Positions 1 through 64,000 of a stretch of DNA of 64,000 bases are shown here, in pieces. The DNA lies in the NCBI GenBank assembly GCA_046349655.1, contig JAXMBY010000012.1, positions 50,405-114,404 of the forward strand. The letters are read 5' to 3'. How positions within the stretch are numbered: the stretch's first letter is position 1; the number at the start of each line of letters is the position of its first letter. The stretch is from Planctomycetota bacterium (GTDB lineage: Bacteria; Planctomycetota; B15-G4; JAXMBY01). A program made the position numbers and the translations under genes. The notes beneath the pieces are model-generated. The model was not told the DNA's origin. It saw only the letters and a list, made by a program, of their open reading frames with translations, and ran no database searches.

Positions 1-442
1 GCACGGGACAGGCCCCGTTCGCACGTCGCGCCTGCGCCTCCTCAATGGCCGCCGAGACGTGCTTGAGCAGCACCATGATGTCGAAGGGTTTGCGGAACAG
101 CTCGCGCACCAACGGGTGGTCACGCAGGCTGTCCAGGATATCGTCGTCGACGCATGCGGTGGCGACGAAGAACGGCGTCTTCCGATCCATCGCCTGCACC
201 GCCATCACGAGGTCGAGACCATTGAGCTGCCCGCACTCGAGGTAGTGATCGGTGATGATGGCGTCGAAGTCCCGCTCGGCCAGGACCTTCAGGGCTTCCT
301 CGCCGCTCTCGGCGAGCACCGCGCCGTAGCCGTAGCGGCCGAGCAGGCTCTGGATCATCTCGGCAATGTGCCGTTCGTCGTCGACGATCAACACATGGGC
401 GGACGATGATGGCAACGCCGACACGGATGGCAACGCCGACAC
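1..442 (-). CDS. Response-regulator receiver domain protein (partial; 3' end lies beyond the window edge)
   Basis: The minus-strand translation is absent from the ORF track because it runs off the edge. It reads VLIVDDERHIAEMIQSLLGRYGYGAVLAESGEEALKVLAERDFDAIITDHYLECGQLNGLDLVMAVQAMDRKTPFFVATACVDDD...RKPFDIMVLLKHV. This is a CheY-like receiver: acidic DD pair, acceptor Asp in AIITD, conserved T and K. The start is uncertain: in-frame GTG at 394, 424 or 442 (442 has CCGGAG about 9 nt upstream). Confidence 0.6.
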   Translation of the reverse strand, partial: MSALPSVSALPSSSAHVLIVDDERHIAEMIQSLLGRYGYGAVLAESGEEALKVLAERDFDAIITDHYLECGQLNGLDLVMAVQAMDRKTPFFVATACVDDDILDSLRDHPLVRELFRKPFDIMVLLKHVSAAIEEAQARRANGACPV

Positions 443-446
443 GACC
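411..446. repeat. Direct tandem duplication, 18-nt unit x2
   Basis: ggcaacgccgacacggat (411-428) is followed directly by ggcaacgccgacacgacc (429-446), 16/18 identical. In frame on the minus strand this encodes VSALPS twice, just upstream of the receiver domain. Confidence 0.85.
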
Positions 447-690
447 AATGGCTCCGGAGAGAGGGCCGCGAACACGGCATGGGTCGCGTTTGTAGCACTC
501 GCGCCTGCGGCCGGCAAGCAGCTGGCGAAAAAGGCGCCAGCCGATTCGCCCCAAGCGTCCTTTGACCGGAGCTCTTCGGCGTACTAAGATCCCGAGCTTC
601 CGATTTCGTCGTCGCGTCGCATCGGTCGGAGCACGGCTGGATGCTCCCGTCGCGAGCGCGGCTCGCCTTCCCACCGCGAGGTTCCTCGGC

Positions 691-1851
691 ATGGAAAGCC
701 ACAGCGAAGGTTTCGGCACCCGCGCGGTACACGCCGGACAGCGCCCCGATCCCACGACCGGCGCGATCATGACGCCCGTGTACCTCACCTCGACCTACGT
801 GCAGGAAGCACCCGCCGTCCTCAAGAACGGCTACGACTACTCGCGCACCAAGAACCCGACCCGGGTCGCGCTCGAGGCGAATCTCGCGTCGCTCGAGAAC
901 GGCCGGTTCGGCCTCGCGTTCTCGAGCGGCATGGGCGCGGCCAACACCGTCCTCAACCTGCTCAAGCAGGGCGACCACGTCGTGGCGAGCGACGACCTCT
1001 ACGGGGGCACGTACCGGCTGTTCACCAAGCTGTATCGCAACTACGGGCTCACGTTCACATTCGTCGACGCGTCCGATCTCGATCGCACGCGCGAGTCGTT
1101 CACCGAACGCACCAAGCTCCTGTTCGTCGAGAGCCCATCGAACCCCTTGCTCAAGGTGAGCGACCTGAAAGCGCTGGCGGACCTGGCGCGCGAACGAGGC
1201 GTGATGTCGGTGTGCGACAACACGTTCGCGAGCCCCTACCTGCAGAACCCGCTCGACCTCGGCTTCGATGCCGTCCTGCACAGCACGACCAAGTACCTCG
1301 CCGGCCACAGCGACGTGGTCGGCGGCGCGCTGGTCACGAATGACCCGGATCTGCGCGCGCAGCTCGCCTTCTTCCAGAACGCCGTCGGTGCCGTGCCCGG
1401 GCCGATGGATTGCTTCCTCGTGCTGCGCGGGACCAAGACGCTGCACCTGCGCATGGAGCGGCACTGTCAGAATGCCGCTGCGGTGGCGAACTTCCTGGCG
1501 GCGCACGAACGGGTGAAGCGCGTCTACTATCCCGGACTGCCTGCCTCGCAGGGACACGAGATCGCGGCCAAGCAGATGCGCAGCTTCGGCGGCATGGTCT
1601 CGTTCGAGCTCGACGCCAGCGACGAGGACACGAAGAAGGTGGCTGCGGCAACGCGTCTGTTCTCGCTGGCCGAGAGCCTGGGTGGCGTGGAATCGCTGCT
1701 CTGTCACCCCGCGTCGATGACCCACGCCTCGATCCCGGCCGAGGAGCGGCACGCCCGCGGGCTCTCCGACGGCCTGGTGCGCCTGTCGGTGGGGGTGGAA
1801 GACGTGGCGGACCTGCTCGAGGACCTAAAGCAGGCCATCAGCGCGATTTAG
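691..1851 (+). CDS. Cys/Met-metabolism PLP-dependent enzyme (cystathionine gamma-synthase / gamma-lyase / beta-lyase family)
   Basis: Track ORF 562..1851. The family-typical N-terminus begins at ATG 691 (MESHSEGFGTRAVHAGQ...). It has the PLP-lysine motif HSTTKYLAGHSD and the C-terminal ESLGGVESL..HPASMTH..RLSVGVED. The subfamily cannot be decided by eye. Confidence 0.85.
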   Translation: MESHSEGFGTRAVHAGQRPDPTTGAIMTPVYLTSTYVQEAPAVLKNGYDYSRTKNPTRVALEANLASLENGRFGLAFSSGMGAANTVLNLLKQGDHVVASDDLYGGTYRLFTKLYRNYGLTFTFVDASDLDRTRESFTERTKLLFVESPSNPLLKVSDLKALADLARERGVMSVCDNTFASPYLQNPLDLGFDAVLHSTTKYLAGHSDVVGGALVTNDPDLRAQLAFFQNAVGAVPGPMDCFLVLRGTKTLHLRMERHCQNAAAVANFLAAHERVKRVYYPGLPASQGHEIAAKQMRSFGGMVSFELDASDEDTKKVAAATRLFSLAESLGGVESLLCHPASMTHASIPAEERHARGLSDGLVRLSVGVEDVADLLEDLKQAISAI

Positions 1852-2216
1852 CCAGCCCCTTGCTCGCGTTCCTGCTCGCCCGGCCGCACGCCGGCGGGAG
1901 CTACCTGGCTCGCTGCCTCCTGCCGCGCGAGCCCGGCGCCCACCTTCTCGCGCATGATGCGCCCCACCTTGAATTTCACCACTTTCTTGGGTGGCACGTT
2001 CACCTTCTCGAGCGTGCGCGGGTTCTGGGCACGCCGCGCCTTTCGCGGCTTCACCTCGAACACACCGAACTCTCGGAACTCCAGGCGATTACCATTGCTG
2101 AGCTCGCGGATGATCTCGTCCAGAAAGAACTGGATGATCTCCTTGGTCACGACCTTGGTCTGACCTGTCTTGTCAGCGATCCGGTTGACCAGTTCTTTCT
2201 TCGTGATGGTCTTCAT
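1848..2216 (-). CDS. HU/IHF-family DNA-binding protein with an Ala/Gly/Gln/Glu-rich C-terminal tail of about 30 aa
   Basis: MKTITKKELVNRIADKTGQTKVVTKEIIQFFLDEIIRELSNGNRLEFREFGVFEVKPRKARRAQNPRTLEKVNVPPKKVVKFKVG is the classic HU/IHF fold pattern (beta-arm RNPRT, proline). A GGAAAGGAAG Shine-Dalgarno lies upstream. It overlaps the convergent PLP gene by 4 nt. Confidence 0.85.
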   Translation of the reverse strand: MKTITKKELVNRIADKTGQTKVVTKEIIQFFLDEIIRELSNGNRLEFREFGVFEVKPRKARRAQNPRTLEKVNVPPKKVVKFKVGRIMREKVGAGLARQEAASQVAPAGVRPGEQEREQGAG

Positions 2217-2402
2217 TCACACTTCCTTTCCCCGGCCTTGTCGGAGCTCCGAGGGCGTTGCAATGGTGGCGGCCCTTCCCCTGCGGCGCGATCGGGTGGA
2301 CGCGAGCGATCGGTGGCGTGGCCAGCAGCGGGCGAGCGCTTCCTCCGCATCCTGGCCTTGGAAAGACCCTCCTGGAAGGAGACCTAACTATCGATGGCTA
2401 AA

Positions 2403-2430
2403 AAATTAAGGTGCGGGGCAGGGTTGTCAA
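2403..2430 (-). promoter_or_regulatory. Sigma70-like promoter candidate for the HU/IHF gene
   Basis: On the minus strand: TTGACA (2430-2425), 16-nt spacer, TAATTT (2408-2403). It sits in the only AT-rich patch of the 2217-2628 spacer and implies a leader of about 180 nt. Sequence match only. Confidence 0.35.
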
Positions 2431-2628
2431 TATCAAACACGTAGAAAATGGAAGCAAGTTACGCTCACGGCGTCAGTTTGAAGTCTCGGCCCGACAACGA
2501 TTTCAGCCTCCATGGACCGCCAGAAGCCCTTCCCAGGGGCGGCCCGGGAGCAGCATCGCCGGGATCCGGCAGTCTCTTCCTGGTCGGTCGATTTTGTCCT
2601 TGCGTGCTCCCGCCGCGGGCCAGGCGGT

Positions 2629-3093
2629 TCATGCTCGCCCCCCTCGCAGCTCCTGCGAATCGAGCCAAAGAGTGACCGGACCGTCGTTCACGAGCTCGAC
2701 CTGCATGTTGGCGCCGAACACGCCTTGCTCGACCACGAGCCCGTGCTGCCTCAGGCGTTGCGCGAACGTCAACACGAGCTCGCGCGCCCGCTCGCTCGAC
2801 TCCGCGCTCAGGAATTCGGGACGTCGGCCCCGGCTCAGGTTGCCGGCCAGGGTGAACTGAGAGACGACCAGGACCATGCCGCCCACGTCGCGTGGCGCCA
2901 GGTTCAGCTTGCCGCGCTCGTCGGCGAAGATGCGCAGGCTCGCGACCCTGTCCGCGACCGGCAACACGTCGTGCTCGATCCGATCACCCTTCATGATCGC
3001 CGCCAGCACGAGCAGGCCGCGCTCGATGTGGGCCACGGTTTGGCCCTCGACCCGCACCGACGCGGACGACACTCTCTGGATCACGGTGCGCAT
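2629..3093 (-). CDS. dtd: D-aminoacyl-tRNA deacylase
   Basis: The last 154 aa of track ORF 2629..3504, from ATG 3093: MRTVIQRVSSASVRVEG...VSQFTLAGN...GANMQVELVNDGPVT, the DTD signature. The upstream part of the ORF is Arg/Ala-rich and not family-like. Confidence 0.85.
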   Translation of the reverse strand: MRTVIQRVSSASVRVEGQTVAHIERGLLVLAAIMKGDRIEHDVLPVADRVASLRIFADERGKLNLAPRDVGGMVLVVSQFTLAGNLSRGRRPEFLSAESSERARELVLTFAQRLRQHGLVVEQGVFGANMQVELVNDGPVTLWLDSQELRGGRA

Positions 3094-3140
3094 GCGATCA
3101 AGATCCCTGCAAGCATCGGCGCGACGGCGGCGCCGGCCAG

Positions 3141-4166
3141 CTACCCCTTCGATCCACTGCGGGCCAGCAGCGCGTGGATGCGGCTCGGCACGAAGAAGAG
3201 CAGGTCGAAGACCGAGCGCGTCTCGGTGTCGCCCACGTCCGCGTTCAGGAACCGCGTGTAGTACTCGAGCGCCTTCTGGTCGTCGTGCATCGCCTCGTAG
3301 ATCCAGCCCAGGTTGTAGTAGATGTTGGGCCGCCTGGCATCTTGCGCCACGACCTGCTCGTACAGCTCGATCGCCTGCGGGTAGCGCTGCTCGTAGGTGA
3401 GCATGTTCGCATGCCAGGCGAGCGCGTCGAGGTCGCCCGCGTTCTGCTGCAGCAGCACGCTGAACTGGACATCCGCCTCCGCGGCATGGCCCAGCGCCGT
3501 CCACAGCAGCACCGCATAGTCGAATCGCGCATCGCGATCCGCCGGGCGAATCCGCAGGTAGCGCTCGTAGCGGCCACGCGCATCCTCGTAATCACCGAGC
3601 GCGTCCTCGACCTCGGCCAGGTCGCGCAGCGCCTCCGGGAACTCGTCCCACACATCGAGCGCCCGCAACAGCTGGTCGCGAGCCGCCTCCAGGTTGTCCG
3701 CACGACGCTCGTTCAGTGCCAGCCCGAGCAAGGCCCACACGAACTGCGGATCGAGCTCGAGCGCCCGTCGCAGCAGCGCTTGCTGATCTTCCGGTCGCGT
3801 CAGGAAGCGCGCCTTCAGGGTGAGGTGGAAAGCGCTGTCCTCGGGGAGGGTATCGTAGTGCTCTTTCGCCAGCTCGGCCTCGCCTGCCGGCCCCGCCTCG
3901 AGCAGCAGGTCCTGCAGCGCGCGCTGCACGCGAAACGAATCCGGGCAACGCTCTCGCAACGCGCACAGGTAGGCACGCGCCGTCTCTGGCTTGCCGCGCC
4001 GGCCCAGCTTGAGAGCGCGATCGAGGTCGAGCGCGTCGTTGTCCCTGAGCACCTCACCGCGCGGCGGGCCGTGGTCGCCGAGCAAGCCGCACTGCGGCGC
4101 GCACGATGCGATCAGCAGCAGCAACGCCGCGGCGCCTGATCGGGAGCGGTTGCGGGCTGGCGGCAC
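3141..4166 (-). CDS. TPR-repeat lipoprotein
   Basis: Track ORF 3141..4259. The best start is GTG 4166 (GGAGAA 7 nt upstream), giving MPPARNRSRSGAAALLLLIASC, a lipoprotein signal peptide with a lipobox. The rest is TPR-like helical repeats (e.g. IYYNLGWIYEAMHDDQKALEYYTRFL). Confidence 0.7.
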   Translation of the reverse strand: MPPARNRSRSGAAALLLLIASCAPQCGLLGDHGPPRGEVLRDNDALDLDRALKLGRRGKPETARAYLCALRERCPDSFRVQRALQDLLLEAGPAGEAELAKEHYDTLPEDSAFHLTLKARFLTRPEDQQALLRRALELDPQFVWALLGLALNERRADNLEAARDQLLRALDVWDEFPEALRDLAEVEDALGDYEDARGRYERYLRIRPADRDARFDYAVLLWTALGHAAEADVQFSVLLQQNAGDLDALAWHANMLTYEQRYPQAIELYEQVVAQDARRPNIYYNLGWIYEAMHDDQKALEYYTRFLNADVGDTETRSVFDLLFFVPSRIHALLARSGSKG

Positions 4167-4288
4167 CGATGGCTTCTCCGCGATGCCTTGGAACGCGCGC
4201 CCAGGATGCCAGAAGCAGCGGGGAACGCAACCTCCAGCACCGGCCGAGCCACCAGACAACTCGACCGCCGCGACCGCCGGCCGCTCGG

Positions 4289-4768
4289 CTAGGGCGTGAG
4301 CTCGAGGTCGGCGTTGCGGATCGACAGCGCGCTGCCTGCCGCGAGCCCGTCGGGTGTTCGCAAGCGCACGTGGCCACGCGCGCTCACCTTCACTCGCTGC
4401 CGGTTGCGCAGCGCTGCGTCGTCATCGAAGATCGCCTTCAGGCGCTGCTTGGCAAGCAGCCTGAGCTCGACCACCTGGAGCGTCAGCGGCGGGATCCCGA
4501 GGCCGGCGGGGTCGACGAGCTCGATCTGGGTCGACGTGATGCGCCGCTCCTGAGCGTCCGGATCACACACCACGGAGCATGCGCCGCGGTAGATGCGTGG
4601 CAGGACGATCTCGATCTCGTCGGCACGGATTTCCGTCGGCGTACGCAGGTGATGGTCGCTCTCGGCTGGAAACGAGACGGTCGTGGCGCCAGGATTGCGA
4701 GTTTCCGAGGCACAACCGCCGCTCGGCAGCAGAACAGCGAGGACCACCGCACCGAACTTCGCGCTCAT
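4289..4768 (-). CDS. Small lipoprotein, family not recognised
   Basis: From ATG 4768 within track ORF 4289..5197: MSAKFGAVVLAVLLPSGGCAS (signal peptide plus lipobox). It is 159 aa with sensible, non-low-complexity composition. Confidence 0.55.
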   Translation of the reverse strand: MSAKFGAVVLAVLLPSGGCASETRNPGATTVSFPAESDHHLRTPTEIRADEIEIVLPRIYRGACSVVCDPDAQERRITSTQIELVDPAGLGIPPLTLQVVELRLLAKQRLKAIFDDDAALRNRQRVKVSARGHVRLRTPDGLAAGSALSIRNADLELTP

Positions 4769-5006
4769 CGAATCTCCCCTGGGGACCATGCCGCGCCAAA
4801 CCTGGCGACGAACCGCTGGTGTCCTGACTAGGATGTTCGACATTTGTGGCCGTCTCCCCAAGGGGATGACGACCGCTCGAAACACCGCGCTCGCCGTTTG
4901 GGTCCTGGGGAGCTGATGATAATCAAGAGAGCTCGATGGCCGCGTGATTGGCGAGGTTCGATGGCGATCTCGGCCTTGATCCCGAGCGACGAAGGCATTG
5001 TGCAAC

Positions 5007-6470
5007 GTGCGCCTCCCAGCCGTAGCTGACGCGATCGTGCTGCTGCTGCTGATCGCGCTGCCATGGTGCGGCTGCGAAACGTACCCGGACATCGAGGCGC
5101 GCCCGCTGTTCTCCACGTCGCGCAGCAAGCTGTTCGCGCGCACCGAGACCTCGATGCTCACGCCGATCTTCGACCACACCAGCGACGCCGGTCGCACCGA
5201 GTGGGCGATTCACCCCCTCTGGCGCCGCATCGCGACCGCGGAGCAAACCGAGGTTCAGGTGCTGAGCCCGCTGTTCGAGTACGATCAGCGGCAGCGGCGC
5301 ACCCGCGCATGGCTGATCCCGCTCATCTACTACCAGAACATCGAGCGACCGGAGGGGCGGGACTGGGATCTGCTCGCGTTCCCGTTCTTCATGGGCGGCG
5401 GCGACGCGGGCGAACGCTACTTCGGCCTGTTCCCGCTGGCGGGTTACCTGCGCTCGTTCGCCGCGTACGACAGCATCACGTTCGTGCTGTTTCCGCTCTA
5501 CTACAGCGCCACCAAGCGAGTGACGGAGACGCGCACGAACTACAACATCACACCTCTGTTCGGCTGGACCGAGGGCGGCGTACTGGACGGATCGTTCCAC
5601 ATCTATCCGTTCTATGGGCAGAGCATCTGGAAGGGGAAGTACGACAAGCGAACCGTGCTCTTTCCGTTCTTCAACTACGATCGCTATGGCCTCGACACCG
5701 ACCACCCGGCAACGCTGTTCGCCATCTGGCCGCTGTGGATGCGCGACCACGCCGACAACCACGAGTTCTGGACGCTGCTCTGGCCGCTGTTCCGGTTCAA
5801 CTGGGAGGAACCCGATCGCCTGGGCAGCGAGCCCAATTCGGCGCGCCAGCGGTACTCGCTGATCGATTTCCCGTGGCCGCTCGTCCACTACGAGAACGGT
5901 CGCAAGTTCGAGAAGCTGCGGATCTTCCCGTTCTACTCGCACTACCGTTCCCACGATCTCGAGAGCCGGGCGTACCTGATCCCGCTCATCTGGGATCGCG
6001 CCGAGCGGGTTCGCGATGGCGTGCGGTCGAGCTTCTACTTCGTGCCGTTCGTCCATCATCAGGTCACAAGCTACGAGGACTTTCGTGGCAGCGACAGCTA
6101 CCTCAAGATTTGGCCCTTTTACCATCAGCGCTTCTTTGCCGACGGTCGAGCAGATGTAGGCGTGCTGTCGCCGCTGCCGCTGATGATCGAGAACTGGCTA
6201 CATTACATAGATGAAAACTGGGGCGTGTTCTGGAGCCTGTACCGGTTCCGCCGCGACGATCGCGGCGCCGAGTGGTACTCGGCCCTGTTCAGCGTGATCC
6301 ATGGCTACCGGGATGGATTCGAACGGCGGTTCGCGGTGGGACCGCTCTACGACTACCGCGAGTTCGGCGACGAGGAGACCATCCATCGGCTGCTGCTCGG
6401 GATCGTGAGCTTCGGCGAGAAGCGCGGCAGGTTCACTCTCTCGCTGGGGCCATGGACGGTGATCGAATGA
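5007..6470 (+). CDS. Secreted/lipoprotein-like protein built from about twenty proline-aromatic repeats (x-P-[LFI]-[FYW])
   Basis: Track ORF 4998..6470. GTG 5007 is preferred over TTG 4998 (GAAGG is 12 nt upstream of the GTG). Hydrophobic leader AIVLLLLIALPWCGC. Recurrent motifs: HPLWR, SPLFE, IPLIY, FPFFM, FPLAG, FPLYY, TPLFG, YPFYG, FPFFN, WPLWM, WPLFR, FPFYS, IPLIW, VPFVH, WPFYH, GPLYD. No family recognised. Confidence 0.65.
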   Translation: MRLPAVADAIVLLLLIALPWCGCETYPDIEARPLFSTSRSKLFARTETSMLTPIFDHTSDAGRTEWAIHPLWRRIATAEQTEVQVLSPLFEYDQRQRRTRAWLIPLIYYQNIERPEGRDWDLLAFPFFMGGGDAGERYFGLFPLAGYLRSFAAYDSITFVLFPLYYSATKRVTETRTNYNITPLFGWTEGGVLDGSFHIYPFYGQSIWKGKYDKRTVLFPFFNYDRYGLDTDHPATLFAIWPLWMRDHADNHEFWTLLWPLFRFNWEEPDRLGSEPNSARQRYSLIDFPWPLVHYENGRKFEKLRIFPFYSHYRSHDLESRAYLIPLIWDRAERVRDGVRSSFYFVPFVHHQVTSYEDFRGSDSYLKIWPFYHQRFFADGRADVGVLSPLPLMIENWLHYIDENWGVFWSLYRFRRDDRGAEWYSALFSVIHGYRDGFERRFAVGPLYDYREFGDEETIHRLLLGIVSFGEKRGRFTLSLGPWTVIE

Positions 6471-6492
6471 GCCACAACCACAGGACCATCGC

Positions 6493-7290
6493 TTGAGGAA
6501 GTTCTTCGCCACCACGGGTGCATTCGTCCAGGGATCGGTGGAGCAGAGCGGGTTCACGGTGGACCTGCTGCTGCGCTCGTTCTACTGGCTACGGCATGTC
6601 CGCAAGCGCTGGCGGTTCATCGTCGACCAGATGTTCAACTGCGGCATCAGGCCGCTGCCGGTGATCGTCGTCGTGGCGGTGTTCACCGGCATGATCCTCG
6701 CCCTGCAAACCGGGCTCGAGCTCGCACGTTTCGGCCAGAAGGAGCGCATCGCCGACATCATCGGCATCGTGCTTTGTCGCGAGATGGGGCCGTTCATGAC
6801 CGCGCTGATCTTGACGGCGAGCGTCGGCGCGAGCATGGCCGCGGAGCTCGGGACCATGAAGGTCTCCGAGGAGATCGACGCGCTCGAGGTGATGTCGATC
6901 GACCCGGTCACGTTCCTGGTGATGCCGCGCGTGCTCGCGCTCGGGATCATGTGTCCGCTGCTCACGCTCTTCACCAACGGCATCGGCGTGATCGGCGGAT
7001 CCCTGGTCGGTGCCGCACAGCTCGACATCGCCCCCGAGATCTACTTCCGCAATGTGATCGACTCGCTGTCGGACGACCTCACCTTCTTCGGCCTGCCGAA
7101 GGACCTGTACACCGGGCTATTCAAGGCGCACGTGTTCGGCATCACGATCGCGATCATCGGCTGCTCCACCGGGCTGCGTGCCTCGGGCGGCGCGCTCGGC
7201 GTCGGTCGCGCGACGCGCAGCGCGGTGATCAACGCGTTCTTGATCGTGATCATCAGCGGTTACTACATGACCTGGATCTTCTACCGGTGA
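6493..7290 (+). CDS. mlaE: MlaE/Ttg2B-type ABC transporter permease
   Basis: 265 aa, TTG start. Family pattern ...CREMGPFMTALILTASVGASMAAELGTMKVSEEIDALEVMSIDP...GLFKAHVFGITIAIIGC. Confidence 0.85.
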   Translation: MRKFFATTGAFVQGSVEQSGFTVDLLLRSFYWLRHVRKRWRFIVDQMFNCGIRPLPVIVVVAVFTGMILALQTGLELARFGQKERIADIIGIVLCREMGPFMTALILTASVGASMAAELGTMKVSEEIDALEVMSIDPVTFLVMPRVLALGIMCPLLTLFTNGIGVIGGSLVGAAQLDIAPEIYFRNVIDSLSDDLTFFGLPKDLYTGLFKAHVFGITIAIIGCSTGLRASGGALGVGRATRSAVINAFLIVIISGYYMTWIFYR

Positions 7291-8018
7291 TCCGGCTCGA
7301 GGGCGTCTACAAGTCGTTCGGAACGAAGCGCGTGCTGATCGACATGAACCTGCACGTGCAGCGGGGCGAGACGTTCGTGATCCTCGGTCCGTCGGGCATC
7401 GGCAAGTCGGTCACGCTGAAGCACATCGTCGGTCTGGTGAAGCCGGACCGCGGCTCGGTCGTGGTCGCCGGCGTCGACGTCACCACCGCCAGCGCCGAGC
7501 AGCTCTACGAGGTGCGCAGCAAGATCGGCTACCTGTTCCAGTCGGGCGCGCTCATCAACTGGCTGACGGTTGCCGAGAATGTCGCGCTGCCGCTGAAGGA
7601 GCACACCAACCAGACCAGCTACGAGGTCTCGCGCCGGGTCGACGAGCTGCTCGCACAGGTGCAAATGCTGCATGCGCGCGACAACTATCCTGCCGATATC
7701 AGCGGCGGCATGCGCAAGCGCGCCGCGCTGGCCCGGGTGCTGGCAGGAACGCCGTCGATCGTGCTGTATGACGAGCCGACCGCCGGGCTCGATCCGATCA
7801 TGACGATGACCATCGCCAAGCTGATCCGTCGCGTGCAGCGCGAGTTCGAGGTGACGAGCATCGTCGTCACGCACGACATGCCCGCGGCATGGGAGATTGC
7901 CGATCGGGTCGGCATGATCAACGAGGGACACCTGATCGAGATCGGCACCGCGGACGAGATCCGGCGATCGCAAAACCCGGTCGTGAGCCGCTTCATTCGC
8001 GGCCAGGTGAGCGAATGA
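7287..8018 (+). CDS. mlaF: MlaF-type ABC transporter ATP-binding protein
   Basis: GTG 7287 overlaps the mlaE stop (GTGA). Walker A GPSGIGKS, signature ISGGMRKR, Walker B VLYDEPT. Only the last 243 aa of track ORF 6774..8018 are real. Confidence 0.9.
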   Translation: MIRLEGVYKSFGTKRVLIDMNLHVQRGETFVILGPSGIGKSVTLKHIVGLVKPDRGSVVVAGVDVTTASAEQLYEVRSKIGYLFQSGALINWLTVAENVALPLKEHTNQTSYEVSRRVDELLAQVQMLHARDNYPADISGGMRKRAALARVLAGTPSIVLYDEPTAGLDPIMTMTIAKLIRRVQREFEVTSIVVTHDMPAAWEIADRVGMINEGHLIEIGTADEIRRSQNPVVSRFIRGQVSE

Positions 8019-8090
8019 AGCGCGGGCGCATCGCCAGGTGTTGGCCGGTGCCGGCGTCGGTGAGGGCAAGCGAGCCATGGAGGTGGTTCA

Positions 8091-9295
8091 ATGGTGGCAC
8101 GTGAGACACTCTTGGGCGTCGTGTTCTTCGGCGCGTTGATCGGCCTGGGCGTGCTCACGGTCACGCTCTCCGACGTGTCGCTGTTCGAGAAGCGCTGGAG
8201 CTACGAGGTGTATTTCCCCGACGTGAAGGGCCTCAAGAGCGGCGACCCCGTGCACGTGTACGGCACCAAGTATGGCAAGGTCGCGGACGTCAGCGTCACG
8301 TCGCTGCCGGACGACCACCAGCGGGTGCGCGTCACGCTGGTCACCAACCGACCGCTCGACCTGCGCGCGGGCACCGGCGCGGTGGAGGAGGGCCGCTACC
8401 GCATCTTCGTCCGCGACCAGACGCTGCTCGGCGGCAAGCTGGTGGAGGTGCTGGTGGGCACCCAGGGCAACCCCGCCGTCGCTCCCTACTTCGGCACCGC
8501 GCTCGAGGAGCCGTTGCGCGCTGTGCAGATGCTGGTCGAGGACAACCGCGACAAGCTCCGAGCGCGATCTCCCACGTCAGCGACCTGCTGGTCGCCATCG
8601 CCGAGGGCAAGGGCAGCCTGGGCAAGTTCCTGGTCGAGGAGGATCTCTACGCCAACGTCAAGCACATATCCAGCCGCGCGGTGGAGATCGCCGATGCGCT
8701 CGGCAAGGACAGCAACGGCTCGCTCGCACGGCTGCTGTACTCGAGCGAAGCGCACGATGCGCTTGCCACCTTGCTCGCGCACGCGAACGACCTCGCGCAG
8801 CGCTTGAAGAATGGCGAGGGCGTGCTGGGCCAGCTGCTCACCGATTCGGAGCTGCAGCGCTCGCTGAAGCAAACGGTCGCTGCGGTCGAGGCCATCGCCA
8901 CACGCCTCGAGCGCGGCGAAGGCGCCCTCGGCAAGCTGACCACGGCCGAATCGAATCAGCTGGTCGACGAGGCGCATCAGTTCCTGACCGCGGCCAGGTC
9001 GCTGGTCGACAACTTCAACCAGGGCAAGGGCCTGATCGGCCGCTTGATGCAGGACCAGGAGTTCGCGAACAAGGTGATGAGCATCGTCGACCGGGCCGAC
9101 AAGGCGATCGGCGACTTCGCGTACTTCACGGATCACGTTCGCAAGGGTGGCGGCGCACTCGGTCTCCTGTTGTTCGACGAGGTCACGCGCGATCGCCTGG
9201 TGGCGGTCGTGGATCAGCTCGCCGGCGTGATCGAGGACGCACGCGAGTCCGCCCCGGTGAGCAGCGTTGCCTCGTTCCTGTTCGGGACCTTCTGA
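8091..9295 (+). CDS. mlaD: MlaD/MCE-family substrate-binding protein, interrupted by one apparent 1-nt deletion
   Basis: The TM plus MCE domain lies in ORF 8091..8807 (FPDVKGLKSGDPVHVYGTKYGKVADV...LVEDNRDKL). It continues in the frame of ORF 8681..9295 (SAISHVSDLLVAIAEGKGSLGKFLVEEDLYANV..., repeated GEGxLGxL helices). The join needs one extra nucleotide at about 8558-8561. Confidence 0.75.
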
Positions 9296-9303
9296 GCGTC
9301 CTC

Positions 9304-11598
9304 ATGTCGTTCGGCTCGATGCTTCGCTCGGCGCTCGTGGGCTTTGGCCTCGGCGTGGTCGCGTGCCTCGCGGCGGTGCTGCTGCCCGCACGCACCGCTC
9401 TGCCGCCGCCCCTGTGCGCTGCCGCGGTGCTGCTGGTGCCGATCCTCGCCGAGGGATTGCTGCGTCGCGCCGGTGTGTCGCTCGGCAGCTTCTCGCCGTG
9501 GGGATTGCTGCTGGGCGAGGGGGGCGGCATCGCCGCGCTCATCGGCGTGATCCTGCTCGACTGGCCGTTGTCGATCGTCGGCGCCGCGGCCGCAACCATC
9601 GGCGCGCTCGCATTCTTCCGGCCGGTAGGACACACCGCCTCGCGCGGGCGGCCGCTTCACTATGCCACAATCGGGGCGGTGAGCACGCTGCTCACGATCG
9701 GCGCAACCGCACGCTGGCTGAATGCGATGCCGCTCACGAGCATGCCGGTCTTCGGTCCGCTGATCGTGGCGGCCACGCTGCTGGTGCTCACCTGCGCCGG
9801 GGCCGCGGCGAGCTCGCTGCTGCGCCACCGGCTCCGCAAGCGCACCATCGAGATGGTCATGCCGTTCCTGATCGGCGCCGGCATCGTCGTGCTCGCCGCG
9901 CTGGTGCGACCCGTGCCGCGCGTCGCCGCAAATGCGTTCGCGACGCAGGTCGAGCTGCCGTCCCTCTCGTTCCTCACGTACCTGCTCGGCATCGCGCTGA
10001 TCGCCGTGCGGCTCCTGTTCCTGCCGGCCATCGCCGCCGGCTTCTGCCTCGGCTTCATCTACGGCATCCGCCGCCGACGTGGTCGCAGCTTCTTGCTCGC
10101 CACCACACCGAGCCTGCTGAGCTTGCTGGTGCTCGCCACGCCGGTGCTGCCGCTGGTGGCCCGGCTTGCCCAGCCGGAGGTTGAATCGGCACCGTGGGTC
10201 GGTCTCTGCTCGCCGGAGTCGGCGGTGTTCCACCCGGCTGATCTGCCCGATTCCGAGCTGGTCGCCTTCGCGTCCACATTGATCGAGCCGGCACGCGGAC
10301 CGCTGCTGATCGTCGGCGACGGTGCGGATGCGCTTCGCGAGCGATTCGCGGCGGCTGGCCACGGCTGGTGCCTCGCCGCGGAGCACGCCGCGGACGCGGC
10401 AGCCGAGCTGGCACGCCACGAGCAGGGAGGTTCGCTGCGGGCCGGCGCCCTGCTGCTGCTGCCGAGCGTCCTCGGTGCTCCCGATCCCGGGCTGCCGCCA
10501 GGCTGGCCGCTGTTCCAGGGGCTGCGCACGCTGACCGCAACGGGTGCGGCCATGGTGCAGATCTTGAGCCTCGGCACCACGTCGCTCGATTGCCTCCGCG
10601 CCGTCGTCGCGACCATTGGTGCCGCGTTCGGCCCACCAGCCCTGTGGGTGAGCGGCATCCACGGCCTCGTGGTGTGCGCGCCGAGCGAGGCCCAGCGCCG
10701 GCTCGAGCCGCTCGAGCAACGCGCCACCGGTCCGTGGCGGATCCTCGCGTCGAGCGAGGTCGCGCGCATCGGCGAGGCAGAGACCCAGCTGCCGATCGCA
10801 TTCCTGGCACCGCAGTGGCAGCGTCGCCTGCAACCGTACGATCCGCTGCTGGCAGCGCGCCATCTCCGGTGGTTGCTCGGCATCAGCTCATGGCCGTCGA
10901 GCGCGGTGACCGACGCCAACCACTTTCGCGCTCGGGTCGTGGAATCGTTGATCGCCGCGCGGCTCACGCTCGATCGTCCGAGGGAGATCGAGCTGGCGCA
11001 GGCGGGCCTTGCCGCCTTGCCGGGCGACGCCGCGATCGCGAGCTTCTGCAACAATGCCGACGCCCACTACGGCGAGCTGAAGGAACGGGTGCTGAACGGC
11101 CTGCGCGCCCTGCCCGGTGATACCACGCTCAACTTCGAGCTGGCACGCTTGCACGCGGCCGATGGGTCCTATCAGGCCGCACAGGAGCTGTTGACCGGAA
11201 CGGTGATTCGCCTGCGGCGCAATCTGGTGGAAGCCTACAGCGTGCTGGCAGACGTGCTCGAGCACATGGACCGGGCTCGTGGCTTGCCTGGAGTCATCGA
11301 GAAGAACGGTCTCCCGTATTGCGGCGAGGCCCTCGACGTCGTCGAGACCGCGGTCCGCGGCTACGCCGGGGCGGGCGATGCAGGCAAGGCACGAAGCTGG
11401 CTCGAGGTGCTCCGGCGCAGGGACCCGACCCGACCGGGTCTCGCGCTGCTGGCGGCCGAAGTGGCGCTCGCGGAGCAGAGAATCGATGACGCGCGCGGCT
11501 GGCTCGAGCGCGCCCGCACCGAGGATCCGCTGTCCCAGCGGATCGGCGCGGCCCTGCGGCGGCTCGACCCGCAGGCGGCGGCGCGCCCACACAACTGA
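9304..11598 (+). CDS. Polytopic membrane protein with Rossmann-like middle segment and TPR-like C-terminus
   Basis: The real start is ATG 9304 inside track ORF 8272..11598; the first 1 kb of that ORF is an out-of-frame overlap with the MCE gene. It has multiple hydrophobic segments. LLIVGDGADALRERFAAAG recalls spermidine-synthase-like fused membrane proteins. The C-terminal repeats are helical and TPR-like. Confidence 0.6.
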   Translation: MSFGSMLRSALVGFGLGVVACLAAVLLPARTALPPPLCAAAVLLVPILAEGLLRRAGVSLGSFSPWGLLLGEGGGIAALIGVILLDWPLSIVGAAAATIGALAFFRPVGHTASRGRPLHYATIGAVSTLLTIGATARWLNAMPLTSMPVFGPLIVAATLLVLTCAGAAASSLLRHRLRKRTIEMVMPFLIGAGIVVLAALVRPVPRVAANAFATQVELPSLSFLTYLLGIALIAVRLLFLPAIAAGFCLGFIYGIRRRRGRSFLLATTPSLLSLLVLATPVLPLVARLAQPEVESAPWVGLCSPESAVFHPADLPDSELVAFASTLIEPARGPLLIVGDGADALRERFAAAGHGWCLAAEHAADAAAELARHEQGGSLRAGALLLLPSVLGAPDPGLPPGWPLFQGLRTLTATGAAMVQILSLGTTSLDCLRAVVATIGAAFGPPALWVSGIHGLVVCAPSEAQRRLEPLEQRATGPWRILASSEVARIGEAETQLPIAFLAPQWQRRLQPYDPLLAARHLRWLLGISSWPSSAVTDANHFRARVVESLIAARLTLDRPREIELAQAGLAALPGDAAIASFCNNADAHYGELKERVLNGLRALPGDTTLNFELARLHAADGSYQAAQELLTGTVIRLRRNLVEAYSVLADVLEHMDRARGLPGVIEKNGLPYCGEALDVVETAVRGYAGAGDAGKARSWLEVLRRRDPTRPGLALLAAEVALAEQRIDDARGWLERARTEDPLSQRIGAALRRLDPQAAARPHN

Positions 11599-11649
11599 CG
11601 CGCGCCGTGCCGGTCGACCGCACGCAGGCTGGCGCCGCGCGCACCGGAT

Positions 11650-12402
11650 TCACGCTGGCAGCTCGCGCCGGTGCATGCGGCAGAACAGCGACACGCCAAA
11701 AGGCAGGCTGACGAGCTTCATCAGCTCGATCTCCGCGCGCATGATTCCACCCAGCAACAGCTCGAGCGGCGCTGGCAGCTTGACGAAGAAATCGCTGGTG
11801 GCGTGGTCCAGGTGCGCGCGGCGCCGAGCACGCAGCTTGCGAAACGCCCACACCGGCGGCAGCAGCGTCATCGAGTAGTAGGAGAGTTGCTCGATGTGAA
11901 ACCCTGTCTCGGCAAGCTTGCGCCGCAGCTCTCCCGCCGTGTAGCGACGGAAGTGATGGAACGCTTCGTCGTGCGGGCTCCACAGGAACATGAATGCCGG
12001 CACCGTGATCAGGATGAGGGCATCAGGGCGAGCTACCCTGGCGATCTCGCGCAGCGCCTGGCGGTCGTCGGCAAAGTGCTCGAGCGCATCGAGCGCCAGG
12101 ATCGCATCGAACGAGCTCGAACGAAACGGCAGGTGCAGCGCGTCGCCCTGCACCAAGCGCTTGACGCCGCGCTTGCCGCACAGCCGGATGGTCTCGGGCG
12201 AGATGTCGACACCCCAGGTCTGGCCATAGGCTGTGAGAAAACGGAACGACATGCCCGTGGCCGACGCGATATCGAGGATCTTGAGCGGCCCGTGCAGTTC
12301 GTGGTGCGCCCGGATCTGGTTCTCGACCAGACGGCGACGGCCCCGGTACCACCAGTTGGTCTCCTCGACCTCGAACATCTTGTCGAACTCGCGGGTGTCC
12401 AT
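11650..12402 (-). CDS. Class I SAM-dependent methyltransferase
   Basis: From ATG 12402 within track ORF 11650..13329: MDTREFDKMFEVEETNWWYRGRR. Motif I is ILDIASATGMS and the post-I acidic residue is in WGVDIS. Confidence 0.8.
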   Translation of the reverse strand: MDTREFDKMFEVEETNWWYRGRRRLVENQIRAHHELHGPLKILDIASATGMSFRFLTAYGQTWGVDISPETIRLCGKRGVKRLVQGDALHLPFRSSSFDAILALDALEHFADDRQALREIARVARPDALILITVPAFMFLWSPHDEAFHHFRRYTAGELRRKLAETGFHIEQLSYYSMTLLPPVWAFRKLRARRRAHLDHATSDFFVKLPAPLELLLGGIMRAEIELMKLVSLPFGVSLFCRMHRRELPA

Positions 12403-12467
12403 CTGGCAAGCGCCTTTGCTGATCGGGATCGGCAGCGTCGGGTGATGCGGCTCGCGGCGGTGTGCCT

Positions 12468-13345
12468 CTACGGGAACGCGGCGATCGCCACGATGGCGAT
12501 CGCCAGGCCCAACAACCAGAGCAGCGCCACCGCCGCCGCGGGATTCCATCCGGCTTGCATGAGGCGATGCGAGAGGTGGCGTCGATCGCCATACCACGGA
12601 GCGATGCCAAGCCGCAAGCGTACCAGCGTGACCCAGGCCGCGTCCACCAGCGGAACGGCAATCAGCGCGGGCGCGAGCCAGCCCATCTGCCATGGGCTCA
12701 CCCAGACGGCGAGGATCATCCCGAGCCCGTAGCTGCCGCCATCGCCGAGGAACAGCCACGCACGCGGATAGTTGAAGGGCAGGAAGCCGAGCGATGCGCC
12801 GGCGACAGTGGCCAGCACGATCTGCTGATCCGCGGCGAGCGCACGAGGGCTCGTGCCGAGAGCGAACGCCACGAACGGGATCGCGGCCAGCCCGGGGGAG
12901 AGACCGTTCGCGTTGTCCGACAGGTTGAAGGCGTTGAGGACGGTGAAGCACCACGCGAACGCCATCAGCTGTTCCCACGAAGGCACGCGCACCTGCGGCA
13001 GGGCACAGCTTGCCAGGAGCGCCGCGGCCGCCAGCCCCACGAGTTTCACCGCCAGCGGGAACGCGTCCTTGCGCCGGTCGTCCAGCAGGCCAACGAGGAC
13101 TGCCATCGCGATCGCGAGCAGGGCGGCAGGATGCACGCTCTCGAAGCGAAGCCCAGCCACCGCCGCGCCAGCGACGATGCCGCAGAGCACCGCCACTCCT
13201 CCCAGCAACGGCATCGGCGCGCGCTGCAGCTTGCGTGCTCCGGGCCGATCCACCACGTGCCAGGCGAGGGCAAGCCGGCGGCACAGCGGTGCGGCCAGCG
13301 CGGTCGTGACGCCCGCAATGCCGAACCAAAGACCGCCCTGATCAC
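12468..13345 (-). CDS. WecA/MraY-family polyprenyl-phosphate sugar-1-phosphate transferase; start region probably carries a frame break
   Basis: VVDRPGARKLQRAPMPLLGGVAV, LLDDRRK, FNLSDNANGLS and NYPRAWLFLGDGGSYGLG match the family. No start codon lies in frame between the upstream stop and TM1. A GTG at 13345 overlaps the upstream stop (GTGA) and reads MIRAVFG in the adjacent frame. One extra nt near 13321-13328 would give MIRAVFGFGIAGVTTALAAP... Confidence 0.7.
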
Positions 13346-14505
13346 GCGGTGGCCTCGCAGCGTAGCTCGAGTCCCAGCTCCTCGTAGACCTCGAACAGCT
13401 TCTGCCGATGGCGCTCCGGCGTGTAGGTTCCGCGCAGCCGTGCCTGGCCACGCGCACCCATGCCCCGCGCCTCCGGAAGATGATCGACCAGCCATGCGAG
13501 CCGCTCGGTGAGCGCCGCCGGTTGATTGGCCGCCACCAGCCAGCCGTCCTCTCCATCGCGGACCAGGTCAGCAACTCCGCCCACATCGGTGGCGATCACC
13601 GGCACTCCTTCGAGCAGCGCCTCGAGGAGCGCCATCGGGAATCCCTCGTTGACAGAGGGCAGCACGATGGCATCGAAGGCCGAGTACCACCGGCGCGGCT
13701 GGTTCATGAATCCCGCGAACGCGACCTGCCCGGCCAGATGCCTGCGGGCGACCAGGGCCTCGAGCCGTGCTCGCTCGACGCCGCCGCCGATCAGCAAGGC
13801 GCGAACGACCGTGCCGCGCCTGGCCAGCTGCTCGAGCGCCTCGAACAGCACCGGGTGTCCCTTGATCGGGGCGAGCCGCGCCGGAACCGCCACCACCACA
13901 TCGTCCTGCGCAAGGCCGAGTTCGGCGCGGGCAGCCGCGCGTGGCAAGTAGCCTTCCACCGAGTCCGGTGCGCCGCCCTCCACGACTCGGAACCGGTCTC
14001 GATCGCCGATCCGGAACCTGTCCACGAGCTCGTCTCGCACTCGCGGCGAGACCGCGATCAGCCGATCCGTGCGGGCCGCAACCGAGCGTTCCAGCGCGAG
14101 CAGCGGGCGCGCAACGGGCCACGAGAAGTAACCCCGGAAGACGTGGCCGTGATACGTGTGGACGAGCCTTGGCCGCTGCGCGAGCGAGCACGCGGCAAGT
14201 CGAGCCAGGACACCCGACTTCGCGAGATGAGTGTGAACGAGGTGCGGGCGCTCCCGACGCAGGAGATCACGCAGCGACCGCCAGGCGCGGCAATCGCGCC
14301 CAGGCGCGATTGGCCGCACCAGCTCGGGCAGGCGCACGAGACGCACGCCGGGTGCCTCGATTGCGATCTCGTCCTCGTGCCGATCCACGGCGCCGATCAC
14401 GAGCACACTCTCGACGCCGGCGGCAGCGAGCGCGACGCTGTCAGCCACGGCGGTCTTGCCTGGCCCGCCCACATTCAGGCGCGTGATGACGCGGACGACC
14501 TTCAT
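13342..14505 (-). CDS. GT4-family (group 1) glycosyltransferase
   Basis: From ATG 14505 within track ORF 13342..15186: MKVVRVITRLNVGGPGK... It has the EX7E region NEGFPMALLEALLEGVPVIATDVGG. Confidence 0.85.
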   Translation of the reverse strand: MKVVRVITRLNVGGPGKTAVADSVALAAAGVESVLVIGAVDRHEDEIAIEAPGVRLVRLPELVRPIAPGRDCRAWRSLRDLLRRERPHLVHTHLAKSGVLARLAACSLAQRPRLVHTYHGHVFRGYFSWPVARPLLALERSVAARTDRLIAVSPRVRDELVDRFRIGDRDRFRVVEGGAPDSVEGYLPRAAARAELGLAQDDVVVAVPARLAPIKGHPVLFEALEQLARRGTVVRALLIGGGVERARLEALVARRHLAGQVAFAGFMNQPRRWYSAFDAIVLPSVNEGFPMALLEALLEGVPVIATDVGGVADLVRDGEDGWLVAANQPAALTERLAWLVDHLPEARGMGARGQARLRGTYTPERHRQKLFEVYEELGLELRCEATA

Positions 14506-16343
14506 GAAGGCCGACCAAGCATCGCTCGGTCCTCGCTCACGACCGCTCGCCGCTCCGGCAACGAGGCGAACCAGGTCTCGAGCATCAGCAACGCAAACAG
14601 GCGGTGGCCGTGATCGACCGGTCCCCGACCATGTGCTTCCAGGAAGGAGGCTGCCACCGGCCCATCGACGATCCGTGCTCGGGCGAGAACGTCGCGGGCG
14701 AAATCGCGGAAGGCAGGTTGACAAAACCAGGCCGCCACGGGCACGCCAAACCCGCTCTTGCGCCGCGTCGCCACCCGTCGAGGCAGACGCCGCGCGGCCA
14801 GCATGCGCAGCACCGGCTTGGTCTGCCACCACGAGAACAAGACCGCTCGCGGCGCCTGCAGCGCGAGCGCGACCACCCGCTCGTCCAGGAACGGACACCG
14901 GACCTCGATGCCGTGAGCCATGGACGTTCGGTCGACCTTCGCCAGCAGGCCGTGCGCAAGCGGGCCGCACAGCTCGTCCATGGCAGGATCGCCACCGCTC
15001 TCCTCGGGCAAAACGGTCATGCCGGGCAGCAGAGCACTGATCCCAGGACGGCCGAACAGTTCGCGCCAGTAGGCAAGCCGCTCGAGCTCGGGCCGCCGCG
15101 CCCCGCTCAGCAGGCGTTGCACCGACCGGCCAAGCCGGCCTTCTCCGGAGACGTTCGGATGATCGTCCGCCAGACGCGACAGCCACTGCACGATCGGCAG
15201 CCTCGAAAGGGTGAGAGCTTGCATGCGCCGGTAGCCAAAGAAGAGCTCGTCCCCCCCATCGCCGGAGAGCACGATCGCGAAATCTCCCGCGAGCGCGCGG
15301 AACACGGCATCACCAGCGAATGCCGACGAGTCGGCGATCGGGTCGCCGAGGTCAGCAACGAACCGCCGCCAACCAGCCGCGTCCGGCGCGGATAAATCCA
15401 CACAGCGCCAGGGAAGGCCGAGGTGCCTGGCAGTGGCCTGCGCCGCGGCCACCTCCGAGGCATCCCATCCCGTGCGCACGGTGACGCAGGGGATTGCGGG
15501 ATCGAGGTCGCGTGCGAACGACGCGACCAGGCCTGAGTCCAGACCGCCCGAGAGCAAGACCGATGTCGGCCGCGAGGACTCGAGTCGAGCGCGCACCGAC
15601 GATGCCAGGGCGGCGGACACTGCGTGGGAAAACTCGGTCCGCACTCGTTGCGTCGGCCCGGCCATCCGCGGGGATCGAGGACAGGCGACCGTGGCAAATG
15701 GCGCACTGGGAATAATTTCGCGATCGGACGCACGCAGGGCATGTCCGGGTGGCAGCGTCCTGGCCTCGGCCAGGATGCTCGCCGGCGCGCGCACGAATCC
15801 TTGTCGAAGGAACTGCGCGACCGCCGCGGGATCCGCGTCATGGGAGATGGCTCGCGACGCCGCGAGCGTGCGCAGATCCGAGGCGAACACGAGTCCACCT
15901 CGTGGGGTGGCAAACATCAGCGGCTTCTTCCCCAGGCGATCCCGCGCCAGCAGCAGCTGGCGACGCCGCCCGTCCCAGACGGCCAGGGCGAACGGTCCCG
16001 CCAGCATCGCGAGAAACTCCGCGCCGAATTCCTGATAGAGCGCCGGAATCAGGTGGCCATCGCAGCCCGACTCGAATTCATGTCCGCGGCGCGCGAGCTC
16101 CTCCCGCAATTCCCGATGGTTGGTGAGCTCGCCATTGAACACGGCAGTGATCCTGCGGTCGCTGCTGAGCCAAGGAGGATCCCCACTCGCCGAGACATCC
16201 TGGACGCGCAAGCGCGCCATGCCAATGACGATCCCACGATCACGCATGTGCCAGCGGACGTCCGGGCCGCGGCGAGACGCGAGGCCCTGCATCGCCGCGA
16301 CGTCGACGTCGACATCGCCGAGAGCACCGAAGATTCCACACAT
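14502..16343 (-). CDS. asnB: Asparagine synthase (glutamine-hydrolysing) family amidotransferase
   Basis: N-terminal MCGIFG (Ntn glutaminase) and PP-loop VLLSGGLDSGLVAS; 613 aa, intact. It has an ATGA overlap with the downstream GT4 gene. Confidence 0.9.
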   Translation of the reverse strand: MCGIFGALGDVDVDVAAMQGLASRRGPDVRWHMRDRGIVIGMARLRVQDVSASGDPPWLSSDRRITAVFNGELTNHRELREELARRGHEFESGCDGHLIPALYQEFGAEFLAMLAGPFALAVWDGRRRQLLLARDRLGKKPLMFATPRGGLVFASDLRTLAASRAISHDADPAAVAQFLRQGFVRAPASILAEARTLPPGHALRASDREIIPSAPFATVACPRSPRMAGPTQRVRTEFSHAVSAALASSVRARLESSRPTSVLLSGGLDSGLVASFARDLDPAIPCVTVRTGWDASEVAAAQATARHLGLPWRCVDLSAPDAAGWRRFVADLGDPIADSSAFAGDAVFRALAGDFAIVLSGDGGDELFFGYRRMQALTLSRLPIVQWLSRLADDHPNVSGEGRLGRSVQRLLSGARRPELERLAYWRELFGRPGISALLPGMTVLPEESGGDPAMDELCGPLAHGLLAKVDRTSMAHGIEVRCPFLDERVVALALQAPRAVLFSWWQTKPVLRMLAARRLPRRVATRRKSGFGVPVAAWFCQPAFRDFARDVLARARIVDGPVAASFLEAHGRGPVDHGHRLFALLMLETWFASLPERRAVVSEDRAMLGRPS

Positions 16344-16360
16344 GCGGTCGTTTCACCCGT

Positions 16361-17368
16361 CTAGCGCACCGGCAGCAGTCCCGGTTTGCAGGTGCTTCGC
16401 ATGGCATCGAGCGCCTCGCCGACGATCGCGTCGAGCGCTCGAGGGGCGGCGGAACACAGCAGCGAGCGAAGCAGGGTGAGGTCCGGGCGGCGACGGCGGA
16501 AATCGCGGAACGCCGGCCCGAAAGCAGCCGGGTATGGGACCATCATGACCCGTGAGCTGGAGGCGCTGAGCGAGATGATGCGGTCGGCCAGCTCGCCAAT
16601 CGAGATCTCCGCATCGGAACCCACATTGATCGTCTTGCCGTACACCCCATCGAGATCGATGAGTTGCAGCACCCATTGCACGAGGTCCGCCACGTGCAGG
16701 AAGCACCGGGTCTGGCGACCGTCGCCATGGATGGGAAGGGGCAGGCCGCGCAACGCCCGATCGCAGAACCGGGCCAGCACCATTCCCGACGCTGGATCTT
16801 GCCCAGGTCCGGCGATGTTGAAAGGTCGCACGACCATCACCTGAAGGCCCGCACGCGCGCCGAGCTCGTGCGCGAGCGATTCAGCCGAGATCTTGCCAGC
16901 CGCATAAGAGAACCGAGCATCCGCGGCAGGCACTTCAGCAGGCGGGAGAGATTCCGCGAGGGCGCATTCGCGGTCAGGACCATAGACCTCCGAGGTCGAG
17001 AAGAGCACGCATGGTATCCCCCTCTGGGCACAGATCTCCAGGACGTTGCGAGAGCCGTCTGCGGCGACCCGATAAGCATGGTGGGGATTCCTCAGCACGC
17101 GCTCGACGCCAACGACCGACGCGAGATGGAACACCAGCGAGCCGTGCAGCAGGGTGGAAAGGGCCGATCGATTCAAGACCGAGGCGTGCTCGATCTTCAC
17201 CCGATCACGGCCGACCAGATCGTGCGGCACGGCGCGTCCCGAGCTCCCATCATCGATGATGAGCACGTGGCTGCCGCGCCGCGAGAGCACGCGCGAGAGG
17301 TGGGACCCGATGAAGCCGAGCCCGCCGGTGATCACCACTCGGTCCGTTCGGCTGTCGCCATGCCTCAA
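16361..17368 (-). CDS. NAD-dependent sugar epimerase/dehydratase (SDR family)
   Basis: The best start is TTG 17368 (GAAAGGAG 9 nt upstream). It has ITGGLGFIGSHL (GxxGxxG) and the catalytic YAAGK. The longer track ORF 16361..17530 has a non-family N-terminus. Confidence 0.8.
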   Translation of the reverse strand: MRHGDSRTDRVVITGGLGFIGSHLSRVLSRRGSHVLIIDDGSSGRAVPHDLVGRDRVKIEHASVLNRSALSTLLHGSLVFHLASVVGVERVLRNPHHAYRVAADGSRNVLEICAQRGIPCVLFSTSEVYGPDRECALAESLPPAEVPAADARFSYAAGKISAESLAHELGARAGLQVMVVRPFNIAGPGQDPASGMVLARFCDRALRGLPLPIHGDGRQTRCFLHVADLVQWVLQLIDLDGVYGKTINVGSDAEISIGELADRIISLSASSSRVMMVPYPAAFGPAFRDFRRRRPDLTLLRSLLCSAAPRALDAIVGEALDAMRSTCKPGLLPVR

Positions 17369-17514
17369 GGGAGTTGGCTCCTTTCTCGACTTGCTGCTTC
17401 CCGATGGCCTCCCGTTCGACCCGAGACCCGCGTTCTGTATTCCCGCCGGCTTGAGTCGAGGTGGCCACCCTGCTACAAGCTCCGGTCGAATCAGTCGTCC
17501 ATGAGGAACCGTTG

Positions 17515-17835
17515 ATGAGCAAGCCACCAACTAACCAGCCGCCCAGCAATCAGGAAGAAGAATATTTCGCTCGCCTCGAATACCTGAAGCTGAAGAAGCT
17601 CAAGCTCGAGACCCAAGCGGCGATGGCGCAGGCTGAACGTGATCGACTGAAGGCCCTGCATCACATGCGCTGCCCCAAGTGTGGGATGGAGCTGGTCGAG
17701 GTCCCTTACCGCAAGATCAAGATCGACAAGTGCACGAATTGCGCCGGTGTCTGGATGGATGTCGGCGAGCTGGAGCAGGTGGCCCCCCACGCGCGCGACT
17801 TTCTCGGCAACCTGTTCGGCATCTTCAAGAGCTAG
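17515..17835 (+). CDS. Small zinc-ribbon (zf-TFIIB-like) protein with N-terminal coiled-coil
   Basis: From ATG 17515: MSKPPTNQPP...RCPKCGMELVEV...KIDKCTNCAGVWMDVGELEQV. It has two CxxC pairs. Confidence 0.65.
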   Translation: MSKPPTNQPPSNQEEEYFARLEYLKLKKLKLETQAAMAQAERDRLKALHHMRCPKCGMELVEVPYRKIKIDKCTNCAGVWMDVGELEQVAPHARDFLGNLFGIFKS

Positions 17836-17874
17836 CCGGACGTCGGCTCGCGCGCAGGTGCAGTTGCGCGCAAG

Positions 17875-20451
17875 GTGATCTGCTTGCTGGAACGGCACCC
17901 TGTCACGCCCGTGATCGGCCGGCGCGCGGTCCTCGTGGCGCTGGCGCTGGAGACCGTCGTCACCCTGGCCTTCTTCTGGCCGTTCCTCCGCCCTGGCCAG
18001 GCGTTCTTCGCGGTTCACAACGCGAGCTATTCCGGCTGGCGGGAGATCCTTCCCGAGGATCTCGTGCGACAGGTCGAGCGCGCGAAGAACCCGTTGATGA
18101 CCGATGATCTGCTCATGTTCCACCCGGAGGTCCTGCTGTCGGTGGAATCGCTCGAGCGGGGTTCCCTGCCAACCTGGAACCCTTATGCGTTCGGCGGCTA
18201 CCCGCACATCGCCACGGGTATCCCGGCGCTCTACTACCCGCTGATGGCGCTGCACCTGTGCCTTGATCCGCTGCGGGCCTATGGCCTGGCGGCAGCCGTC
18301 CAGGCTCTGCTCGCCGCGTTCACGCTGAGCCTGTTCCTGCTCCGAGTCGGCCTCTCGGACTGGGCAGCTGCTCTGGGGGGGCTCGTGTTCGCCTACTCGG
18401 GCTGGATGACCGCGCACATGCTCTACTACCAGGTCAGCGGTGCCAGCGCCTGGATCGGCCTCATGCTGCTTGGCGTCGAGCTCGTTCTCGGCGGCCACCG
18501 ACGCTGGGGACCCGCCGCGCTCGCACTGGCGGTCGGCTTGAGCTTCGCCTCGGGGTTCCCCCAGACGGCTTTCATGAACGTCTACGTCGCGCTGGCCTAC
18601 GGCGCGATTCGCCTCATCACCCTGCCGCGGTCATTCCCATCCCGCCTCGGCATGGCGTGGCAGCTCGCGTGGCCGGTGGGTCTCGGAACGATGCTCGCGG
18701 CCTGCCAGCTCGTGCCCAGCGCATGGCTCACGGTGGCAGGCATGTCCAACCGGCCGATCCCGTCCCTCGATCAGCTGGAGCCGCTCAAGCTGCCACCGGT
18801 GGCGCTGCTCACCTGGTTCCTGCCCAACCTGTTCGGCCACCCCACGCTGGACGCGAAGCTCATCTGTCCCGACAACCACATCCACCTGCTGGCGAGAGCC
18901 CACATCCCCGGCTACGCGGTGCTGACCAACTACGCCGAGATGCAGGCGTACGCGGGCTTGCTGCCGTGGGTGCTGCTGTTCCTCGGCGCCAGGCGTGCAC
19001 AGAGGCGGTTGTGGTGGCTCGCGATCGGTTTGCTCGCGATCGCCGCGGCTGCCGCCTGCGGAACGCCCGTATGGCGTGCGCTCTCGTTGCTGCCCGGGAT
19101 CCGGGTCGGCGACCCGAAGCGATTCCTGCTGCCCGCCAGCACGGCGCTCGCGATTGTCTCGGCCATCGGCGTTGATCGGCTGCCCGACGTGCGCCGCAGC
19201 CGGATCGTCCTCTGGCTGGCGATCCTCGCTGGCGCAGCGGCCCTGGGCGTGGCGCTGTGGCTCCACATCGAGCGCGAGCGGTTCCCGGCGGCCCTTGCCG
19301 GCATGCTGAACGGAATGCCCGCCGCGGCGGTTCTCGAGCACGTCCCGGCTGCCGACTTCGAGATCAACCGCACCACCTTGCTCGCGACGTTCCTGCGCGC
19401 CGGCCTGTTGCTCGCAACGGCCGGACTGCTGCTGCTGCTCGGATCGAGATCGGCGCGCGGCAAGCTGACCGTCGTTTCGAGCCTGGTGCTGCTGGCGTCG
19501 CTCGACCTCCTCATCCAGGGCCGCGACGGAATCTGGAGCACATGGCTCGGCCCCGGGTTCAATCGTCCGCTGCCGACGGCGCAGTTCCTGTCGCGGCACC
19601 CCCTGCTGGAGGCGATGCGCTCGGCAGCCCACGAACCGTTCCGGGTCATCCGCTTCGGCGATGAATGGCTGTTCCCACCCAAGACGCTTCAGCCCTATGG
19701 AATCGAGGACGCGCAGGGGTACGCCGCGCTCTATCTGGCTCGCTACCAGAAGTTCATCGAGGCGATCCCGGGCACCGCCACGGCTGGCTGTACCGCAGTG
19801 CAAGCCCTGCAGACGGAAGATGCCCTCCGTGCGCCGGCCATCGACCTGCTGAACGTGCGCTTCGTGCTGACGCGCGACGAGATCTCGGCACCCGGATACC
19901 GCCTGTTCGCCGAGCGCGATGGCATTCGCGTGTACGAGAACCTCGAGGCGTGGCCGCGCGCCTTCGTGGCGCGTGATGCCGAGGTCCTGCCAGGCACCGC
20001 AGCGGTGCTCGCTCGCATCACGCACGGCGACATCAGCCGCGACACGGTCTTGCTCGAGCACGAGCCGGCGGCGCATCCCACCACGGCGCCGACCGAACGC
20101 TTGCTCGCCACGCAAGTGACGTGGACGTCGCGGGACGCGACGTCGGCGAACCTGGAGGTCACCTCGGCCGGTGGCTTCCTGGTGCTCGCCGACACCTTCG
20201 ACCCGAGCTGGAGCGCGTGGGTCGATGACCAGGCCGCGCCGATCGAACCCGCCTACGGTGCGTTCCGGGCGGTCGCGATCGCATCGGGGACCCATCGCGT
20301 CTTGCTGCGCCACGCCGCCCTCGCCGAGCGGACTGGCCTCGCGCTGACCGGCGCCGCCCTGCTGATCTGGTTGGCGTGCGTGCTGCGACCAAGATGGCCG
20401 ATCGCACTGGCAAAGGGGAAGGCGGAGGGTCATGGGGGAGACGGGAATTGA
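17875..20451 (+). CDS. YfhO-like polytopic membrane protein (GT-C-type glycosyltransferase candidate)
   Basis: 858 aa with many TM segments and the motif GSLPTWNPYAFGGYPHIA, followed by a large C-terminal extracytoplasmic domain. The start is uncertain (GTG 17875 or GTG 17911). The last 19 nt overlap tRNA-Leu on the other strand. Confidence 0.7.
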   Translation: MICLLERHPVTPVIGRRAVLVALALETVVTLAFFWPFLRPGQAFFAVHNASYSGWREILPEDLVRQVERAKNPLMTDDLLMFHPEVLLSVESLERGSLPTWNPYAFGGYPHIATGIPALYYPLMALHLCLDPLRAYGLAAAVQALLAAFTLSLFLLRVGLSDWAAALGGLVFAYSGWMTAHMLYYQVSGASAWIGLMLLGVELVLGGHRRWGPAALALAVGLSFASGFPQTAFMNVYVALAYGAIRLITLPRSFPSRLGMAWQLAWPVGLGTMLAACQLVPSAWLTVAGMSNRPIPSLDQLEPLKLPPVALLTWFLPNLFGHPTLDAKLICPDNHIHLLARAHIPGYAVLTNYAEMQAYAGLLPWVLLFLGARRAQRRLWWLAIGLLAIAAAAACGTPVWRALSLLPGIRVGDPKRFLLPASTALAIVSAIGVDRLPDVRRSRIVLWLAILAGAAALGVALWLHIERERFPAALAGMLNGMPAAAVLEHVPAADFEINRTTLLATFLRAGLLLATAGLLLLLGSRSARGKLTVVSSLVLLASLDLLIQGRDGIWSTWLGPGFNRPLPTAQFLSRHPLLEAMRSAAHEPFRVIRFGDEWLFPPKTLQPYGIEDAQGYAALYLARYQKFIEAIPGTATAGCTAVQALQTEDALRAPAIDLLNVRFVLTRDEISAPGYRLFAERDGIRVYENLEAWPRAFVARDAEVLPGTAAVLARITHGDISRDTVLLEHEPAAHPTTAPTERLLATQVTWTSRDATSANLEVTSAGGFLVLADTFDPSWSAWVDDQAAPIEPAYGAFRAVAIASGTHRVLLRHAALAERTGLALTGAALLIWLACVLRPRWPIALAKGKAEGHGGDGN

Positions 20452-20518
20452 ACCCGTACAGCCCTTGCGGGCCACAGGATTTTAAGTCCCGCGCGTCTGC
20501 CGATTCCGCCACTCCCCC
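20433..20518 (-). tRNA. tRNA-Leu (anticodon TAA)
   Basis: The reverse complement folds by hand: acceptor GGGGGAG/CTCCCCC, anticodon stem CGGGA/TCCTG with loop CTTAAAA, long variable arm GGCCCGCAAGGGCT, T-arm ACGGG-TTCAATT-CCCGT, discriminator A. CCA is not encoded. Confidence 0.9.
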
Positions 20519-20577
20519 GCTGCCCTTGGATCGAGGACGGCGCACCACCAGGACCCGCCTGGCGCCAAGAGCTTGAG

Positions 20578-20648
20578 AGGCGGCACCCGGATTCGAACCG
20601 GGGGTGACGGATTTGCAATCCGTGGCCTTACCGCTTGGCTATGCCGCC
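20578..20648 (-). tRNA. tRNA-Cys (anticodon GCA)
   Basis: The reverse complement is GGCGGCATAGCCAAGCGGTAAGGCCACGGATTGCAAATCCGTCACCCCCGGTTCGAATCCGGGTGCCGCCT. Acceptor 7 bp, anticodon stem ACGGA/TCCGT with loop TTGCAAA, T-arm CCCGG-TTCGAAT-CCGGG, discriminator U as expected for Cys. Confidence 0.9.
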
Positions 20649-20664
20649 TGACGAAAGGTGCGAC

Positions 20665-20693
20665 AGCAAACCGACTTCCAGGTCCATTGTCAA
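20665..20693 (-). promoter_or_regulatory. Sigma70-like promoter candidate for the tRNA-Cys/tRNA-Leu pair
   Basis: Minus strand: TTGACA (20693-20688), 17-nt spacer, weak -10 TTTGCT (20670-20665). It ends about 17 nt before the tRNA-Cys 5' end. Confidence 0.3.
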
Positions 20694-20918
20694 CGCGCTG
20701 TGACGATCTTCCATCGTCCGGCTATAGCGGTTCGATTCGGGCGAGAAGATCGACGGAGTTCGAAGCGGTGCCGTTCAGCGCGATTCAATGATCGCCTCTC
20801 TGGGTTCTCTCCGCCTGGGCGCATCGGCTGGCATGCTCACCAACAGCAACCAACGTCTGGCCTCGGCCGCTGCGCTCAAGTAGAATCCGGCCACAACTCC
20901 GCAACGAGGGCGTTCCAC

Positions 20919-21164
20919 TTGATCGATCAACAACCGCGCAAGAGTCGCTCATTCCTGATCGGCATCGGACTCGACGGCGCCGACGGGCACGTGCGCATCA
21001 CCCGCGGACCAGGCTTCGGTCTGCTGGGTGGATCCCAGGAAACGCACGAGATGATGCAGGCGAAAGCGCTGCGGATCCACGAGGCGCTCGAGCAACGGCG
21101 GCAAAGCCTCGCCGACATGGACCCCGACGCGCTCGCGAGCCTGATCCAGGAGCTCGAACCATAG
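20919..21164 (+). CDS. Hypothetical small protein (81 aa)
   Basis: The last third of track ORF 20658..21164, from TTG 20919 (GAGGG about 8 nt upstream): MIDQQPRKSRSFLIGIGLDGADGHVRITRGPGFGLLGGSQETHEMMQAKALRIHEALEQRRQSL... Composition is protein-like. No family recognised. Confidence 0.4.
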   Translation: MIDQQPRKSRSFLIGIGLDGADGHVRITRGPGFGLLGGSQETHEMMQAKALRIHEALEQRRQSLADMDPDALASLIQELEP

Positions 21165-21187
21165 CCGCATGCGTCGTGGACTGCTCG

Positions 21188-21204
21188 AGGGGCCTCGCGC
21201 CCCT
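21188..21204. terminator. Short GC hairpin between convergent genes
   Basis: AGGGGC (21188-21193), loop ctcgc, GCCCCT (21199-21204). There is no U-tract, so evidence is weak. Confidence 0.2.
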
Positions 21205-21231
21205 GCCGAAGAGCTCGCTGCCCGAGCGCTG

Positions 21232-22155
21232 TCAATGCGCAAGGAATCGTTCGGCATCGATGGCCGCCATGCAGCCGGTGCCCGCGGCGGTGATGGCTTG
21301 CCGGTACACCGCATCCTGGACATCGCCCGCGGCGAACACACCCGGCACGCTGGTGCGCGTGCTCTTCGGCTGCGTCACGATATAGCCCACCAGGTCGAGT
21401 TCGATCTGGCCCTTGAACACGGCGGTGTTGGGCTCGTGACCGATGGCCACGAAGACGCCGTCGGTGGGATGCAACCGGGTCTGCCCCGTCCGCGTGTCGC
21501 TGAGCTTGACACCGGTGACCCCCTTCTTCTCGGGGTCCAGGATGTCGACCACCGCTGCATTCCAGATGAACGAGATCTTCGCGTTCTTCTGCGCCCGTTC
21601 CTGCATGATCTTCGACGCGCGCAGCTCCGCCCGCCGGTGCACCACCTCGACCTTGTTGGCGAACTTGGTCAGGAACAGCGCTTCCTCCATGGCGGTGTCG
21701 CCGCCGCCGACGATGATCACGTTCTTGCCGCGAAAGAAGAAGCCGTCGCAGGTCGCACAGGCCGAGACGCCATGGCCCATCAACTTCTTCTCGGCCGGTA
21801 GACCGAGGAGCTTGGCGCTCGCACCGGTCGCCACGATCAGGGCATCCGTGGTGATCTCGCGGTCGTCATCGGTGACGACGGTGAATGGGCGCTTGCGCAG
21901 GTCGACCCGCTGCACGGGCCCAGAGACGAACTCCGTGCCGAAGCGTTCCGCTTGCTTGCGCGTGTCCTCCATCAGCTTCGGACCGAGAATCCCTTCGGGA
22001 AAGCCCGGGTAGTTCTCGACCTCGGTGGTGATGGTGAGCTGCCCTCCTGGCTCGCGTCCCTCGACGACCAGCGGCTTCAGGTTCGCGCGCGCGGCGTAGA
22101 TCGCTGCGGTCAAACCAGCCGCTCCAGAACCCAGGATCACCACCTTGCGATGCAT
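21232..22155 (-). CDS. trxB: Thioredoxin-disulfide reductase
   Basis: GSGAAG FAD motif, redox-active CATC ([11 protein letters not shown]), NADPH motif [10 protein letters not shown]; 307 aa. Confidence 0.95.
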
Positions 22156-22209
22156 TTCTTGTCCTCCGAGAGATCCGCGCCTGCTGGCGAGTTCGCAGTG
22201 CGCGCTGCG

Positions 22210-23682
22210 TCAGCCCCTGCGCGGCTCCGCCTTCGACCAGTTCTCGATGAGATGGCTGAGGAGCCTCACGCCTACCCCCGAAGAGCCCTTCTCGTAATAG
22301 TCGCGAGCGCGCTGATCCCAAGCGGTACCGGCAATGTCGAGGTGGGCCCAGCGCATGCCGGCCGCGAATCGGCTCAGGAAGTACGCGGCCATGATCGAGC
22401 CTGCTCCCTTGCCGCCGGTGTTGGCGATGTCGGCAACATCGGACTTCATGCCGTCGGCATACTCCTCGACGATCGGCAGGTGCCAGACGCGCTCGCCGGA
22501 CCTCGCTGCCGCAGCCTCGATCGCCCGGCGCAGCTTGTCATCGTTGCAGAACAGGCCCGAGAGGTCGTGACCCAGCGCGATCACCACGGCGCCGGTCAAC
22601 GTGGCGAGATCGATCGTGACGGTGGGCTTCAGCGTCTTCGCGAACTCGAGCGCATCGGCGAGGATCAGCCGCCCTTCGGCATCGGTGTTGATCACCTCGA
22701 CCGACAGGCCGCCGTAGGTTGTGAGCACATCGCCAGGCTTGATCGCCCGGCCTCCCGGCATGTTCTCGGTCGACGGAATGATCCCGATCACGCGCGTCTT
22801 CGGCCGCAGGATCGACAGCGCCTTGAACACGCCGAGGACCGTCGCACCGCCGCTCATGTCGTACTTCATCTCCTCCATGCCCTTCGCCGGCTTGATGGAG
22901 ATGCCGCCCGAATCGAACGTCAGCCCCTTGCCAACCAGGCAGACCGTGTCCTTGGCCCCCTTCGGCGCGTACTCGAGCTTGATCAAGCACGGCGGCTCCG
23001 CGGATCCCCGCGCCACGCCGAGGATGCCGCCCATCTTCATCTTCTCGAGCTCGGCCCGGTCGTAGACCCGGCACCTGATGCCGTTGCCGGAGAGCTCCCG
23101 CGCGCGCTCGGCGAGGTGGCTCGGGGTCGCGACGTTGGCTGGCGAGTTGCACAGGTCGCGCGCGAGATTGGTCGCGGCTGCCAGCGCAACGCCACGGCGA
23201 ACACCATCCTCGAGCGCCCTGTGCTCGGCCTCGGCGAGAATGGTCATGCTCTTTGGCGCGGTGGCGCCGTCCTCGGCCTTGTCACGACGCTGGGCGGCGA
23301 AGCGGTAGGACGCCAGGATCGTGCCCTCGGCAAGCAGCTCGCCCAGGTCGCGAGCCGAACGCCCGCGCACCCTCGGCAAACTGAGCGCGTAGTGCTCGAG
23401 CTTCAGGGCCTGTGCACGCTTCTCCGCCAGCGCCGCCGCCCGCCGCAGCGTCTCGGCGTCGATCTTCTTCGGGTTGCCGAGGCCGATCAGCAGGATGCGC
23501 TCCACGTCGCCCGGCGCGTACAGCAACGCCGTCTCGCGGAACTTCCCCGTGAAGTCGCCGTGCTTGATGGCGACCGACGCCACTGCGGCCGGCTCCGGCT
23601 TGGTCGGCGGTTTCTCTCCCTCGGCGAGGAAGATCACGAGCAGCGGTGTTCGTGCCAGCTCGCGCTGCACCTCGATCTTCAT
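22210..23682 (-). CDS. pepA: Leucyl aminopeptidase (M17)
   Basis: VGKGLTFDSGGISIKP and NTDAEGRLILADAL signatures; 490 aa, intact. Confidence 0.95.
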   Translation of the reverse strand: MKIEVQRELARTPLLVIFLAEGEKPPTKPEPAAVASVAIKHGDFTGKFRETALLYAPGDVERILLIGLGNPKKIDAETLRRAAALAEKRAQALKLEHYALSLPRVRGRSARDLGELLAEGTILASYRFAAQRRDKAEDGATAPKSMTILAEAEHRALEDGVRRGVALAAATNLARDLCNSPANVATPSHLAERARELSGNGIRCRVYDRAELEKMKMGGILGVARGSAEPPCLIKLEYAPKGAKDTVCLVGKGLTFDSGGISIKPAKGMEEMKYDMSGGATVLGVFKALSILRPKTRVIGIIPSTENMPGGRAIKPGDVLTTYGGLSVEVINTDAEGRLILADALEFAKTLKPTVTIDLATLTGAVVIALGHDLSGLFCNDDKLRRAIEAAAARSGERVWHLPIVEEYADGMKSDVADIANTGGKGAGSIMAAYFLSRFAAGMRWAHLDIAGTAWDQRARDYYEKGSSGVGVRLLSHLIENWSKAEPRRG

Positions 23683-23894
23683 GAAGCGGTCGCTCCGTCA
23701 CGAGCCATCAGCGGTGGTGCAAGGCCCGCCACCGCACGCAAACGCGGCGCCCGTGAACGGCGCCGCGGCAAAGATGTCATTTGTCCCCTGTCCCCGCCCC
23801 GGTTACGCTCAGGCGCAATCGGCCTGGCAAGCAGCTCTACCATCGGACGCCGGCGTGACCGACGCCCAGTCAGGGCCGCGCATTGTAGCGGCAG

Positions 23895-24977
23895 ATGATC
23901 ATGAACGGTCAGCGAAAAGGCGGCTTCACCGCGGCCCCCGGCAGAGCGCGACTCGCGCTCGTGCTGGCGTTGCTCGTACCCGCAAGCTGCCGCATCCACG
24001 TCGATCAGCTGCAGGAGACCGAGCGCGACCGCGGCACGGTCGCGCTCGTCCCCGAGGATCTGAAGCGCGGCTTCACCCATCCGCGCGCGGCGGTGGTCAC
24101 ACCGTCCAATCCCGGCGATGGCCTGCGCGCCTACGACGAAGGGCTGGCATCCGACCTCGGCGGCGTCCTCGGCCGCGTCGGTGGTCTGGTCGTGGTGGAG
24201 AAGCGCGAGATCGAAACGGTGCTGAAGACCATCGAGCAGAACCTCTCGGATCTGGTCGATGCGTCGAAGCTGAACGAGGTCCCCGGTCTGGAAGCGATCA
24301 GCCACCTGGTGGTCGCGCACGTCACCCACGCCGACTCCAGCGAGGAGGAGATCCAGATTGCCCCACCCGCGAAGCCGGGCGACCGGCCCGTCATGATGAA
24401 AGTGATCAACGCCGCGGCCGGCATCTCGATCAGGGTGATCGAGGTCGGGACCGGCGTCGTGCTGCGAGACATTCGCAAGCAAGGCGCCACCAGCAGCTAT
24501 CTGTCCGCGCTCTCGGGCAGCACGCACGCGTCGTTGATTGCCGACGCCATTCGCGAGGCCGCCAGCGCCGCGCTCCCCGAGCTGCAGAATCTGTTTCCGG
24601 TGCGGGGCTACGTCATCCGCCTGCGCGGCGATGCGCTGGTGGCGCTGATCTCGCTCGGTCAGCGCGACGACATCGACGACGGACGCCGGTTCCGTGTCTT
24701 CCAGCGCACCAGATACACGGACGCGCTGGGCGTCGCGCGCGAAGAGACCACGAACATCGGCGAGCTGAAAGCGATTCAAGTGCTCGATGACACCACCTGG
24801 TGCAAGGTGCTCGAGGGACGCGAGAAGATCCTGAACGGCATGGAGGTGGAATCGCTGCCCGAGGGCGCGGGGCAATCTTCGAGGCTCTGTTCGGCGGCTG
24901 GTGAGCAGCGGTCACCGCGCGCGCTCGACCATTGCTCTGCACGCGCGCGCGCTCCTCGCCATCGGGGAAGCGCCTGA
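23895..24977 (+). CDS. CsgG/HfaB-like envelope lipoprotein
   Basis: Signal peptide plus lipobox LALVLALLVPASC. It has the pattern GLASDLGGVLGRVGGLVVVEKREIETVLKTIEQNLSDLVD typical of CsgG-family lipoproteins. The Arg-rich tail after ...[10 protein letters not shown] is suspicious. The +1 frame gives [10 protein letters not shown] and a stop at 24902-24904. Confidence 0.65.
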   Translation: MIMNGQRKGGFTAAPGRARLALVLALLVPASCRIHVDQLQETERDRGTVALVPEDLKRGFTHPRAAVVTPSNPGDGLRAYDEGLASDLGGVLGRVGGLVVVEKREIETVLKTIEQNLSDLVDASKLNEVPGLEAISHLVVAHVTHADSSEEEIQIAPPAKPGDRPVMMKVINAAAGISIRVIEVGTGVVLRDIRKQGATSSYLSALSGSTHASLIADAIREAASAALPELQNLFPVRGYVIRLRGDALVALISLGQRDDIDDGRRFRVFQRTRYTDALGVAREETTNIGELKAIQVLDDTTWCKVLEGREKILNGMEVESLPEGAGQSSRLCSAAGEQRSPRALDHCSARARAPRHRGSA

Positions 24978-27349
24978 GATACAGCGCCAGGATCACGCGT
25001 GCCTCGTCCTTCTGGTCGGCCGCGAGCAGCGCTTCCGCGAGCCTCGTGTAGACTCCGGGAATCTCGAGGCGCAGCTCCCGCATCAGGGCATAGCTCTCGC
25101 GCAGCTCGGCCAGCGCCGCGGCCGCATCCTGGCGGCGGGTGAGCAGCTTGCCGAGCTCGAAGTGCGCATAGGGGTTGCCGGGCAGCGCCGCCAGCGACAG
25201 GCGCAGCTCGGTTTCGCCACCGGCATCATCGCCCGCCGCAATCAGCCGCGTTGCCCGATCGTAGGATTCGCGCGCCTCGTTCTTGCGTTGTTCTCGCTCC
25301 TGTTCGGCAAGCATATCGTCGCCGGGCGCCAGCGCCGTGCTGTTCTCCTCGTGCAGCAGGGCTTCGATCGCACCGATCTTGATGCCGGGCGGCCGGATCG
25401 CGAGGATGCGCTCGAAGTACGGCTTGGCGCTGGCGTGATCACCGGCAAGGAACAATCGGTAGCCGATCCGCTTCAGCACGTCGCCGAGGTCGCGGGCCAG
25501 ATCGGGCAGCTTGGGATCGGCCGCGTAGGCATCGCTCAGATAATGCTCGGCGCGAGTGAGGTCGCCATCGCTGGCCCACAGCTTGCCGATCAGATGACTC
25601 GCAGCTGCCATCGCCGGCTGCTCGCGCAGGGCCTGTTCGGCACGGTTGCGAGCGCGGTCCTGGAAGCCCTGCGCAAGCTCGAGCTGAGCGAGCCCGAGAT
25701 AGCAGCTCGCAAGCGTCCTGCGTCCCTCGGGAATCGCCGGATCGCGCTCGAGCGCTGTCTTCATCAAGCGCAACCCCTTGTCCTTGCTCTTGGTGGCATC
25801 GAACAGCACCTTGCCGAGCACGAACGTGGCCATCGGCGATCGGCGATCGATGGCAAACGCGCGTCCCAGCTGCTGCTCGCCGCCCTCGAGCTCCCCTTGC
25901 ATGAAGTACAGTCGGGCCAGCTCGATGAATGCCTCGGCGCGGCCGGGTGCCAGCCGCTGGGCCCGCTCGAGCGATCGCACCGACTCCACGAGGTGGCCCT
26001 GACGCATCAGGGCAGTGCCGAGCGCGACCCTCGCATCATAGAGATCGGGGTCCCGATCGAGAGCGCGTTCGAGCCAGACGCTCGCATCGGTCGTGAGCGC
26101 CGCATCCTGGTTCCCTGGATCGAGCGCGAGCAAACCAGTCCCGGCAGCAGCACAAACCTCGGGCGCGGACGCGACCGGGTCGATCTGCGCCACCGCCGCC
26201 CTGAACGCGGTCCCATCCAGCAGCGCGAGCGATCGCAGGCGCTCGCTCGCCACCCTGGGTGGCCGCTCGGCCGCAGACGGATAGGCCTCGTCGACCAACG
26301 ACAGCGCCGCAGCCGGGCGCCCCTGCTCTCGCTCCAGCGCGCAGATGCGCACCACGGCGAGCTCGCGGATGCCTGCACCTGATCGCGGCAGCAGCGCGCG
26401 CAACCGATCGGCGACACGCCCGGCGGCATCTGGCTCGGCATCCAGGGCAACCTCCGCCCACTTCAGCACCACCGCCGGCTCCGCCGGCGTCGCCTCGATC
26501 TGCCTCAGGATCCACTGCCGCGGGTTGCTCGTCTCCTGCCGCCACGTCCACGTCGCGCTGAGCGAGATGATCAGGAGCGCCATCACCGGGACGAGTGCGA
26601 GCCGGCGGATCCGCGAGCGGCCGCCGGAGCGGGCCACGAGCATGCCGAGCCCCTGCGCGGCAGCCGCGACGCCGAGCGCCACTGCCGACGGCGGTAGCGC
26701 ACGCTCGGGGACCAGGCGCGCAGCACCGAGGGCGAGCGCGGCGGCGACGATGGGCCCGACCGCGAGCCAGAATGCGGCAACCCACGCCCTTGCGGCCGCG
26801 GCGATCGCCACGAGCGCGACGCTGAACGCGCTGCGCGTGAGGAGCGCGCTCGATCCGCCGGCCGCCACGAACGGCAGCGCGCTCGAAGGCCAGTACACCT
26901 CGGCCGCTGCGGCAAGCCAGCGGCGCATGGTCGGGGCGTCGACCTGGTATCGCGGCGGCGGTGAAGCGCAGCACCGCGAGCCAGATGGCGATCGACGCCA
27001 CGAGCGCGAGGCCTCCCAGAGCGGGCGCCGCACCAGAGCACCGAGGGCCAGCGTGGACGCAATCAGGGTGGCGAGCTGCCGGCAGGTCCTCGCCCCGCGA
27101 CATAGCGCGAGAGCGCCGGGTGGCACAGCACGAAGGTCGTGGCAACGATCGCGGGCAGCGCTGCGCCGTAGCCGAGCCGCGCACCGACGAACGCGGCCAG
27201 CACCACCAGACCGCGGCGATCCTTGTTGCCGGTGCCGGGAACGACGCGCCGCCCGCGGCGTCGACGAGGAACGCCGCGAGCGGCGGCAAGCCGTGCAGCG
27301 CGACCATGCTCAGGGTGGTGAGCAAGATGGCGAGGAGGATCGTCTGCAT
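24613..27349 (-). CDS. Polytopic membrane domain (possibly O-antigen-ligase-like) fused to a long TPR region; 5' part probably frame-broken
   Basis: ORF 24613..27126 gives about 600 aa of TPR-like repeats preceded by hydrophobic segments ([43 protein letters not shown]). Further TM-like strings continue in other frames up to ATG 27349 ([20 protein letters not shown]; [29 protein letters not shown]). The 3' tail after ...[11 protein letters not shown] is Arg/Pro-rich and overlaps the convergent gene. Confidence 0.55.
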
Positions 27350-27526
27350 GGACCGGGATCGCAGCTTGCGATGGCCGACGTGATCAGAACATACCTATAC
27401 CGCATCGACGTCGGATGGAACCTTCGCGTGACTGCGTCGCGGCAAGACGGCGGAGCATCATCGCGACCGAACCGGCAAGCCTCGGCATGCCGTCCGCGTC
27501 CTCGGCGTTCGGACGGCGGGACCGTG

Positions 27527-28360
27527 ATGGCGACCCCGAACGGCAGGGATGCGCGCCGGATGATCCGGAGGCTGCAGCACGAGATCAAGGCATGGCGGGA
27601 CTTTGGCCTGGACGCCCTCGTGCTGATCGCTCCCGAGCATGCGGCGCCGAGGTCGCCTCGACCAGGGCCCGAAGAACAGGAGGCGGCCGTGCCGCGGCGA
27701 GCACCGGGGCCAAGGCCCGACCAAGAGGACCGGGAAGTCGAGCGCAGCGTCGCGATCCAGCCCGTGCTGTTCGACTCGCAACCAACCTCCTCGCGCGATG
27801 CCGAGATCGCCTCGCACGAGCTGGCGAAGGTGGTTGCGTCCTGCACGCGCTGCAAGCTGCACCAGGGTCGCACGCAAACCGTCTTTGGCGAGGGACCGCT
27901 GGGGGCCGACCTGATGTTCATCGGCGAGGGCCCGGGAGCCGACGAAGATGCCACCGGCCGGCCGTTCGTGGGACGCGCGGGCCAGCTGCTGACGAAGATC
28001 ATCGAGGCGATGGGCCGCCGGCGTGAGGATGTCTACATCGCCAACGTGGTCAAGTGTCGTCCGCCGCAGAACCGCACGCCGGAACCAGACGAGATCGGCT
28101 CGTGTCTGCCCTATCTGCAGGAGCAGATCCGACTGGTGCGCCCGCGGCTGATCTGCACGCTCGGTGCACCCGCGACCAAGACGTTGCTCGGCATCACCAC
28201 CTCCATGAGCCAGGCCCGCGGCAAGATCTACAAGCTGGGCACGATCCGCGTCGTACCGACGTTTCACCCGGCCTACCTCTTGAGAAACCCTGCCGAGAAG
28301 CGCAAGGTCTGGGAAGACGTGCAGCTCATCAACCGCCTGCTCGCCGGAAACGGCGGTTGA
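27527..28360 (+). CDS. Family-4 uracil-DNA glycosylase with N-terminal extension
   Basis: The last 277 aa of track ORF 26345..28360, from ATG 27527. It has [39 protein letters not shown] and HPAYLLRNP. About 100 aa of low-complexity sequence precede the core. Confidence 0.85.
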
Positions 28361-28446
28361 GCGGCAGGACCATTGCCTCGCGCAACGGGTGGGTTACTCG
28401 AAGCAGAACGTACGGCTAGACCAGCACAACGTCGACGAGGTTTCCT

Positions 28447-29951
28447 GTGCAGTGTTCCTGGGGAGTGGATCTATCGGACGGCGCGCTCGTCGCGGTGCGA
28501 CTGACACGTCAGCGCGGCCGTTACCAGGTGCTCGAGACTCGAGTGCTGCCGATCAGCGGACCCGGTGAATGCGCAACCGAGCCGCGCGAGGCACTGAACG
28601 ACGTGCAGCGCGAGGGAGTGATGCGCTTCCTGCGCGACGTGCGGCCCTCGCCCCGCGACCTGCTGTGCGTCGGCTATCCGGGACTTGCCGTTTTCCAGCG
28701 AGTGCTGTCCCTGCCCCCGGTCCCCGAGCATCGCATCGACGAGACCGTTGCGTTCGAGCTGAACCAGCTGCGCCCGTTCGACACCGAGGATCTGCTGGTG
28801 CGCCGCCGCATCCTCGCGCGCTCGCATCGCGCCACCGAGCTGCGCACCATGGTCGCGGCAACGCCGCGCCAGCAGGTGCTCGTGATCGGCGAAGACCTGC
28901 GCAAGCTCGGCATGCGCGTCGATCTGCTGGAGCCAGAGACGATCGCGCTCGCCAACTTCCTCGACTGGGAACGACCGGCGCCGCTGCCGTGCATGGCGCT
29001 CCAGATCGGCCGGATGCGGACCGACCTCGTGTTCCTGGCGCCGCATTTCGTGTTCACGCGCGCTTTTCCCTATGGCGCCGGCGCCATCCTGAAAGACGCA
29101 CCCGAGCCGCCCCAGGTGGACGACCTGGCTCGCCGGCTCGTGCGGGACCTGCGCGCAGCGCTCGGTGCCGCGTTTGGCGACGCAAACGCCCTCGCCGGAG
29201 ATCGGTTGTTCCTGCTGGGTGCCGGCGCCAGCTGCCAGGTGCTGGTGGCGAGCCTCGGCGAGCAGCTCGGCCTCGCCGCCGAGCCGCTCCGCGAACTCCG
29301 TCGCCTGCATCTGCACCCGCGCCTCCAGCGCTCGCATTCGGTCGCCGCGGTCGCCCGCATGGGGTCGGCCATTGGCCTCGCGCTGGCGGGTTTCGACGCC
29401 GGCCAGCTCGGGTTGCCACTGGTGCCCATCAGCGAGGCACGCCGCGCACGCAGCCTCGCACCGATGACGGCGGGTGCCGCCCTGGTGGCGTCGGGACTGC
29501 TCGTCCTGCTCACGTCGCACGAGGTTCGCCAGAAGCGCATTTACGAGGCGGCGCTCGCCGACGCCAGCCCTGAGCGCAGCGCGTCCCTGCACCAGCAAGC
29601 CCTCGGCCTCGATGCCCGACTGCAAGCTGCCAGGGCGCAGGTCGACCTCCTCGAGCGCACCGCCACCGCGCCGTCCTTGATGCTCCGCCAGATGCAGTCC
29701 TTGATCGAGGCGATGGCGAAGGAGCTGCCCGAGTGCCGCCTGCTGCACTTCTCCTGCGGCGCTCTCCGGCCTCGCCCGTCATCACCGGCGAGGCCCGCTG
29801 CACCATGACGAGCGGCGCCGTCACTGCCACCGAGCAGCGGCTGCTGGAGCTCGCCGCCGCGCTCGAGCTCGGAACGCCGAAGGTCACGCGCGGCACCGGC
29901 GCGACGGCGCCCGCGCTCTTGCTCGATTGGCAGGTGGAGGTACGAGGTTGA
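28447..29951 (+). CDS. PilM-like actin-fold domain fused to PilN-like TM/coiled-coil protein, one apparent 1-nt deletion
   Basis: GTG 28447. The first 330 aa or so resemble PilM (WGVDLSDGALVAVRL...LLEPETIALANF...LLGAGAS). Then come TM LAPMTAGAALVASGLLVLLTS and a coiled-coil. The frame of ORF 29733..29951 continues with PVITGEARCTMTSGAVTATEQRLLELAAALE...LLLDWQVEVRG. The join is at the CCC run 29775-29777. Confidence 0.7.
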
Positions 29952-30742
29952 GACCGATCTTGCTGCTCAGCGCGCTCGCGCTCCTGTGCAGCGCCGCGGT
30001 GTTCGTGCAGACCGGCATCCCCGCTGCACAACAGAACGGAGCGGCTCGCGATGAGCTCGCCAACCGCATGGTCGAGCTCGAGCGCGCCGTCGACGACCCG
30101 ACCGCATGGGTGAGCGACGCCGCGTTGGGCCGCCAGCGTGAACGGCTGGTGCGTGCGGAGAACGCGAGTCGCCAGCTTGCCCAGCAACTGCTGGCACCCA
30201 AGCAGAGCTTCGCGGCATTCCTGGTGTCGCACGAGGGCCCATTGCCGGGATTCAACGGCGGGCGTGAGGATCAGTATCTCGAGCTGGCCAACCAGACGCT
30301 CGCGCTCGCCGCACGCGGCGGCATCCAGACCGGCCAACCGTTCCTCGAAGTGCGCAGCGGCGAGGAGTTCAGGGCCCTCGGTGAACCCGAGCAAGAGGCC
30401 CTCTTGCAACGAGCCTTCCTCGTCTACCGACTCATCGACCAGCTGTCGCGATTCCGCGTCAAGGACATCCGCTTGCTCGACATCGCCGCGGTTGCGGACA
30501 ACGCCTATGCGCCCACCGCCACCCCACACAAGGTGACGGTGATGTTCGCGTGCCCGGTCGAGGACGGCTTTGCTGCCATTGCCGGCTTCTTCACCCTCGC
30601 GCCGCCGCCCCTGTGCGATCTGGTCTCGATTGCCGTCGATCGCCTGGAGCCTGCCGACCTCGGCCTGTCAGCCATCGACTTCGCCGCACCGCCGGTGCTG
30701 TTCCGCTGGGAAATGAGCTGGCTCTCGAACGCGTCGCCATGA
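29948..30742 (+). CDS. PilO-like bitopic membrane protein
   Basis: TTG 29948 overlaps the upstream stop (TTGA), with GGAGG 8 nt upstream. MRPILLLSALALLCSAAVFVQ is followed by a coiled-coil and then an alpha/beta C-domain. The assignment rests on position and architecture, not on motifs. Confidence 0.5.
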   Translation: MRPILLLSALALLCSAAVFVQTGIPAAQQNGAARDELANRMVELERAVDDPTAWVSDAALGRQRERLVRAENASRQLAQQLLAPKQSFAAFLVSHEGPLPGFNGGREDQYLELANQTLALAARGGIQTGQPFLEVRSGEEFRALGEPEQEALLQRAFLVYRLIDQLSRFRVKDIRLLDIAAVADNAYAPTATPHKVTVMFACPVEDGFAAIAGFFTLAPPPLCDLVSIAVDRLEPADLGLSAIDFAAPPVLFRWEMSWLSNASP

Positions 30743-30807
30743 TCTGATCGCAGCTTGATGGAGCTCGTCTAACGCCTTTCCAGCCAGGACTTTTCGGGGC
30801 AATCCAC

Positions 30808-31887
30808 GTGGAGCGAGCGACGGTGATTCTGGTGTTGACATGCCTGGTAGGCGCTCTTATAGTCCTGCCCCTCAAATTCTTGAAAGATCACGCACACGGT
30901 GATTCGCTCGCGGCACGCACGAGCTCTCTGGCGAAGCGACTCGACTCGGTGAGCAGCGATCGCGCGACCCCCGACGACAAGGTCCCGTCGATCGCCGATG
31001 TGCTCACCATGTATCGCGAACGACCGCGTCTGCTGAAGGATGGCAGCCGCGCGTTCTTCGAAGCGCATGAGGTGAAGTCTTTTGCCGAGCGCGCGGAGGC
31101 AACGGGTGAGTTTCGGCGCATGATCTTTCCGCCGCTCGAGCTGAGCGGCGAGGTGGCTGTCGGCGCAGTGAACCTGGTCTGGGTGGGAAATCCGCGCAAC
31201 GATGCGCTGGGGCAGAAAATAGGCAGCGATTCGTTACTGACGATCGGCTACCAAATATACCGCTGGACCAAGGGTGGCCATCCCCAGGTCATTGCCAAGA
31301 CGAGCCTTGCGAACACGGCGTTCGCGGACGACACGATCGGATCCGCGAAGGTGGAGTACTTCTACAGTGTGTTGACCGTGCTCGAGGGTCGGGTGGGTGG
31401 TGCACCCACCGTCATCGAGAGCGAGCGGTCGAACGTGCTGCGAGTGGTGACCAAGGAGGCGTTCACGCTCGAGGTGCTTCGCGCCCTGCAACCGGATGCG
31501 GGTGGAGGAGGAGCGGCGAGCGCGCCGGTTGATGGCGCCTTGGTGGCGGTCGTGGTGCCGACGGGCGAGCACAGCGAGCGCCGGGAGTTCTTGGTCAGGG
31601 TAGGAGAAACCATCGGGGCGGTGGCGGGGGTCGCGCCAGGCGTGCGGCAGAGCTTCGAAACCGGCCTCAAGCTGGTGAGCGTGCAGGAGATCGAGGAAGA
31701 GAAGGCGGTCGACGTCGCGCGAGCCTTGTTCGACCCAGACGGCCGTCGCAGTCTCGACAACGACGGGCGCCCTGCGTTCGAGCGCGGATCCAGGCTGGCG
31801 CGCATGCGCCATGTGGAGATCGTCACGACGGATGCCCTGGGCGAGCGGCGGGTGTTCTCGAGTCCGGCCGCGGTGCAGGGCTCCTGA
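30808..31887 (+). CDS. Membrane-anchored protein with fibronectin-III-like domain (occupies the PilP position)
   Basis: GTG 30808; N-terminal anchor VILVLTCLVGALIVLPL. The FN3-like pattern is AVNLVWVGNPRND...IGYQIYRW...TAFADDTIGSAKVEYFYSVLTV. Confidence 0.55.
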   Translation: MERATVILVLTCLVGALIVLPLKFLKDHAHGDSLAARTSSLAKRLDSVSSDRATPDDKVPSIADVLTMYRERPRLLKDGSRAFFEAHEVKSFAERAEATGEFRRMIFPPLELSGEVAVGAVNLVWVGNPRNDALGQKIGSDSLLTIGYQIYRWTKGGHPQVIAKTSLANTAFADDTIGSAKVEYFYSVLTVLEGRVGGAPTVIESERSNVLRVVTKEAFTLEVLRALQPDAGGGGAASAPVDGALVAVVVPTGEHSERREFLVRVGETIGAVAGVAPGVRQSFETGLKLVSVQEIEEEKAVDVARALFDPDGRRSLDNDGRPAFERGSRLARMRHVEIVTTDALGERRVFSSPAAVQGS

Positions 31888-31981
31888 TCGAGAGCACCGT
31901 GATCGCGATACGCCCAGACAGATGATTCCAAGACGAGGTCTCGGCAACCTACCCCAGAAGCTAAACGTCTGACGGAGACAC

Positions 31982-34576
31982 TTGCCTGCCATGCCAAACA
32001 AGCCGGAAACAGTTGCGGAGCCTCGCTTCCGCTGGTCTGGTCTTGCCCTCTCCTCGGTCCTCGCGATGGCGCCGTTCTTCGGCTGCCAATCGGTGGGGAC
32101 GCCGGCGGACGAGCCCGCGGCCCACGCCGACCCTGGGCCGGCACCGGCCCTCCAGCCCGCACGCCAGGAGGCGAAGGGGCAGGCGCCAGGCCAGGCGGCC
32201 AAGGTCGTCACGGACTTCATCGAGCTTGGCAAGAAGCAGCTCGGCGAGGGTCAGCTCGAGGCAGCGCGGAGCAGTTTTGCCGGCGCCTTGCAGCTGGATC
32301 CGGCGAACGCCGAGGCGAGCAAGCTGTTCGAGCAGGTGACCGCTCAGCTGGCCGAGAAGGGCACGAGCGTGCCGGAGATCGCCGAGACGACGCGCCAGCG
32401 CGAAGAGGTCAAGCGCGCTCAGGCGCGGCTCGAGGCGCAGCGCAAGATGCAAGTGGGCGAGGAGGCCGCCGCGCGCGGCGACTTCGATCAGGCGATCCGG
32501 CAGTTCGAGGACGCCCTCATCATCGTGCGGTGGAATCCGTTCCTGGCCGAAGGCGCGCTCGCCGAAGCCGAGCTCCAGCGCCGCATCGACGCCACCCGGC
32601 GAGCCGCCGAGGATGCGGCGCGCGCGCGCGATGCCGAGGTGCAGGCCCGCGCTCTCCAGGAGCAGAAGGAGAAGGAGACCGAGGAGCTGCAGCGGGTCGA
32701 GAATCAAATCAAGCGACTGTTCGCACAGGCCAACGAAGCATTCGGGCGGGAGCACTACGAGGAAGCCCAGGGCTACACCGAGGAGATCCTCAAGCTCGAC
32801 CCGAGCAACACTGACGCCGAGAAGCTGCGCAATGTCGCGAGCCACTCGCGCCATCAGGCCTCCGAGCGCAACCTGAAGGCGCAGTACAAGCGGGAATGGC
32901 GCAAGATCTTCGACGACCTCACCTACGACAACCTGCCGCAGACGGACCTGATCACGTTCCCGAGCGATGACGCGTGGAAGCGCATCAGCGAGCGTGGGCC
33001 GCTCGTGTTCTCGATCGAGCAGCAGAAGATGGCGCCCGAGGATCAGGACGTCCTGAACAAGCTGCTCGAGACCAAGATGTCGATCCAGTTCGAGGACACG
33101 TCGCTCGAGGACGCGGTGAACTGGTTCCGCCAGAACACCGGTCTGCAGTACTGGGTGTCGCCGAAGATCGCCGACAGCGGCGAAGCCGTCACGTTCAAGG
33201 TGCGTGCGGGCCCGCTGAGCGCGAAGCGTGGTCTCGACATGCTGAAGGAGTTCTCGCAGGTGCCGATCAACTGGAAGGTGGAGAACGGCATCGTCAAGAT
33301 CATCACCGCCGAGGAAGCCAAGGGCGGCCAGATCCTGCAGATTTACGACGTGCGCGACCTGACCAAGACGATCTCGTCGTTCCCGTCGAAGGACTTCAAC
33401 CTCACGCCGTCGGGCAAGGTCGAGGACATCGCTCCGGAGAAGGAGCAAACCCCGGCGCCCATCGTCGTGGAAGCGGAGAAGCTGCAGGAGCTGATCACCC
33501 AGACCATCGCCCCGAGCAGCTGGAAGGCCGACCCGAACAACACCATCTCGGTGGTGTCGGGCGCCCTGGTCGTGCGGCAGACCCCCGAGGTGCACGCCCA
33601 GATCGATGCACTCCTGCGCGACCTGCGCGAGAATGCCGGGACCTTGATCAACGTCGAGACCCGGTTCATCACCGTCAAGGACAACTTCCTCGAGGACATC
33701 GGCGTCGACTTCCGCGGGCTGAACGGCCAGAACGGCGGCGGCACCGCCGCCATCCCCAACGTTCCGCTCGATGACTTTGGCTCGTCCACCACCGGCGTCG
33801 GCACGCCGAGCACGCCGAGTGGAATCGGCACGGGCAACGACTCGGGTGCGTTCTACTCGGAAGGCAAGAAGGACTTCCGCGGCCGTCTCGAGAACCTGTT
33901 CGACCTCACGCTCGGCAACAGCGACATCGACAACTCGGGTGGCCTCGCGCTGCAGTTCACGTACCTCGACGATACCAAGCTCGAGGCGATCTTGCGCGCG
34001 GTCGAGAAGAGCGAGACCGCGAACATCGTCAACGCGCCGAGCCTCACGGTGTTCAACGGCCAGCGGGCCAACATCAACGTGATGAGCCACGTCTCCTACG
34101 TGCGCGACTACGACGTGGAGATCGCCCAGGGCTCGGTCGTGGCCGACCCGGTCGTGGACGTGATCCGGGACGGTTCGATCCTGGACGTGCGACCCGTGGT
34201 GTCGGCCGATCGTCGCTTCATCACCATGGAGCTGCGTCCCACGGTCGCCAACCTGCCGCGGCCCATCCCGACCTTCCAGACCTCGCTCGGCATCGGCAAC
34301 GACGTCGTGCTGCAGTTGCCGGAGCTCGAGATCGAGCGGGCCCGCACGACGGTCACGATCCCGGACGGCGCCACGCTCATGCTGGGCGGGCTGAAGTTCA
34401 CGCAGAACAAGGACTTCGATTCGGGCTTGCCGTGGTTGAAGGACATCCCGATCATCTCCTTCCTGGTCAGCCGCAAGGGTACGTTGGAAACCAAGAAGAA
34501 GTTGCTCATCCTGGTACGTGCGAGCATCGTCATACCGACCGAGCGAGCCGCCACGCGGGCGACCGCGATCCGGTAG
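31982..34576 (+). CDS. Secretin (GspD/PilQ family) lipoprotein with TPR/coiled-coil N-terminus
   Basis: Lipobox LAMAPFFGC. Helical TPR-like repeats run to about aa 300. The N0-like domain is MSIQFEDTSLEDAVNWFRQNTGLQYWVSP. The secretin domain is NAPSLTVFNGQRANINV...VTIPDGATLMLGGL...GLPWLKDIPIISFLV...LLILVRASIV. The start is TTG 31982 or ATG 31991. Confidence 0.85.
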   Translation: MPAMPNKPETVAEPRFRWSGLALSSVLAMAPFFGCQSVGTPADEPAAHADPGPAPALQPARQEAKGQAPGQAAKVVTDFIELGKKQLGEGQLEAARSSFAGALQLDPANAEASKLFEQVTAQLAEKGTSVPEIAETTRQREEVKRAQARLEAQRKMQVGEEAAARGDFDQAIRQFEDALIIVRWNPFLAEGALAEAELQRRIDATRRAAEDAARARDAEVQARALQEQKEKETEELQRVENQIKRLFAQANEAFGREHYEEAQGYTEEILKLDPSNTDAEKLRNVASHSRHQASERNLKAQYKREWRKIFDDLTYDNLPQTDLITFPSDDAWKRISERGPLVFSIEQQKMAPEDQDVLNKLLETKMSIQFEDTSLEDAVNWFRQNTGLQYWVSPKIADSGEAVTFKVRAGPLSAKRGLDMLKEFSQVPINWKVENGIVKIITAEEAKGGQILQIYDVRDLTKTISSFPSKDFNLTPSGKVEDIAPEKEQTPAPIVVEAEKLQELITQTIAPSSWKADPNNTISVVSGALVVRQTPEVHAQIDALLRDLRENAGTLINVETRFITVKDNFLEDIGVDFRGLNGQNGGGTAAIPNVPLDDFGSSTTGVGTPSTPSGIGTGNDSGAFYSEGKKDFRGRLENLFDLTLGNSDIDNSGGLALQFTYLDDTKLEAILRAVEKSETANIVNAPSLTVFNGQRANINVMSHVSYVRDYDVEIAQGSVVADPVVDVIRDGSILDVRPVVSADRRFITMELRPTVANLPRPIPTFQTSLGIGNDVVLQLPELEIERARTTVTIPDGATLMLGGLKFTQNKDFDSGLPWLKDIPIISFLVSRKGTLETKKKLLILVRASIVIPTERAATRATAIR

Positions 34577-34605
34577 ACGGGCCGAGGTGGCACCGATTGC
34601 TGTGT

Positions 34606-34636
34606 GCAGGGCGCCCGCGCGGCGCCCTGCTTCTTT
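34606..34636 (+). terminator. Rho-independent terminator after secretin 1
   Basis: A perfect 10-bp stem, GCAGGGCGCC (34606-34615) with GGCGCCCTGC (34621-34630), has a 5-nt loop and is followed by TTCTTT. It begins 30 nt after the stop codon. Confidence 0.7.
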
Positions 34637-34647
34637 GACCGGCATGT

Positions 34648-37408
34648 ATGTCGTTCGCCCTGCTTCTCCTCGCGATTGCCGCGGCGCCATCGAAAGACGA
34701 GCCACCGAGCGCCGATCATCGGTTCATCGCCGCCCTGGTCCGCGCCGGTTACCGAGACCTGGCCGAGCGGTACGTGGACACCCGCCCGCGTCTCACACCC
34801 GTGGAGCAGGTTGGTCTGGAGGCGAGCCTTGCCCATCAGCTCGCGCGCGCAGCCGAACGGTTGCCAGACGCCGATCAGCGTGCCCAGCTCGTGCACCAGG
34901 CGCTGATCCGGATCGAGCGCCACGCACACACAACGGAGATCCCTGCCGCGGTGCACCTGGAGCTGCTGCGGGCGCGCGCCGATGTCCTCGCCACCCAGGC
35001 GCGTCACCTCCCATGGCCATCGCTGGTGGAGAGCGACGCTGTCTTCGGCAAGGCGGATCAGGCTCTCATGGAGGCGCAGGAACTGGCAACGGCCAGCGCT
35101 GACGCGAACCAGGCCAGCAATCCCGACGACGCGGCGCGCGATCTCGCCGCCGCTGCTGGCCTGCAGTACGAGCGAGCGGCACTCAACTTCGACTGGGCAA
35201 GTCGATCGCCCGCGAACGCGCCCGCGCGGCGCGAGCGGCTCGCTCATGCGGCAGATTGGGCGGAGGAGTTCCTGTTTGCTTCACCGGAACCCGGCGCGGA
35301 TGTGCCGCTCGCGAAGCTGCTCTGCGGCATGATCCATGCACAGATCTGGCGCGACTCGACGCCGCACGACGCCGACGAGCTGCGCCTTGCGCTCGGTTTC
35401 CTCGATGACGCGCGCAGCGATCCCGCGCTCGGCGTGCTCAGCCTGCTGCTCGACGTCGCATCCCCCGACCAACCGGGTGCCGATCATCTTGCTGCCATTG
35501 CCGAGCAGCTCGCCTGCGAACAGGCGCGCCTGCTGAACGACGCCGGCATGCCGGGCAAGGCGCGCGCTGCGCGCGACCTGCTCGAGCTGGTGGAGCAGAA
35601 GCAGCTGCAAGCCAGCTCCTGGCGCGAGGCGGCGCAGCTCGAGCAAGCGCGCGCCGCCCGCGCCCTGGGCAACCTCGATGAAGCGACACGCCTTGCCGCT
35701 GCCGCATGGAAGGCAGCCTCCGTGCCCGCGACGCGGGCCGCGGCCGAGCAGCTGCTGAGCGAGCTCACCGCCGATCACCCGGCCGCCGATGCCGACGTGG
35801 CACCCGAGCTGCTGCTCACGGCCACGGACGCGCTGCTGGCGTCGGGACGTCTCGATCAGGCGCTCACCACGGCTCAGCACGCCGTGCTGAGCACGCTTCC
35901 GGGCAGCGACGCGCTCCTCACCGCTCGCTTCTGGGCGAAGCTCGGCGACATCTACATCCGCCGGAGCGAGCCCTTGCAAGCGAGCATCGCCTACGAGGAA
36001 GCGCTGCGAACGTCGCCGCCCGGCCGCAGCGACGAGCTCGAGCCGTGGGCTCGAGGCTACTACAACGCGCTCGTGATGCGCGCAGAGCAGACCGGCTCGG
36101 CGTTCGATCGCGCGCGCCAGCGCTCCTCGGCAACCGACCTCTCGCGGCTGGGGCTGCAGCTCGGTGCGAGCCTTGCATTCCTCCTGGCCAAGGAACGCTT
36201 CGCCGAGGCCCGGACGCTGAGCGATGCTGACGAGCGCCGGCGCGTGCTCGCCGACGTGTCGGACGCGCTGGCCCGGGTGGATGCGACGAGCGCCTACTTC
36301 GAGCGTGCCTGGGTCTACCGTGCACGCGTCGCCCATGAGCAGGGTGACCCGGACGGGGCGTTGCGCACGCTCGCCGACTACACCCTGTTCACGCAGCGCA
36401 ATCGTTCGACGCCCGGTGCCGAGCGGCAGAGGGAAGTTGCCATCGCCGAGGCGCGCTACTACCACGCGTCATGGCTCGTGGATGCCGGACTGCGCGCCCC
36501 GCGCGAGAGCGACGATCGGCGCAGCGCCATCCGTGATGCCTTGACCGAGCTGCACAATTTCGCCGAGCACCATGCGGAGCAGCGAGCGCTGATCGCGTGG
36601 GTCGAGCTGACCCGGCTGCGGGCACACGCGGCGCAAGGTGACCTGCCGCAATGCGAAGCCGATTATGCGCGGCTGCTCTTGGCGTCACCATCCGCCGAGC
36701 TGCGCGCCCATGCGACCTTCCAGCTCGGCAGCGCCTATCTCGAGCGCCACCGCGACACCGCCGGGACCGGCGGCGGCGACGTGCGCTTGCTGCACCGCGC
36801 TGCGGAGCTCATCTTCGAGCACTGCGAGCAGGCAGACTTCCCGGATGCTCAGAACCTGAAGCGGACGGGCGACTGGTTCTTTGCGAGCGGTGACTTCGCC
36901 CTCGCCACGCGGTCCTATGACACGCTGCTCGAGCGATTCTCAAGAACACCCGCGACTGCCGACCTGTGGGACGACGCGCGACTGCGCCTGGCGCAGTGCG
37001 TCACCAGGATGGGCGACCTCGCCCGGGCAAAGGGGCTGTGGGACGAGCTCCTACCCACTCACCAGACCAGCGTCGCCGCGCTGGAGGGGGCGGCATTGAC
37101 CGAGGGCGGCTTCCTGAGGGTGTGCGACGGACAGGCGCAGGAGGTCGCCGGCGTGGGCGACCGCGCGAAGGCAGTGGCGATGTGGCGGCGCATCCGCAGC
37201 CAGGCATTCGGCAGCCAGGATGAACGGTCCCCACGCTGGTGGAGGTCCGGTCCATTACCTGCACGCCTTGGTCGCCCTGGGCGAGACGGATGCGCGCGCG
37301 CGTCAGCAGGCGGAGTCCGAGCTGCGCATGCTGCGCAGCATCGACGCAGACCTCGGCGGCGAGGCCCTGCGGCCGTCGTTCGCCTGGCTGGAGCGACACC
37401 TGCGATGA
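34648..37408 (+). CDS. Large secreted all-alpha TPR-like protein (~920 aa), one apparent 1-nt insertion near the 3' end
   Basis: Signal-like MSFALLLLAIAAAPS. The frame of ORF 34648 becomes Arg/Pro junk after ...FGSQDERSPRWW. The frame of ORF 37220..37408 continues VHYLHALVALGETDARARQQAESELRMLRSIDADLGGEALRPSFAWLERHLR and stops at 37406-37408. The break is near 37245. Confidence 0.65.
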
Positions 37409-38475
37409 TCCTCCCGGCGCTGTCGATGGTCGCGCTGGCACTGGCTTCGCCCGGCGACGTCATTCACCGTCGCATCGGCCCGCCCCTCGCCGACGTGCAG
37501 GTGATCCACGATGGCCTCGACGGCGTGCGCTACCGGCGCCTCGCCACGCCGGAGCAACGATCGCCGGAGCAATCATTGCCGGCGGATGCCGTGGTGGACG
37601 TCGCGTTCGATCAGCTGCCGGATGACTATGGCGTCGGCATGTCCTTGCTCGCGGCAGGAAGCCTCGGACAGGCGGTCGACGCGCTGACGCGCGCGGTCTC
37701 GGCGGAGAAGCGCGCGCTGGTGTTGCCGACCTTGCGCCTTGCGCTCGCGCGCGCACGCACTGCCGCCGCGTTCGCGGGCCAGGCGGACGAAAGCATGGCG
37801 GTCAAGGAATACGAGGAGCTCGCCGCGCGCTACCCGGACCGACGCATCGTGGTGCCGGCGCTGTTCGAGCTCGCGCGTCTGCATTCGGCGCGCGGCGACG
37901 CCGCATCCGCACTCGCCACGCTGCAGCAGCTCGAGAAGACCACGATCGAGCACCACCTGGGAGCCGCGGCGCTGCTGCGCCTTGCCTACGAGCGAGGGCT
38001 GATCCATCGGCGCGCCGGCAATCTCGAACAGGCCGAGGCGGCGCTGGCGCTGGTTGCCGGCAAGCCCACGCGTGCCGATCCCGAGACCGCCGAGCTCGAG
38101 CAGCTCGCGCGCGTGGCGCTTGCCGACGTGGCCAGCGCGCACGGCCACGCCGAGGACGCGCGCCGGCATCTCGACGCACTCCTGAGCGAGCCCGGCCTGG
38201 CACGCGGCGCGCGCGCGATGGCCTTCGTCTGCCTCGGCGAGCTGGCCTTGCAGGCGGGAGAGCTCGAGCGTGCGGAGCTCGAGCTGCACCGGGTGCTGGT
38301 GCTGTGCTTCGATTGCGACGACGCATGCGCGCGGGCGATGTTCGCGCTGGCGAAACTGTACCGGCAGTGGGGTTCGACGCAGGATCGCGCCGCCGCGTGC
38401 GCCGCCGAGCTGTTCCGGCGCTGGCCTGGCAGCGTCATGGCGCGCGACGCCCGCGCCGCGTGGCCCGGACGCTGA
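37405..38475 (+). CDS. Secreted TPR-like protein (356 aa)
   Basis: ATG 37405 overlaps the upstream stop (ATGA). It has the signal MILPALSMVALALASPG and helical repeats. The track fuses it to the upstream gene as a 1275-aa ORF. Confidence 0.65.
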   Translation: MILPALSMVALALASPGDVIHRRIGPPLADVQVIHDGLDGVRYRRLATPEQRSPEQSLPADAVVDVAFDQLPDDYGVGMSLLAAGSLGQAVDALTRAVSAEKRALVLPTLRLALARARTAAAFAGQADESMAVKEYEELAARYPDRRIVVPALFELARLHSARGDAASALATLQQLEKTTIEHHLGAAALLRLAYERGLIHRRAGNLEQAEAALALVAGKPTRADPETAELEQLARVALADVASAHGHAEDARRHLDALLSEPGLARGARAMAFVCLGELALQAGELERAELELHRVLVLCFDCDDACARAMFALAKLYRQWGSTQDRAAACAAELFRRWPGSVMARDARAAWPGR

Positions 38476-38488
38476 GGAGGTGCCTGCC

Positions 38489-40330
38489 GTGCCGCCTGCC
38501 GCTCTGCCCGCGCACCAGACCACCAGCGCCTGCGCTCTGCTGCTCGCGTGGTCGATCGTGCTCCTGGCCTGCAACCCCTCGCCGCCTTGCCCACCCAACG
38601 TGCTCATGATCACGATCGACACGCTGCGCGCAGACCACCTTGGTGCATCCGGCTTCGCGCCAGCGCACGCCCACACGCTCGACCCGGCTCGCCCGGCAGG
38701 GCTGGTTCTTCGCCGACGCCATGGCGCCGGCGCCACTCACGCTGCCAAGCCACAGCTCCCTGTTCACCGGCCTGCCAGCCGCACGGTGTACGCGACAACG
38801 AGCCCTACCCGCTGCCACCGGACGTGGAGACGCTGGCCGAGGTGCTGCACGGCCATGGCCTCCAGACCGGCGCGGTCATCGGCGGCGAGCCGCTCGCGCG
38901 TGGTTGCGGGCTCGAGCAAGGCTTCGATCAGTACGACTCGCCGGACCGCAGGCACACGGCAGGCTCGATCACGTTCCGGGAGCGGACCGCAACGCCGAGG
39001 TGGCCGCGGCCGGCATGGAGTGGTTGCAAGCTGCACGGCAGCCATTCTTGCTGTGGCTGCACTTCTTCGACCCGCATGCGCCCTATCGGCCGCCAGCTGC
39101 TTACCTCGGCGGCAGCGCGAGCGCCTATGACGGCGAGGTCGCCTACGTGGATGACCAGATCGGCCGCGTGCTGGCCAAGCTCGAGGATCTGCGGCGACGG
39201 GACCACACGCTGATCGTCGTCGCCGCCGACCATGGCGAGTCGCTCGGCGAGCACGGCGAGGCCACGCATGGCTTCCTGGTTCTGAGCACGCTGCGCGTGC
39301 CGCTCCTGTTCTGCGGGCCGGGTGTACCCGCGGCCCGGCGCGACGCGCGCGTGGCGCGGCTGATCGACGTCTTCCCCACGATCCTGCAGGTGCTCGGCGT
39401 CCCCCTCGGCGGATCGTGCCAGGGAGTCTCGCTGATCGCGAACGATCCGGGCGCAGCCATGGGCGAATCGCTCTGCACCGGTCACCACTTCGGCTGGGCT
39501 CAGCTCACCTGCGTGCGCCGGGGGCGCGCTCAAGCACATCCGGGCAGCGAAACCGAGGACTACGACCTGGCTGCCGATCCACGCGAGCAGGAGCCGCTCG
39601 CGCCCGGAGCCGCCCGCGATCAGCTCGCCTCGGGCTTGCCCGCTGCAGAGGTTGGAGCGGATGCCGCCGCGGGCGCCAACGCTGGCTGCGCCGATCGGCT
39701 ACCTCGGCTCGCCAGCGCGCGCCGGCGGCCTACTTCCTGCCCGAAGCCCCGGGGCAGCCCGCCGCTCGCCGCCCGCGTCGATGGCGCTGGCGCAGCACTT
39801 CCTCGAGGGCGTGGAGGCCGCCGGCCAAGCACAGTGGAACCGTGCCCTCGTCGAGCTGAGCGCGGTCCAGAAGGAGGACCCGAGCAACCCGGCGTTCCGC
39901 TGGTGGACGGCGCGCGCGCTCGAGCAAATCGGCGAGCACGAGCATGCGCCGGCGATGGTGCAGCAGGCCGTCGACCTGTATGACGGGCTTGCCGGCGAAG
40001 GGCAGATCGACGCGCTCAACCTGGGGCTCAAGGCGCGCAGCTTCGGGCTCGGCCGTTGGCAAGAGGCGATCGCGCGCGGCGAATCGACCTTGAACGCGGG
40101 CATGGGCAATGCCGACACGCTGCGCGTGCTGGGCCTGATTCACCTGGATCCGCACAATCCCGCGCGGAACGTCCAGCGCGGTCTCGACCTGCTGCGCCAG
40201 GCAGTGACGCAGCGACCGGACGATCTGCCGGCGTTACAGGCGCTGGAGGACGCATACAAACGCCGGCCTGGAGGACCTTGCGCGGGCGACCGCCCGGGAG
40301 ATCGAGCGGCTGGAGGCAGGAGCGAGGTGA
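38489..40330 (+). pseudogene. Sulfatase-like hydrolase/transferase (alkaline-phosphatase superfamily, Thr-type) fused to C-terminal TPR; at least 6-7 frame breaks
   Basis: GAGGAGG is followed by GTG 38489. The lipoprotein leader is ALLLAWSIVLLAC. Motifs are spread over three frames: NVLMITIDTLRADHLGA / RLARQGWFFADAMAPAPLTLPSHSSLFTGL / HGVRDNEPYPLPPDVETLAEVL / FLLWLHFFDPHAPY...VVAADHGESLGEHGE / ALKHI / EDYDLAADPREQEPL / LGYLG...TPR / GLEDLARATAREIERLEAGAR, with the stop at 40328-40330. Confidence 0.7.
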
Positions 40331-40632
40331 TCGTCGTGGGCTGATCGCCGGCGGCGAAGAACCGTGGCCCCGTCATCTCGCGACCGGACGAGCCACCTGG
40401 TCGGTGCAGGAGCCAGGCGCCCTGGCGGCAGGAGTTCTTTTGGAAAGGCCTTTTGACCTGCCCCTCACCCGCGGTAACATGCGGCCCAATTTTCCAAACG
40501 CTCGAGATCCGCTGAGAGACTTCGCGCTCGCAGCTCACGCAACCGAACACGCTCGCGTCTGGCTGCCAGCCAGACGCCCCCAACCCGGCCCGGTCTCGTT
40601 CGGGCTGGTTCAGTCGGAAGGACGGAGAAGAA

Positions 40633-43251
40633 ATGGTTTTCCGAACCCCGGGACGTTGGTCGCGCCTCGGCGCTTGTTGCCTGCCTGGTCTCGCCCGCAC
40701 TTTGGTTCGTGTCGTGCGCCACGACGCAGGACCTGCCAGGCTCGCCCGGCGCCGACCCGGCCACGGCGGCCGCCGACCCGCGGACCCCCGCCACTCTGTC
40801 CCAGCAGCAAGAGAAGGCCGACGCCGGCGGCGACGGCCTCCAGGACGAAGAACCGCATCCTGGTCGAGCGAGCGCTCGCCAATGCCAAGGCAGCCGTCGA
40901 ACAGAACGATCTCGCGCGCGCCGAGAATGAACTGATCGAGGGGCTGAAGATCGACCCGCAGAACGATGCCATCCAGAAGGAGCTGGCGCGGGTGCAGGAG
41001 CTGCAGGGCAAGCGACCGGGCGAGGTATCGGCGTTGCGTGAGGCAGCCGAGCAGCGCTACGACGAGATCGCCGGCAGCAGCTGAAGCGCGAGGCCGAGAC
41101 GACTACGAGTCGGGCGTGGCGCAGATGGAGAAGGAGAGCAGCTACGACTCTGCCATCCGCTACTTCGAGACGGTGCTGAACCACATCCAGTGGTCGTCGA
41201 TCAACGTCGATTGGGGCGACCTCAAGGACCGCGCGACGCGTTCGATCGAGCAGGCCAAGAGGTCACGCGACGAGGCTCACGAGAAGCAGATGAAGGCGGT
41301 CGAGGAAGAGACCCTGACCCGGCTGCGCGACGAGGAAGAGCGCGAGCGTGCGCGCCAGCAAGCACGCATCGATAACTTGACCGTGGCGGCGGTCGACGAG
41401 TTCCAGGCGCGCCGCTTCGACAAGGCAGAGGATCTCGCCAACGAGATCCTCAAGCTCGATCCGAAGAACGACCGGGCCAAGGACCTGCTCGAGTCGTCCG
41501 AGCAGGCTGCGCGCAAGCAGCGCGGCGCGGACTACATCCGCGACCGCACGGAATCCTACCTCAAGTGGAAGGAAGACATCGAGCGCACCCGCGTGCCGCA
41601 GCACGACATCCTGCAGGGTCCCGATGCCGCCTTCTGGGAGGAGATCTCCCGCATCCGGGGCTCGCAGCGCCGCCTGGGCCTGGAGCAGCTCGAGGATCCC
41701 GAGACGCAGTCCTTGCGGCTCAGCTTGAAGTCGCAGCGCATGCCCGCCAACTTCGAGGAGGCGAGCATCGACGACGTGGCGAACACGATCACCACCCTCA
41801 CCGGCATCCCGGTGAACATCGACCCCGAGGTACGCAAGGAAGTCACCGATGCCGGCCAGACCGTGACGCTCAAGAACCTGAACAGCGTCACCGTGGAAGC
41901 CTTGCTCAACATCATCACGCGCCAGCTGGGCGAAGGCCTCACGCACACCGTTCGGCACGGCACGGTGATGATCACCAAGAAGGAGAAGGCGTACGGCGCG
42001 CCGATCATCAAGACGCATCCGGTGCAGGACATCACGTTCGGCTTGCAAGACTTCAAGGGACCGAAGATCGACCGCATCACCCTGCCGGGCGCCCAGGAGC
42101 AAGAGGAGGGCCCTGGCGTGTTCGGTGGCGATCTCGAGAAGGTCGTGATCATCTCGCCCGAGGACGTCGTGAATCTGATCAAGGAGAACATCGCCCGCGA
42201 GACCTGGGATCAGGAACAGTACAAGTGCGAGGTGGCCACCAACAACCAGCTGCTCGTCATCCACACGCCCGAGGTGCAGACGCAGATCGCCGAGTTCCTC
42301 GATGACTTGCGCCGGTTCTCGAGCCAGGTGGTCACGATCGAGAGTCGGTTCGTCGCCGTGACCGACGCGTTCATCCAGGAGATCGGCAGTGACTTCCGCG
42401 GTCTCGGCGGTGAGTTTGGATCGAACGTCACGCTCGACGACCTGACCAACGGACTCGAGGACAAGACCTCGCAAGGCCTGGACAACGAGGGCTCGGGATT
42501 GACCGGTGCCTCGCCGTCCTCGGGCGTGTTCTTCAACGACAACAGCGACGGCGATATCCGCGGACGATCGGAGAACTTCTGGGCCAACCCGCTCGGCAGC
42601 ATCCTCTCCACCGTGGGCGGCGGCTCGTTCCAGTTCGGATTCCTCGACGACACCCAGGTCAACCTGGTGCTGCGCATGATCGAGAAGTCGGTCAATGCCA
42701 CCGAGATCAGCGCGCCGATCCTGACCGTGTTCAACACCGAGCGCGCCTACTTCACCAACATCAACGAAGTCTCCTATCTGCAGGACTTCGACGTCGATGT
42801 CGCCAACACGGCGTTCATCGCCAACCCGCAGGTTGGCGTGATCCAGGAAGGCATCGTCCTCGACGTCCGCCCGACGATCTCCTACGATCGCCGGTTCATC
42901 ACCCTCGAGATCCAGACCACGGTGGCCAATCTGAAACGGCCGATCCCGGAGTTCGAGACCTCGCTCGGCGGCTTCTCGGTGCCGATCCGATTCCAGCTGC
43001 CCGAGATCGACGTCTCGAGCAGCTACACGACGGTCCAGGTTCCAGACGGCGGCTCGATCATCATGGGCGGCATGAAGAAGATCCGCTACGTCAACCGCAC
43101 CGCAGCAATCCCGTGGTTCTCGAAGATCCCGATCGTCGGCTTCTTCTTCCAGTCGAAGGGCATCGATGACGAGGTCCAGAACCTGATCGTGCTGGTGCGG
43201 GCCCACATCACGGATCTCAATCCGCTGCGCGAGTCGAGAGCGGCCAAGTGA
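40633..43251 (+). CDS. Second secretin (GspD/PilQ family) lipoprotein with coiled-coil/TPR N-terminus; about 4 frame breaks in the first 470 nt
   Basis: The body is ORF 40966..43251: N0-like MPANFEEASIDDVANTITTLTGIPVNIDP, and secretin domain SAPILTVFNTERAYF...VQVPDGGSIIMGGM...AIPWFSKIPIVGFFF...LIVLVRAHI. The N-terminus is pieced from ATG 40633 (MVFRTP), the frame with RASALVACLVSPALWFVSC (lipobox), the frame with KNRILVERALANAKAAVEQNDLARAENELIEGLKIDPQND, and RQQLKREAE. Confidence 0.8.
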
Positions 43252-43307
43252 AGGCGAGGGGCACACGGAGCCGAGCACGTTCAGCGAAGCATCGACGGTC
43301 GTGAGAG

Positions 43308-43373
43308 AATGAGACGGTGGGTTGCCGGGCTCGGGTGATCGGCGCGGGGCGCCCATCATCACCGCGTCTCATT
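43308..43373. repeat. Long imperfect inverted repeat (nested hairpin) downstream of secretin 2
   Basis: AATGAGACG (43308-43316) pairs with CGTCTCATT (43365-43373). Pairing extends through GTG/CAC with a 2-nt bulge. An inner GGCGC-ggg-GCGCC hairpin lies at about 43341-43353. Confidence 0.45.
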
Positions 43374-43391
43374 TCGCGATCACCCATTCCC

Positions 43392-43419
43392 TTATCGGGG
43401 TCGTCGATGGAAGTATAAT
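43392..43419 (+). promoter_or_regulatory. Promoter candidate for the HAD gene
   Basis: A perfect TATAAT at 43414-43419 lies 42 nt before ATG 43461. The -35 is only weak (TTATCG, 16-nt spacer). Confidence 0.25.
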
Positions 43420-43460
43420 GACCGTGGAGAGGACTTCCTCGGCACTGGGTAGAGCCCGAC

Positions 43461-44276
43461 ATGGCCGAACAAAACCTGCGCGCCATCTTCTTCGACATCG
43501 ACGACACTCTGTTCTCGACCACGGAGTTCGCCGACAAGGCCCGACGCAACAGCATCCGGGAGATGATCCGCCATGGCCTCAAGATGGACGCCGAGGAGGC
43601 GCACAAGGAGCTGAAGGAGGTCATCACCGAGTTCAGCTCGAACTACCCTCACCACTTCGACAAGCTGCTGAAGCGCATCCCCACCACGTTGTACGCGGGT
43701 CTCAATCCGGCGGTGCTGATCGCCGCCGCGGTGGTGGGATACCACAACACCAAGAAGGAGCTGACCGCCTATCCGGACGTGATCGAGGCGCTCGAGCTCC
43801 TTTCACGAACCAAGCTCATCCTGGGCGTCATCACCGCCGGGCTGGAGATCAAGCAGGCGGAGAAGCTCGTGCGCATGGGACTCGTGAAGTACCTCACCCC
43901 TACCGCGATCTTCATCTCGGACCAGATCGGGATCTCCAAGCCCAACGTGAAGTTGTACAAGGTTGCGTGCTCGTCGCTCGGTCTCGATCCGCGCACGGCG
44001 ATGTACATCGGTGACAATCCCACGAATGACATCGATCCGCCGAACCGGCTCGGCATGATCACGGTGCGGGATCTGCGCAGCACCCGGCGGCGCGACGAGA
44101 AGGGTGAGACCGAGCCGCGCTACGAGATCAACAACTTCCACGAGCTGCTCGACATCGTCGAGCGCGATTTCGGCATCCCACTGCCGGGCCGGCGCAACAA
44201 GATGAAGCGAGCCACTCGCGAAACCAGCATCAACGAGCAGCAAGCACGCAAGACCAGGGCTCAGGGGCACGATTGA
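43461..44276 (+). CDS. HAD-superfamily hydrolase (subfamily IA-like) with basic C-terminal tail
   Basis: Motif I FFDIDDTLF, motif II GVITAG, motif III KPN, motif IV YIGDNPTNDI. Its GC is visibly lower than neighbouring genes. Confidence 0.8.
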   Translation: MAEQNLRAIFFDIDDTLFSTTEFADKARRNSIREMIRHGLKMDAEEAHKELKEVITEFSSNYPHHFDKLLKRIPTTLYAGLNPAVLIAAAVVGYHNTKKELTAYPDVIEALELLSRTKLILGVITAGLEIKQAEKLVRMGLVKYLTPTAIFISDQIGISKPNVKLYKVACSSLGLDPRTAMYIGDNPTNDIDPPNRLGMITVRDLRSTRRRDEKGETEPRYEINNFHELLDIVERDFGIPLPGRRNKMKRATRETSINEQQARKTRAQGHD

Positions 44277-44288
44277 CGCGGCAGCGCC

Positions 44289-44687
44289 TCACTGGCCCAG
44301 CGTGGCGCGCGGCAGCGCGGAAACGGGCTGTCGCGCCGCAAACCCACCCTCGAGCGGATGCCAGAACTGAATGTCGTCCTCGCCGAGCATCCAGCAGAGG
44401 TAGATGATCTCGCCACCCTTGTCGGCGTAGAAGTCGATCAGGCCCTTCTCGTAGTCCTTCAGCTCGCAACCGATCGCGTTGAGCTCGCTGACGTGCGCGA
44501 AGATCTGGCCTTCCAGCTGGAATGCCTCGTGCTCGCGCGCCGCAATCTCGTCCTCGGACAGCTGCGCCTGGGACCGGCGGATCACCTGCAGTGCGACGTA
44601 CTTCTCACGAATGTCCCGCACCACGCGCTGCACGAGCGGCAGCGTTCGGTTGGCCTTGGTCAGCGTGAAGATCTTGCGCCGCGTCAT
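44289..44687 (-). CDS. DUF2203-family protein
   Basis: From ATG 44687 within track ORF 44289..45170: [23 protein letters not shown]...[38 protein letters not shown]. It has an ATGA overlap with the upstream ABC ATPase stop. Confidence 0.75.
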
Positions 44688-45730
44688 GTTCTCTGGTGCC
44701 CTTGCGGTTCCTGCGATCCAGGCACTGCAGACCACCCGGGCTCGAGGATGCACCGATAGGTGTGGCCAAGAGATACCGTGCGCAGCGGCGGGAGGGAAGA
44801 GCCGCATTCCTCCCTGGCATGAGCACAGCGCGTCCGGAACCGACATCCGGACGGCGGCGCGAGCGGCGATGGCACCTCGCCGGCGACGGCGAGGGTGGGC
44901 CTGCGACGCTCCGGATCGCGAACCGGAATGGCCGACAGCAAGGCCCGCGTGTACGGATGGCCGGGGCTGCCGAAGACCGATTCGGTGGGCCCCATCTCCA
45001 CGATCTGGCCGAGGTACATGACGGCCACCCGGTTGCACAGGTGGCGCACGATGGTGAGATCGTGGGCGATGAACAGATACGCGAGGCGCATCTCGACGCG
45101 CAGGTCGGCGAGCAGATTCACGATCTGCGCCTGGACCGAGACGTCGAGCGCCGAGATCGCCTCGTCGCAAACGATGAACTCAGGCCCCACCGAGAGCGCC
45201 CGGGCAATGCCGATCCGCTGCCGCTGACCGCCCGAGAACTCATGTGGGTAGCGTGACGTCACGTCCCCGGACAGGCCGACGCGCTCCAGCAGCGATCGCA
45301 CGCGTGCCACCAGCGCCTTGCCGCGAGCGAGGCCGTGCACCCGCGGGCCCTCGGCCACGATTGCCCCCACCGTCATGCGCGGGTTCAGGCTCGCATACGG
45401 ATCCTGGAAGATGATCTGCATGCGCCGGCGCAACCGACGCAGCTCACGCTCCCCGAGCGCGACCAGATCCACGCCGTCGAACCGCAGGCTGCCGGCGGTC
45501 GGCTCCACCAGCCGCAAGATCGCCCGCCCCACCGTGGTCTTGCCGCAACCCGATTCGCCAACCAGGCCGAGGGCTTCCCCGCGCTCGATGGAGAACGACA
45601 CGTCGTCCACCGCGTGCACCACGCCTCGCTCGCCGCCAAACAACCCACGGCGCACCGCGAAGTGCTGGGTCAGGTGCTCCACGCTCACCAGGGCGGCACG
45701 TTCCGGGGCTACGGGCGCGGCGACGGTCAT
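44684..45730 (-). CDS. Oligopeptide/dipeptide ABC transporter ATP-binding protein (OppF/DppF type)
   Basis: From ATG 45730. Walker A GESGCGKT, signature FSGGQRQR, Walker [12 protein letters not shown], and the C-terminal oligopeptide domain [14 protein letters not shown]...[11 protein letters not shown]. Confidence 0.9.
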
Positions 45731-46701
45731 GGTGCGCTCGTGCGGGGATAGTGGCATGCCACGGCACCGAGCGAGCCGCTCGCAACCAGGTCGGGCTCGA
45801 CCGCGGCGCAGCGCTGGTCGGCATGCGGGCAGCGCGAACGGAAGCGACACCCCGATGGCAGGTCGGTGAATCTCGGCACCGCCCCCGGGATGGGCTCGAG
45901 ACGTCGCATGACGGCATCGGCGCGCGGCAGCGAGTGGAACAACCCGACGGTGTAGGGATGCTGCGGCTGCCGGAACAACGACGCCACATCGGCGCACTCC
46001 ACCAGCCGCCCGGCGTACATCACCGCCACGCGATCAGCCATCTCCGCGACGACGCCGAGGTCGTGCGTGATCAGCAGGAGCGACATCCCGAACTCGTGAC
46101 GCAGCCCGCGCAGCAGCTCGAGGATCTGCGCCTGGATGGTCACGTCCAGCGCGGTCGTGGGCTCGTCCGCGATCAGCAAGGCCGGGCGACACGCGAGCGC
46201 CATCGCGATCATCACGCGCTGCTTCATGCCTCCGGACAGCTGGTGCGGGTACTGGCGCGCCCGCGCCTCGGCGTCGGCGATGCCCACTCGCCGCAGCAGC
46301 GCCACAGTGTCGGCGCGCGCCACGCTCGCGCGCTTGCGCTGGTGAACTCGCAGTACCTCATCGATCTGGTGGCCGATCGAGAACACCGGGTTGAGCGCGG
46401 TCATCGGCTCCTGGAAGATCATGGCGATCCGGTTGCCGCGAATCCGACGCAGCTCGGCGGCGTCCATGCTCGTCAGGTCGCGCCCATCGTAACGCACCAC
46501 CCCGGCCGTGATGCGCGCCGGCGCGGGAACGAGCTGCATCAGGGCGAGCGCGGTCATCGACTTGCCGCACCCGGACTCACCGACCAGGCACAACGTCTCG
46601 CCGCGGCCAATCGCGAACGAGATGCCATCGACGATGCGGGCCACGCCCTCATCGTTGGCAATCTCCACCGTCAGAGTCTCGACCTCCAGGAGCGCGGTCA
46701 T
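45727..46701 (-). CDS. Oligopeptide/dipeptide ABC transporter ATP-binding protein (OppD/DppD type)
   Basis: [36 protein letters not shown]...[11 protein letters not shown]. It has ATGA overlaps at both ends. Confidence 0.9.
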
Positions 46702-48125
46702 GGGCGCAACATCCCGTGCGGGTGCGCATGCGGGTCGGCCGCCTCGCGCAGAGCGTCACCCAGCAGATTGTAGGCGAGAACCGCGAGGAAGATGAAGCCG
46801 CCCGGGATCAGCACCCACGGATGCTGCTCGAGCGCGGCGACGCTCTGTGCCGCGCCCAGCAGATTCCCCCAGGAGGCCTCGGGCTCGCCCACACCCAGCC
46901 CGAGGTAGGACAGCGCCACCTCGCCGAGGATGTAATGCGGCATGGTCAGGGTCGCATGCACCAGCGTCGCCGGAATCGTGTTCGGCAGGACGTGGCGCAC
47001 CAGGCAGCGCCAGTGGCTCGCGCCGAGAGCGCGCGCGGCGATGACGAAATCCTGCGACTGCAACGAGGTCACCACGCCCCTGGTCAGACGGCAGAAGCCG
47101 CTCCAGGACACGAGCGAGAGGATCAGCACGATCAGCACGTAGGCCGCGCCAGCACCCATGCCGCTCGGAAACATGCCGCGCAGCGCGAGCAGCAGATAGA
47201 TCGCCGGCAGGGCCATCAGCAGATCCGAGAGTCGCATCAGGACGAAGTCGGTGAGCCCACCCACGTAGCCGGCAATGCCGCCGAGCAACAGCCCCAGGAT
47301 GCCAGTGATCGCCGTCCCGAGCAGCCCGACGGTCAGCGACACCTGGGCGCCCCACAGGATGCGCGAGAGCAGGTCGCGGCCGAGCTGGTCGCTGCCGAGC
47401 AGGTACAGGCGTGGTTGCAGCGCGCGGTCTCTGGTCGTGAACAGCAGGCCGCCAGGATCCAACCGCCACGCGAGCCTGGAACCCTCATCGACCGCACGGT
47501 GGGCACGCACCACGGCATCGAGCGCGTCCCCGAGCACCTTGCCGCCGAGATCCACGTCGAGCGGCCCGACCAGGTCGCGCACGTAGCGCCCGAACGATTC
47601 GTGCGGGTCGAGGATCACCGGGACCTGCGTGTTGCGTGCGATCTCGGCCGCGATCTCGCGCAGCGACGCGCGCCGCAGTCGCATCGCTGCGGGCAGCCGT
47701 CGTTCGCGCGCGGCATGATCGAACGCCTCGGCGCCGATCGGGATCGGATCGAGGCCAAACAGGTGGGTGCGGAACGGGCCGACCGCCCCGAACAGGAAGT
47801 ACTCGTCGCCGGCGACCAACCAGCGCAAGCGATGGCGCACCCCGGGATGGCTCTCGGCGACCTCGCGCCCGAGGCGATCGGTGGCCATGCGCACGCCTGG
47901 CACGAACGGTCGCTCGAGGTGTCCCTCGTGCACCACCCGCACCTCCGTGAGCATCGGCCGGAACCAGCCGAGCGGCCGGTTCTGATTCGCGTAGTGATAG
48001 GGGGCAAGGAAGCCGGCGAATGCCGCCGCCAGGTAGAGCGGCACCAGGATCGCGACCGCGATGATCACCGCGGGCCGCGCCCGCAACCTGCGCCACCACG
48101 ACGCTGCGGCGTGGCAGCGCATCAC
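46698..48125 (-). CDS. OppC/DppC-type ABC permease with a periplasmic insertion of about 170 aa
   Basis: The canonical LLGSDQLGRDLLSRILWG does not appear until about aa 241. The body is binding-protein-dependent permease TM. An N0/STN-like stretch lies at about aa 148-232. The protein is 475 aa versus about 300 typical for the family. Confidence 0.85.
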   Translation of the reverse strand: MMRCHAAASWWRRLRARPAVIIAVAILVPLYLAAAFAGFLAPYHYANQNRPLGWFRPMLTEVRVVHEGHLERPFVPGVRMATDRLGREVAESHPGVRHRLRWLVAGDEYFLFGAVGPFRTHLFGLDPIPIGAEAFDHAARERRLPAAMRLRRASLREIAAEIARNTQVPVILDPHESFGRYVRDLVGPLDVDLGGKVLGDALDAVVRAHRAVDEGSRLAWRLDPGGLLFTTRDRALQPRLYLLGSDQLGRDLLSRILWGAQVSLTVGLLGTAITGILGLLLGGIAGYVGGLTDFVLMRLSDLLMALPAIYLLLALRGMFPSGMGAGAAYVLIVLILSLVSWSGFCRLTRGVVTSLQSQDFVIAARALGASHWRCLVRHVLPNTIPATLVHATLTMPHYILGEVALSYLGLGVGEPEASWGNLLGAAQSVAALEQHPWVLIPGGFIFLAVLAYNLLGDALREAADPHAHPHGMLRP

Positions 48126-49084
48126 GTGACCCGCACCCGAGGGTCCACCGCCACGAGCAACAGATCCGCCACCGTGTTGCCGAGCAGCAGCATCAACGAT
48201 GCCATCACCACGCTGCCCTTCACCACGAACTCGTCCTGGCGCAGCAGCCCATCAACGGTCAGGCGCGCCATTCCCGGCCACGCGAACACGATCTCGACCA
48301 GGAAAGCTCCATTGAGCAGGGCACCGATCGAATAGCCGAGCAGCGTCACCATGGGATTCAGCGCATTGCGCAAGGCATGCTGCAAGATGACCACGCGCTC
48401 GGGCATTCCCTTCGCGCGCGCAGTGCGCAGGTAGTCCTGCTGCAGGATGTCGATCATGCTCGCCCGCATCTGCCGCATCAGCGTCGGCAACGCAAATGCG
48501 GCAACCGCGAACGCCGGCAGCGCGAGGTGGTGCAGGGAGTCGAGGCAGCGCGGCCAGAGCGGCAGCTGATCGTGGTCGAGCGATGCCGCAAGCCCGATCG
48601 GAAACCAGTGCGTGCGTGCGGCGAGATACTGCAGCAACAGGGCGAGGAACACGGTTGGCAAGGACAGGGCGCCATAGGCCACGAGCGCGCTCGCGCGGTC
48701 GAGCCAGGAACCGGGCCGGATCGCCGCCGCAACTCCCAGCGGTACCCCCACGCCCCAGGCCATCGCCAGGGCAACCAGCGACAGCGTCAGCGTGTTGACC
48801 ACGCGCTCCCCCATCAACCTGGCGACCGGCTGGCCGTTGGTGGCCAGGCCGAGATCCCCGCGCGCGGCCTGTCCGAGCCAGGCCATGTAGCGCTCGAGCG
48901 GACCCCGGTCGAGCAGGAACTTGCGACGCAGAGACGCGAGCGTCTCGCGCGATACTCCCGGATCGCTGCTCAGCTCCGACAGCACATCGCCGGGCGCCCA
49001 CTCGACCAGCAGGTGCGTCAAGAAGGTCACCGCCAGCAGCAGCACGACTGCAGCCACCAACCGCCGGAGCATGAATGCGAGCAT
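48122..49084 (-). CDS. OppB/DppB-type ABC permease
   Basis: From ATG 49084 (GGAAGAGAG upstream): MLAFMLRRLVAAVVLLLAVTFLTHLL...DYLRTARAKGMPERVVILQHALRNAL. The longer track ORF is an extension. Confidence 0.85.
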   Translation of the reverse strand: MLAFMLRRLVAAVVLLLAVTFLTHLLVEWAPGDVLSELSSDPGVSRETLASLRRKFLLDRGPLERYMAWLGQAARGDLGLATNGQPVARLMGERVVNTLTLSLVALAMAWGVGVPLGVAAAIRPGSWLDRASALVAYGALSLPTVFLALLLQYLAARTHWFPIGLAASLDHDQLPLWPRCLDSLHHLALPAFAVAAFALPTLMRQMRASMIDILQQDYLRTARAKGMPERVVILQHALRNALNPMVTLLGYSIGALLNGAFLVEIVFAWPGMARLTVDGLLRQDEFVVKGSVVMASLMLLLGNTVADLLLVAVDPRVRVT

Positions 49085-49104
49085 CGCGCCGACACTCTCT
49101 TCCG

Positions 49105-51039
49105 CTAGCGCTTCTCCCAGTACAGCTCTTCGAGGTTCCAGAAATTGCAGGGTCGCAAGATCTTCGGCCGGTAGTTGCCAATGCCGACCTTTGCCGCCAC
49201 CAGCTCGTGCGGCTTCACCAGCCAGATCATCGGTAGCTCTTCCGCCAGCAGCATCTGGATCTCGTCCCAGCTCGCCTTGCGCTCCTCGTACGTGATCTGG
49301 TGCGCGTTCTTGAGGCACAGCTCATCGAGCCGCTTCTCCCAAGGCGTGCAAGGTTGCGGCTGCTCCGCAGCGTCCCTCTGCGGGGCACGATTCCACAGGT
49401 GGCTCACGCCGTTGGAGAGATACACATTGTGCGAGAGGATCGGATCGTTCGGCACTCCCGACGACAGCCCGACCACGATCGCCTCCCACTCGAACGATTC
49501 CCTCAGCTTCTTGGTGAGCGCGCCGATGTCGACGGTCTGCGCCACGACCTTGATGCCAACGAGCTCGAGATCCTTCTGGATCATGCTCATCATCATCACC
49601 CGCGCCGGGTTGTCGGCGTTGGTGTTGAGCACGAACGACACCGGGTTGCCGCTCGCATCCTCGATCACGCCATCGCCGTTGCGGTCGCTGAAGCCGATCC
49701 CGAGCAAGATCTGCTTCGCCCTGTCGGGATTGTGGGGGTACCGCCGCACGGTGCTCGTGTTCCACAGTCGGCTCTCGCTGGTCTTGTCCGCAATCTGCGG
49801 AACGGCGAGCGACTGGAATGCGGTCTTGGCGATGGCGTCGCGATCGATCGCGTACGAGATCGCCTGCCGGAATGCCTTGGTCGTGAACCAGGCGAGCTTC
49901 ACCGGATCGACATAGGGTTTGCCACTGTCTGCCTTGCGCGGATTCTGGTTCAGAATCAGGAACTGCGAACCGATCGCGGGGCCGAGGTTCACTACTTCGA
50001 CGTCGTGCTTGCTTTCCTCCCGCGCCTTGGTGGCGGGATAGTTGGTGGCTTGCAATGGGTACAGCATGTCGAGATCGTTCGCCATGAAGCTCAGGAACTG
50101 CGCGTCCATGGTGGGCAGGATGAGGAACACGAACTCGTCGAGGTAGGGCAGGCGCACCGGCCGGCCATCGAGATCGTGACCCATGCGCCCGAAGTGCGGA
50201 TTGCGCTCCAGCACCACCCTCTGGTCAGGCACGTATTGCTTGAGGCGGAACGGTCCATTGCTCACCAGCTGCTTGGGATCCGATGCCACGCCGTACGCGC
50301 TCTCGAATTCGCCCCTCGCATAGGCCGCTCCGAGGATGTGCTTGGGCACCACGCGCATGGCCCCGAGGCTGAGCGTGATCTGCGCCGACGGCTCCTTCAG
50401 GCGCAGCCGAAACGCCTCGTCCCGGACACGCTCGAACTGTGCCAGCGAGCCGTCGGACTGCAGGAAGAACTCGCCGTAGGCATTGGTGACCTTGGGATCG
50501 AAGATCACCTTGAACGTGAACTCGACGTCGTCCAGCGTCAGCGGCTGGCCATCCGACCAGAGTGCGCCGCGCCGCATGTAGAACGTGTACACCTTGCCGT
50601 CCGGCGTGTGCTCCCACCCGCGGATGGTGCCGGACGGATAGTAGCAATCGTCGTCGTAGTTGTAGTCGATCAGACCCTGGAACAGGGCTTGATTGGTGAT
50701 GTCGCCCGAGGCCGTCGTGCCCTGCGTGATCGGATTGAACTCGCGTGGCGCCTGCGCCTGTCCGGTGACCATGCGACCGCCCAGGCGACCACGGCCGTCG
50801 AACCACCACTCGTCGCTCGCCTCCTTGCCGCCGAACCAGGTCACGACCTCGGTCTTCAGCTCCTCGTCGAAGCGCTTTCCCATGAAGCGCGCCTGCGGGT
50901 TGTCGTCGGCGTGCGCGCGCCGGCCGGCGCCCGCGGCGGGCGCCGGCCCGGAAACGAAACCAGATCCCTGCGCGCAACGAGGCAACAGCAAAGCCCCGAC
51001 GATCCACGGCGCCAGGGCAACGAGACAGCGTCGTTTCAT
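49105..51039 (-). CDS. ABC transporter substrate-binding protein, family 5 (peptide/nickel type)
   Basis: From ATG 51039: MKRRCLVALAPWIVGALLLPRC (signal/lipobox-like). It is 644 aa with a family-5 pattern throughout, e.g. NPHFGRMGHD...LILNQNPRK...FRQAISYAIDRD. Confidence 0.85.
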   Translation of the reverse strand: MKRRCLVALAPWIVGALLLPRCAQGSGFVSGPAPAAGAGRRAHADDNPQARFMGKRFDEELKTEVVTWFGGKEASDEWWFDGRGRLGGRMVTGQAQAPREFNPITQGTTASGDITNQALFQGLIDYNYDDDCYYPSGTIRGWEHTPDGKVYTFYMRRGALWSDGQPLTLDDVEFTFKVIFDPKVTNAYGEFFLQSDGSLAQFERVRDEAFRLRLKEPSAQITLSLGAMRVVPKHILGAAYARGEFESAYGVASDPKQLVSNGPFRLKQYVPDQRVVLERNPHFGRMGHDLDGRPVRLPYLDEFVFLILPTMDAQFLSFMANDLDMLYPLQATNYPATKAREESKHDVEVVNLGPAIGSQFLILNQNPRKADSGKPYVDPVKLAWFTTKAFRQAISYAIDRDAIAKTAFQSLAVPQIADKTSESRLWNTSTVRRYPHNPDRAKQILLGIGFSDRNGDGVIEDASGNPVSFVLNTNADNPARVMMMSMIQKDLELVGIKVVAQTVDIGALTKKLRESFEWEAIVVGLSSGVPNDPILSHNVYLSNGVSHLWNRAPQRDAAEQPQPCTPWEKRLDELCLKNAHQITYEERKASWDEIQMLLAEELPMIWLVKPHELVAAKVGIGNYRPKILRPCNFWNLEELYWEKR

Positions 51040-51114
51040 GATCCCACCACCTGATCTCGCACCGAGCAGCTCCACGGCCCAATGCCCTCGAATTCGTTAG
51101 CTATCTCATCCGCG

Positions 51115-52107
51115 CTAGTGACCACCCGCCGCCGGGACCAGATCGTCGGGAATCGCAAGGTCCTTCGGCCACAGCACCAGCGTGGCGGCCAGTTCGAGTC
51201 GTGCCGCAGCCTCCTTCAGCGCGCCCGCTTCCCGCCAGTCGAAATCGTGGTCCTCGCTCGCGGCACGCCGGGCGAGCGAGCGAGCATGGCGAGCGAGGTC
51301 CTGGGCGGCCGCGAGCTGCGCGACCGCGGCGCGTTCGCTGGCTGCACGCACCACCGCGGCATCCAGCTTGCCCTCGCGCAAGACACCCCAACGCGCGCGC
51401 AACGCGTCCAGATCCGCTTTCGCCTTCTCGCCCGTGGTCTCGATCTCGACCAGCACGCCGACGCGCGCGCCCGCCGCCACGACTCGCGCGACGCCGGCGT
51501 CGCCAGGCCCGACCAGCTGCTCGGCAACGGCGGCGACCAGCGGCGGCGGCGGCGCACGTCCGGGCGAACAGGAACAGCGCGCCGACCTTCGGCGGGCCAA
51601 GGTCGCTCGGCACCACCACGGTCGTGGGGATGGCCGATTCGGCAGCGGCCCGCTGCTGGCGAGGTCTACGCCCGAGGGCGGCTGCCACCATCTCCTGCAC
51701 CGGCGCCGGCGTGAGTGCTCCAGCAACCCCCACACCGAGCAGCTCCCCTGGCAGATGGCGCTCTGTCTCGGCCATCCAGCGCAGCGCCGCCCAGCAGCAC
51801 CGAGGCTGGCAGCTCACCCGGCACGAAGGCGCCGAGCGACGGCTCCTTGCCAGCATCGGCCGGATCCTCGACGAACGCACGCGCAGCCTGCACGAGCAAG
51901 ACCAGGTCGGCATCGGCGGCGGTCATGGACAGCAGCAACCCGCCGTCGCTCGGCTCCGCCACGACTGGTGGCAACGCGCTGCGCGCCAGCACCAGGCTTC
52001 GCATCGCATCGCTCGAGCATCTGACCCGCCCTCGCACGCGTGACGTCGGCGAGATACAGCGCCAGCGCCACGCCGTGGTCGGAGCGCGCGGCTACCCCCA
52101 CGCCCAT
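51115..52107 (-). pseudogene. M16 (pitrilysin)-like protein B, no HxxEH motif seen, several frame breaks; 5' boundary uncertain
   Basis: Fragments lie in three frames: FAHAPNGMGVGVAARSDHGVALALYLADV / AMRSLVLARSALPPVVAEPSDGGLLLSMTAADADLVLLVQAARAFVEDP / HLPGELLGVGVAGALTPAPVQEMVAAAL...TTVVVPSDLGPPKVGALFLF / PLVAAVAEQLVGPGDAGVARVVAAGARVGVLVEIETTGEK...LVLWPKD. The stop is at 51115. Confidence 0.5.
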
Positions 52108-53375
52108 GCCGTTGGGCGCGTGCGCGAATGCTTCGCTCGGTGCGCTGGCGAGGTCGCCCGGTGCGCCGACCCTGCGGCCGGCGCGACATGCACCGTGATC
52201 AACTGATCGGGCGCAAGGTAACGGCCCGCCACGGCGAGAACCTCGTCCGGGCTCGCCAGCTGGCGCAGCTGCCAGCGCTTCCAGCGCACCTGCGGGTCAC
52301 CGCCGCGCAGCAGCGCGAGCGCGAGCGCCATGCTCCGTACCTGCCCGTCCGTGCTGTTCTCGCCACACTCCCGGGTCAGGCGATCGAGTGCCGCATCGAT
52401 CTCGTCCCGGCTCAATCGCTCGGCGCGCACACGATCGATCTCGCCGAGCAGGAAGCTCGCTGGCTGCGGCGACAGGAACGTCGCATAGCCATCGCTGGTC
52501 GCGAGCGCTATCGACTCGTGGCGGGCGAACATGCCGAGACGCGCGCGCAGCACTTCCTCGATCACGTCCAGGGCAAGGCGATCGGGATGCAGCACGGCGA
52601 CGGTCTTGAAGCCGACCAGCGTCGCGGTCTGATCCGGGACCGAGACCGTGGCCTCGCGCGCCGAAACCTGAGCCGTTTCCAGCGACGAGGCGCACCGGCA
52701 ACGGATCGCCGCGCTCCCAGGGCTCGAACGCGGCGCGCAAGGCGTGGAACGCCGCCGCGATCGTCACATCGCCAACCACTGCCAGCACGGTTCGCTCGGG
52801 CTGGAAACGCGACTTGTGGTGCTCTCGCGCGCGCGCCAGCGTCACGGCACCGAGCTGTTCGACGGTCGGGCGGTAATCATCGCGCAACGGCCGGGAGAGA
52901 AAAGCGGTCGCCAGGAACGCGCGCCGGCTCACGCTCACCACGTCGTCGCGCGCGGCGTCGGCGGCTCGGATCATCTGCTCGCGCGCGTGGTCCAGGTCGC
53001 TCTGCGTGAAGTCCGGCTCGCTCAGGCACGCGGCGAGGTATCTGGTCGTCGCCTCGAGCGCGGCAGGCGCGATGCAGACCGCGACGCCCACATGGTCGGG
53101 CCCGACCACGACGTCGCACGGTCCGGCCACGCGCCGCTGGCCTCGCGCAGCGCGGCGCTCGCGATCAGCAAGCCGAGGCCGGGAGGGTCCTCGCTCGCAA
53201 GACCGGGCCCGGTGCCGACGAGCAGGCGCAAGTGAACCAGCGGCGCTGCATGGTCCTCCGCAAGCACCAGCCGCAAGCCGTTGCGAAGCGTATCCTGGTA
53301 GAGGTGGTCGTGACCCGGAGCGGGCGGCGCCTGCGCAGCGAGGAGCAGCACGCAGATCGCGGTCCCGCACATCAT
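52092..53375 (-). pseudogene. M16 (pitrilysin)-like protein A, no HxxEH motif seen, at least two frame breaks
   Basis: ATG 53375 overlaps the ridA stop. MMCGTAICVLLLAAQA (signal) ...TLRNGLRLVLAEDHAAPLVHLRLLVGTGPGLASEDPPGLGLLIASAAL. It continues in the frame of ORF 52297..53370 (VVVGPDHVGVAVCIAPAALEATTRYLAACLSEPDF...TVLAVVGDV), then in the frame of ORF 52092..52595 (LHPDRLALDVIEEVL...VAGRYLAPDQLITVHV). Confidence 0.55.
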
Positions 53376-53755
53376 CCCACGACCTCCGCGATCACGTCGA
53401 TCTCGACGCGCGCGCCGCGTGGCAACGCTGCCGCCTGGATCGTGGAGCGCGCGGGCCGGTGATCGCCGAACATGCGTCCGTAGATCTCGTTCATCGCCTC
53501 GAACTCACGCATGTCGGCGAGGAATACCGTGGTCTTCACCACGCCCTGCAGGCCGGTGCCGGCCGCGGTCAGCACCGCATCCAGGTTGCGGATCACTCGC
53601 TCGGTCTCGGCCGCGATCCCACCGTCGGTGAGCTTGCCGGTCTCCGGCACCAGGCCGATCTGCCCGGAGCAGAACACCAGCTGGCCGATCTTGATTGCCT
53701 GTGAATACGGCCCGATGGCGCGCGGCGCGCCGCCAGTCTGAACGATCTGTGTCAT
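53372..53755 (-). CDS. ridA: RidA/YjgF-family reactive-intermediate deaminase
   Basis: MTQIVQTGGAPRAIGPYSQAIKIGQLVFCSGQIGL...TTVFLADMREFEAMNEIY...PARSTIQAAALPRGARVEID is a full-length family match. Confidence 0.9.
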   Translation of the reverse strand: MTQIVQTGGAPRAIGPYSQAIKIGQLVFCSGQIGLVPETGKLTDGGIAAETERVIRNLDAVLTAAGTGLQGVVKTTVFLADMREFEAMNEIYGRMFGDHRPARSTIQAAALPRGARVEIDVIAEVVG

Positions 53756-53792
53756 CGTGCGGCTCTCTCTGCAAGACAGGACTTGAAGCAGG

Positions 53793-54287
53793 TCAGGTAG
53801 GAATGCGGGGCGCGAGCCCGAGCCGATCGCGCAGCTTGCGCTCGACCAGGTCCGGCAGGTGCGAGCCCACGTCCGCGCCCATGGTGATCGACTCCTTGAT
53901 CAGGCGCGAGGACACGTACGAGTACTGCAGGCTGGGCATCACGAATGCGGTCTCCACGTCCGGTGCGAACGCCCGGTTCATGAGCGCCATCTGAAACTCG
54001 TACTCGAAGTCCGAGAACGTTCGGAGCCCGCGCAGGATCGTGCCGATGCGGCGCCGACGCGCGTAATCCACGACCAGGCCATGGAACGAGTCCACCGTGA
54101 CGTTGGGGATGTCGCGGGTCAGGCCGCGGATCATCTCCACACGCTCTTCCACCGTGAACACCGGCGCCTTGGCTGGATTCACCGCGATCGCGACGACCAG
54201 GCTCTCGAACAGCCGGCTGCCGCGCTGCACCAGGTCGAGGTGCCCGTTGGTGAACGGATCGAACGTGCCGGGGTAGACGGCGTTCAT
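53793..54287 (-). CDS. coaD: Phosphopantetheine adenylyltransferase
   Basis: From ATG 54287 within track ORF 53793..55049: MNAVYPGTFDPFTNGHLDLV...ILRGLRTFSDFEYEFQMALMNR...SSRLIKE. Confidence 0.9.
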   Translation of the reverse strand: MNAVYPGTFDPFTNGHLDLVQRGSRLFESLVVAIAVNPAKAPVFTVEERVEMIRGLTRDIPNVTVDSFHGLVVDYARRRRIGTILRGLRTFSDFEYEFQMALMNRAFAPDVETAFVMPSLQYSYVSSRLIKESITMGADVGSHLPDLVERKLRDRLGLAPRIPT

Positions 54288-54423
54288 CACGCGCTCCTTT
54301 GCCAGCCCGAGTCGCGGCATTGTAGGCATCTTCGCTGTCACCTGCCACGAAAAGCCTCGTCTTGGCAGAAGGAGCATCGCGTGATCGGCGCGCGGTGCCC
54401 GCGGTCGCAGCGCGGCATTCGAG

Positions 54424-56785
54424 ATGACCATCGTGGCAGTCAGGCAGATCGCATCGACGTCGGCACTCGCCGCAGGGCGTGGCCCTGCCCCCTCGCGCTC
54501 GCTGCAGCTCGCCCTCGCCGGTCTCACCACCGGCATCGCGCTCGGTCCGGCGCCCTGGCTTGCGGCGTTGCTGATTGGAATCGCCGCGCTCTTGAGCGCC
54601 GCGCGCCGCGCATGGTCGTCTGCGCTTGCCGTGCTCGCCGGTTTCCTCGCGGCCGGGCTCGCGCTGGCTCCAGGTGCGCTACCACCCGCGACCACCGGCG
54701 AGCAGGTCGTGCAGCTCGTGGGCACGATCCGCCAGGTCGCCGATCGCCCGCACCCGGAGAGCAGCGAGCGTGCGACTGGCTTCCTCGACCTGGTCACGGC
54801 GAGCGATCGCGTGCGCGTTCGGTTCGCCGGCAATGCACCGGACGTGTGGCCGGGCGATCGCGTCCGCGTCGTCGGCACACTCGAGCCGCGGCCGGCAGTC
54901 GACAATCCGGGCATGACCGATCCTGCCTGGCGCTTGCGCGTCGAGGGCATCGACGAGGTGGTGGTCGCCGGCTCGGCAGCCAACATCGAGCTCATCGCGC
55001 CGGGCGCGGCGAGCCTGCGTCGCGTGACCGCGCAGCTGCGCGCGGCCACGCTGCGCGTGCTGCAATCCGCACTGCCGCCCGAGGAATCGGCGCTGGCGTG
55101 TGCGTTGCTCGTCGGTCAGACGCGAGGCATGAGCCAGGGGACCATCGTTGCGTACCGGCACACCGGCACGCTGCACTTCCTCGCCGTCAGCGGCATGCAC
55201 CTCACCCTGCTGCTCATGTTCCTCCGCTGCACGCTGCTGGACCGGCAGGGCCGGCGCGGCTGGGTGCGACTGGCACAGATCGCGTTCGTCGTATTCTACA
55301 TGGGGATGACCGACTTCACCCCGTCGGTGGTGCGCGCCGGCGCCCTCGCGCTGACCGTGCTGGCCGCCGATCTTGGCAAGCGGCGGGTGTCGATGGAGAA
55401 CTGCCTGCTGGGCTCCGCACTGGCGCTGCTCTTGCTCGATCCGGGCGAGCTGTTCGTGGTTGGTTTCCAGCTCTCGCTCGCGGCCACCGCGGCCATCGTG
55501 CTGCTGACGCGGCCGATCGAACGGCTGCTGCATCGGCCCGCGGATTTGCCGCGCAAGGACAGGGTCGGCCTGTCGGTCACCCAGTCGCTCCTGCTGCGCA
55601 CCCGCCGCACCATCGCCGTCTCGCTGGCCGCATCGCTCGGCACCTGGCCGCTCTCGGCGCACCACTTCGGCGCCATCGTGCCGCTCGCACCGCTGCTCTC
55701 GGTGCTGGTGGTGCCGCTCATCACCATCTTGATGGCGCTGTTCCTGCTGCTGGTCCCGTGGGCGGCGCTCGCCGCTCCCGGACTCGCCGCACTGGTCGCG
55801 GCGGTGCGCGTGATCGTGCGGGCGCTTCGCATCTGGCTGTCGTGGCTGGATGCGCTGCCCGGCACGCCGCTGACGCAAGGAACCGGTCGTGCCGATCGCG
55901 CTTGCCCTCGCCATGGCCGCGGCGCTGTGCATCGCCAGGCATCGCGCGCGCACAGCGCTCGCCTGCGCCGTCGCCGCCGCGGCAACCCAGCTCGCGTGCG
56001 CGCCCCGCGCACCGCCCGCACCACGCATGGTTGCGCTCGCCGTGGGCCATGGCCTGGCAGTGCTGTTCCAGTCGCAACACGGCAACCTGCTCTACGATGC
56101 CGGGTCACGCTCGCGGCTGGACGTTGGGCGGCGCGTGATCGTGCCGGCGCTGCGCGCGCTCGGCGTGCACCAGCTGGACGTCCTCGTGATCTCGCACTTC
56201 GATGCGGATCACGTGAACGGCATCCCAGGACTGATCGAGGCGTTCCCCCCCGGCATCTGCCTGGTTCCGGCGCGGGTCGATGATCGCGCATTCGTGCGCG
56301 AGCTGATCGCCGGGCTCGAGCAGGCTGGGACCAGCGTGCGGGCTCCGGGCGACGCGCCGTGGCCCGATCATCTCGGCCCGTTCCGATTGCGCTTCTCGGT
56401 GGCCGATGGCGTCCGACCGCGGTCGAGCAACGAGGAATCGGTGCTGCTCAACATCGCCTTCTCGGGGAGGTCCGCGCTGCTCACGGGCGACATCGAGGCA
56501 GAGGGTGTGGAGCGCGCCATCCGCGAGCGGCTCACGGAGCCGACCGACGTGCTGTTCATCCCGCATCATGGCATGCGCTGCGATGGCCTGCCGCGCCTGC
56601 TGCAGGCAGCCACGCCCAGGCTCGCGCTGATCTCCGGCGACCCGCCCCGCACGATCGTCTCGCGCACCGGACCGCCGCCCACGCTCGCCACCTATCAATA
56701 TGGTGCGCTGTTCGTCGCTGCCGGCAGGCACGGGCTCACCGTCAGCTCGTTCGTCGAACAGCGCGAAGTGCTCACCATCCCATGA
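54424..56785 (+). CDS. comEC: ComEC/Rec2 DNA-internalisation channel with C-terminal metallo-beta-lactamase domain; one frame break
   Basis: The competence domain is in ORF 54424..56283 (YRHTGTLHFLAVSGMHLTLL). After ...WLDALPGTPLT the protein continues in ORF 55889..56785 (PIALALAMAAAL...VLVISHFDADHVNGI...LTGDIE...FIPHHG). The break is near 55885. Confidence 0.8.
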
Positions 56786-56854
56786 AGGGGGTTGCCGCCC
56801 GCGGCACGCCGGGTACATTGCCACGGACATGATCGTGGCCCCCGGGAGTCCCCC

Positions 56855-58052
56855 ATGACGGCGAACCGCATTCTGTGCCACCGTGTACTGCGTGGCGTTG
56901 TCGGTTGCTCGGTCGCGCTCATCACCTGCTCGCCCGCGGGCCGTGCCGATCACTTCCTGCTGCGCGACGGACGGACCGTTGCCGGCGCCGTGCGATCCGA
57001 GCAAGACGCCATCGCCGTGCAGACCCTCGACGGCATGGTGACGTTCGCCCGCGGCGACGTGCTGGTACGCGACACCGAAGCGGAGCTGCGAGCTGTGTTG
57101 CGCACCATGCTCGTGCCCGCGCGCGAGCATGGCGCGATCGCGCTCGTGCCGTTGATGCACTGGTGCGAACAGCGCGGGCTGCTGGTGGAATGGCTGGCAC
57201 TCGGGGATGAGGTGCTGGCGCGCGCGCCAGGACAACCGCTGGTGGTGCAGATGGTGAGCGATCTGGCACGCCGCGACGTCGTCGCCCTGCTCGCACCGGC
57301 CGGCTCTGCCACCGACCCGAAGGACTGCTCGAGCCTCGCTCTCGAGGGCGGCGCCGCACGCCAGCAGCTCGCGCGCGAGCTGCTGCGGGCGTTGCCGGAC
57401 GATGCGAAGAGCGCCTACCTGGTCAAGCTCCTCAGGGACCGGCGCGCTGCCGCGCGCGCTCGCGGCGGTGGCGCTCGGCGACTTCCACCCGCAGGCCGCG
57501 CTCGAGCCGCTGATCGCCTGCGCGCTGTTCGACCGTGACCTGGCGGCGCGTCATGCGGCGGTTGCCTCGGTGATGACATTCCACCACCCCGGTGTGGTCT
57601 ACCCGTTCGTGCGCGGTCTGAGCCACGCCCAGGAGGCGGTGCGGATGGCATCGCTCGAGGCCATCGAGGCGTTGCGCGACCCGCGCGCCGCGGGCCCCTT
57701 GATCGCCAACCTGGTCGCGCCGAGCTCGGGCGCGGGATCCTCCCGCGGCTACGTCTCGTTCGGCACGCAGACGCCGTACGTGAGCGACTACGACGTGGAG
57801 ATCGCGCAGGGTGCGGCGATCGCCAAGCCGGTGATCGGCGTCCTGCAGCATGGCTCGGTGCTGGACGTCAAGGTCATTGGCTCGTTCGCATCGCGCTCGT
57901 TGACCGAGCAAGAGGCCACGCGCCGCGCCCTGGTGGCCGTCACCGGCAAGGACTACGGGCTCGACCGGGCGGCGTGGCGGGCGTGGTGGCATGAGAACCG
58001 CGATCGCTACGTCACCCGCACCGATGCGCCGGGCACGGCGAATTCGCGCTGA
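56855..58052 (+). CDS. Secreted HEAT-repeat protein carrying a secretin-like segment; one frame break
   Basis: ATG 56855, signal VVGCSVALITCSPAG. ORF 56792..57538 reads to ...DDAKSAYLVKLL. The protein then continues in ORF 57402..58052 (GALPRALAAVALGDFHPQAALEPLIACALFDRDLAARHAAV...AVRMASLEAIEALRDPRAAGPLI, HEAT/PBS-lyase-like). The segment YVSDYDVEIAQGAAIAKPVIGVLQHGSVLDV follows. The C-terminus is TGKDYGLDRAAWRAWW. The break is near 57440. Confidence 0.65.
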
Positions 58053-58115
58053 TTTCGTGTAACCTGGCGGGTGCCATGCGTCCATGCAAGCAGGATGCTG
58101 ACGTGGACGGTGGAC

Positions 58116-59603
58116 ATGAACGTGGTGGTACGCAGCGCCGCGCTGGTTGGCATTGATGCCGTCGAGGTGGAGGTCGAGGCGCAGGTGCAGCGCGGCTCGC
58201 TGGCTGGCATCCGCATCGTCGGCCTGCCGGATGGCGCGATCCGCGAGAGCCGCGACCGCGTCAAGGCAGCGATCCGCGCGCTCGGATTCGAGTTCCCGCG
58301 CTCGGGCGTGCTGATCAACCTCGCGCCCGCGCATCTGCGCAAGACTGGACCGGCGTTCGATCTGCCCATCGCGCTCGCGATCCTGGCCGCCACCGAGCAG
58401 ATTCCCACCGAACGCCTGGCGGAGCTGCTGGTGGTGGGCGAGCTGGCGCTGAACGGTGAGATCCGGCCGGTGCGCGGTCTGCTGTCGATGCTGCTGCTCG
58501 CACGCACGGTCGGCGCGAAGGGCGTGCTCGCCCGCGGCGCGATCGGGCCCACCTCGGCATCAGCGCAGGTCCCGGTCTTTGCGCCGCGGACCATCGGCGA
58601 TGCGGCCCTGTGGCTGCGCGGCGAGCTCGATCTGCCGCCGGTGACGTCCGAGCCGGCGAGCGATCCTGGCGAGCAAGACGAGGATCTGCAGGACGTGCGT
58701 GGTCAGGAGCAGGCCAAGCGCGCGCTGGTCATCGCCGCGGCCGGCGGGCACAACCTGCTCCTGATCGGCAGCCCCGGTACCGGCAAGACCATGCTCTGCC
58801 AGCGCCTGCCCGGAGTGCTGCCCGACCTCGCGCCCGAGGCGGCATTCGAGGTGGCGCGCATCCACGGCGCCGCCGGCCTGCCACCGCCCGGCCTGCGCCC
58901 GCCGTTCCGAGCACCACATCACACCGCGAGCCACGTGGGCCTGGTCGGCGGCGGCAATCCGATCGGTCCCGGCGAGATCACCCTCGCCCACCACGGCATC
59001 CTGTTCCTGGACGAGATCTGCGAGTTCTCGCGCCACGTGCTGGAGACGCTGCGCGGACCGCTCGAGGATGCACACATCACGGTGACCCGCGCCGGCGTGC
59101 GGATCACGCTGCCGGCGGAGTTCCAGCTCGTGGCAACCATGAACCCGTGTCCCTGCGGCTACCATGGTGCACGCCGCCGGGAGTGTCACTGCAGCGAGGC
59201 CGACATCCGCCGTTACCGCGACCGCATCTCGGGGCCGGTGCTCGATCGCATCGACTTGCGGGTGACGATGGAGGCGATCGATGCGGAGGCGCTGGTGCGA
59301 GTCGGCGGCACGCTCACCTCGCGCGAAGCCCGGGCGAACACGGTACGCGCGATCGAGTGCCAGCGTGCGCGGTATCACGGTTTACCGTTTCACCGCAACC
59401 ACGCGATACCGGTCGCCCGGCTGCACGAGTTCTGCTCGACATCGCCCGAGATCGACATCCTGCTCCGGGGCGCGATCGAGCGCATGGCGCTGTCAGCGCG
59501 TGCGTACACCCGCATCGTGCGCGTGGCCCGCACCATCGCCGACCTGCGCGGCAGCGCCGAGATCAGCCGTGACGATGTGATCCAGGCGCTGTCTTTCCGC
59601 TGA
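58116..59603 (+). CDS. comM: YifB/ComM-family Mg-chelatase-like AAA+ ATPase
   Basis: From ATG 58116: MNVVVRSAALVGIDAVEVEVE. It has a Lon-like N-domain, Walker A GSPGTGKT, Walker B ILFLDEI, and the zinc motif NPCPCGYHGARRRECHC. Confidence 0.9.
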   Translation: MNVVVRSAALVGIDAVEVEVEAQVQRGSLAGIRIVGLPDGAIRESRDRVKAAIRALGFEFPRSGVLINLAPAHLRKTGPAFDLPIALAILAATEQIPTERLAELLVVGELALNGEIRPVRGLLSMLLLARTVGAKGVLARGAIGPTSASAQVPVFAPRTIGDAALWLRGELDLPPVTSEPASDPGEQDEDLQDVRGQEQAKRALVIAAAGGHNLLLIGSPGTGKTMLCQRLPGVLPDLAPEAAFEVARIHGAAGLPPPGLRPPFRAPHHTASHVGLVGGGNPIGPGEITLAHHGILFLDEICEFSRHVLETLRGPLEDAHITVTRAGVRITLPAEFQLVATMNPCPCGYHGARRRECHCSEADIRRYRDRISGPVLDRIDLRVTMEAIDAEALVRVGGTLTSREARANTVRAIECQRARYHGLPFHRNHAIPVARLHEFCSTSPEIDILLRGAIERMALSARAYTRIVRVARTIADLRGSAEISRDDVIQALSFR

Positions 59604-62031
59604 CCGGCCACACCAGGGCGAGCGCGATCACGAGCGCCGAGATCGACGAGCACCAGAGTCCGAGCCGGTAGCTCGCCGGGTCGTACACGAGCTGAAGGTG
59701 ATGCGCGCCGCGCGGAACACCGACCCCCATCAGCGCGTGATCGACGGTCAGCACGCGCGCGAAGATGCCATCCACCTGCGCGCGCCAGCCGGGCATCGCC
59801 GTCTCGGCAATCACCACCAGCGCCGGCGCGTCGACGTTGACGTCGATCTCGAGCTCGCACGCGCGCGGCCGAGTGAATTCGCAGGTACCCTTGCCGAGCA
59901 CCGGGCCAAGGCCTTGCGTCTCTACCTCCAGGATCGCGCACAGAGGATCGAAGTCGCGCGCGGTGAGCACCCCGAGACGCCGTGCGGCCTCCTGGATCGT
60001 GACCAGCTCGGTCGCCAGGAACACGCGCGGCAGCGATCGCGCCCGCGCGTAGATGCCAATGACCTCTCGATGGCCAGCGTAGTCGAGCGCGAGGCCGGAG
60101 CCGGGGGCCAGCGGCGCCACTCCCTTGAGCACGTGGCTGACACCGAGCGCGTCCAGCAATGGCACCGCCACCTGATCGGCACCGGCGAAGCCGCTCGCGA
60201 CCCGCGGGTCCTTGGGATCGAGCACGCCGGGATCGATCGCCGTCAGCAGCTCGCCAACCCGCGCCACGACCATCGAGGCGGTGCCATCCACCGATGACAG
60301 GCCGAACATCTGCGCGATGGTCGCCGGCAGGTGATCGGGCCGTCCGATGCGTGCCATGCGCCGCTCGCCCATCGCGAGCTTTTGCTGCAGGAACTCGATC
60401 GCCGGCGTGCACTGATACTGGCCGAGCAGCGGCTGGAACGGGTTGGTGCGGCGCAGGAACAAGCCGAGATCGAGCAGCGTGAGCACGAGCAGCAGGTTGG
60501 CCGCGTGCTCGGCCCCGCCTGCGCGAAAGCGAACGAGCACAGCGACCACGAGCAGCGCACACCCGGCCGCCGCGAGCGCGATCACGTCCCACGCGATCGC
60601 GTGACGCAGAGCACTCGCGCCACTCTCGAATCGCGCCGGCAAGATCCACCAGGTGGCGGCCGCCACCGACAGGTAGACGAGGCTCATGACGACGAGCACC
60701 ACGCACCTGCCGCGCGAAGGGCGCTCGAGGAACGCCTCCAGCCCGAACGCCGCGAGGTAAGCGATTGCGGCGCTCGACAGCGCGAGGATGCGCTTCGGGC
60801 TGCCGGCGGCAAACCCGGGGACTGCGCGCGCCACGTCGATGAACCCGGGCGCGCCGGCCGCGACCAGCAGCGCGACGACGGCCATCGCCGTGAACGCCCG
60901 CGCCCGGCCGCGACGCCACGCGCCGAGCAGCGCCAGCACCAGCACGAGCAGGCCCGCGTAGACCGTGTTCTCGACGAAGTTGTTCTGCACGTCCAGCTTG
61001 CCGGCGGTGTCGTGCCCGAGCCAGCGCTGTGCGGTCGGCAGCTCGGCCGACTCGCCCTGAGGCTGCTCGCCACCCGCGACCGGGGTGATCGGATCCTGGA
61101 ACAGATGCGGCACCACGAATCCGGCCAGCAGCTGTGGCTCGAGCGCCTTCGCCACCAGCCGCGCGCGCGCGAGCGGCTCGCGCCGCAGCGAGTGCCGGAG
61201 CAGCTCCGTGGCGGGCAGCAGCTGCACGGCAGACAGCGCGACACCCAGGACGATGGCAACCGCGAAACAGCACCCCGGTCGCAGCCGGATGCCTGCCCGG
61301 CCCCGGCCGCTCTCGTGCCCGGCCGCGTACGCCATCGTGGCCACGAGCTGGATCACGCTGATCTGCGGAAACCCCGCGAGCAGCGACAGCCCGACGCACA
61401 GAGCGAGCGCCGCCACCGCGCGCCGGTGCGCACGCTCGACCAGCCATTCGGCACCCAGGAGCAGCCAGGGGAAGTACGCGCTCACGTGCACGTACATCGG
61501 CAGGTGCACGTGCGCGCCGACGAATCCCGAGAACATCGCCGCGATCGCACCGAATGCGGCGCACTTCGGCCGCAGCCCGCGGCGCAGCAGGAACCGGAAG
61601 CTGCCGGCACCGAACACGATCAAGTGCAGCAGCAGCGCGACCGCATAGCCACGCACGGGCCCGAGCCACAGCGCGATCGGCAGCGTCACGTAGAACACTG
61701 CGAACGCGAGGTTCGCGAGCAGCGGCTGCCCGAGGTACTGGTGCGGGTTCCAGATCGGTGCCTCGCCGCTCCGGATCTGCGCCAGCGCGAGCGCGGCGTC
61801 GGGCATGATCCAGCCGTTGATGTCGGAGGTGACGAAGTTCATCGGCCGCGGTGCGGCCGCTGCTGGCGGTGCGTCGATCACCCACGGCGCGAGCTGCCGG
61901 TTGTCGAAGGCGAGCAACGAGACGCTCAGGAACACCGGCTCGAACAGCACCAGGACCGCGGCCGCTGCGATCAGCAGGAGTGCGCGCGCGCGCCGCGCGA
62001 GCTGCCGGCGCGCTGCAGGGTCCTGGCTCAA
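59563..62031 (-). CDS. Second YfhO-like polytopic membrane protein (GT-C-type candidate)
   Basis: 822 aa, intact. GEAPIWNPHQYLGQPLLAN parallels the motif in 17875..20451, and the overall TM plus C-terminal domain layout is the same. TTG 62031 overlaps the cutA stop (TTGA). The 3' end overlaps comM by 41 nt. Confidence 0.7.
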   Translation of the reverse strand: MSQDPAARRQLARRARALLLIAAAAVLVLFEPVFLSVSLLAFDNRQLAPWVIDAPPAAAAPRPMNFVTSDINGWIMPDAALALAQIRSGEAPIWNPHQYLGQPLLANLAFAVFYVTLPIALWLGPVRGYAVALLLHLIVFGAGSFRFLLRRGLRPKCAAFGAIAAMFSGFVGAHVHLPMYVHVSAYFPWLLLGAEWLVERAHRRAVAALALCVGLSLLAGFPQISVIQLVATMAYAAGHESGRGRAGIRLRPGCCFAVAIVLGVALSAVQLLPATELLRHSLRREPLARARLVAKALEPQLLAGFVVPHLFQDPITPVAGGEQPQGESAELPTAQRWLGHDTAGKLDVQNNFVENTVYAGLLVLVLALLGAWRRGRARAFTAMAVVALLVAAGAPGFIDVARAVPGFAAGSPKRILALSSAAIAYLAAFGLEAFLERPSRGRCVVLVVMSLVYLSVAAATWWILPARFESGASALRHAIAWDVIALAAAGCALLVVAVLVRFRAGGAEHAANLLLVLTLLDLGLFLRRTNPFQPLLGQYQCTPAIEFLQQKLAMGERRMARIGRPDHLPATIAQMFGLSSVDGTASMVVARVGELLTAIDPGVLDPKDPRVASGFAGADQVAVPLLDALGVSHVLKGVAPLAPGSGLALDYAGHREVIGIYARARSLPRVFLATELVTIQEAARRLGVLTARDFDPLCAILEVETQGLGPVLGKGTCEFTRPRACELEIDVNVDAPALVVIAETAMPGWRAQVDGIFARVLTVDHALMGVGVPRGAHHLQLVYDPASYRLGLWCSSISALVIALALVWPVSGKTAPGSHRHG

Positions 62032-62342
62032 CGCGTCGCCTCGTCCAGCCAGCGCAAGTAACTCTCCGACCCGCCGTCGATCGGCACGGCGATGATCTCA
62101 GGCGTCGTGTAGCTGTGCAAGCTGCGCACGCGCACTTCGAGACGCGGCAACAGCTCGCGTCGCGTCTTCGCCAGCAGCAGCCATTCGCGATCGGTGCACA
62201 GCTTGCCTTCCCAGCGATAGTGCGAGGTCAGGCCGCCCACCATGTTCACGCACGCCGCGAGCCGCTCCTCCACCAGAGTGCGCGCGATCGCGCCGGCCTC
62301 GTCTTCGCTGCCGGCCGTCATCAGGACGAGGACGTGTGCCAT
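62028..62342 (-). CDS. cutA: Divalent-cation tolerance protein CutA
   Basis: MAHVLVLMTAGSEDEAGAIARTLVEERLAACVNMVGGLTSHYRWEGKLCTDREWLLLAKT...HSYTTPEIIAVPI is the CutA1 pattern. Confidence 0.85.
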   Translation of the reverse strand: MAHVLVLMTAGSEDEAGAIARTLVEERLAACVNMVGGLTSHYRWEGKLCTDREWLLLAKTRRELLPRLEVRVRSLHSYTTPEIIAVPIDGGSESYLRWLDEATR

Positions 62343-62412
62343 TGATCGTCAGGCGGGAATAGCCGAAAGTTCGATCGCCGAATCGACCAAGCGAATAACA
62401 TCCTGCGGCAGA

Positions 62413-63877
62413 ATGGTAAACGGCAAAAAACACCTCGGCGCCATGGTCGTCATCGTCGTGCTCGCAGCGACGATCGCCAGGCTCGATCGCACCCCGTTCG
62501 AGGACGGACTGCGCGGCTCGTGCGGGGCGTTCTTCGCCGTCATGGCGCACAACCACGTTGCCCACGGTCTGGCGGCGACCTGGGGCATCCCGGTGCTCAA
62601 CCCGGGCGCCGCGACCCGCGCGCAGTTCGTCTACTATCGCCACCACCCGCCATTGATCCCGCTGCTGCTGGCGGCCGTGTTCCGCGTCACCGGTGAGTCG
62701 GAGTCGGCAGCCCGCGGCCTGGCACTCGCCTTCCACATGCTCACGCTGTACCTGCTCGCCGTGGTGCTCTGGCCAGCGTGCGGATCGTGGCTCACGCTCG
62801 CCGCTGTGGGCGCAGCGGCGGCAATGCCGTACAGCACCTACTACGGTCCGTTCATGAACTTCGAGGTGCCGTGTCTCACGCTGCTCGTGACCACTGCCAT
62901 GCTGATCGCCGTGGGCGATGCGCGCACGGCACGCTGGGGTCTCTTGAGCTACGTGTGCGGTGGCTTGCTCGACTGGCCGATCTTCCTCGCCGCACCGTTC
63001 TTCGCCTGGCGCGTCCGGCGAACGTCACGCACGCTCGCCGTGCTCTACCTGGGCCTGCCGGTGGTCGCCGGCGCGGTGGTGTACGCGTGGCAGATCGCGC
63101 AGGTCATGCGGGGCGGGTCGTTCCCCGATGCGGGCGGGCTCGCCAGCTACATTCACGATGCCTCGCCGCTGGCGGACAACCCCGGCACCACGGTGCTGCC
63201 CAGCCTCGGGCTCACCGGATGGGCGTGGCGGCGAGCTCGCATTCGCGTGGCGCCTGGGCAGCGTGCCAGTGGTGCTGGCCGGGCTTCTCGCTGCCGTGGC
63301 TCTTGCGCCGCGCCGCCACCAGCACGGCCTGGCTCGCACGTACGTTCTTCGCCGTGGGCGTGCTGAACGTCTTCCTGTTTGCCGGCCGCAGCGTCGACCG
63401 ATTACTACGGCGTCTATTTTCTGCCGTGGATCGTGCTCGGCTTGAGCATCCTCGGCGGCCACATCCGGCAGCGCCACGGACTGCGGCCGGCACTCGCGGT
63501 GCTCACCTTCGCTGCGGCGGTCGCGGCGCACGCCTCGTGGCGGATCTACGATTCGCGTGCCTATCGGGCCCGCGACCAGGCGGCGGCGATGCGTGCGGTG
63601 ACGGACAAGGACGACGTGATCTTCTACACCGACAGCTACGACTTGCAGCTGCCTTACTATGCGCAGCGCTCACGTGTTCGCGCTCAGGAACGCAGGCACC
63701 GTCAGCACGCTGCGCCGTCTCTTCGGCGTCGCGCACCAGCGCGCGGTCATTCTCGCGCCGCACGGCTCGACGAGACCGGATTGGATCGAGCAGCAGCTCG
63801 CGGGGACGCCGCCGCACTGGCAAACATGGGACGGGTTCGATGCGTGGGTCATCGATCCCGGCGATCGCGCGCAGTGA
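62413..63877 (+). pseudogene. GT39/ArnT-like (GT-C) membrane glycosyltransferase, about 4 frame breaks in the 3' half
   Basis: ATG 62413: MVNGKKHLGAMVVIVVLAATIARLDRTPFEDG...YRHHPPLIPLLLAAVFRVTGESESAARG. After about 63215 the TM-like strings switch frames: ELAFAWRLGSVPVVLAGLLAAVAL / AWLARTFFAVGVLNVFLFAG / DYYGVYFLPWIVLGLSILGG...DDVIFYTDSYDLQLPYYAQR / HVFALRNAGTVSTLRRLFGV...WDGFDAWVIDPGDRAQ. The stop is at 63875-63877. Confidence 0.6.
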
Positions 63878-64000
63878 TCACTTGCCGCGCTGCAGGCGCT
63901 CCGCGCACAGGTCATCGATCTTGTCGTTGGCGCGGATCTTCCGCATGGTCTCTTCGTAGTCGTAGGCGACCCGTTCGAACTGAACCTCGAGCTGTCCGCC
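63878..64000 (-). CDS. Partial CDS (C-terminal 40 aa only), function unknown
   Basis: The minus-strand translation is ...GGQLEVQFERVAYDYEETMRKIRANDKIDDLCAERLQRGK, with the stop at 63880-63878. Composition is protein-like. It is open to the window edge and therefore absent from the ORF track. Confidence 0.35.
   Translation of the reverse strand, partial: GGQLEVQFERVAYDYEETMRKIRANDKIDDLCAERLQRGK

Follow-up and report, generated by a model that had tools for sequence, protein, structure and literature searches.

Organization of the locus

The window, meaning the whole 64-kb stretch of DNA that was analysed, contains a locus of 14.8 kb which, with its flanking genes, comprises the following features.

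24613–27126, minus strand: upTPR, a large TPR protein (Pfam TPR_19 at 3e-21 and other TPR families)
27521–28360, plus strand: family-4 uracil-DNA glycosylase (UDG), upstream flank (59% identical to its counterpart preceding the related locus L006)
28447–29951, plus strand: M, PilM-like cytoplasmic domain, TM helix and periplasmic tail (PilM_2 at 1.7e-4; frame change near 29752)
29948–30742, plus strand: O, bitopic protein with TM helix, coiled coil and Amuc_1100/PilO-type fold (Foldseek on AF2 model)
30808–31887, plus strand: X, N-terminal TM anchor and two beta-sandwich (FN3/Ig-like) domains (AF2, Foldseek), in the PilP/GspC position
31982–34576, plus strand: SecA, intact lipoprotein secretin with TPR/coiled-coil N-terminal region (Pfam Secretin 2.8e-27, TPR_2 3.7e-9)
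34606–34630, plus strand: intrinsic-terminator-like hairpin (10-bp stem with 9 GC pairs, then TTCTTT)
34648–37408, plus strand: T1, signal-peptide TPR protein of ~920 aa (TPR Pfam matches; frame change at 37245–37253)
37405–38475, plus strand: T2, intact signal-peptide TPR protein of 356 aa (orthologue HMM positions 19–374 of 381, E 1.9e-33)
38476–38488, no strand: T2-F junction of 13 nt, the site of ExbB-ExbD-ExbD (~1.9 kb) in relatives
38489–40330, plus strand: F, lipoprotein with sulfatase-fold (alkaline-phosphatase superfamily) domain and C-terminal TPR (Sulfatase 4e-30, TPR_16/19; five frame changes)
40633–43251, plus strand: SecB, second secretin with TPR N-terminal region (Pfam Secretin 1.6e-22 over 40966–43251; two or three frame changes in the first ~450 nt)
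43461–44276, plus strand: HAD-type hydrolase, downstream flank (TIGR02253 at 176 bits, above the cut-off of 169.75)

An earlier note on this DNA listed the locus genes in this order, placed a terminator after the first secretin and judged the set non-canonical for pilMNOPQ, all of which is supported here. In most related loci a UDG gene lies upstream of SecA (PF03167 was matched by the gene call of locus L082) and the HAD gene follows SecB. The upTPR gene, which gives weak NCBIfam matches of PrsT, PilW and Tgl type, occupies an equivalent position in ~20 of the related loci, so that its conservation is partial, and it may or may not belong to the system.

Secretins and inner-membrane module

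SecA is the lipoprotein secretin described in the note, with the lipobox FFGC in its translation. Its best NCBIfam match is Amuc_1098_fam (1.7e-30, aa 134–711), and against the PDB it matches secretins from 2e-10 and BfpB at 6.7e-4. SecB is a 34% identical paralogue whose best NCBIfam match is TIGR02517 GspD (1.3e-23, below cut-off). Its Secretin domain and TPR N-terminus agree with the earlier description of a second lipoprotein secretin, but the gene cannot be read continuously, since orthologue HMM positions 96–169 match in frame 0 (40842–41063), positions 179–893 in frame 1 (41092–43239), and the lipobox signal peptide is readable in frame 2.

M is a predicted fusion of the PilM/N or GspL type. 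Its weak PilM_2, pilM and Amuc_1101 matches come from 28447–29760 (in NCBIfam, 4.1e-20 for Amuc_1101_fam and 5e-8 for pilM, neither reaching the cut-off), and positions 10–438 of the 521 in the orthologue HMM match 28435–29727. The PilM-like domain of the fusion proposed earlier is thus retained, but not its single ORF: the uninterrupted PilM frame stops at 29808 and the PilN-like tail lies in another frame from ~29752, where the coding signal switches. Orthologues of M are intact and 516–529 aa long. M and O share the TTGA overlap previously noted, at 29948–29951. No Pfam or NCBIfam match was obtained for O, and a search of 1.84 billion representatives detected only two homologues, one of them encoded between M and X in L082. 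In a Foldseek search with its AF2 model (pLDDT 70.8) each of the ten highest-ranking matches was an Amuc_1100 structure (E 5e-6 to 5e-5), and PilO came next.

The AF2 model of X (pLDDT 73) has strands at 110–227 and 243–351, and its best Foldseek matches are tandem FN3/Ig proteins (E 1.5e-4); a profile search against the PDB gave the Fn3-like 3mpc (E 0.021). Neither PilP nor GspC occurs among the Foldseek top 50, and no PilP or GspC HR domain was detectable. The model is therefore not that of an ordinary PilP and agrees with the FN3-like domain that the note had placed in this position. In 20 of the fetched loci an orthologue of X directly precedes SecA.

Genes between the two secretins

T1 gives a weak YbgF TPR match and T2 weak matches of YbgF, PorW and BamD type. 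Of the two TPR proteins proposed at 34648–38475, the TPR assignment and the ATGA overlap at 37405–37408 hold but the continuity of T1 does not: the interval is mechanically one ORF, yet orthologue HMM positions 30–889 match in frame 1 (34666–37245) and positions 893–943 in frame 2 (37253–37405). The sulfatase-TPR fusion likewise keeps both its domains and loses its continuity, the frame of F changing near 38661–38689, 38775, 38995, 39623–39667 and ~40262, and the orthologue HMM is matched successively by pieces in frames 2, 0, 1, 0, 1 and 2. In the orthologues of F a P-[LI]-T-L-P-[SA]-H motif is conserved where C/S-x-P-x-R would be.

Conservation of the cluster

As judged from comparative sequence analysis, the locus is one genome's copy of a gene cluster shared by a large clade of Planctomycetota and present in well over 100 genomes, and the idea that it is an oddity of the window was rejected. 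Across ~240 fetched Planctomycetota loci, including those of Saltatorellus ferox and Engelhardtia mirabilis, TPR-secretins of SecA and SecB type occur in fixed order, typically bounded by the UDG and HAD genes, and SecA precedes SecB in 132 of 133 two-secretin loci. The predicted core consists of two TPR-secretins, in many cases lipoproteins, that arose by an ancient duplication. Among 161 secretin-seeded loci, 57 have an ExbB/ExbD cassette after SecA, 45 have the two secretins in tandem and lack TPR and stator genes, and two have TPR genes without ExbB/ExbD.

Similarity of SecA places the window in a clade of 20 members with M-O-X genes, of which L082 is the closest to it (SecA 56% identical; none closer was found). 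In this sub-clade M-O-X has been added ahead of SecA, and the sulfatase-fold enzyme ahead of SecB. The genes beyond the terminator do not vary freely among relatives, the SecA-T1-T2-...-SecB order and strand being kept at SecA identities of 37–56%. This conservation down to ~37% identity, together with the reciprocal and, in the loci examined, exclusive link between ExbB and the secretins, argues against the quite unlikely explanation that a pilus secretin operon, a Tol-like system and a type II-type secretin are unrelated neighbours on a shared UDG-HAD backbone; the terminator after SecA, gaps of 400–550 nt around the cassette in Saltatorellus, housekeeping flanks as conserved as the cluster and modular content between the secretins would all fit such an arrangement. 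A literature search found no published description of this cluster. The cluster thus appears to be undescribed, and the window locus a stator-less variant of it whose function is proposed from sequence.

Motor genes

In L006, L082 and other loci the T2-F position is occupied by a MotA_ExbB gene (9e-28) and two ExbD genes (1e-19 and 6e-14), whose best NCBIfam matches are TolQ and TolR, with scores far short of the curated cut-offs. Roughly half the informative loci have T1-T2-ExbB-ExbD-ExbD between the secretins, and the closest ExbB orthologues with enough flanking sequence have a secretin on both sides in 45 of 45 cases, S. ferox and E. mirabilis included. A tblastn search with the relatives' proteins against the whole 64 kb found neither ExbB nor ExbD. 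Because the cassette is present in all other sub-clade members for which enough sequence is available, its absence here is a derived loss, and the lack of a motor stressed in the note is not a property of the system but an exception within the sub-clade. Coupling of T1/T2, secretins and stator is not obligatory, since 45 tandem loci lack the TPR and stator genes.

Genes for an ATPase, platform protein or pilin are missing from the window, as had been observed: the ORFs scanned gave no Pfam match to T2SSE or T2SSF, and a six-frame search of the whole window found neither GPTGSGKT nor a prepilin motif. PilB/PilC/pilin-type genes are commonly encoded at other loci. Cultured Saltatorellus-clade strains whose genomes carry the cluster are reported to have PilB and PilT (10.1101/817700). 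For both reasons, absence within 64 kb is not unusual and constitutes weak evidence.

The note had suggested that these genes could form a distinct outer-membrane/periplasmic machine, which on this reading would be self-contained and work without any motor. The combined absence of ATPase, platform, pilin and ExbB/ExbD genes from the 64 kb is compatible with this, as are the tandem loci, which likewise lack motor genes in the flanks fetched. We nevertheless consider it highly improbable, given that the absence is derived within the sub-clade, that the analysis covered no more of the genome than the window, about half of a 118.8-kb contig, and that M has a PilM-type cytoplasmic domain. Such domains of PilM and GspL bind cytoplasmic ATPases.

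Frameshifts

Some 9–10 frame changes affect M, T1, F and SecB, four genes that the note had read through silently, and the orthologues of each are single intact ORFs in relatives. Outside the locus, ComEC and an M16-like peptidase are frameshifted as well, and the surroundings of frameshifts have a GC content of 0.713, higher than the average of 0.680 (permutation p 0.0007). Most likely they are assembly errors, because they extend beyond the locus and lie in the GC-richest DNA. It is improbable, though not negligibly so, that the locus is decaying and that these four genes became pseudogenes through real frameshifts after stator loss. The missing stator genes, frameshift contexts that are not long homopolymers and a roughly fourfold higher density inside the locus (~9–10 changes in 14.8 kb against ~3–8 in the other 49 kb) favour decay, but the fragments still match their orthologues well (F pieces are 51–61% identical), the correct frames contain no in-frame stops, T2 and F are separated by a clean spacer of 13 nt, and ComEC, the peptidase and high GC content again point the other way.

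Proposed organization of the system

All functional links among the cluster genes are drawn by gene neighbourhood. We think it probable that this is a conserved two-secretin envelope cluster in which the stator has been lost or moved in the present genome, that M-O-X docks on SecA and that the frameshifts are most likely assembly errors. M, O and X would form an alignment-type inner-membrane complex docking on the periplasmic domains of SecA, by analogy with PilMNOP on PilQ and GspL/M/C on GspD, and SecA may provide the outer-membrane channel for a type IV filament or a type II-like machine, with the genes for its ATPase, platform and pilins at other loci. Counting against this picture are NCBIfam scores far under the curated cut-offs (Amuc families, pilM, TolQ, TolR), the lack of a detectable PilP or GspC HR domain in X, the 45 tandem loci, the high frameshift density inside the locus and the absence of ATPase, platform and pilin genes from the 64 kb covered. 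T1, T2, F and SecB would constitute a second transcription unit, stator-coupled in relatives, which here may work without a stator, use one in trans or be impaired.

Possible, but in our view unlikely, is a PMF-driven two-secretin machine independent of type IV pili, of which the window would be a stator-less derivative. The TolQ/TolR-like stator of relatives would then act via T1 and T2 on the TPR regions of both secretins, either gating the channels for uptake or export of macromolecules or tethering and constricting the outer membrane as Tol-Pal does. Such a machine would account for an ExbB subfamily found only between two secretins (all 45 informative loci), for the lack of M-O-X genes near most cassette-bearing loci and for the YbgF/CpoB-type and TolQ/TolR matches, and no published description of such a system was found. 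Against it, the evidence is neighbourhood throughout, a TonB/TolA-like transducer, TolB and Pal are absent from the loci inspected, 45 loci retain both secretins without the cassette, and the window has no stator.

Comparison with known systems

The Amuc_1098–Amuc_1102 'pili-like' cluster of Akkermansia muciniphila (PVC superphylum; PMC5332112; PMC4960237) likewise has a secretin with an N-terminal TPR region, Amuc_1098 (PMC4960237), and its gene listing likewise lacks an ATPase or platform gene. The two loci also share a PilM/FtsA-like protein, an O model fold matching Amuc_1100 crystal structures (6lad, 6laf, 6kny) and a further hypothetical protein between the Amuc_1100-type protein and the secretin, X being likened to Amuc_1099 by position. 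The PilM/N-O-X-secretin half of the locus is therefore not new, as it parallels Amuc_1101/1100/1099/1098, although the window scores far below the NCBIfam equivalog cut-offs and an Amuc_1102 counterpart was not seen. To our knowledge, a second secretin, T1/T2, a TolQR-like stator and a sulfatase-fold enzyme are not known from the Akkermansia cluster.

With type IVa pilMNOPQ the locus shares the order of actin-like cytoplasmic, bitopic coiled-coil and beta-sandwich proteins followed by a secretin, as well as the weak pilM and PilM_2 matches and the resemblance of the O model to PilO (3jc8_O, 2rjz). It differs in that PilM and PilN form a single chain, a TM-anchored protein with two FN3/Ig domains takes the place of PilP, the secretin N-terminus matches TPR families and no AMIN domain in Pfam, and pilB, pilC, pilD and pilA are absent from the window. 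In type II systems, GspL is a single polypeptide with a PilM-like domain, a TM helix and a PilN-like domain, and GspM resembles PilO. M is fused like GspL, and SecB matches GspD best, but all scores are below cut-off, X lacks a PDZ or HR signature, and GspE, GspF and GspG-K genes were not found in the window. Likeness to Tol-Pal (TolQ-TolR-TolA-TolB-Pal-CpoB/YbgF) lies in the relatives' stator genes and the YbgF-type matches of T1 and T2, whereas TolA, TolB and Pal are absent from the loci inspected, the cassette has two or three TolR-like genes rather than one and is flanked by secretins, and the window has no stator at all.

Both secretins of the window, with their lipoboxes, resemble self-piloting lipoprotein secretins of the HxcQ and BfpB type, and their TPR module recalls TPR pilotins (PilF/PilW/Tgl, TadD) and is in the same chain as the secretin. 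These are architecture-level likenesses, the homology detected being that of the Secretin domain (BfpB 6.7e-4). A lipobox and a TPR module within the secretin chain could replace a separate pilotin.

Gene content of the two-secretin locus

In the window (G+C ∼68%), the locus extends on the + strand from M to SecB at 28.4-43.3 kb, in the gene order UDG-M-O-X-SecA-T1-T2-F-SecB-HAD, where UDG (uracil-DNA glycosylase) and HAD (HAD-type hydrolase) are the flanking genes.

Features of the locus (window coordinates, with profile E-values)
Start 28447, +: M, PilM-like part of a PilM/N-like fusion (Pfam PilM_2 1.7e-4; NCBIfam pilM 5e-8, below the curated cut-off)
Start 29948 via a TTGA overlap, +: O, bitopic protein of 264-271 aa
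30808-31887, +: X, 359 aa, modeled as a TM anchor and two beta-sandwich domains
31982-34576, +: SecA, 864-aa lipoprotein secretin (Pfam Secretin 2.8e-27, TPR_2 3.7e-9)
34606-34630, +: GC-rich hairpin of 10 bp with a T-tract
37405-37408, +: ATGA overlap joining T1 and T2, TPR proteins with signal peptides
Start 38489, +: F, lipoprotein combining a sulfatase-fold domain with a TPR tail
Downstream of F, +: SecB, second secretin, with the same layout as SecA (Pfam Secretin 1.6e-22)

SecA and SecB are 34% identical and both belong to the Secretin superfamily (PF00263), scoring 95.8 and 80.3 bits, respectively, against a gathering cut-off of 27.5. The presence of T1 and T2 between them was confirmed with orthologue HMMs (9e-80 and 1.9e-33, respectively), and X has no family match in Pfam or NCBIfam. 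Matches to the T2SSE, T2SSF, prepilin peptidase and pilin families were absent among the ORFs scanned across the 64 kb, and neither a GPTGSGKT Walker box nor a prepilin cleavage motif was found in its six frames. The inventory given in the earlier note is borne out by these searches, both in that its genes are real and in that ATPase, platform, peptidase and pilin genes are missing from the 64 kb.

F is nearest by sequence to the S1 sulfatases and its fold family is Sulfatase (PF00884). A true formylglycine sulfatase was rejected, however, since the nucleophile motif C/S-x-P-x-R is absent, being replaced by T-L-P-[SA]-H in the window and in five orthologues. Within the alkaline-phosphatase superfamily, this is how the threonine nucleophile is arranged in nucleotide pyrophosphatases/phosphodiesterases and in LtaS/EptA-type phosphotransferases and, because of this motif, a phosphodiester would appear a more likely substrate for F than a sulfate ester.

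The M-O-X-SecA module and its Akkermansia counterpart

The best NCBIfam match of SecA is to the Amuc_1098 family (1.7e-30, positions 23-620 of 805; 105.7 bits against a cut-off of 750) and extends over the N-terminal region of SecA as well, while M matches the Amuc_1101 family (4.1e-20; 72.1 bits against a cut-off of 650). The intervening protein, O, has only two homologues (P0014 and P0015) among 1.84 billion representatives, one of them encoded between M and X in L082, a locus from a further metagenome-assembled genome (MAG). The AlphaFold model of O, which is of moderate confidence (pLDDT 70.8, from an alignment of three sequences), combines a TM helix with a long coiled coil and a beta-alpha core. 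In a Foldseek search of the PDB with this model, the first ten matches are Amuc_1100 chains without exception (E 5e-6 to 5e-5, probability 1.0, target-normalized TM-score 0.50-0.57), followed by PilO; as modeled, O would therefore be an Amuc_1100-fold protein encoded between a PilM-like gene and a secretin. Profile-profile comparison of O with the corresponding genes of relatives is weak (probability 20%), and their orthology is supported by the exhaustive search together with gene position. O evolves exceptionally fast, its position and predicted fold being conserved despite the two detectable homologues.

For X (model pLDDT 73), the best structural matches are tandem FN3/Ig proteins, and neither PilP nor GspC occurs in the top 50. 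An alignment of six X sequences gave search patterns that yielded no confirmed genome match, and alignments of 12 X orthologues and of T1 proved too divergent as scan seeds. As regards counterparts of Amuc_1099 and Amuc_1102, X has no match in NCBIfam and the window has no gene between UDG and M.

The interpretation offered in the earlier note is thus upheld in part. Its description of O as PilO-like agrees with the Foldseek result, and its view of X as an FN3-like substitute rather than an ordinary PilP agrees with a model that is TM-anchored and contains two FN3/Ig-like domains. The novelty attached to the M-O-X-secretin half is not sustained, as this half is a PVC-wide theme with a counterpart in Akkermansia, where the Amuc cluster likewise has no ATPase listed (PMC4960237; PMC5332112). 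Nor does the absence of a motor hold as a feature of the system, as described below.

Conservation of the cluster across Planctomycetota

Relatives of SecA were not detected by a single-sequence genome scan, and a word-indexed protein search returned only two real homologues. When an alignment of SecA, these two homologues and SecB served as the seed, a pattern scan across 185,579 species genomes revealed 384 relatives; of the 80 listed, nearly all carry the label Planctomycetota, including the complete genome of Engelhardtia mirabilis Pla133. One metagenome scan added 135 relatives, none above ∼50% SecA identity. Using the proteins of the window and of an intact relative, L006, 161 loci were mapped. 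Tandem secretins in the order UDG-SecA-SecB-HAD were found in 45, and 57 have the order SecA-T1-(T2)-ExbB-ExbD(-ExbD)(-F), with SecB next on every contig long enough to show it. Two loci possess TPR genes without ExbB/ExbD, and the remainder offer too little sequence to be classified.

The cassette located between the secretins consists of a MotA_ExbB gene (9e-28) and two ExbD genes (1e-19 and 6e-14), and the same genes were recovered in L082 by an independent gene call. In NCBIfam they come closest to TolQ and TolR, with scores below cut-off. When the scan was seeded with ExbB instead, a secretin was found on both sides in all 45 of the closest orthologues with enough flank, in the order UDG-SecA-T1-T2-ExbB-ExbD-SecB-HAD, including Saltatorellus ferox Poly30, whose cluster shows no additional gene, and E. 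mirabilis. In some loci (E. mirabilis, L078/L228; L004) a third ExbD/TolR-like gene follows the usual two.

A SecA-type secretin comes first and a SecB-type second in 132 of 133 two-secretin loci; the secretin duplication is therefore old, with both copies retained. Free variation of the genes after the terminator, which the earlier note had named as counting against its proposal, is not seen. The window conforms to this arrangement, encoding SecA and then SecB on the same strand between UDG and HAD. Typical planctomycetal UDG-SecA-T1-T2-ExbB loci also occur in MAGs labeled 'Candidatus Paceibacteria' (L063; JBLIMI010000010.1) and 'Paracoccaceae' (L194; JBLIHL010000003.1), the contigs being probably mis-binned. 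No published secretin and ExbB/TolQ cluster in Planctomycetes was found, an absence of evidence from incomplete literature coverage, and nothing relevant was found on components of planctomycetal crateriform structures; the cluster appears to be undescribed, assembled from known parts.

Absence of the stator from the window

Clustering of 189 SecA sequences placed the window in a clade of 20 members, in which M, O and X precede SecA. F lies before SecB in most of these members, and the relative nearest to the window is L082, with a SecA 56% identical. Every other member of this clade with enough sequence carries ExbB and ExbD. In the window, 13 nt separate the end of T2 (38475) from the start of F (38489), and tblastn with the L006 ExbB and ExbD proteins, which are 50-85% identical to their orthologues in other fetched loci, gave no match in the 64 kb. 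The motor has therefore been lost or relocated secondarily in the lineage of the window, which is the exception in its own sub-clade.

The largest SecA clade is mixed, containing 39 tandem and ∼69 cassette-bearing loci, which indicates repeated gain or loss of the cassette, and that the secretin pair does not require it. Apart from the window, just two of the fetched loci have TPR genes between the secretins but no stator, namely L011 (JACOTG010000214.1; SecA-T2-F-SecB-HAD) and L045 (JACRIN010000091.1; SecA-T1-SecB-HAD). Both are from groundwater MAGs outside the sub-clade of the window, which suggests independent stator losses.

Domain content, fold assignments and gene order with its conservation are shown by the analysis, whereas the scheme of action judged most likely is inferred. 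In it, M, O and X would assemble into an alignment-type complex in the inner membrane, with SecA as its docking partner. SecA would act as the outer-membrane conduit for a type IV filament or a type II-like machine, with the ATPase, platform and pilins encoded at other sites in the genome. T1, T2, F and SecB, located after the terminator, would constitute a second unit, coupled in relatives to the TolQ/TolR-like stator. The main rival to this scheme holds that the complete cluster (SecA-T1-T2-TolQ-like-TolR-like x2-SecB) is a new trans-envelope machine in its own right, in which a stator powered by the proton-motive force, working via periplasmic TPR adaptors, would drive or gate the secretin channels in place of a PilB/GspE-type ATPase; the window would then be a natural stator-less variant. 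The reciprocal and exclusive linkage of ExbB and secretins points in this direction. However, the evidence is that of gene neighborhood, many tandem loci have no cassette, and a TonB- or TolA-like transducer is absent from the loci inspected by eye. Such a machine is the most interesting reading, but a tentative and rather unlikely one.

Interrupted reading frames

Four genes of the locus (M, T1, F and SecB) are interrupted by frame changes in the window sequence; the earlier note gave the gene set correctly and read through these interruptions without mentioning them, and its observation is confirmed in part. The uninterrupted ORF of M ends at 29808 and its PilN-like tail (to 29951) is in a different frame from ∼29752. 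T1 switches frame at 37245-37253, with positions 30-889 of a profile from seven orthologues matched in one frame and 893-943 in the next. F is divided into pieces in frames 2, 0, 1, 0, 1, and 2, all of which match the orthologue profile in the correct order, and in SecB the signal peptide is in frame 2, profile positions 96-169 in frame 0 and the remainder in frame 1. In relatives, each orthologue of these genes is one continuous ORF of the expected length.

Frameshifts are not limited to the secretin locus. The ComEC/Rec2 gene (54385-56785, + strand) changes frame at ∼55875, which separates DUF4131 and Competence from Lactamase_B in the following frame. A region encoding an M16-family (pitrilysin-like) peptidase, as one or two genes (51100-53400, - strand), is readable only across several frame changes, and its Peptidase_M16_C match ends at profile position 54 of 181, at such a change.

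Real pseudogenization of the locus would be in keeping with a frameshift density ∼four-fold higher inside the locus than outside and with contexts that are not long homopolymers. It is nevertheless improbable, and we lean toward technical error over decay as the cause, because ComEC and the M16-like peptidase are also frameshifted, the sites lie in DNA richer in G+C than the window average (0.713 vs 0.680; permutation p ∼0.0007), and the fragments of the interrupted genes are 51-61% identical to their orthologues without internal stops. Homopolymer-type errors as the sole cause were rejected given those contexts, as was programmed frameshifting, since the sites are too numerous, share no common motif and have unshifted orthologues. 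The window holds a stator-less variant of a conserved cluster, in an indel-rich assembly.

Other genes in the window

A ComM/YifB-type Mg-chelatase-like ATPase gene (58053-59603, + strand) lies 1.3 kb downstream of ComEC. The window thus contains DNA-uptake genes as well as two secretins, proteins that make up the pore for DNA entry in competent bacteria. Directly after the HAD gene comes a complete peptide ABC transporter of the Opp/Dpp type (44684-51096, - strand), with two ATPases and two permeases as well as a family-5 solute-binding protein. An Mla-like set on the + strand (6463-11598) includes MlaE (6463-7290), an ABC ATPase (∼7200-8015) and MlaD (8064-8804), downstream of which is ∼3 kb of coding signal ending in a TPR region. 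The coding signal changes frame twice, at ∼8559 and ∼9293, which may reflect frameshifts or separate genes. Envelope and glycan genes at 12468-20451 and 59563-63366 encode a GT4-family transferase, an asparagine synthase, an NAD-dependent epimerase and a PMT_2-type glycosyltransferase, together with two large YfhO-like membrane proteins (17836-20451, + strand; 59563-62097, - strand).

Significance and comparison with known systems

If the secretin pair is truly tied, reciprocally and exclusively, to its own TolQ/TolR-type stator in many Planctomycetota genomes, it would represent a new route for energizing an outer-membrane channel. The finding also bears on how planctomycetes, with their unusual envelopes and macromolecule uptake, move large cargo across the outer membrane. 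The full cluster is open to experiment, being present in the cultured, completely sequenced S. ferox Poly30 and E. mirabilis Pla133. By its predicted fold, O would be an Amuc_1100-like protein that occupies the place of PilO in a distant PVC phylum, which bears on the function of the Amuc_1098-1101 proteins, abundant in Akkermansia, among them the much-studied Amuc_1100. The lesson from the window itself, a derived stator-less copy in an indel-rich assembly, is more modest.

In Tol-Pal systems, TolQ, TolR, TolA, TolB, and Pal are encoded together, whereas the window encodes none of them and the loci of relatives only TolQ/TolR-like genes that score below cut-offs. A canonical Tol-Pal system was therefore rejected, TolA, TolB, and Pal being missing. 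In comparison with type IVa pili, the extension ATPase, platform, prepilin peptidase and pilins are absent from the 64 kb of the window. Cultured members of the Saltatorellus clade, in whose genomes the cluster is present, are reported to encode both PilB and PilT (10.1101/817700), and the absence within 64 kb therefore says little. The secretins score 74.1 (SecA) and 74.8 bits (SecB) against the type IVa PilQ family (TIGR02515), both below its cut-off of 284. In type IVa pili, PilP is a lipoprotein whose HR beta-sandwich binds the N0 domain of the secretin, whereas X is anchored by a TM segment and is predicted to carry two FN3/Ig-like domains.
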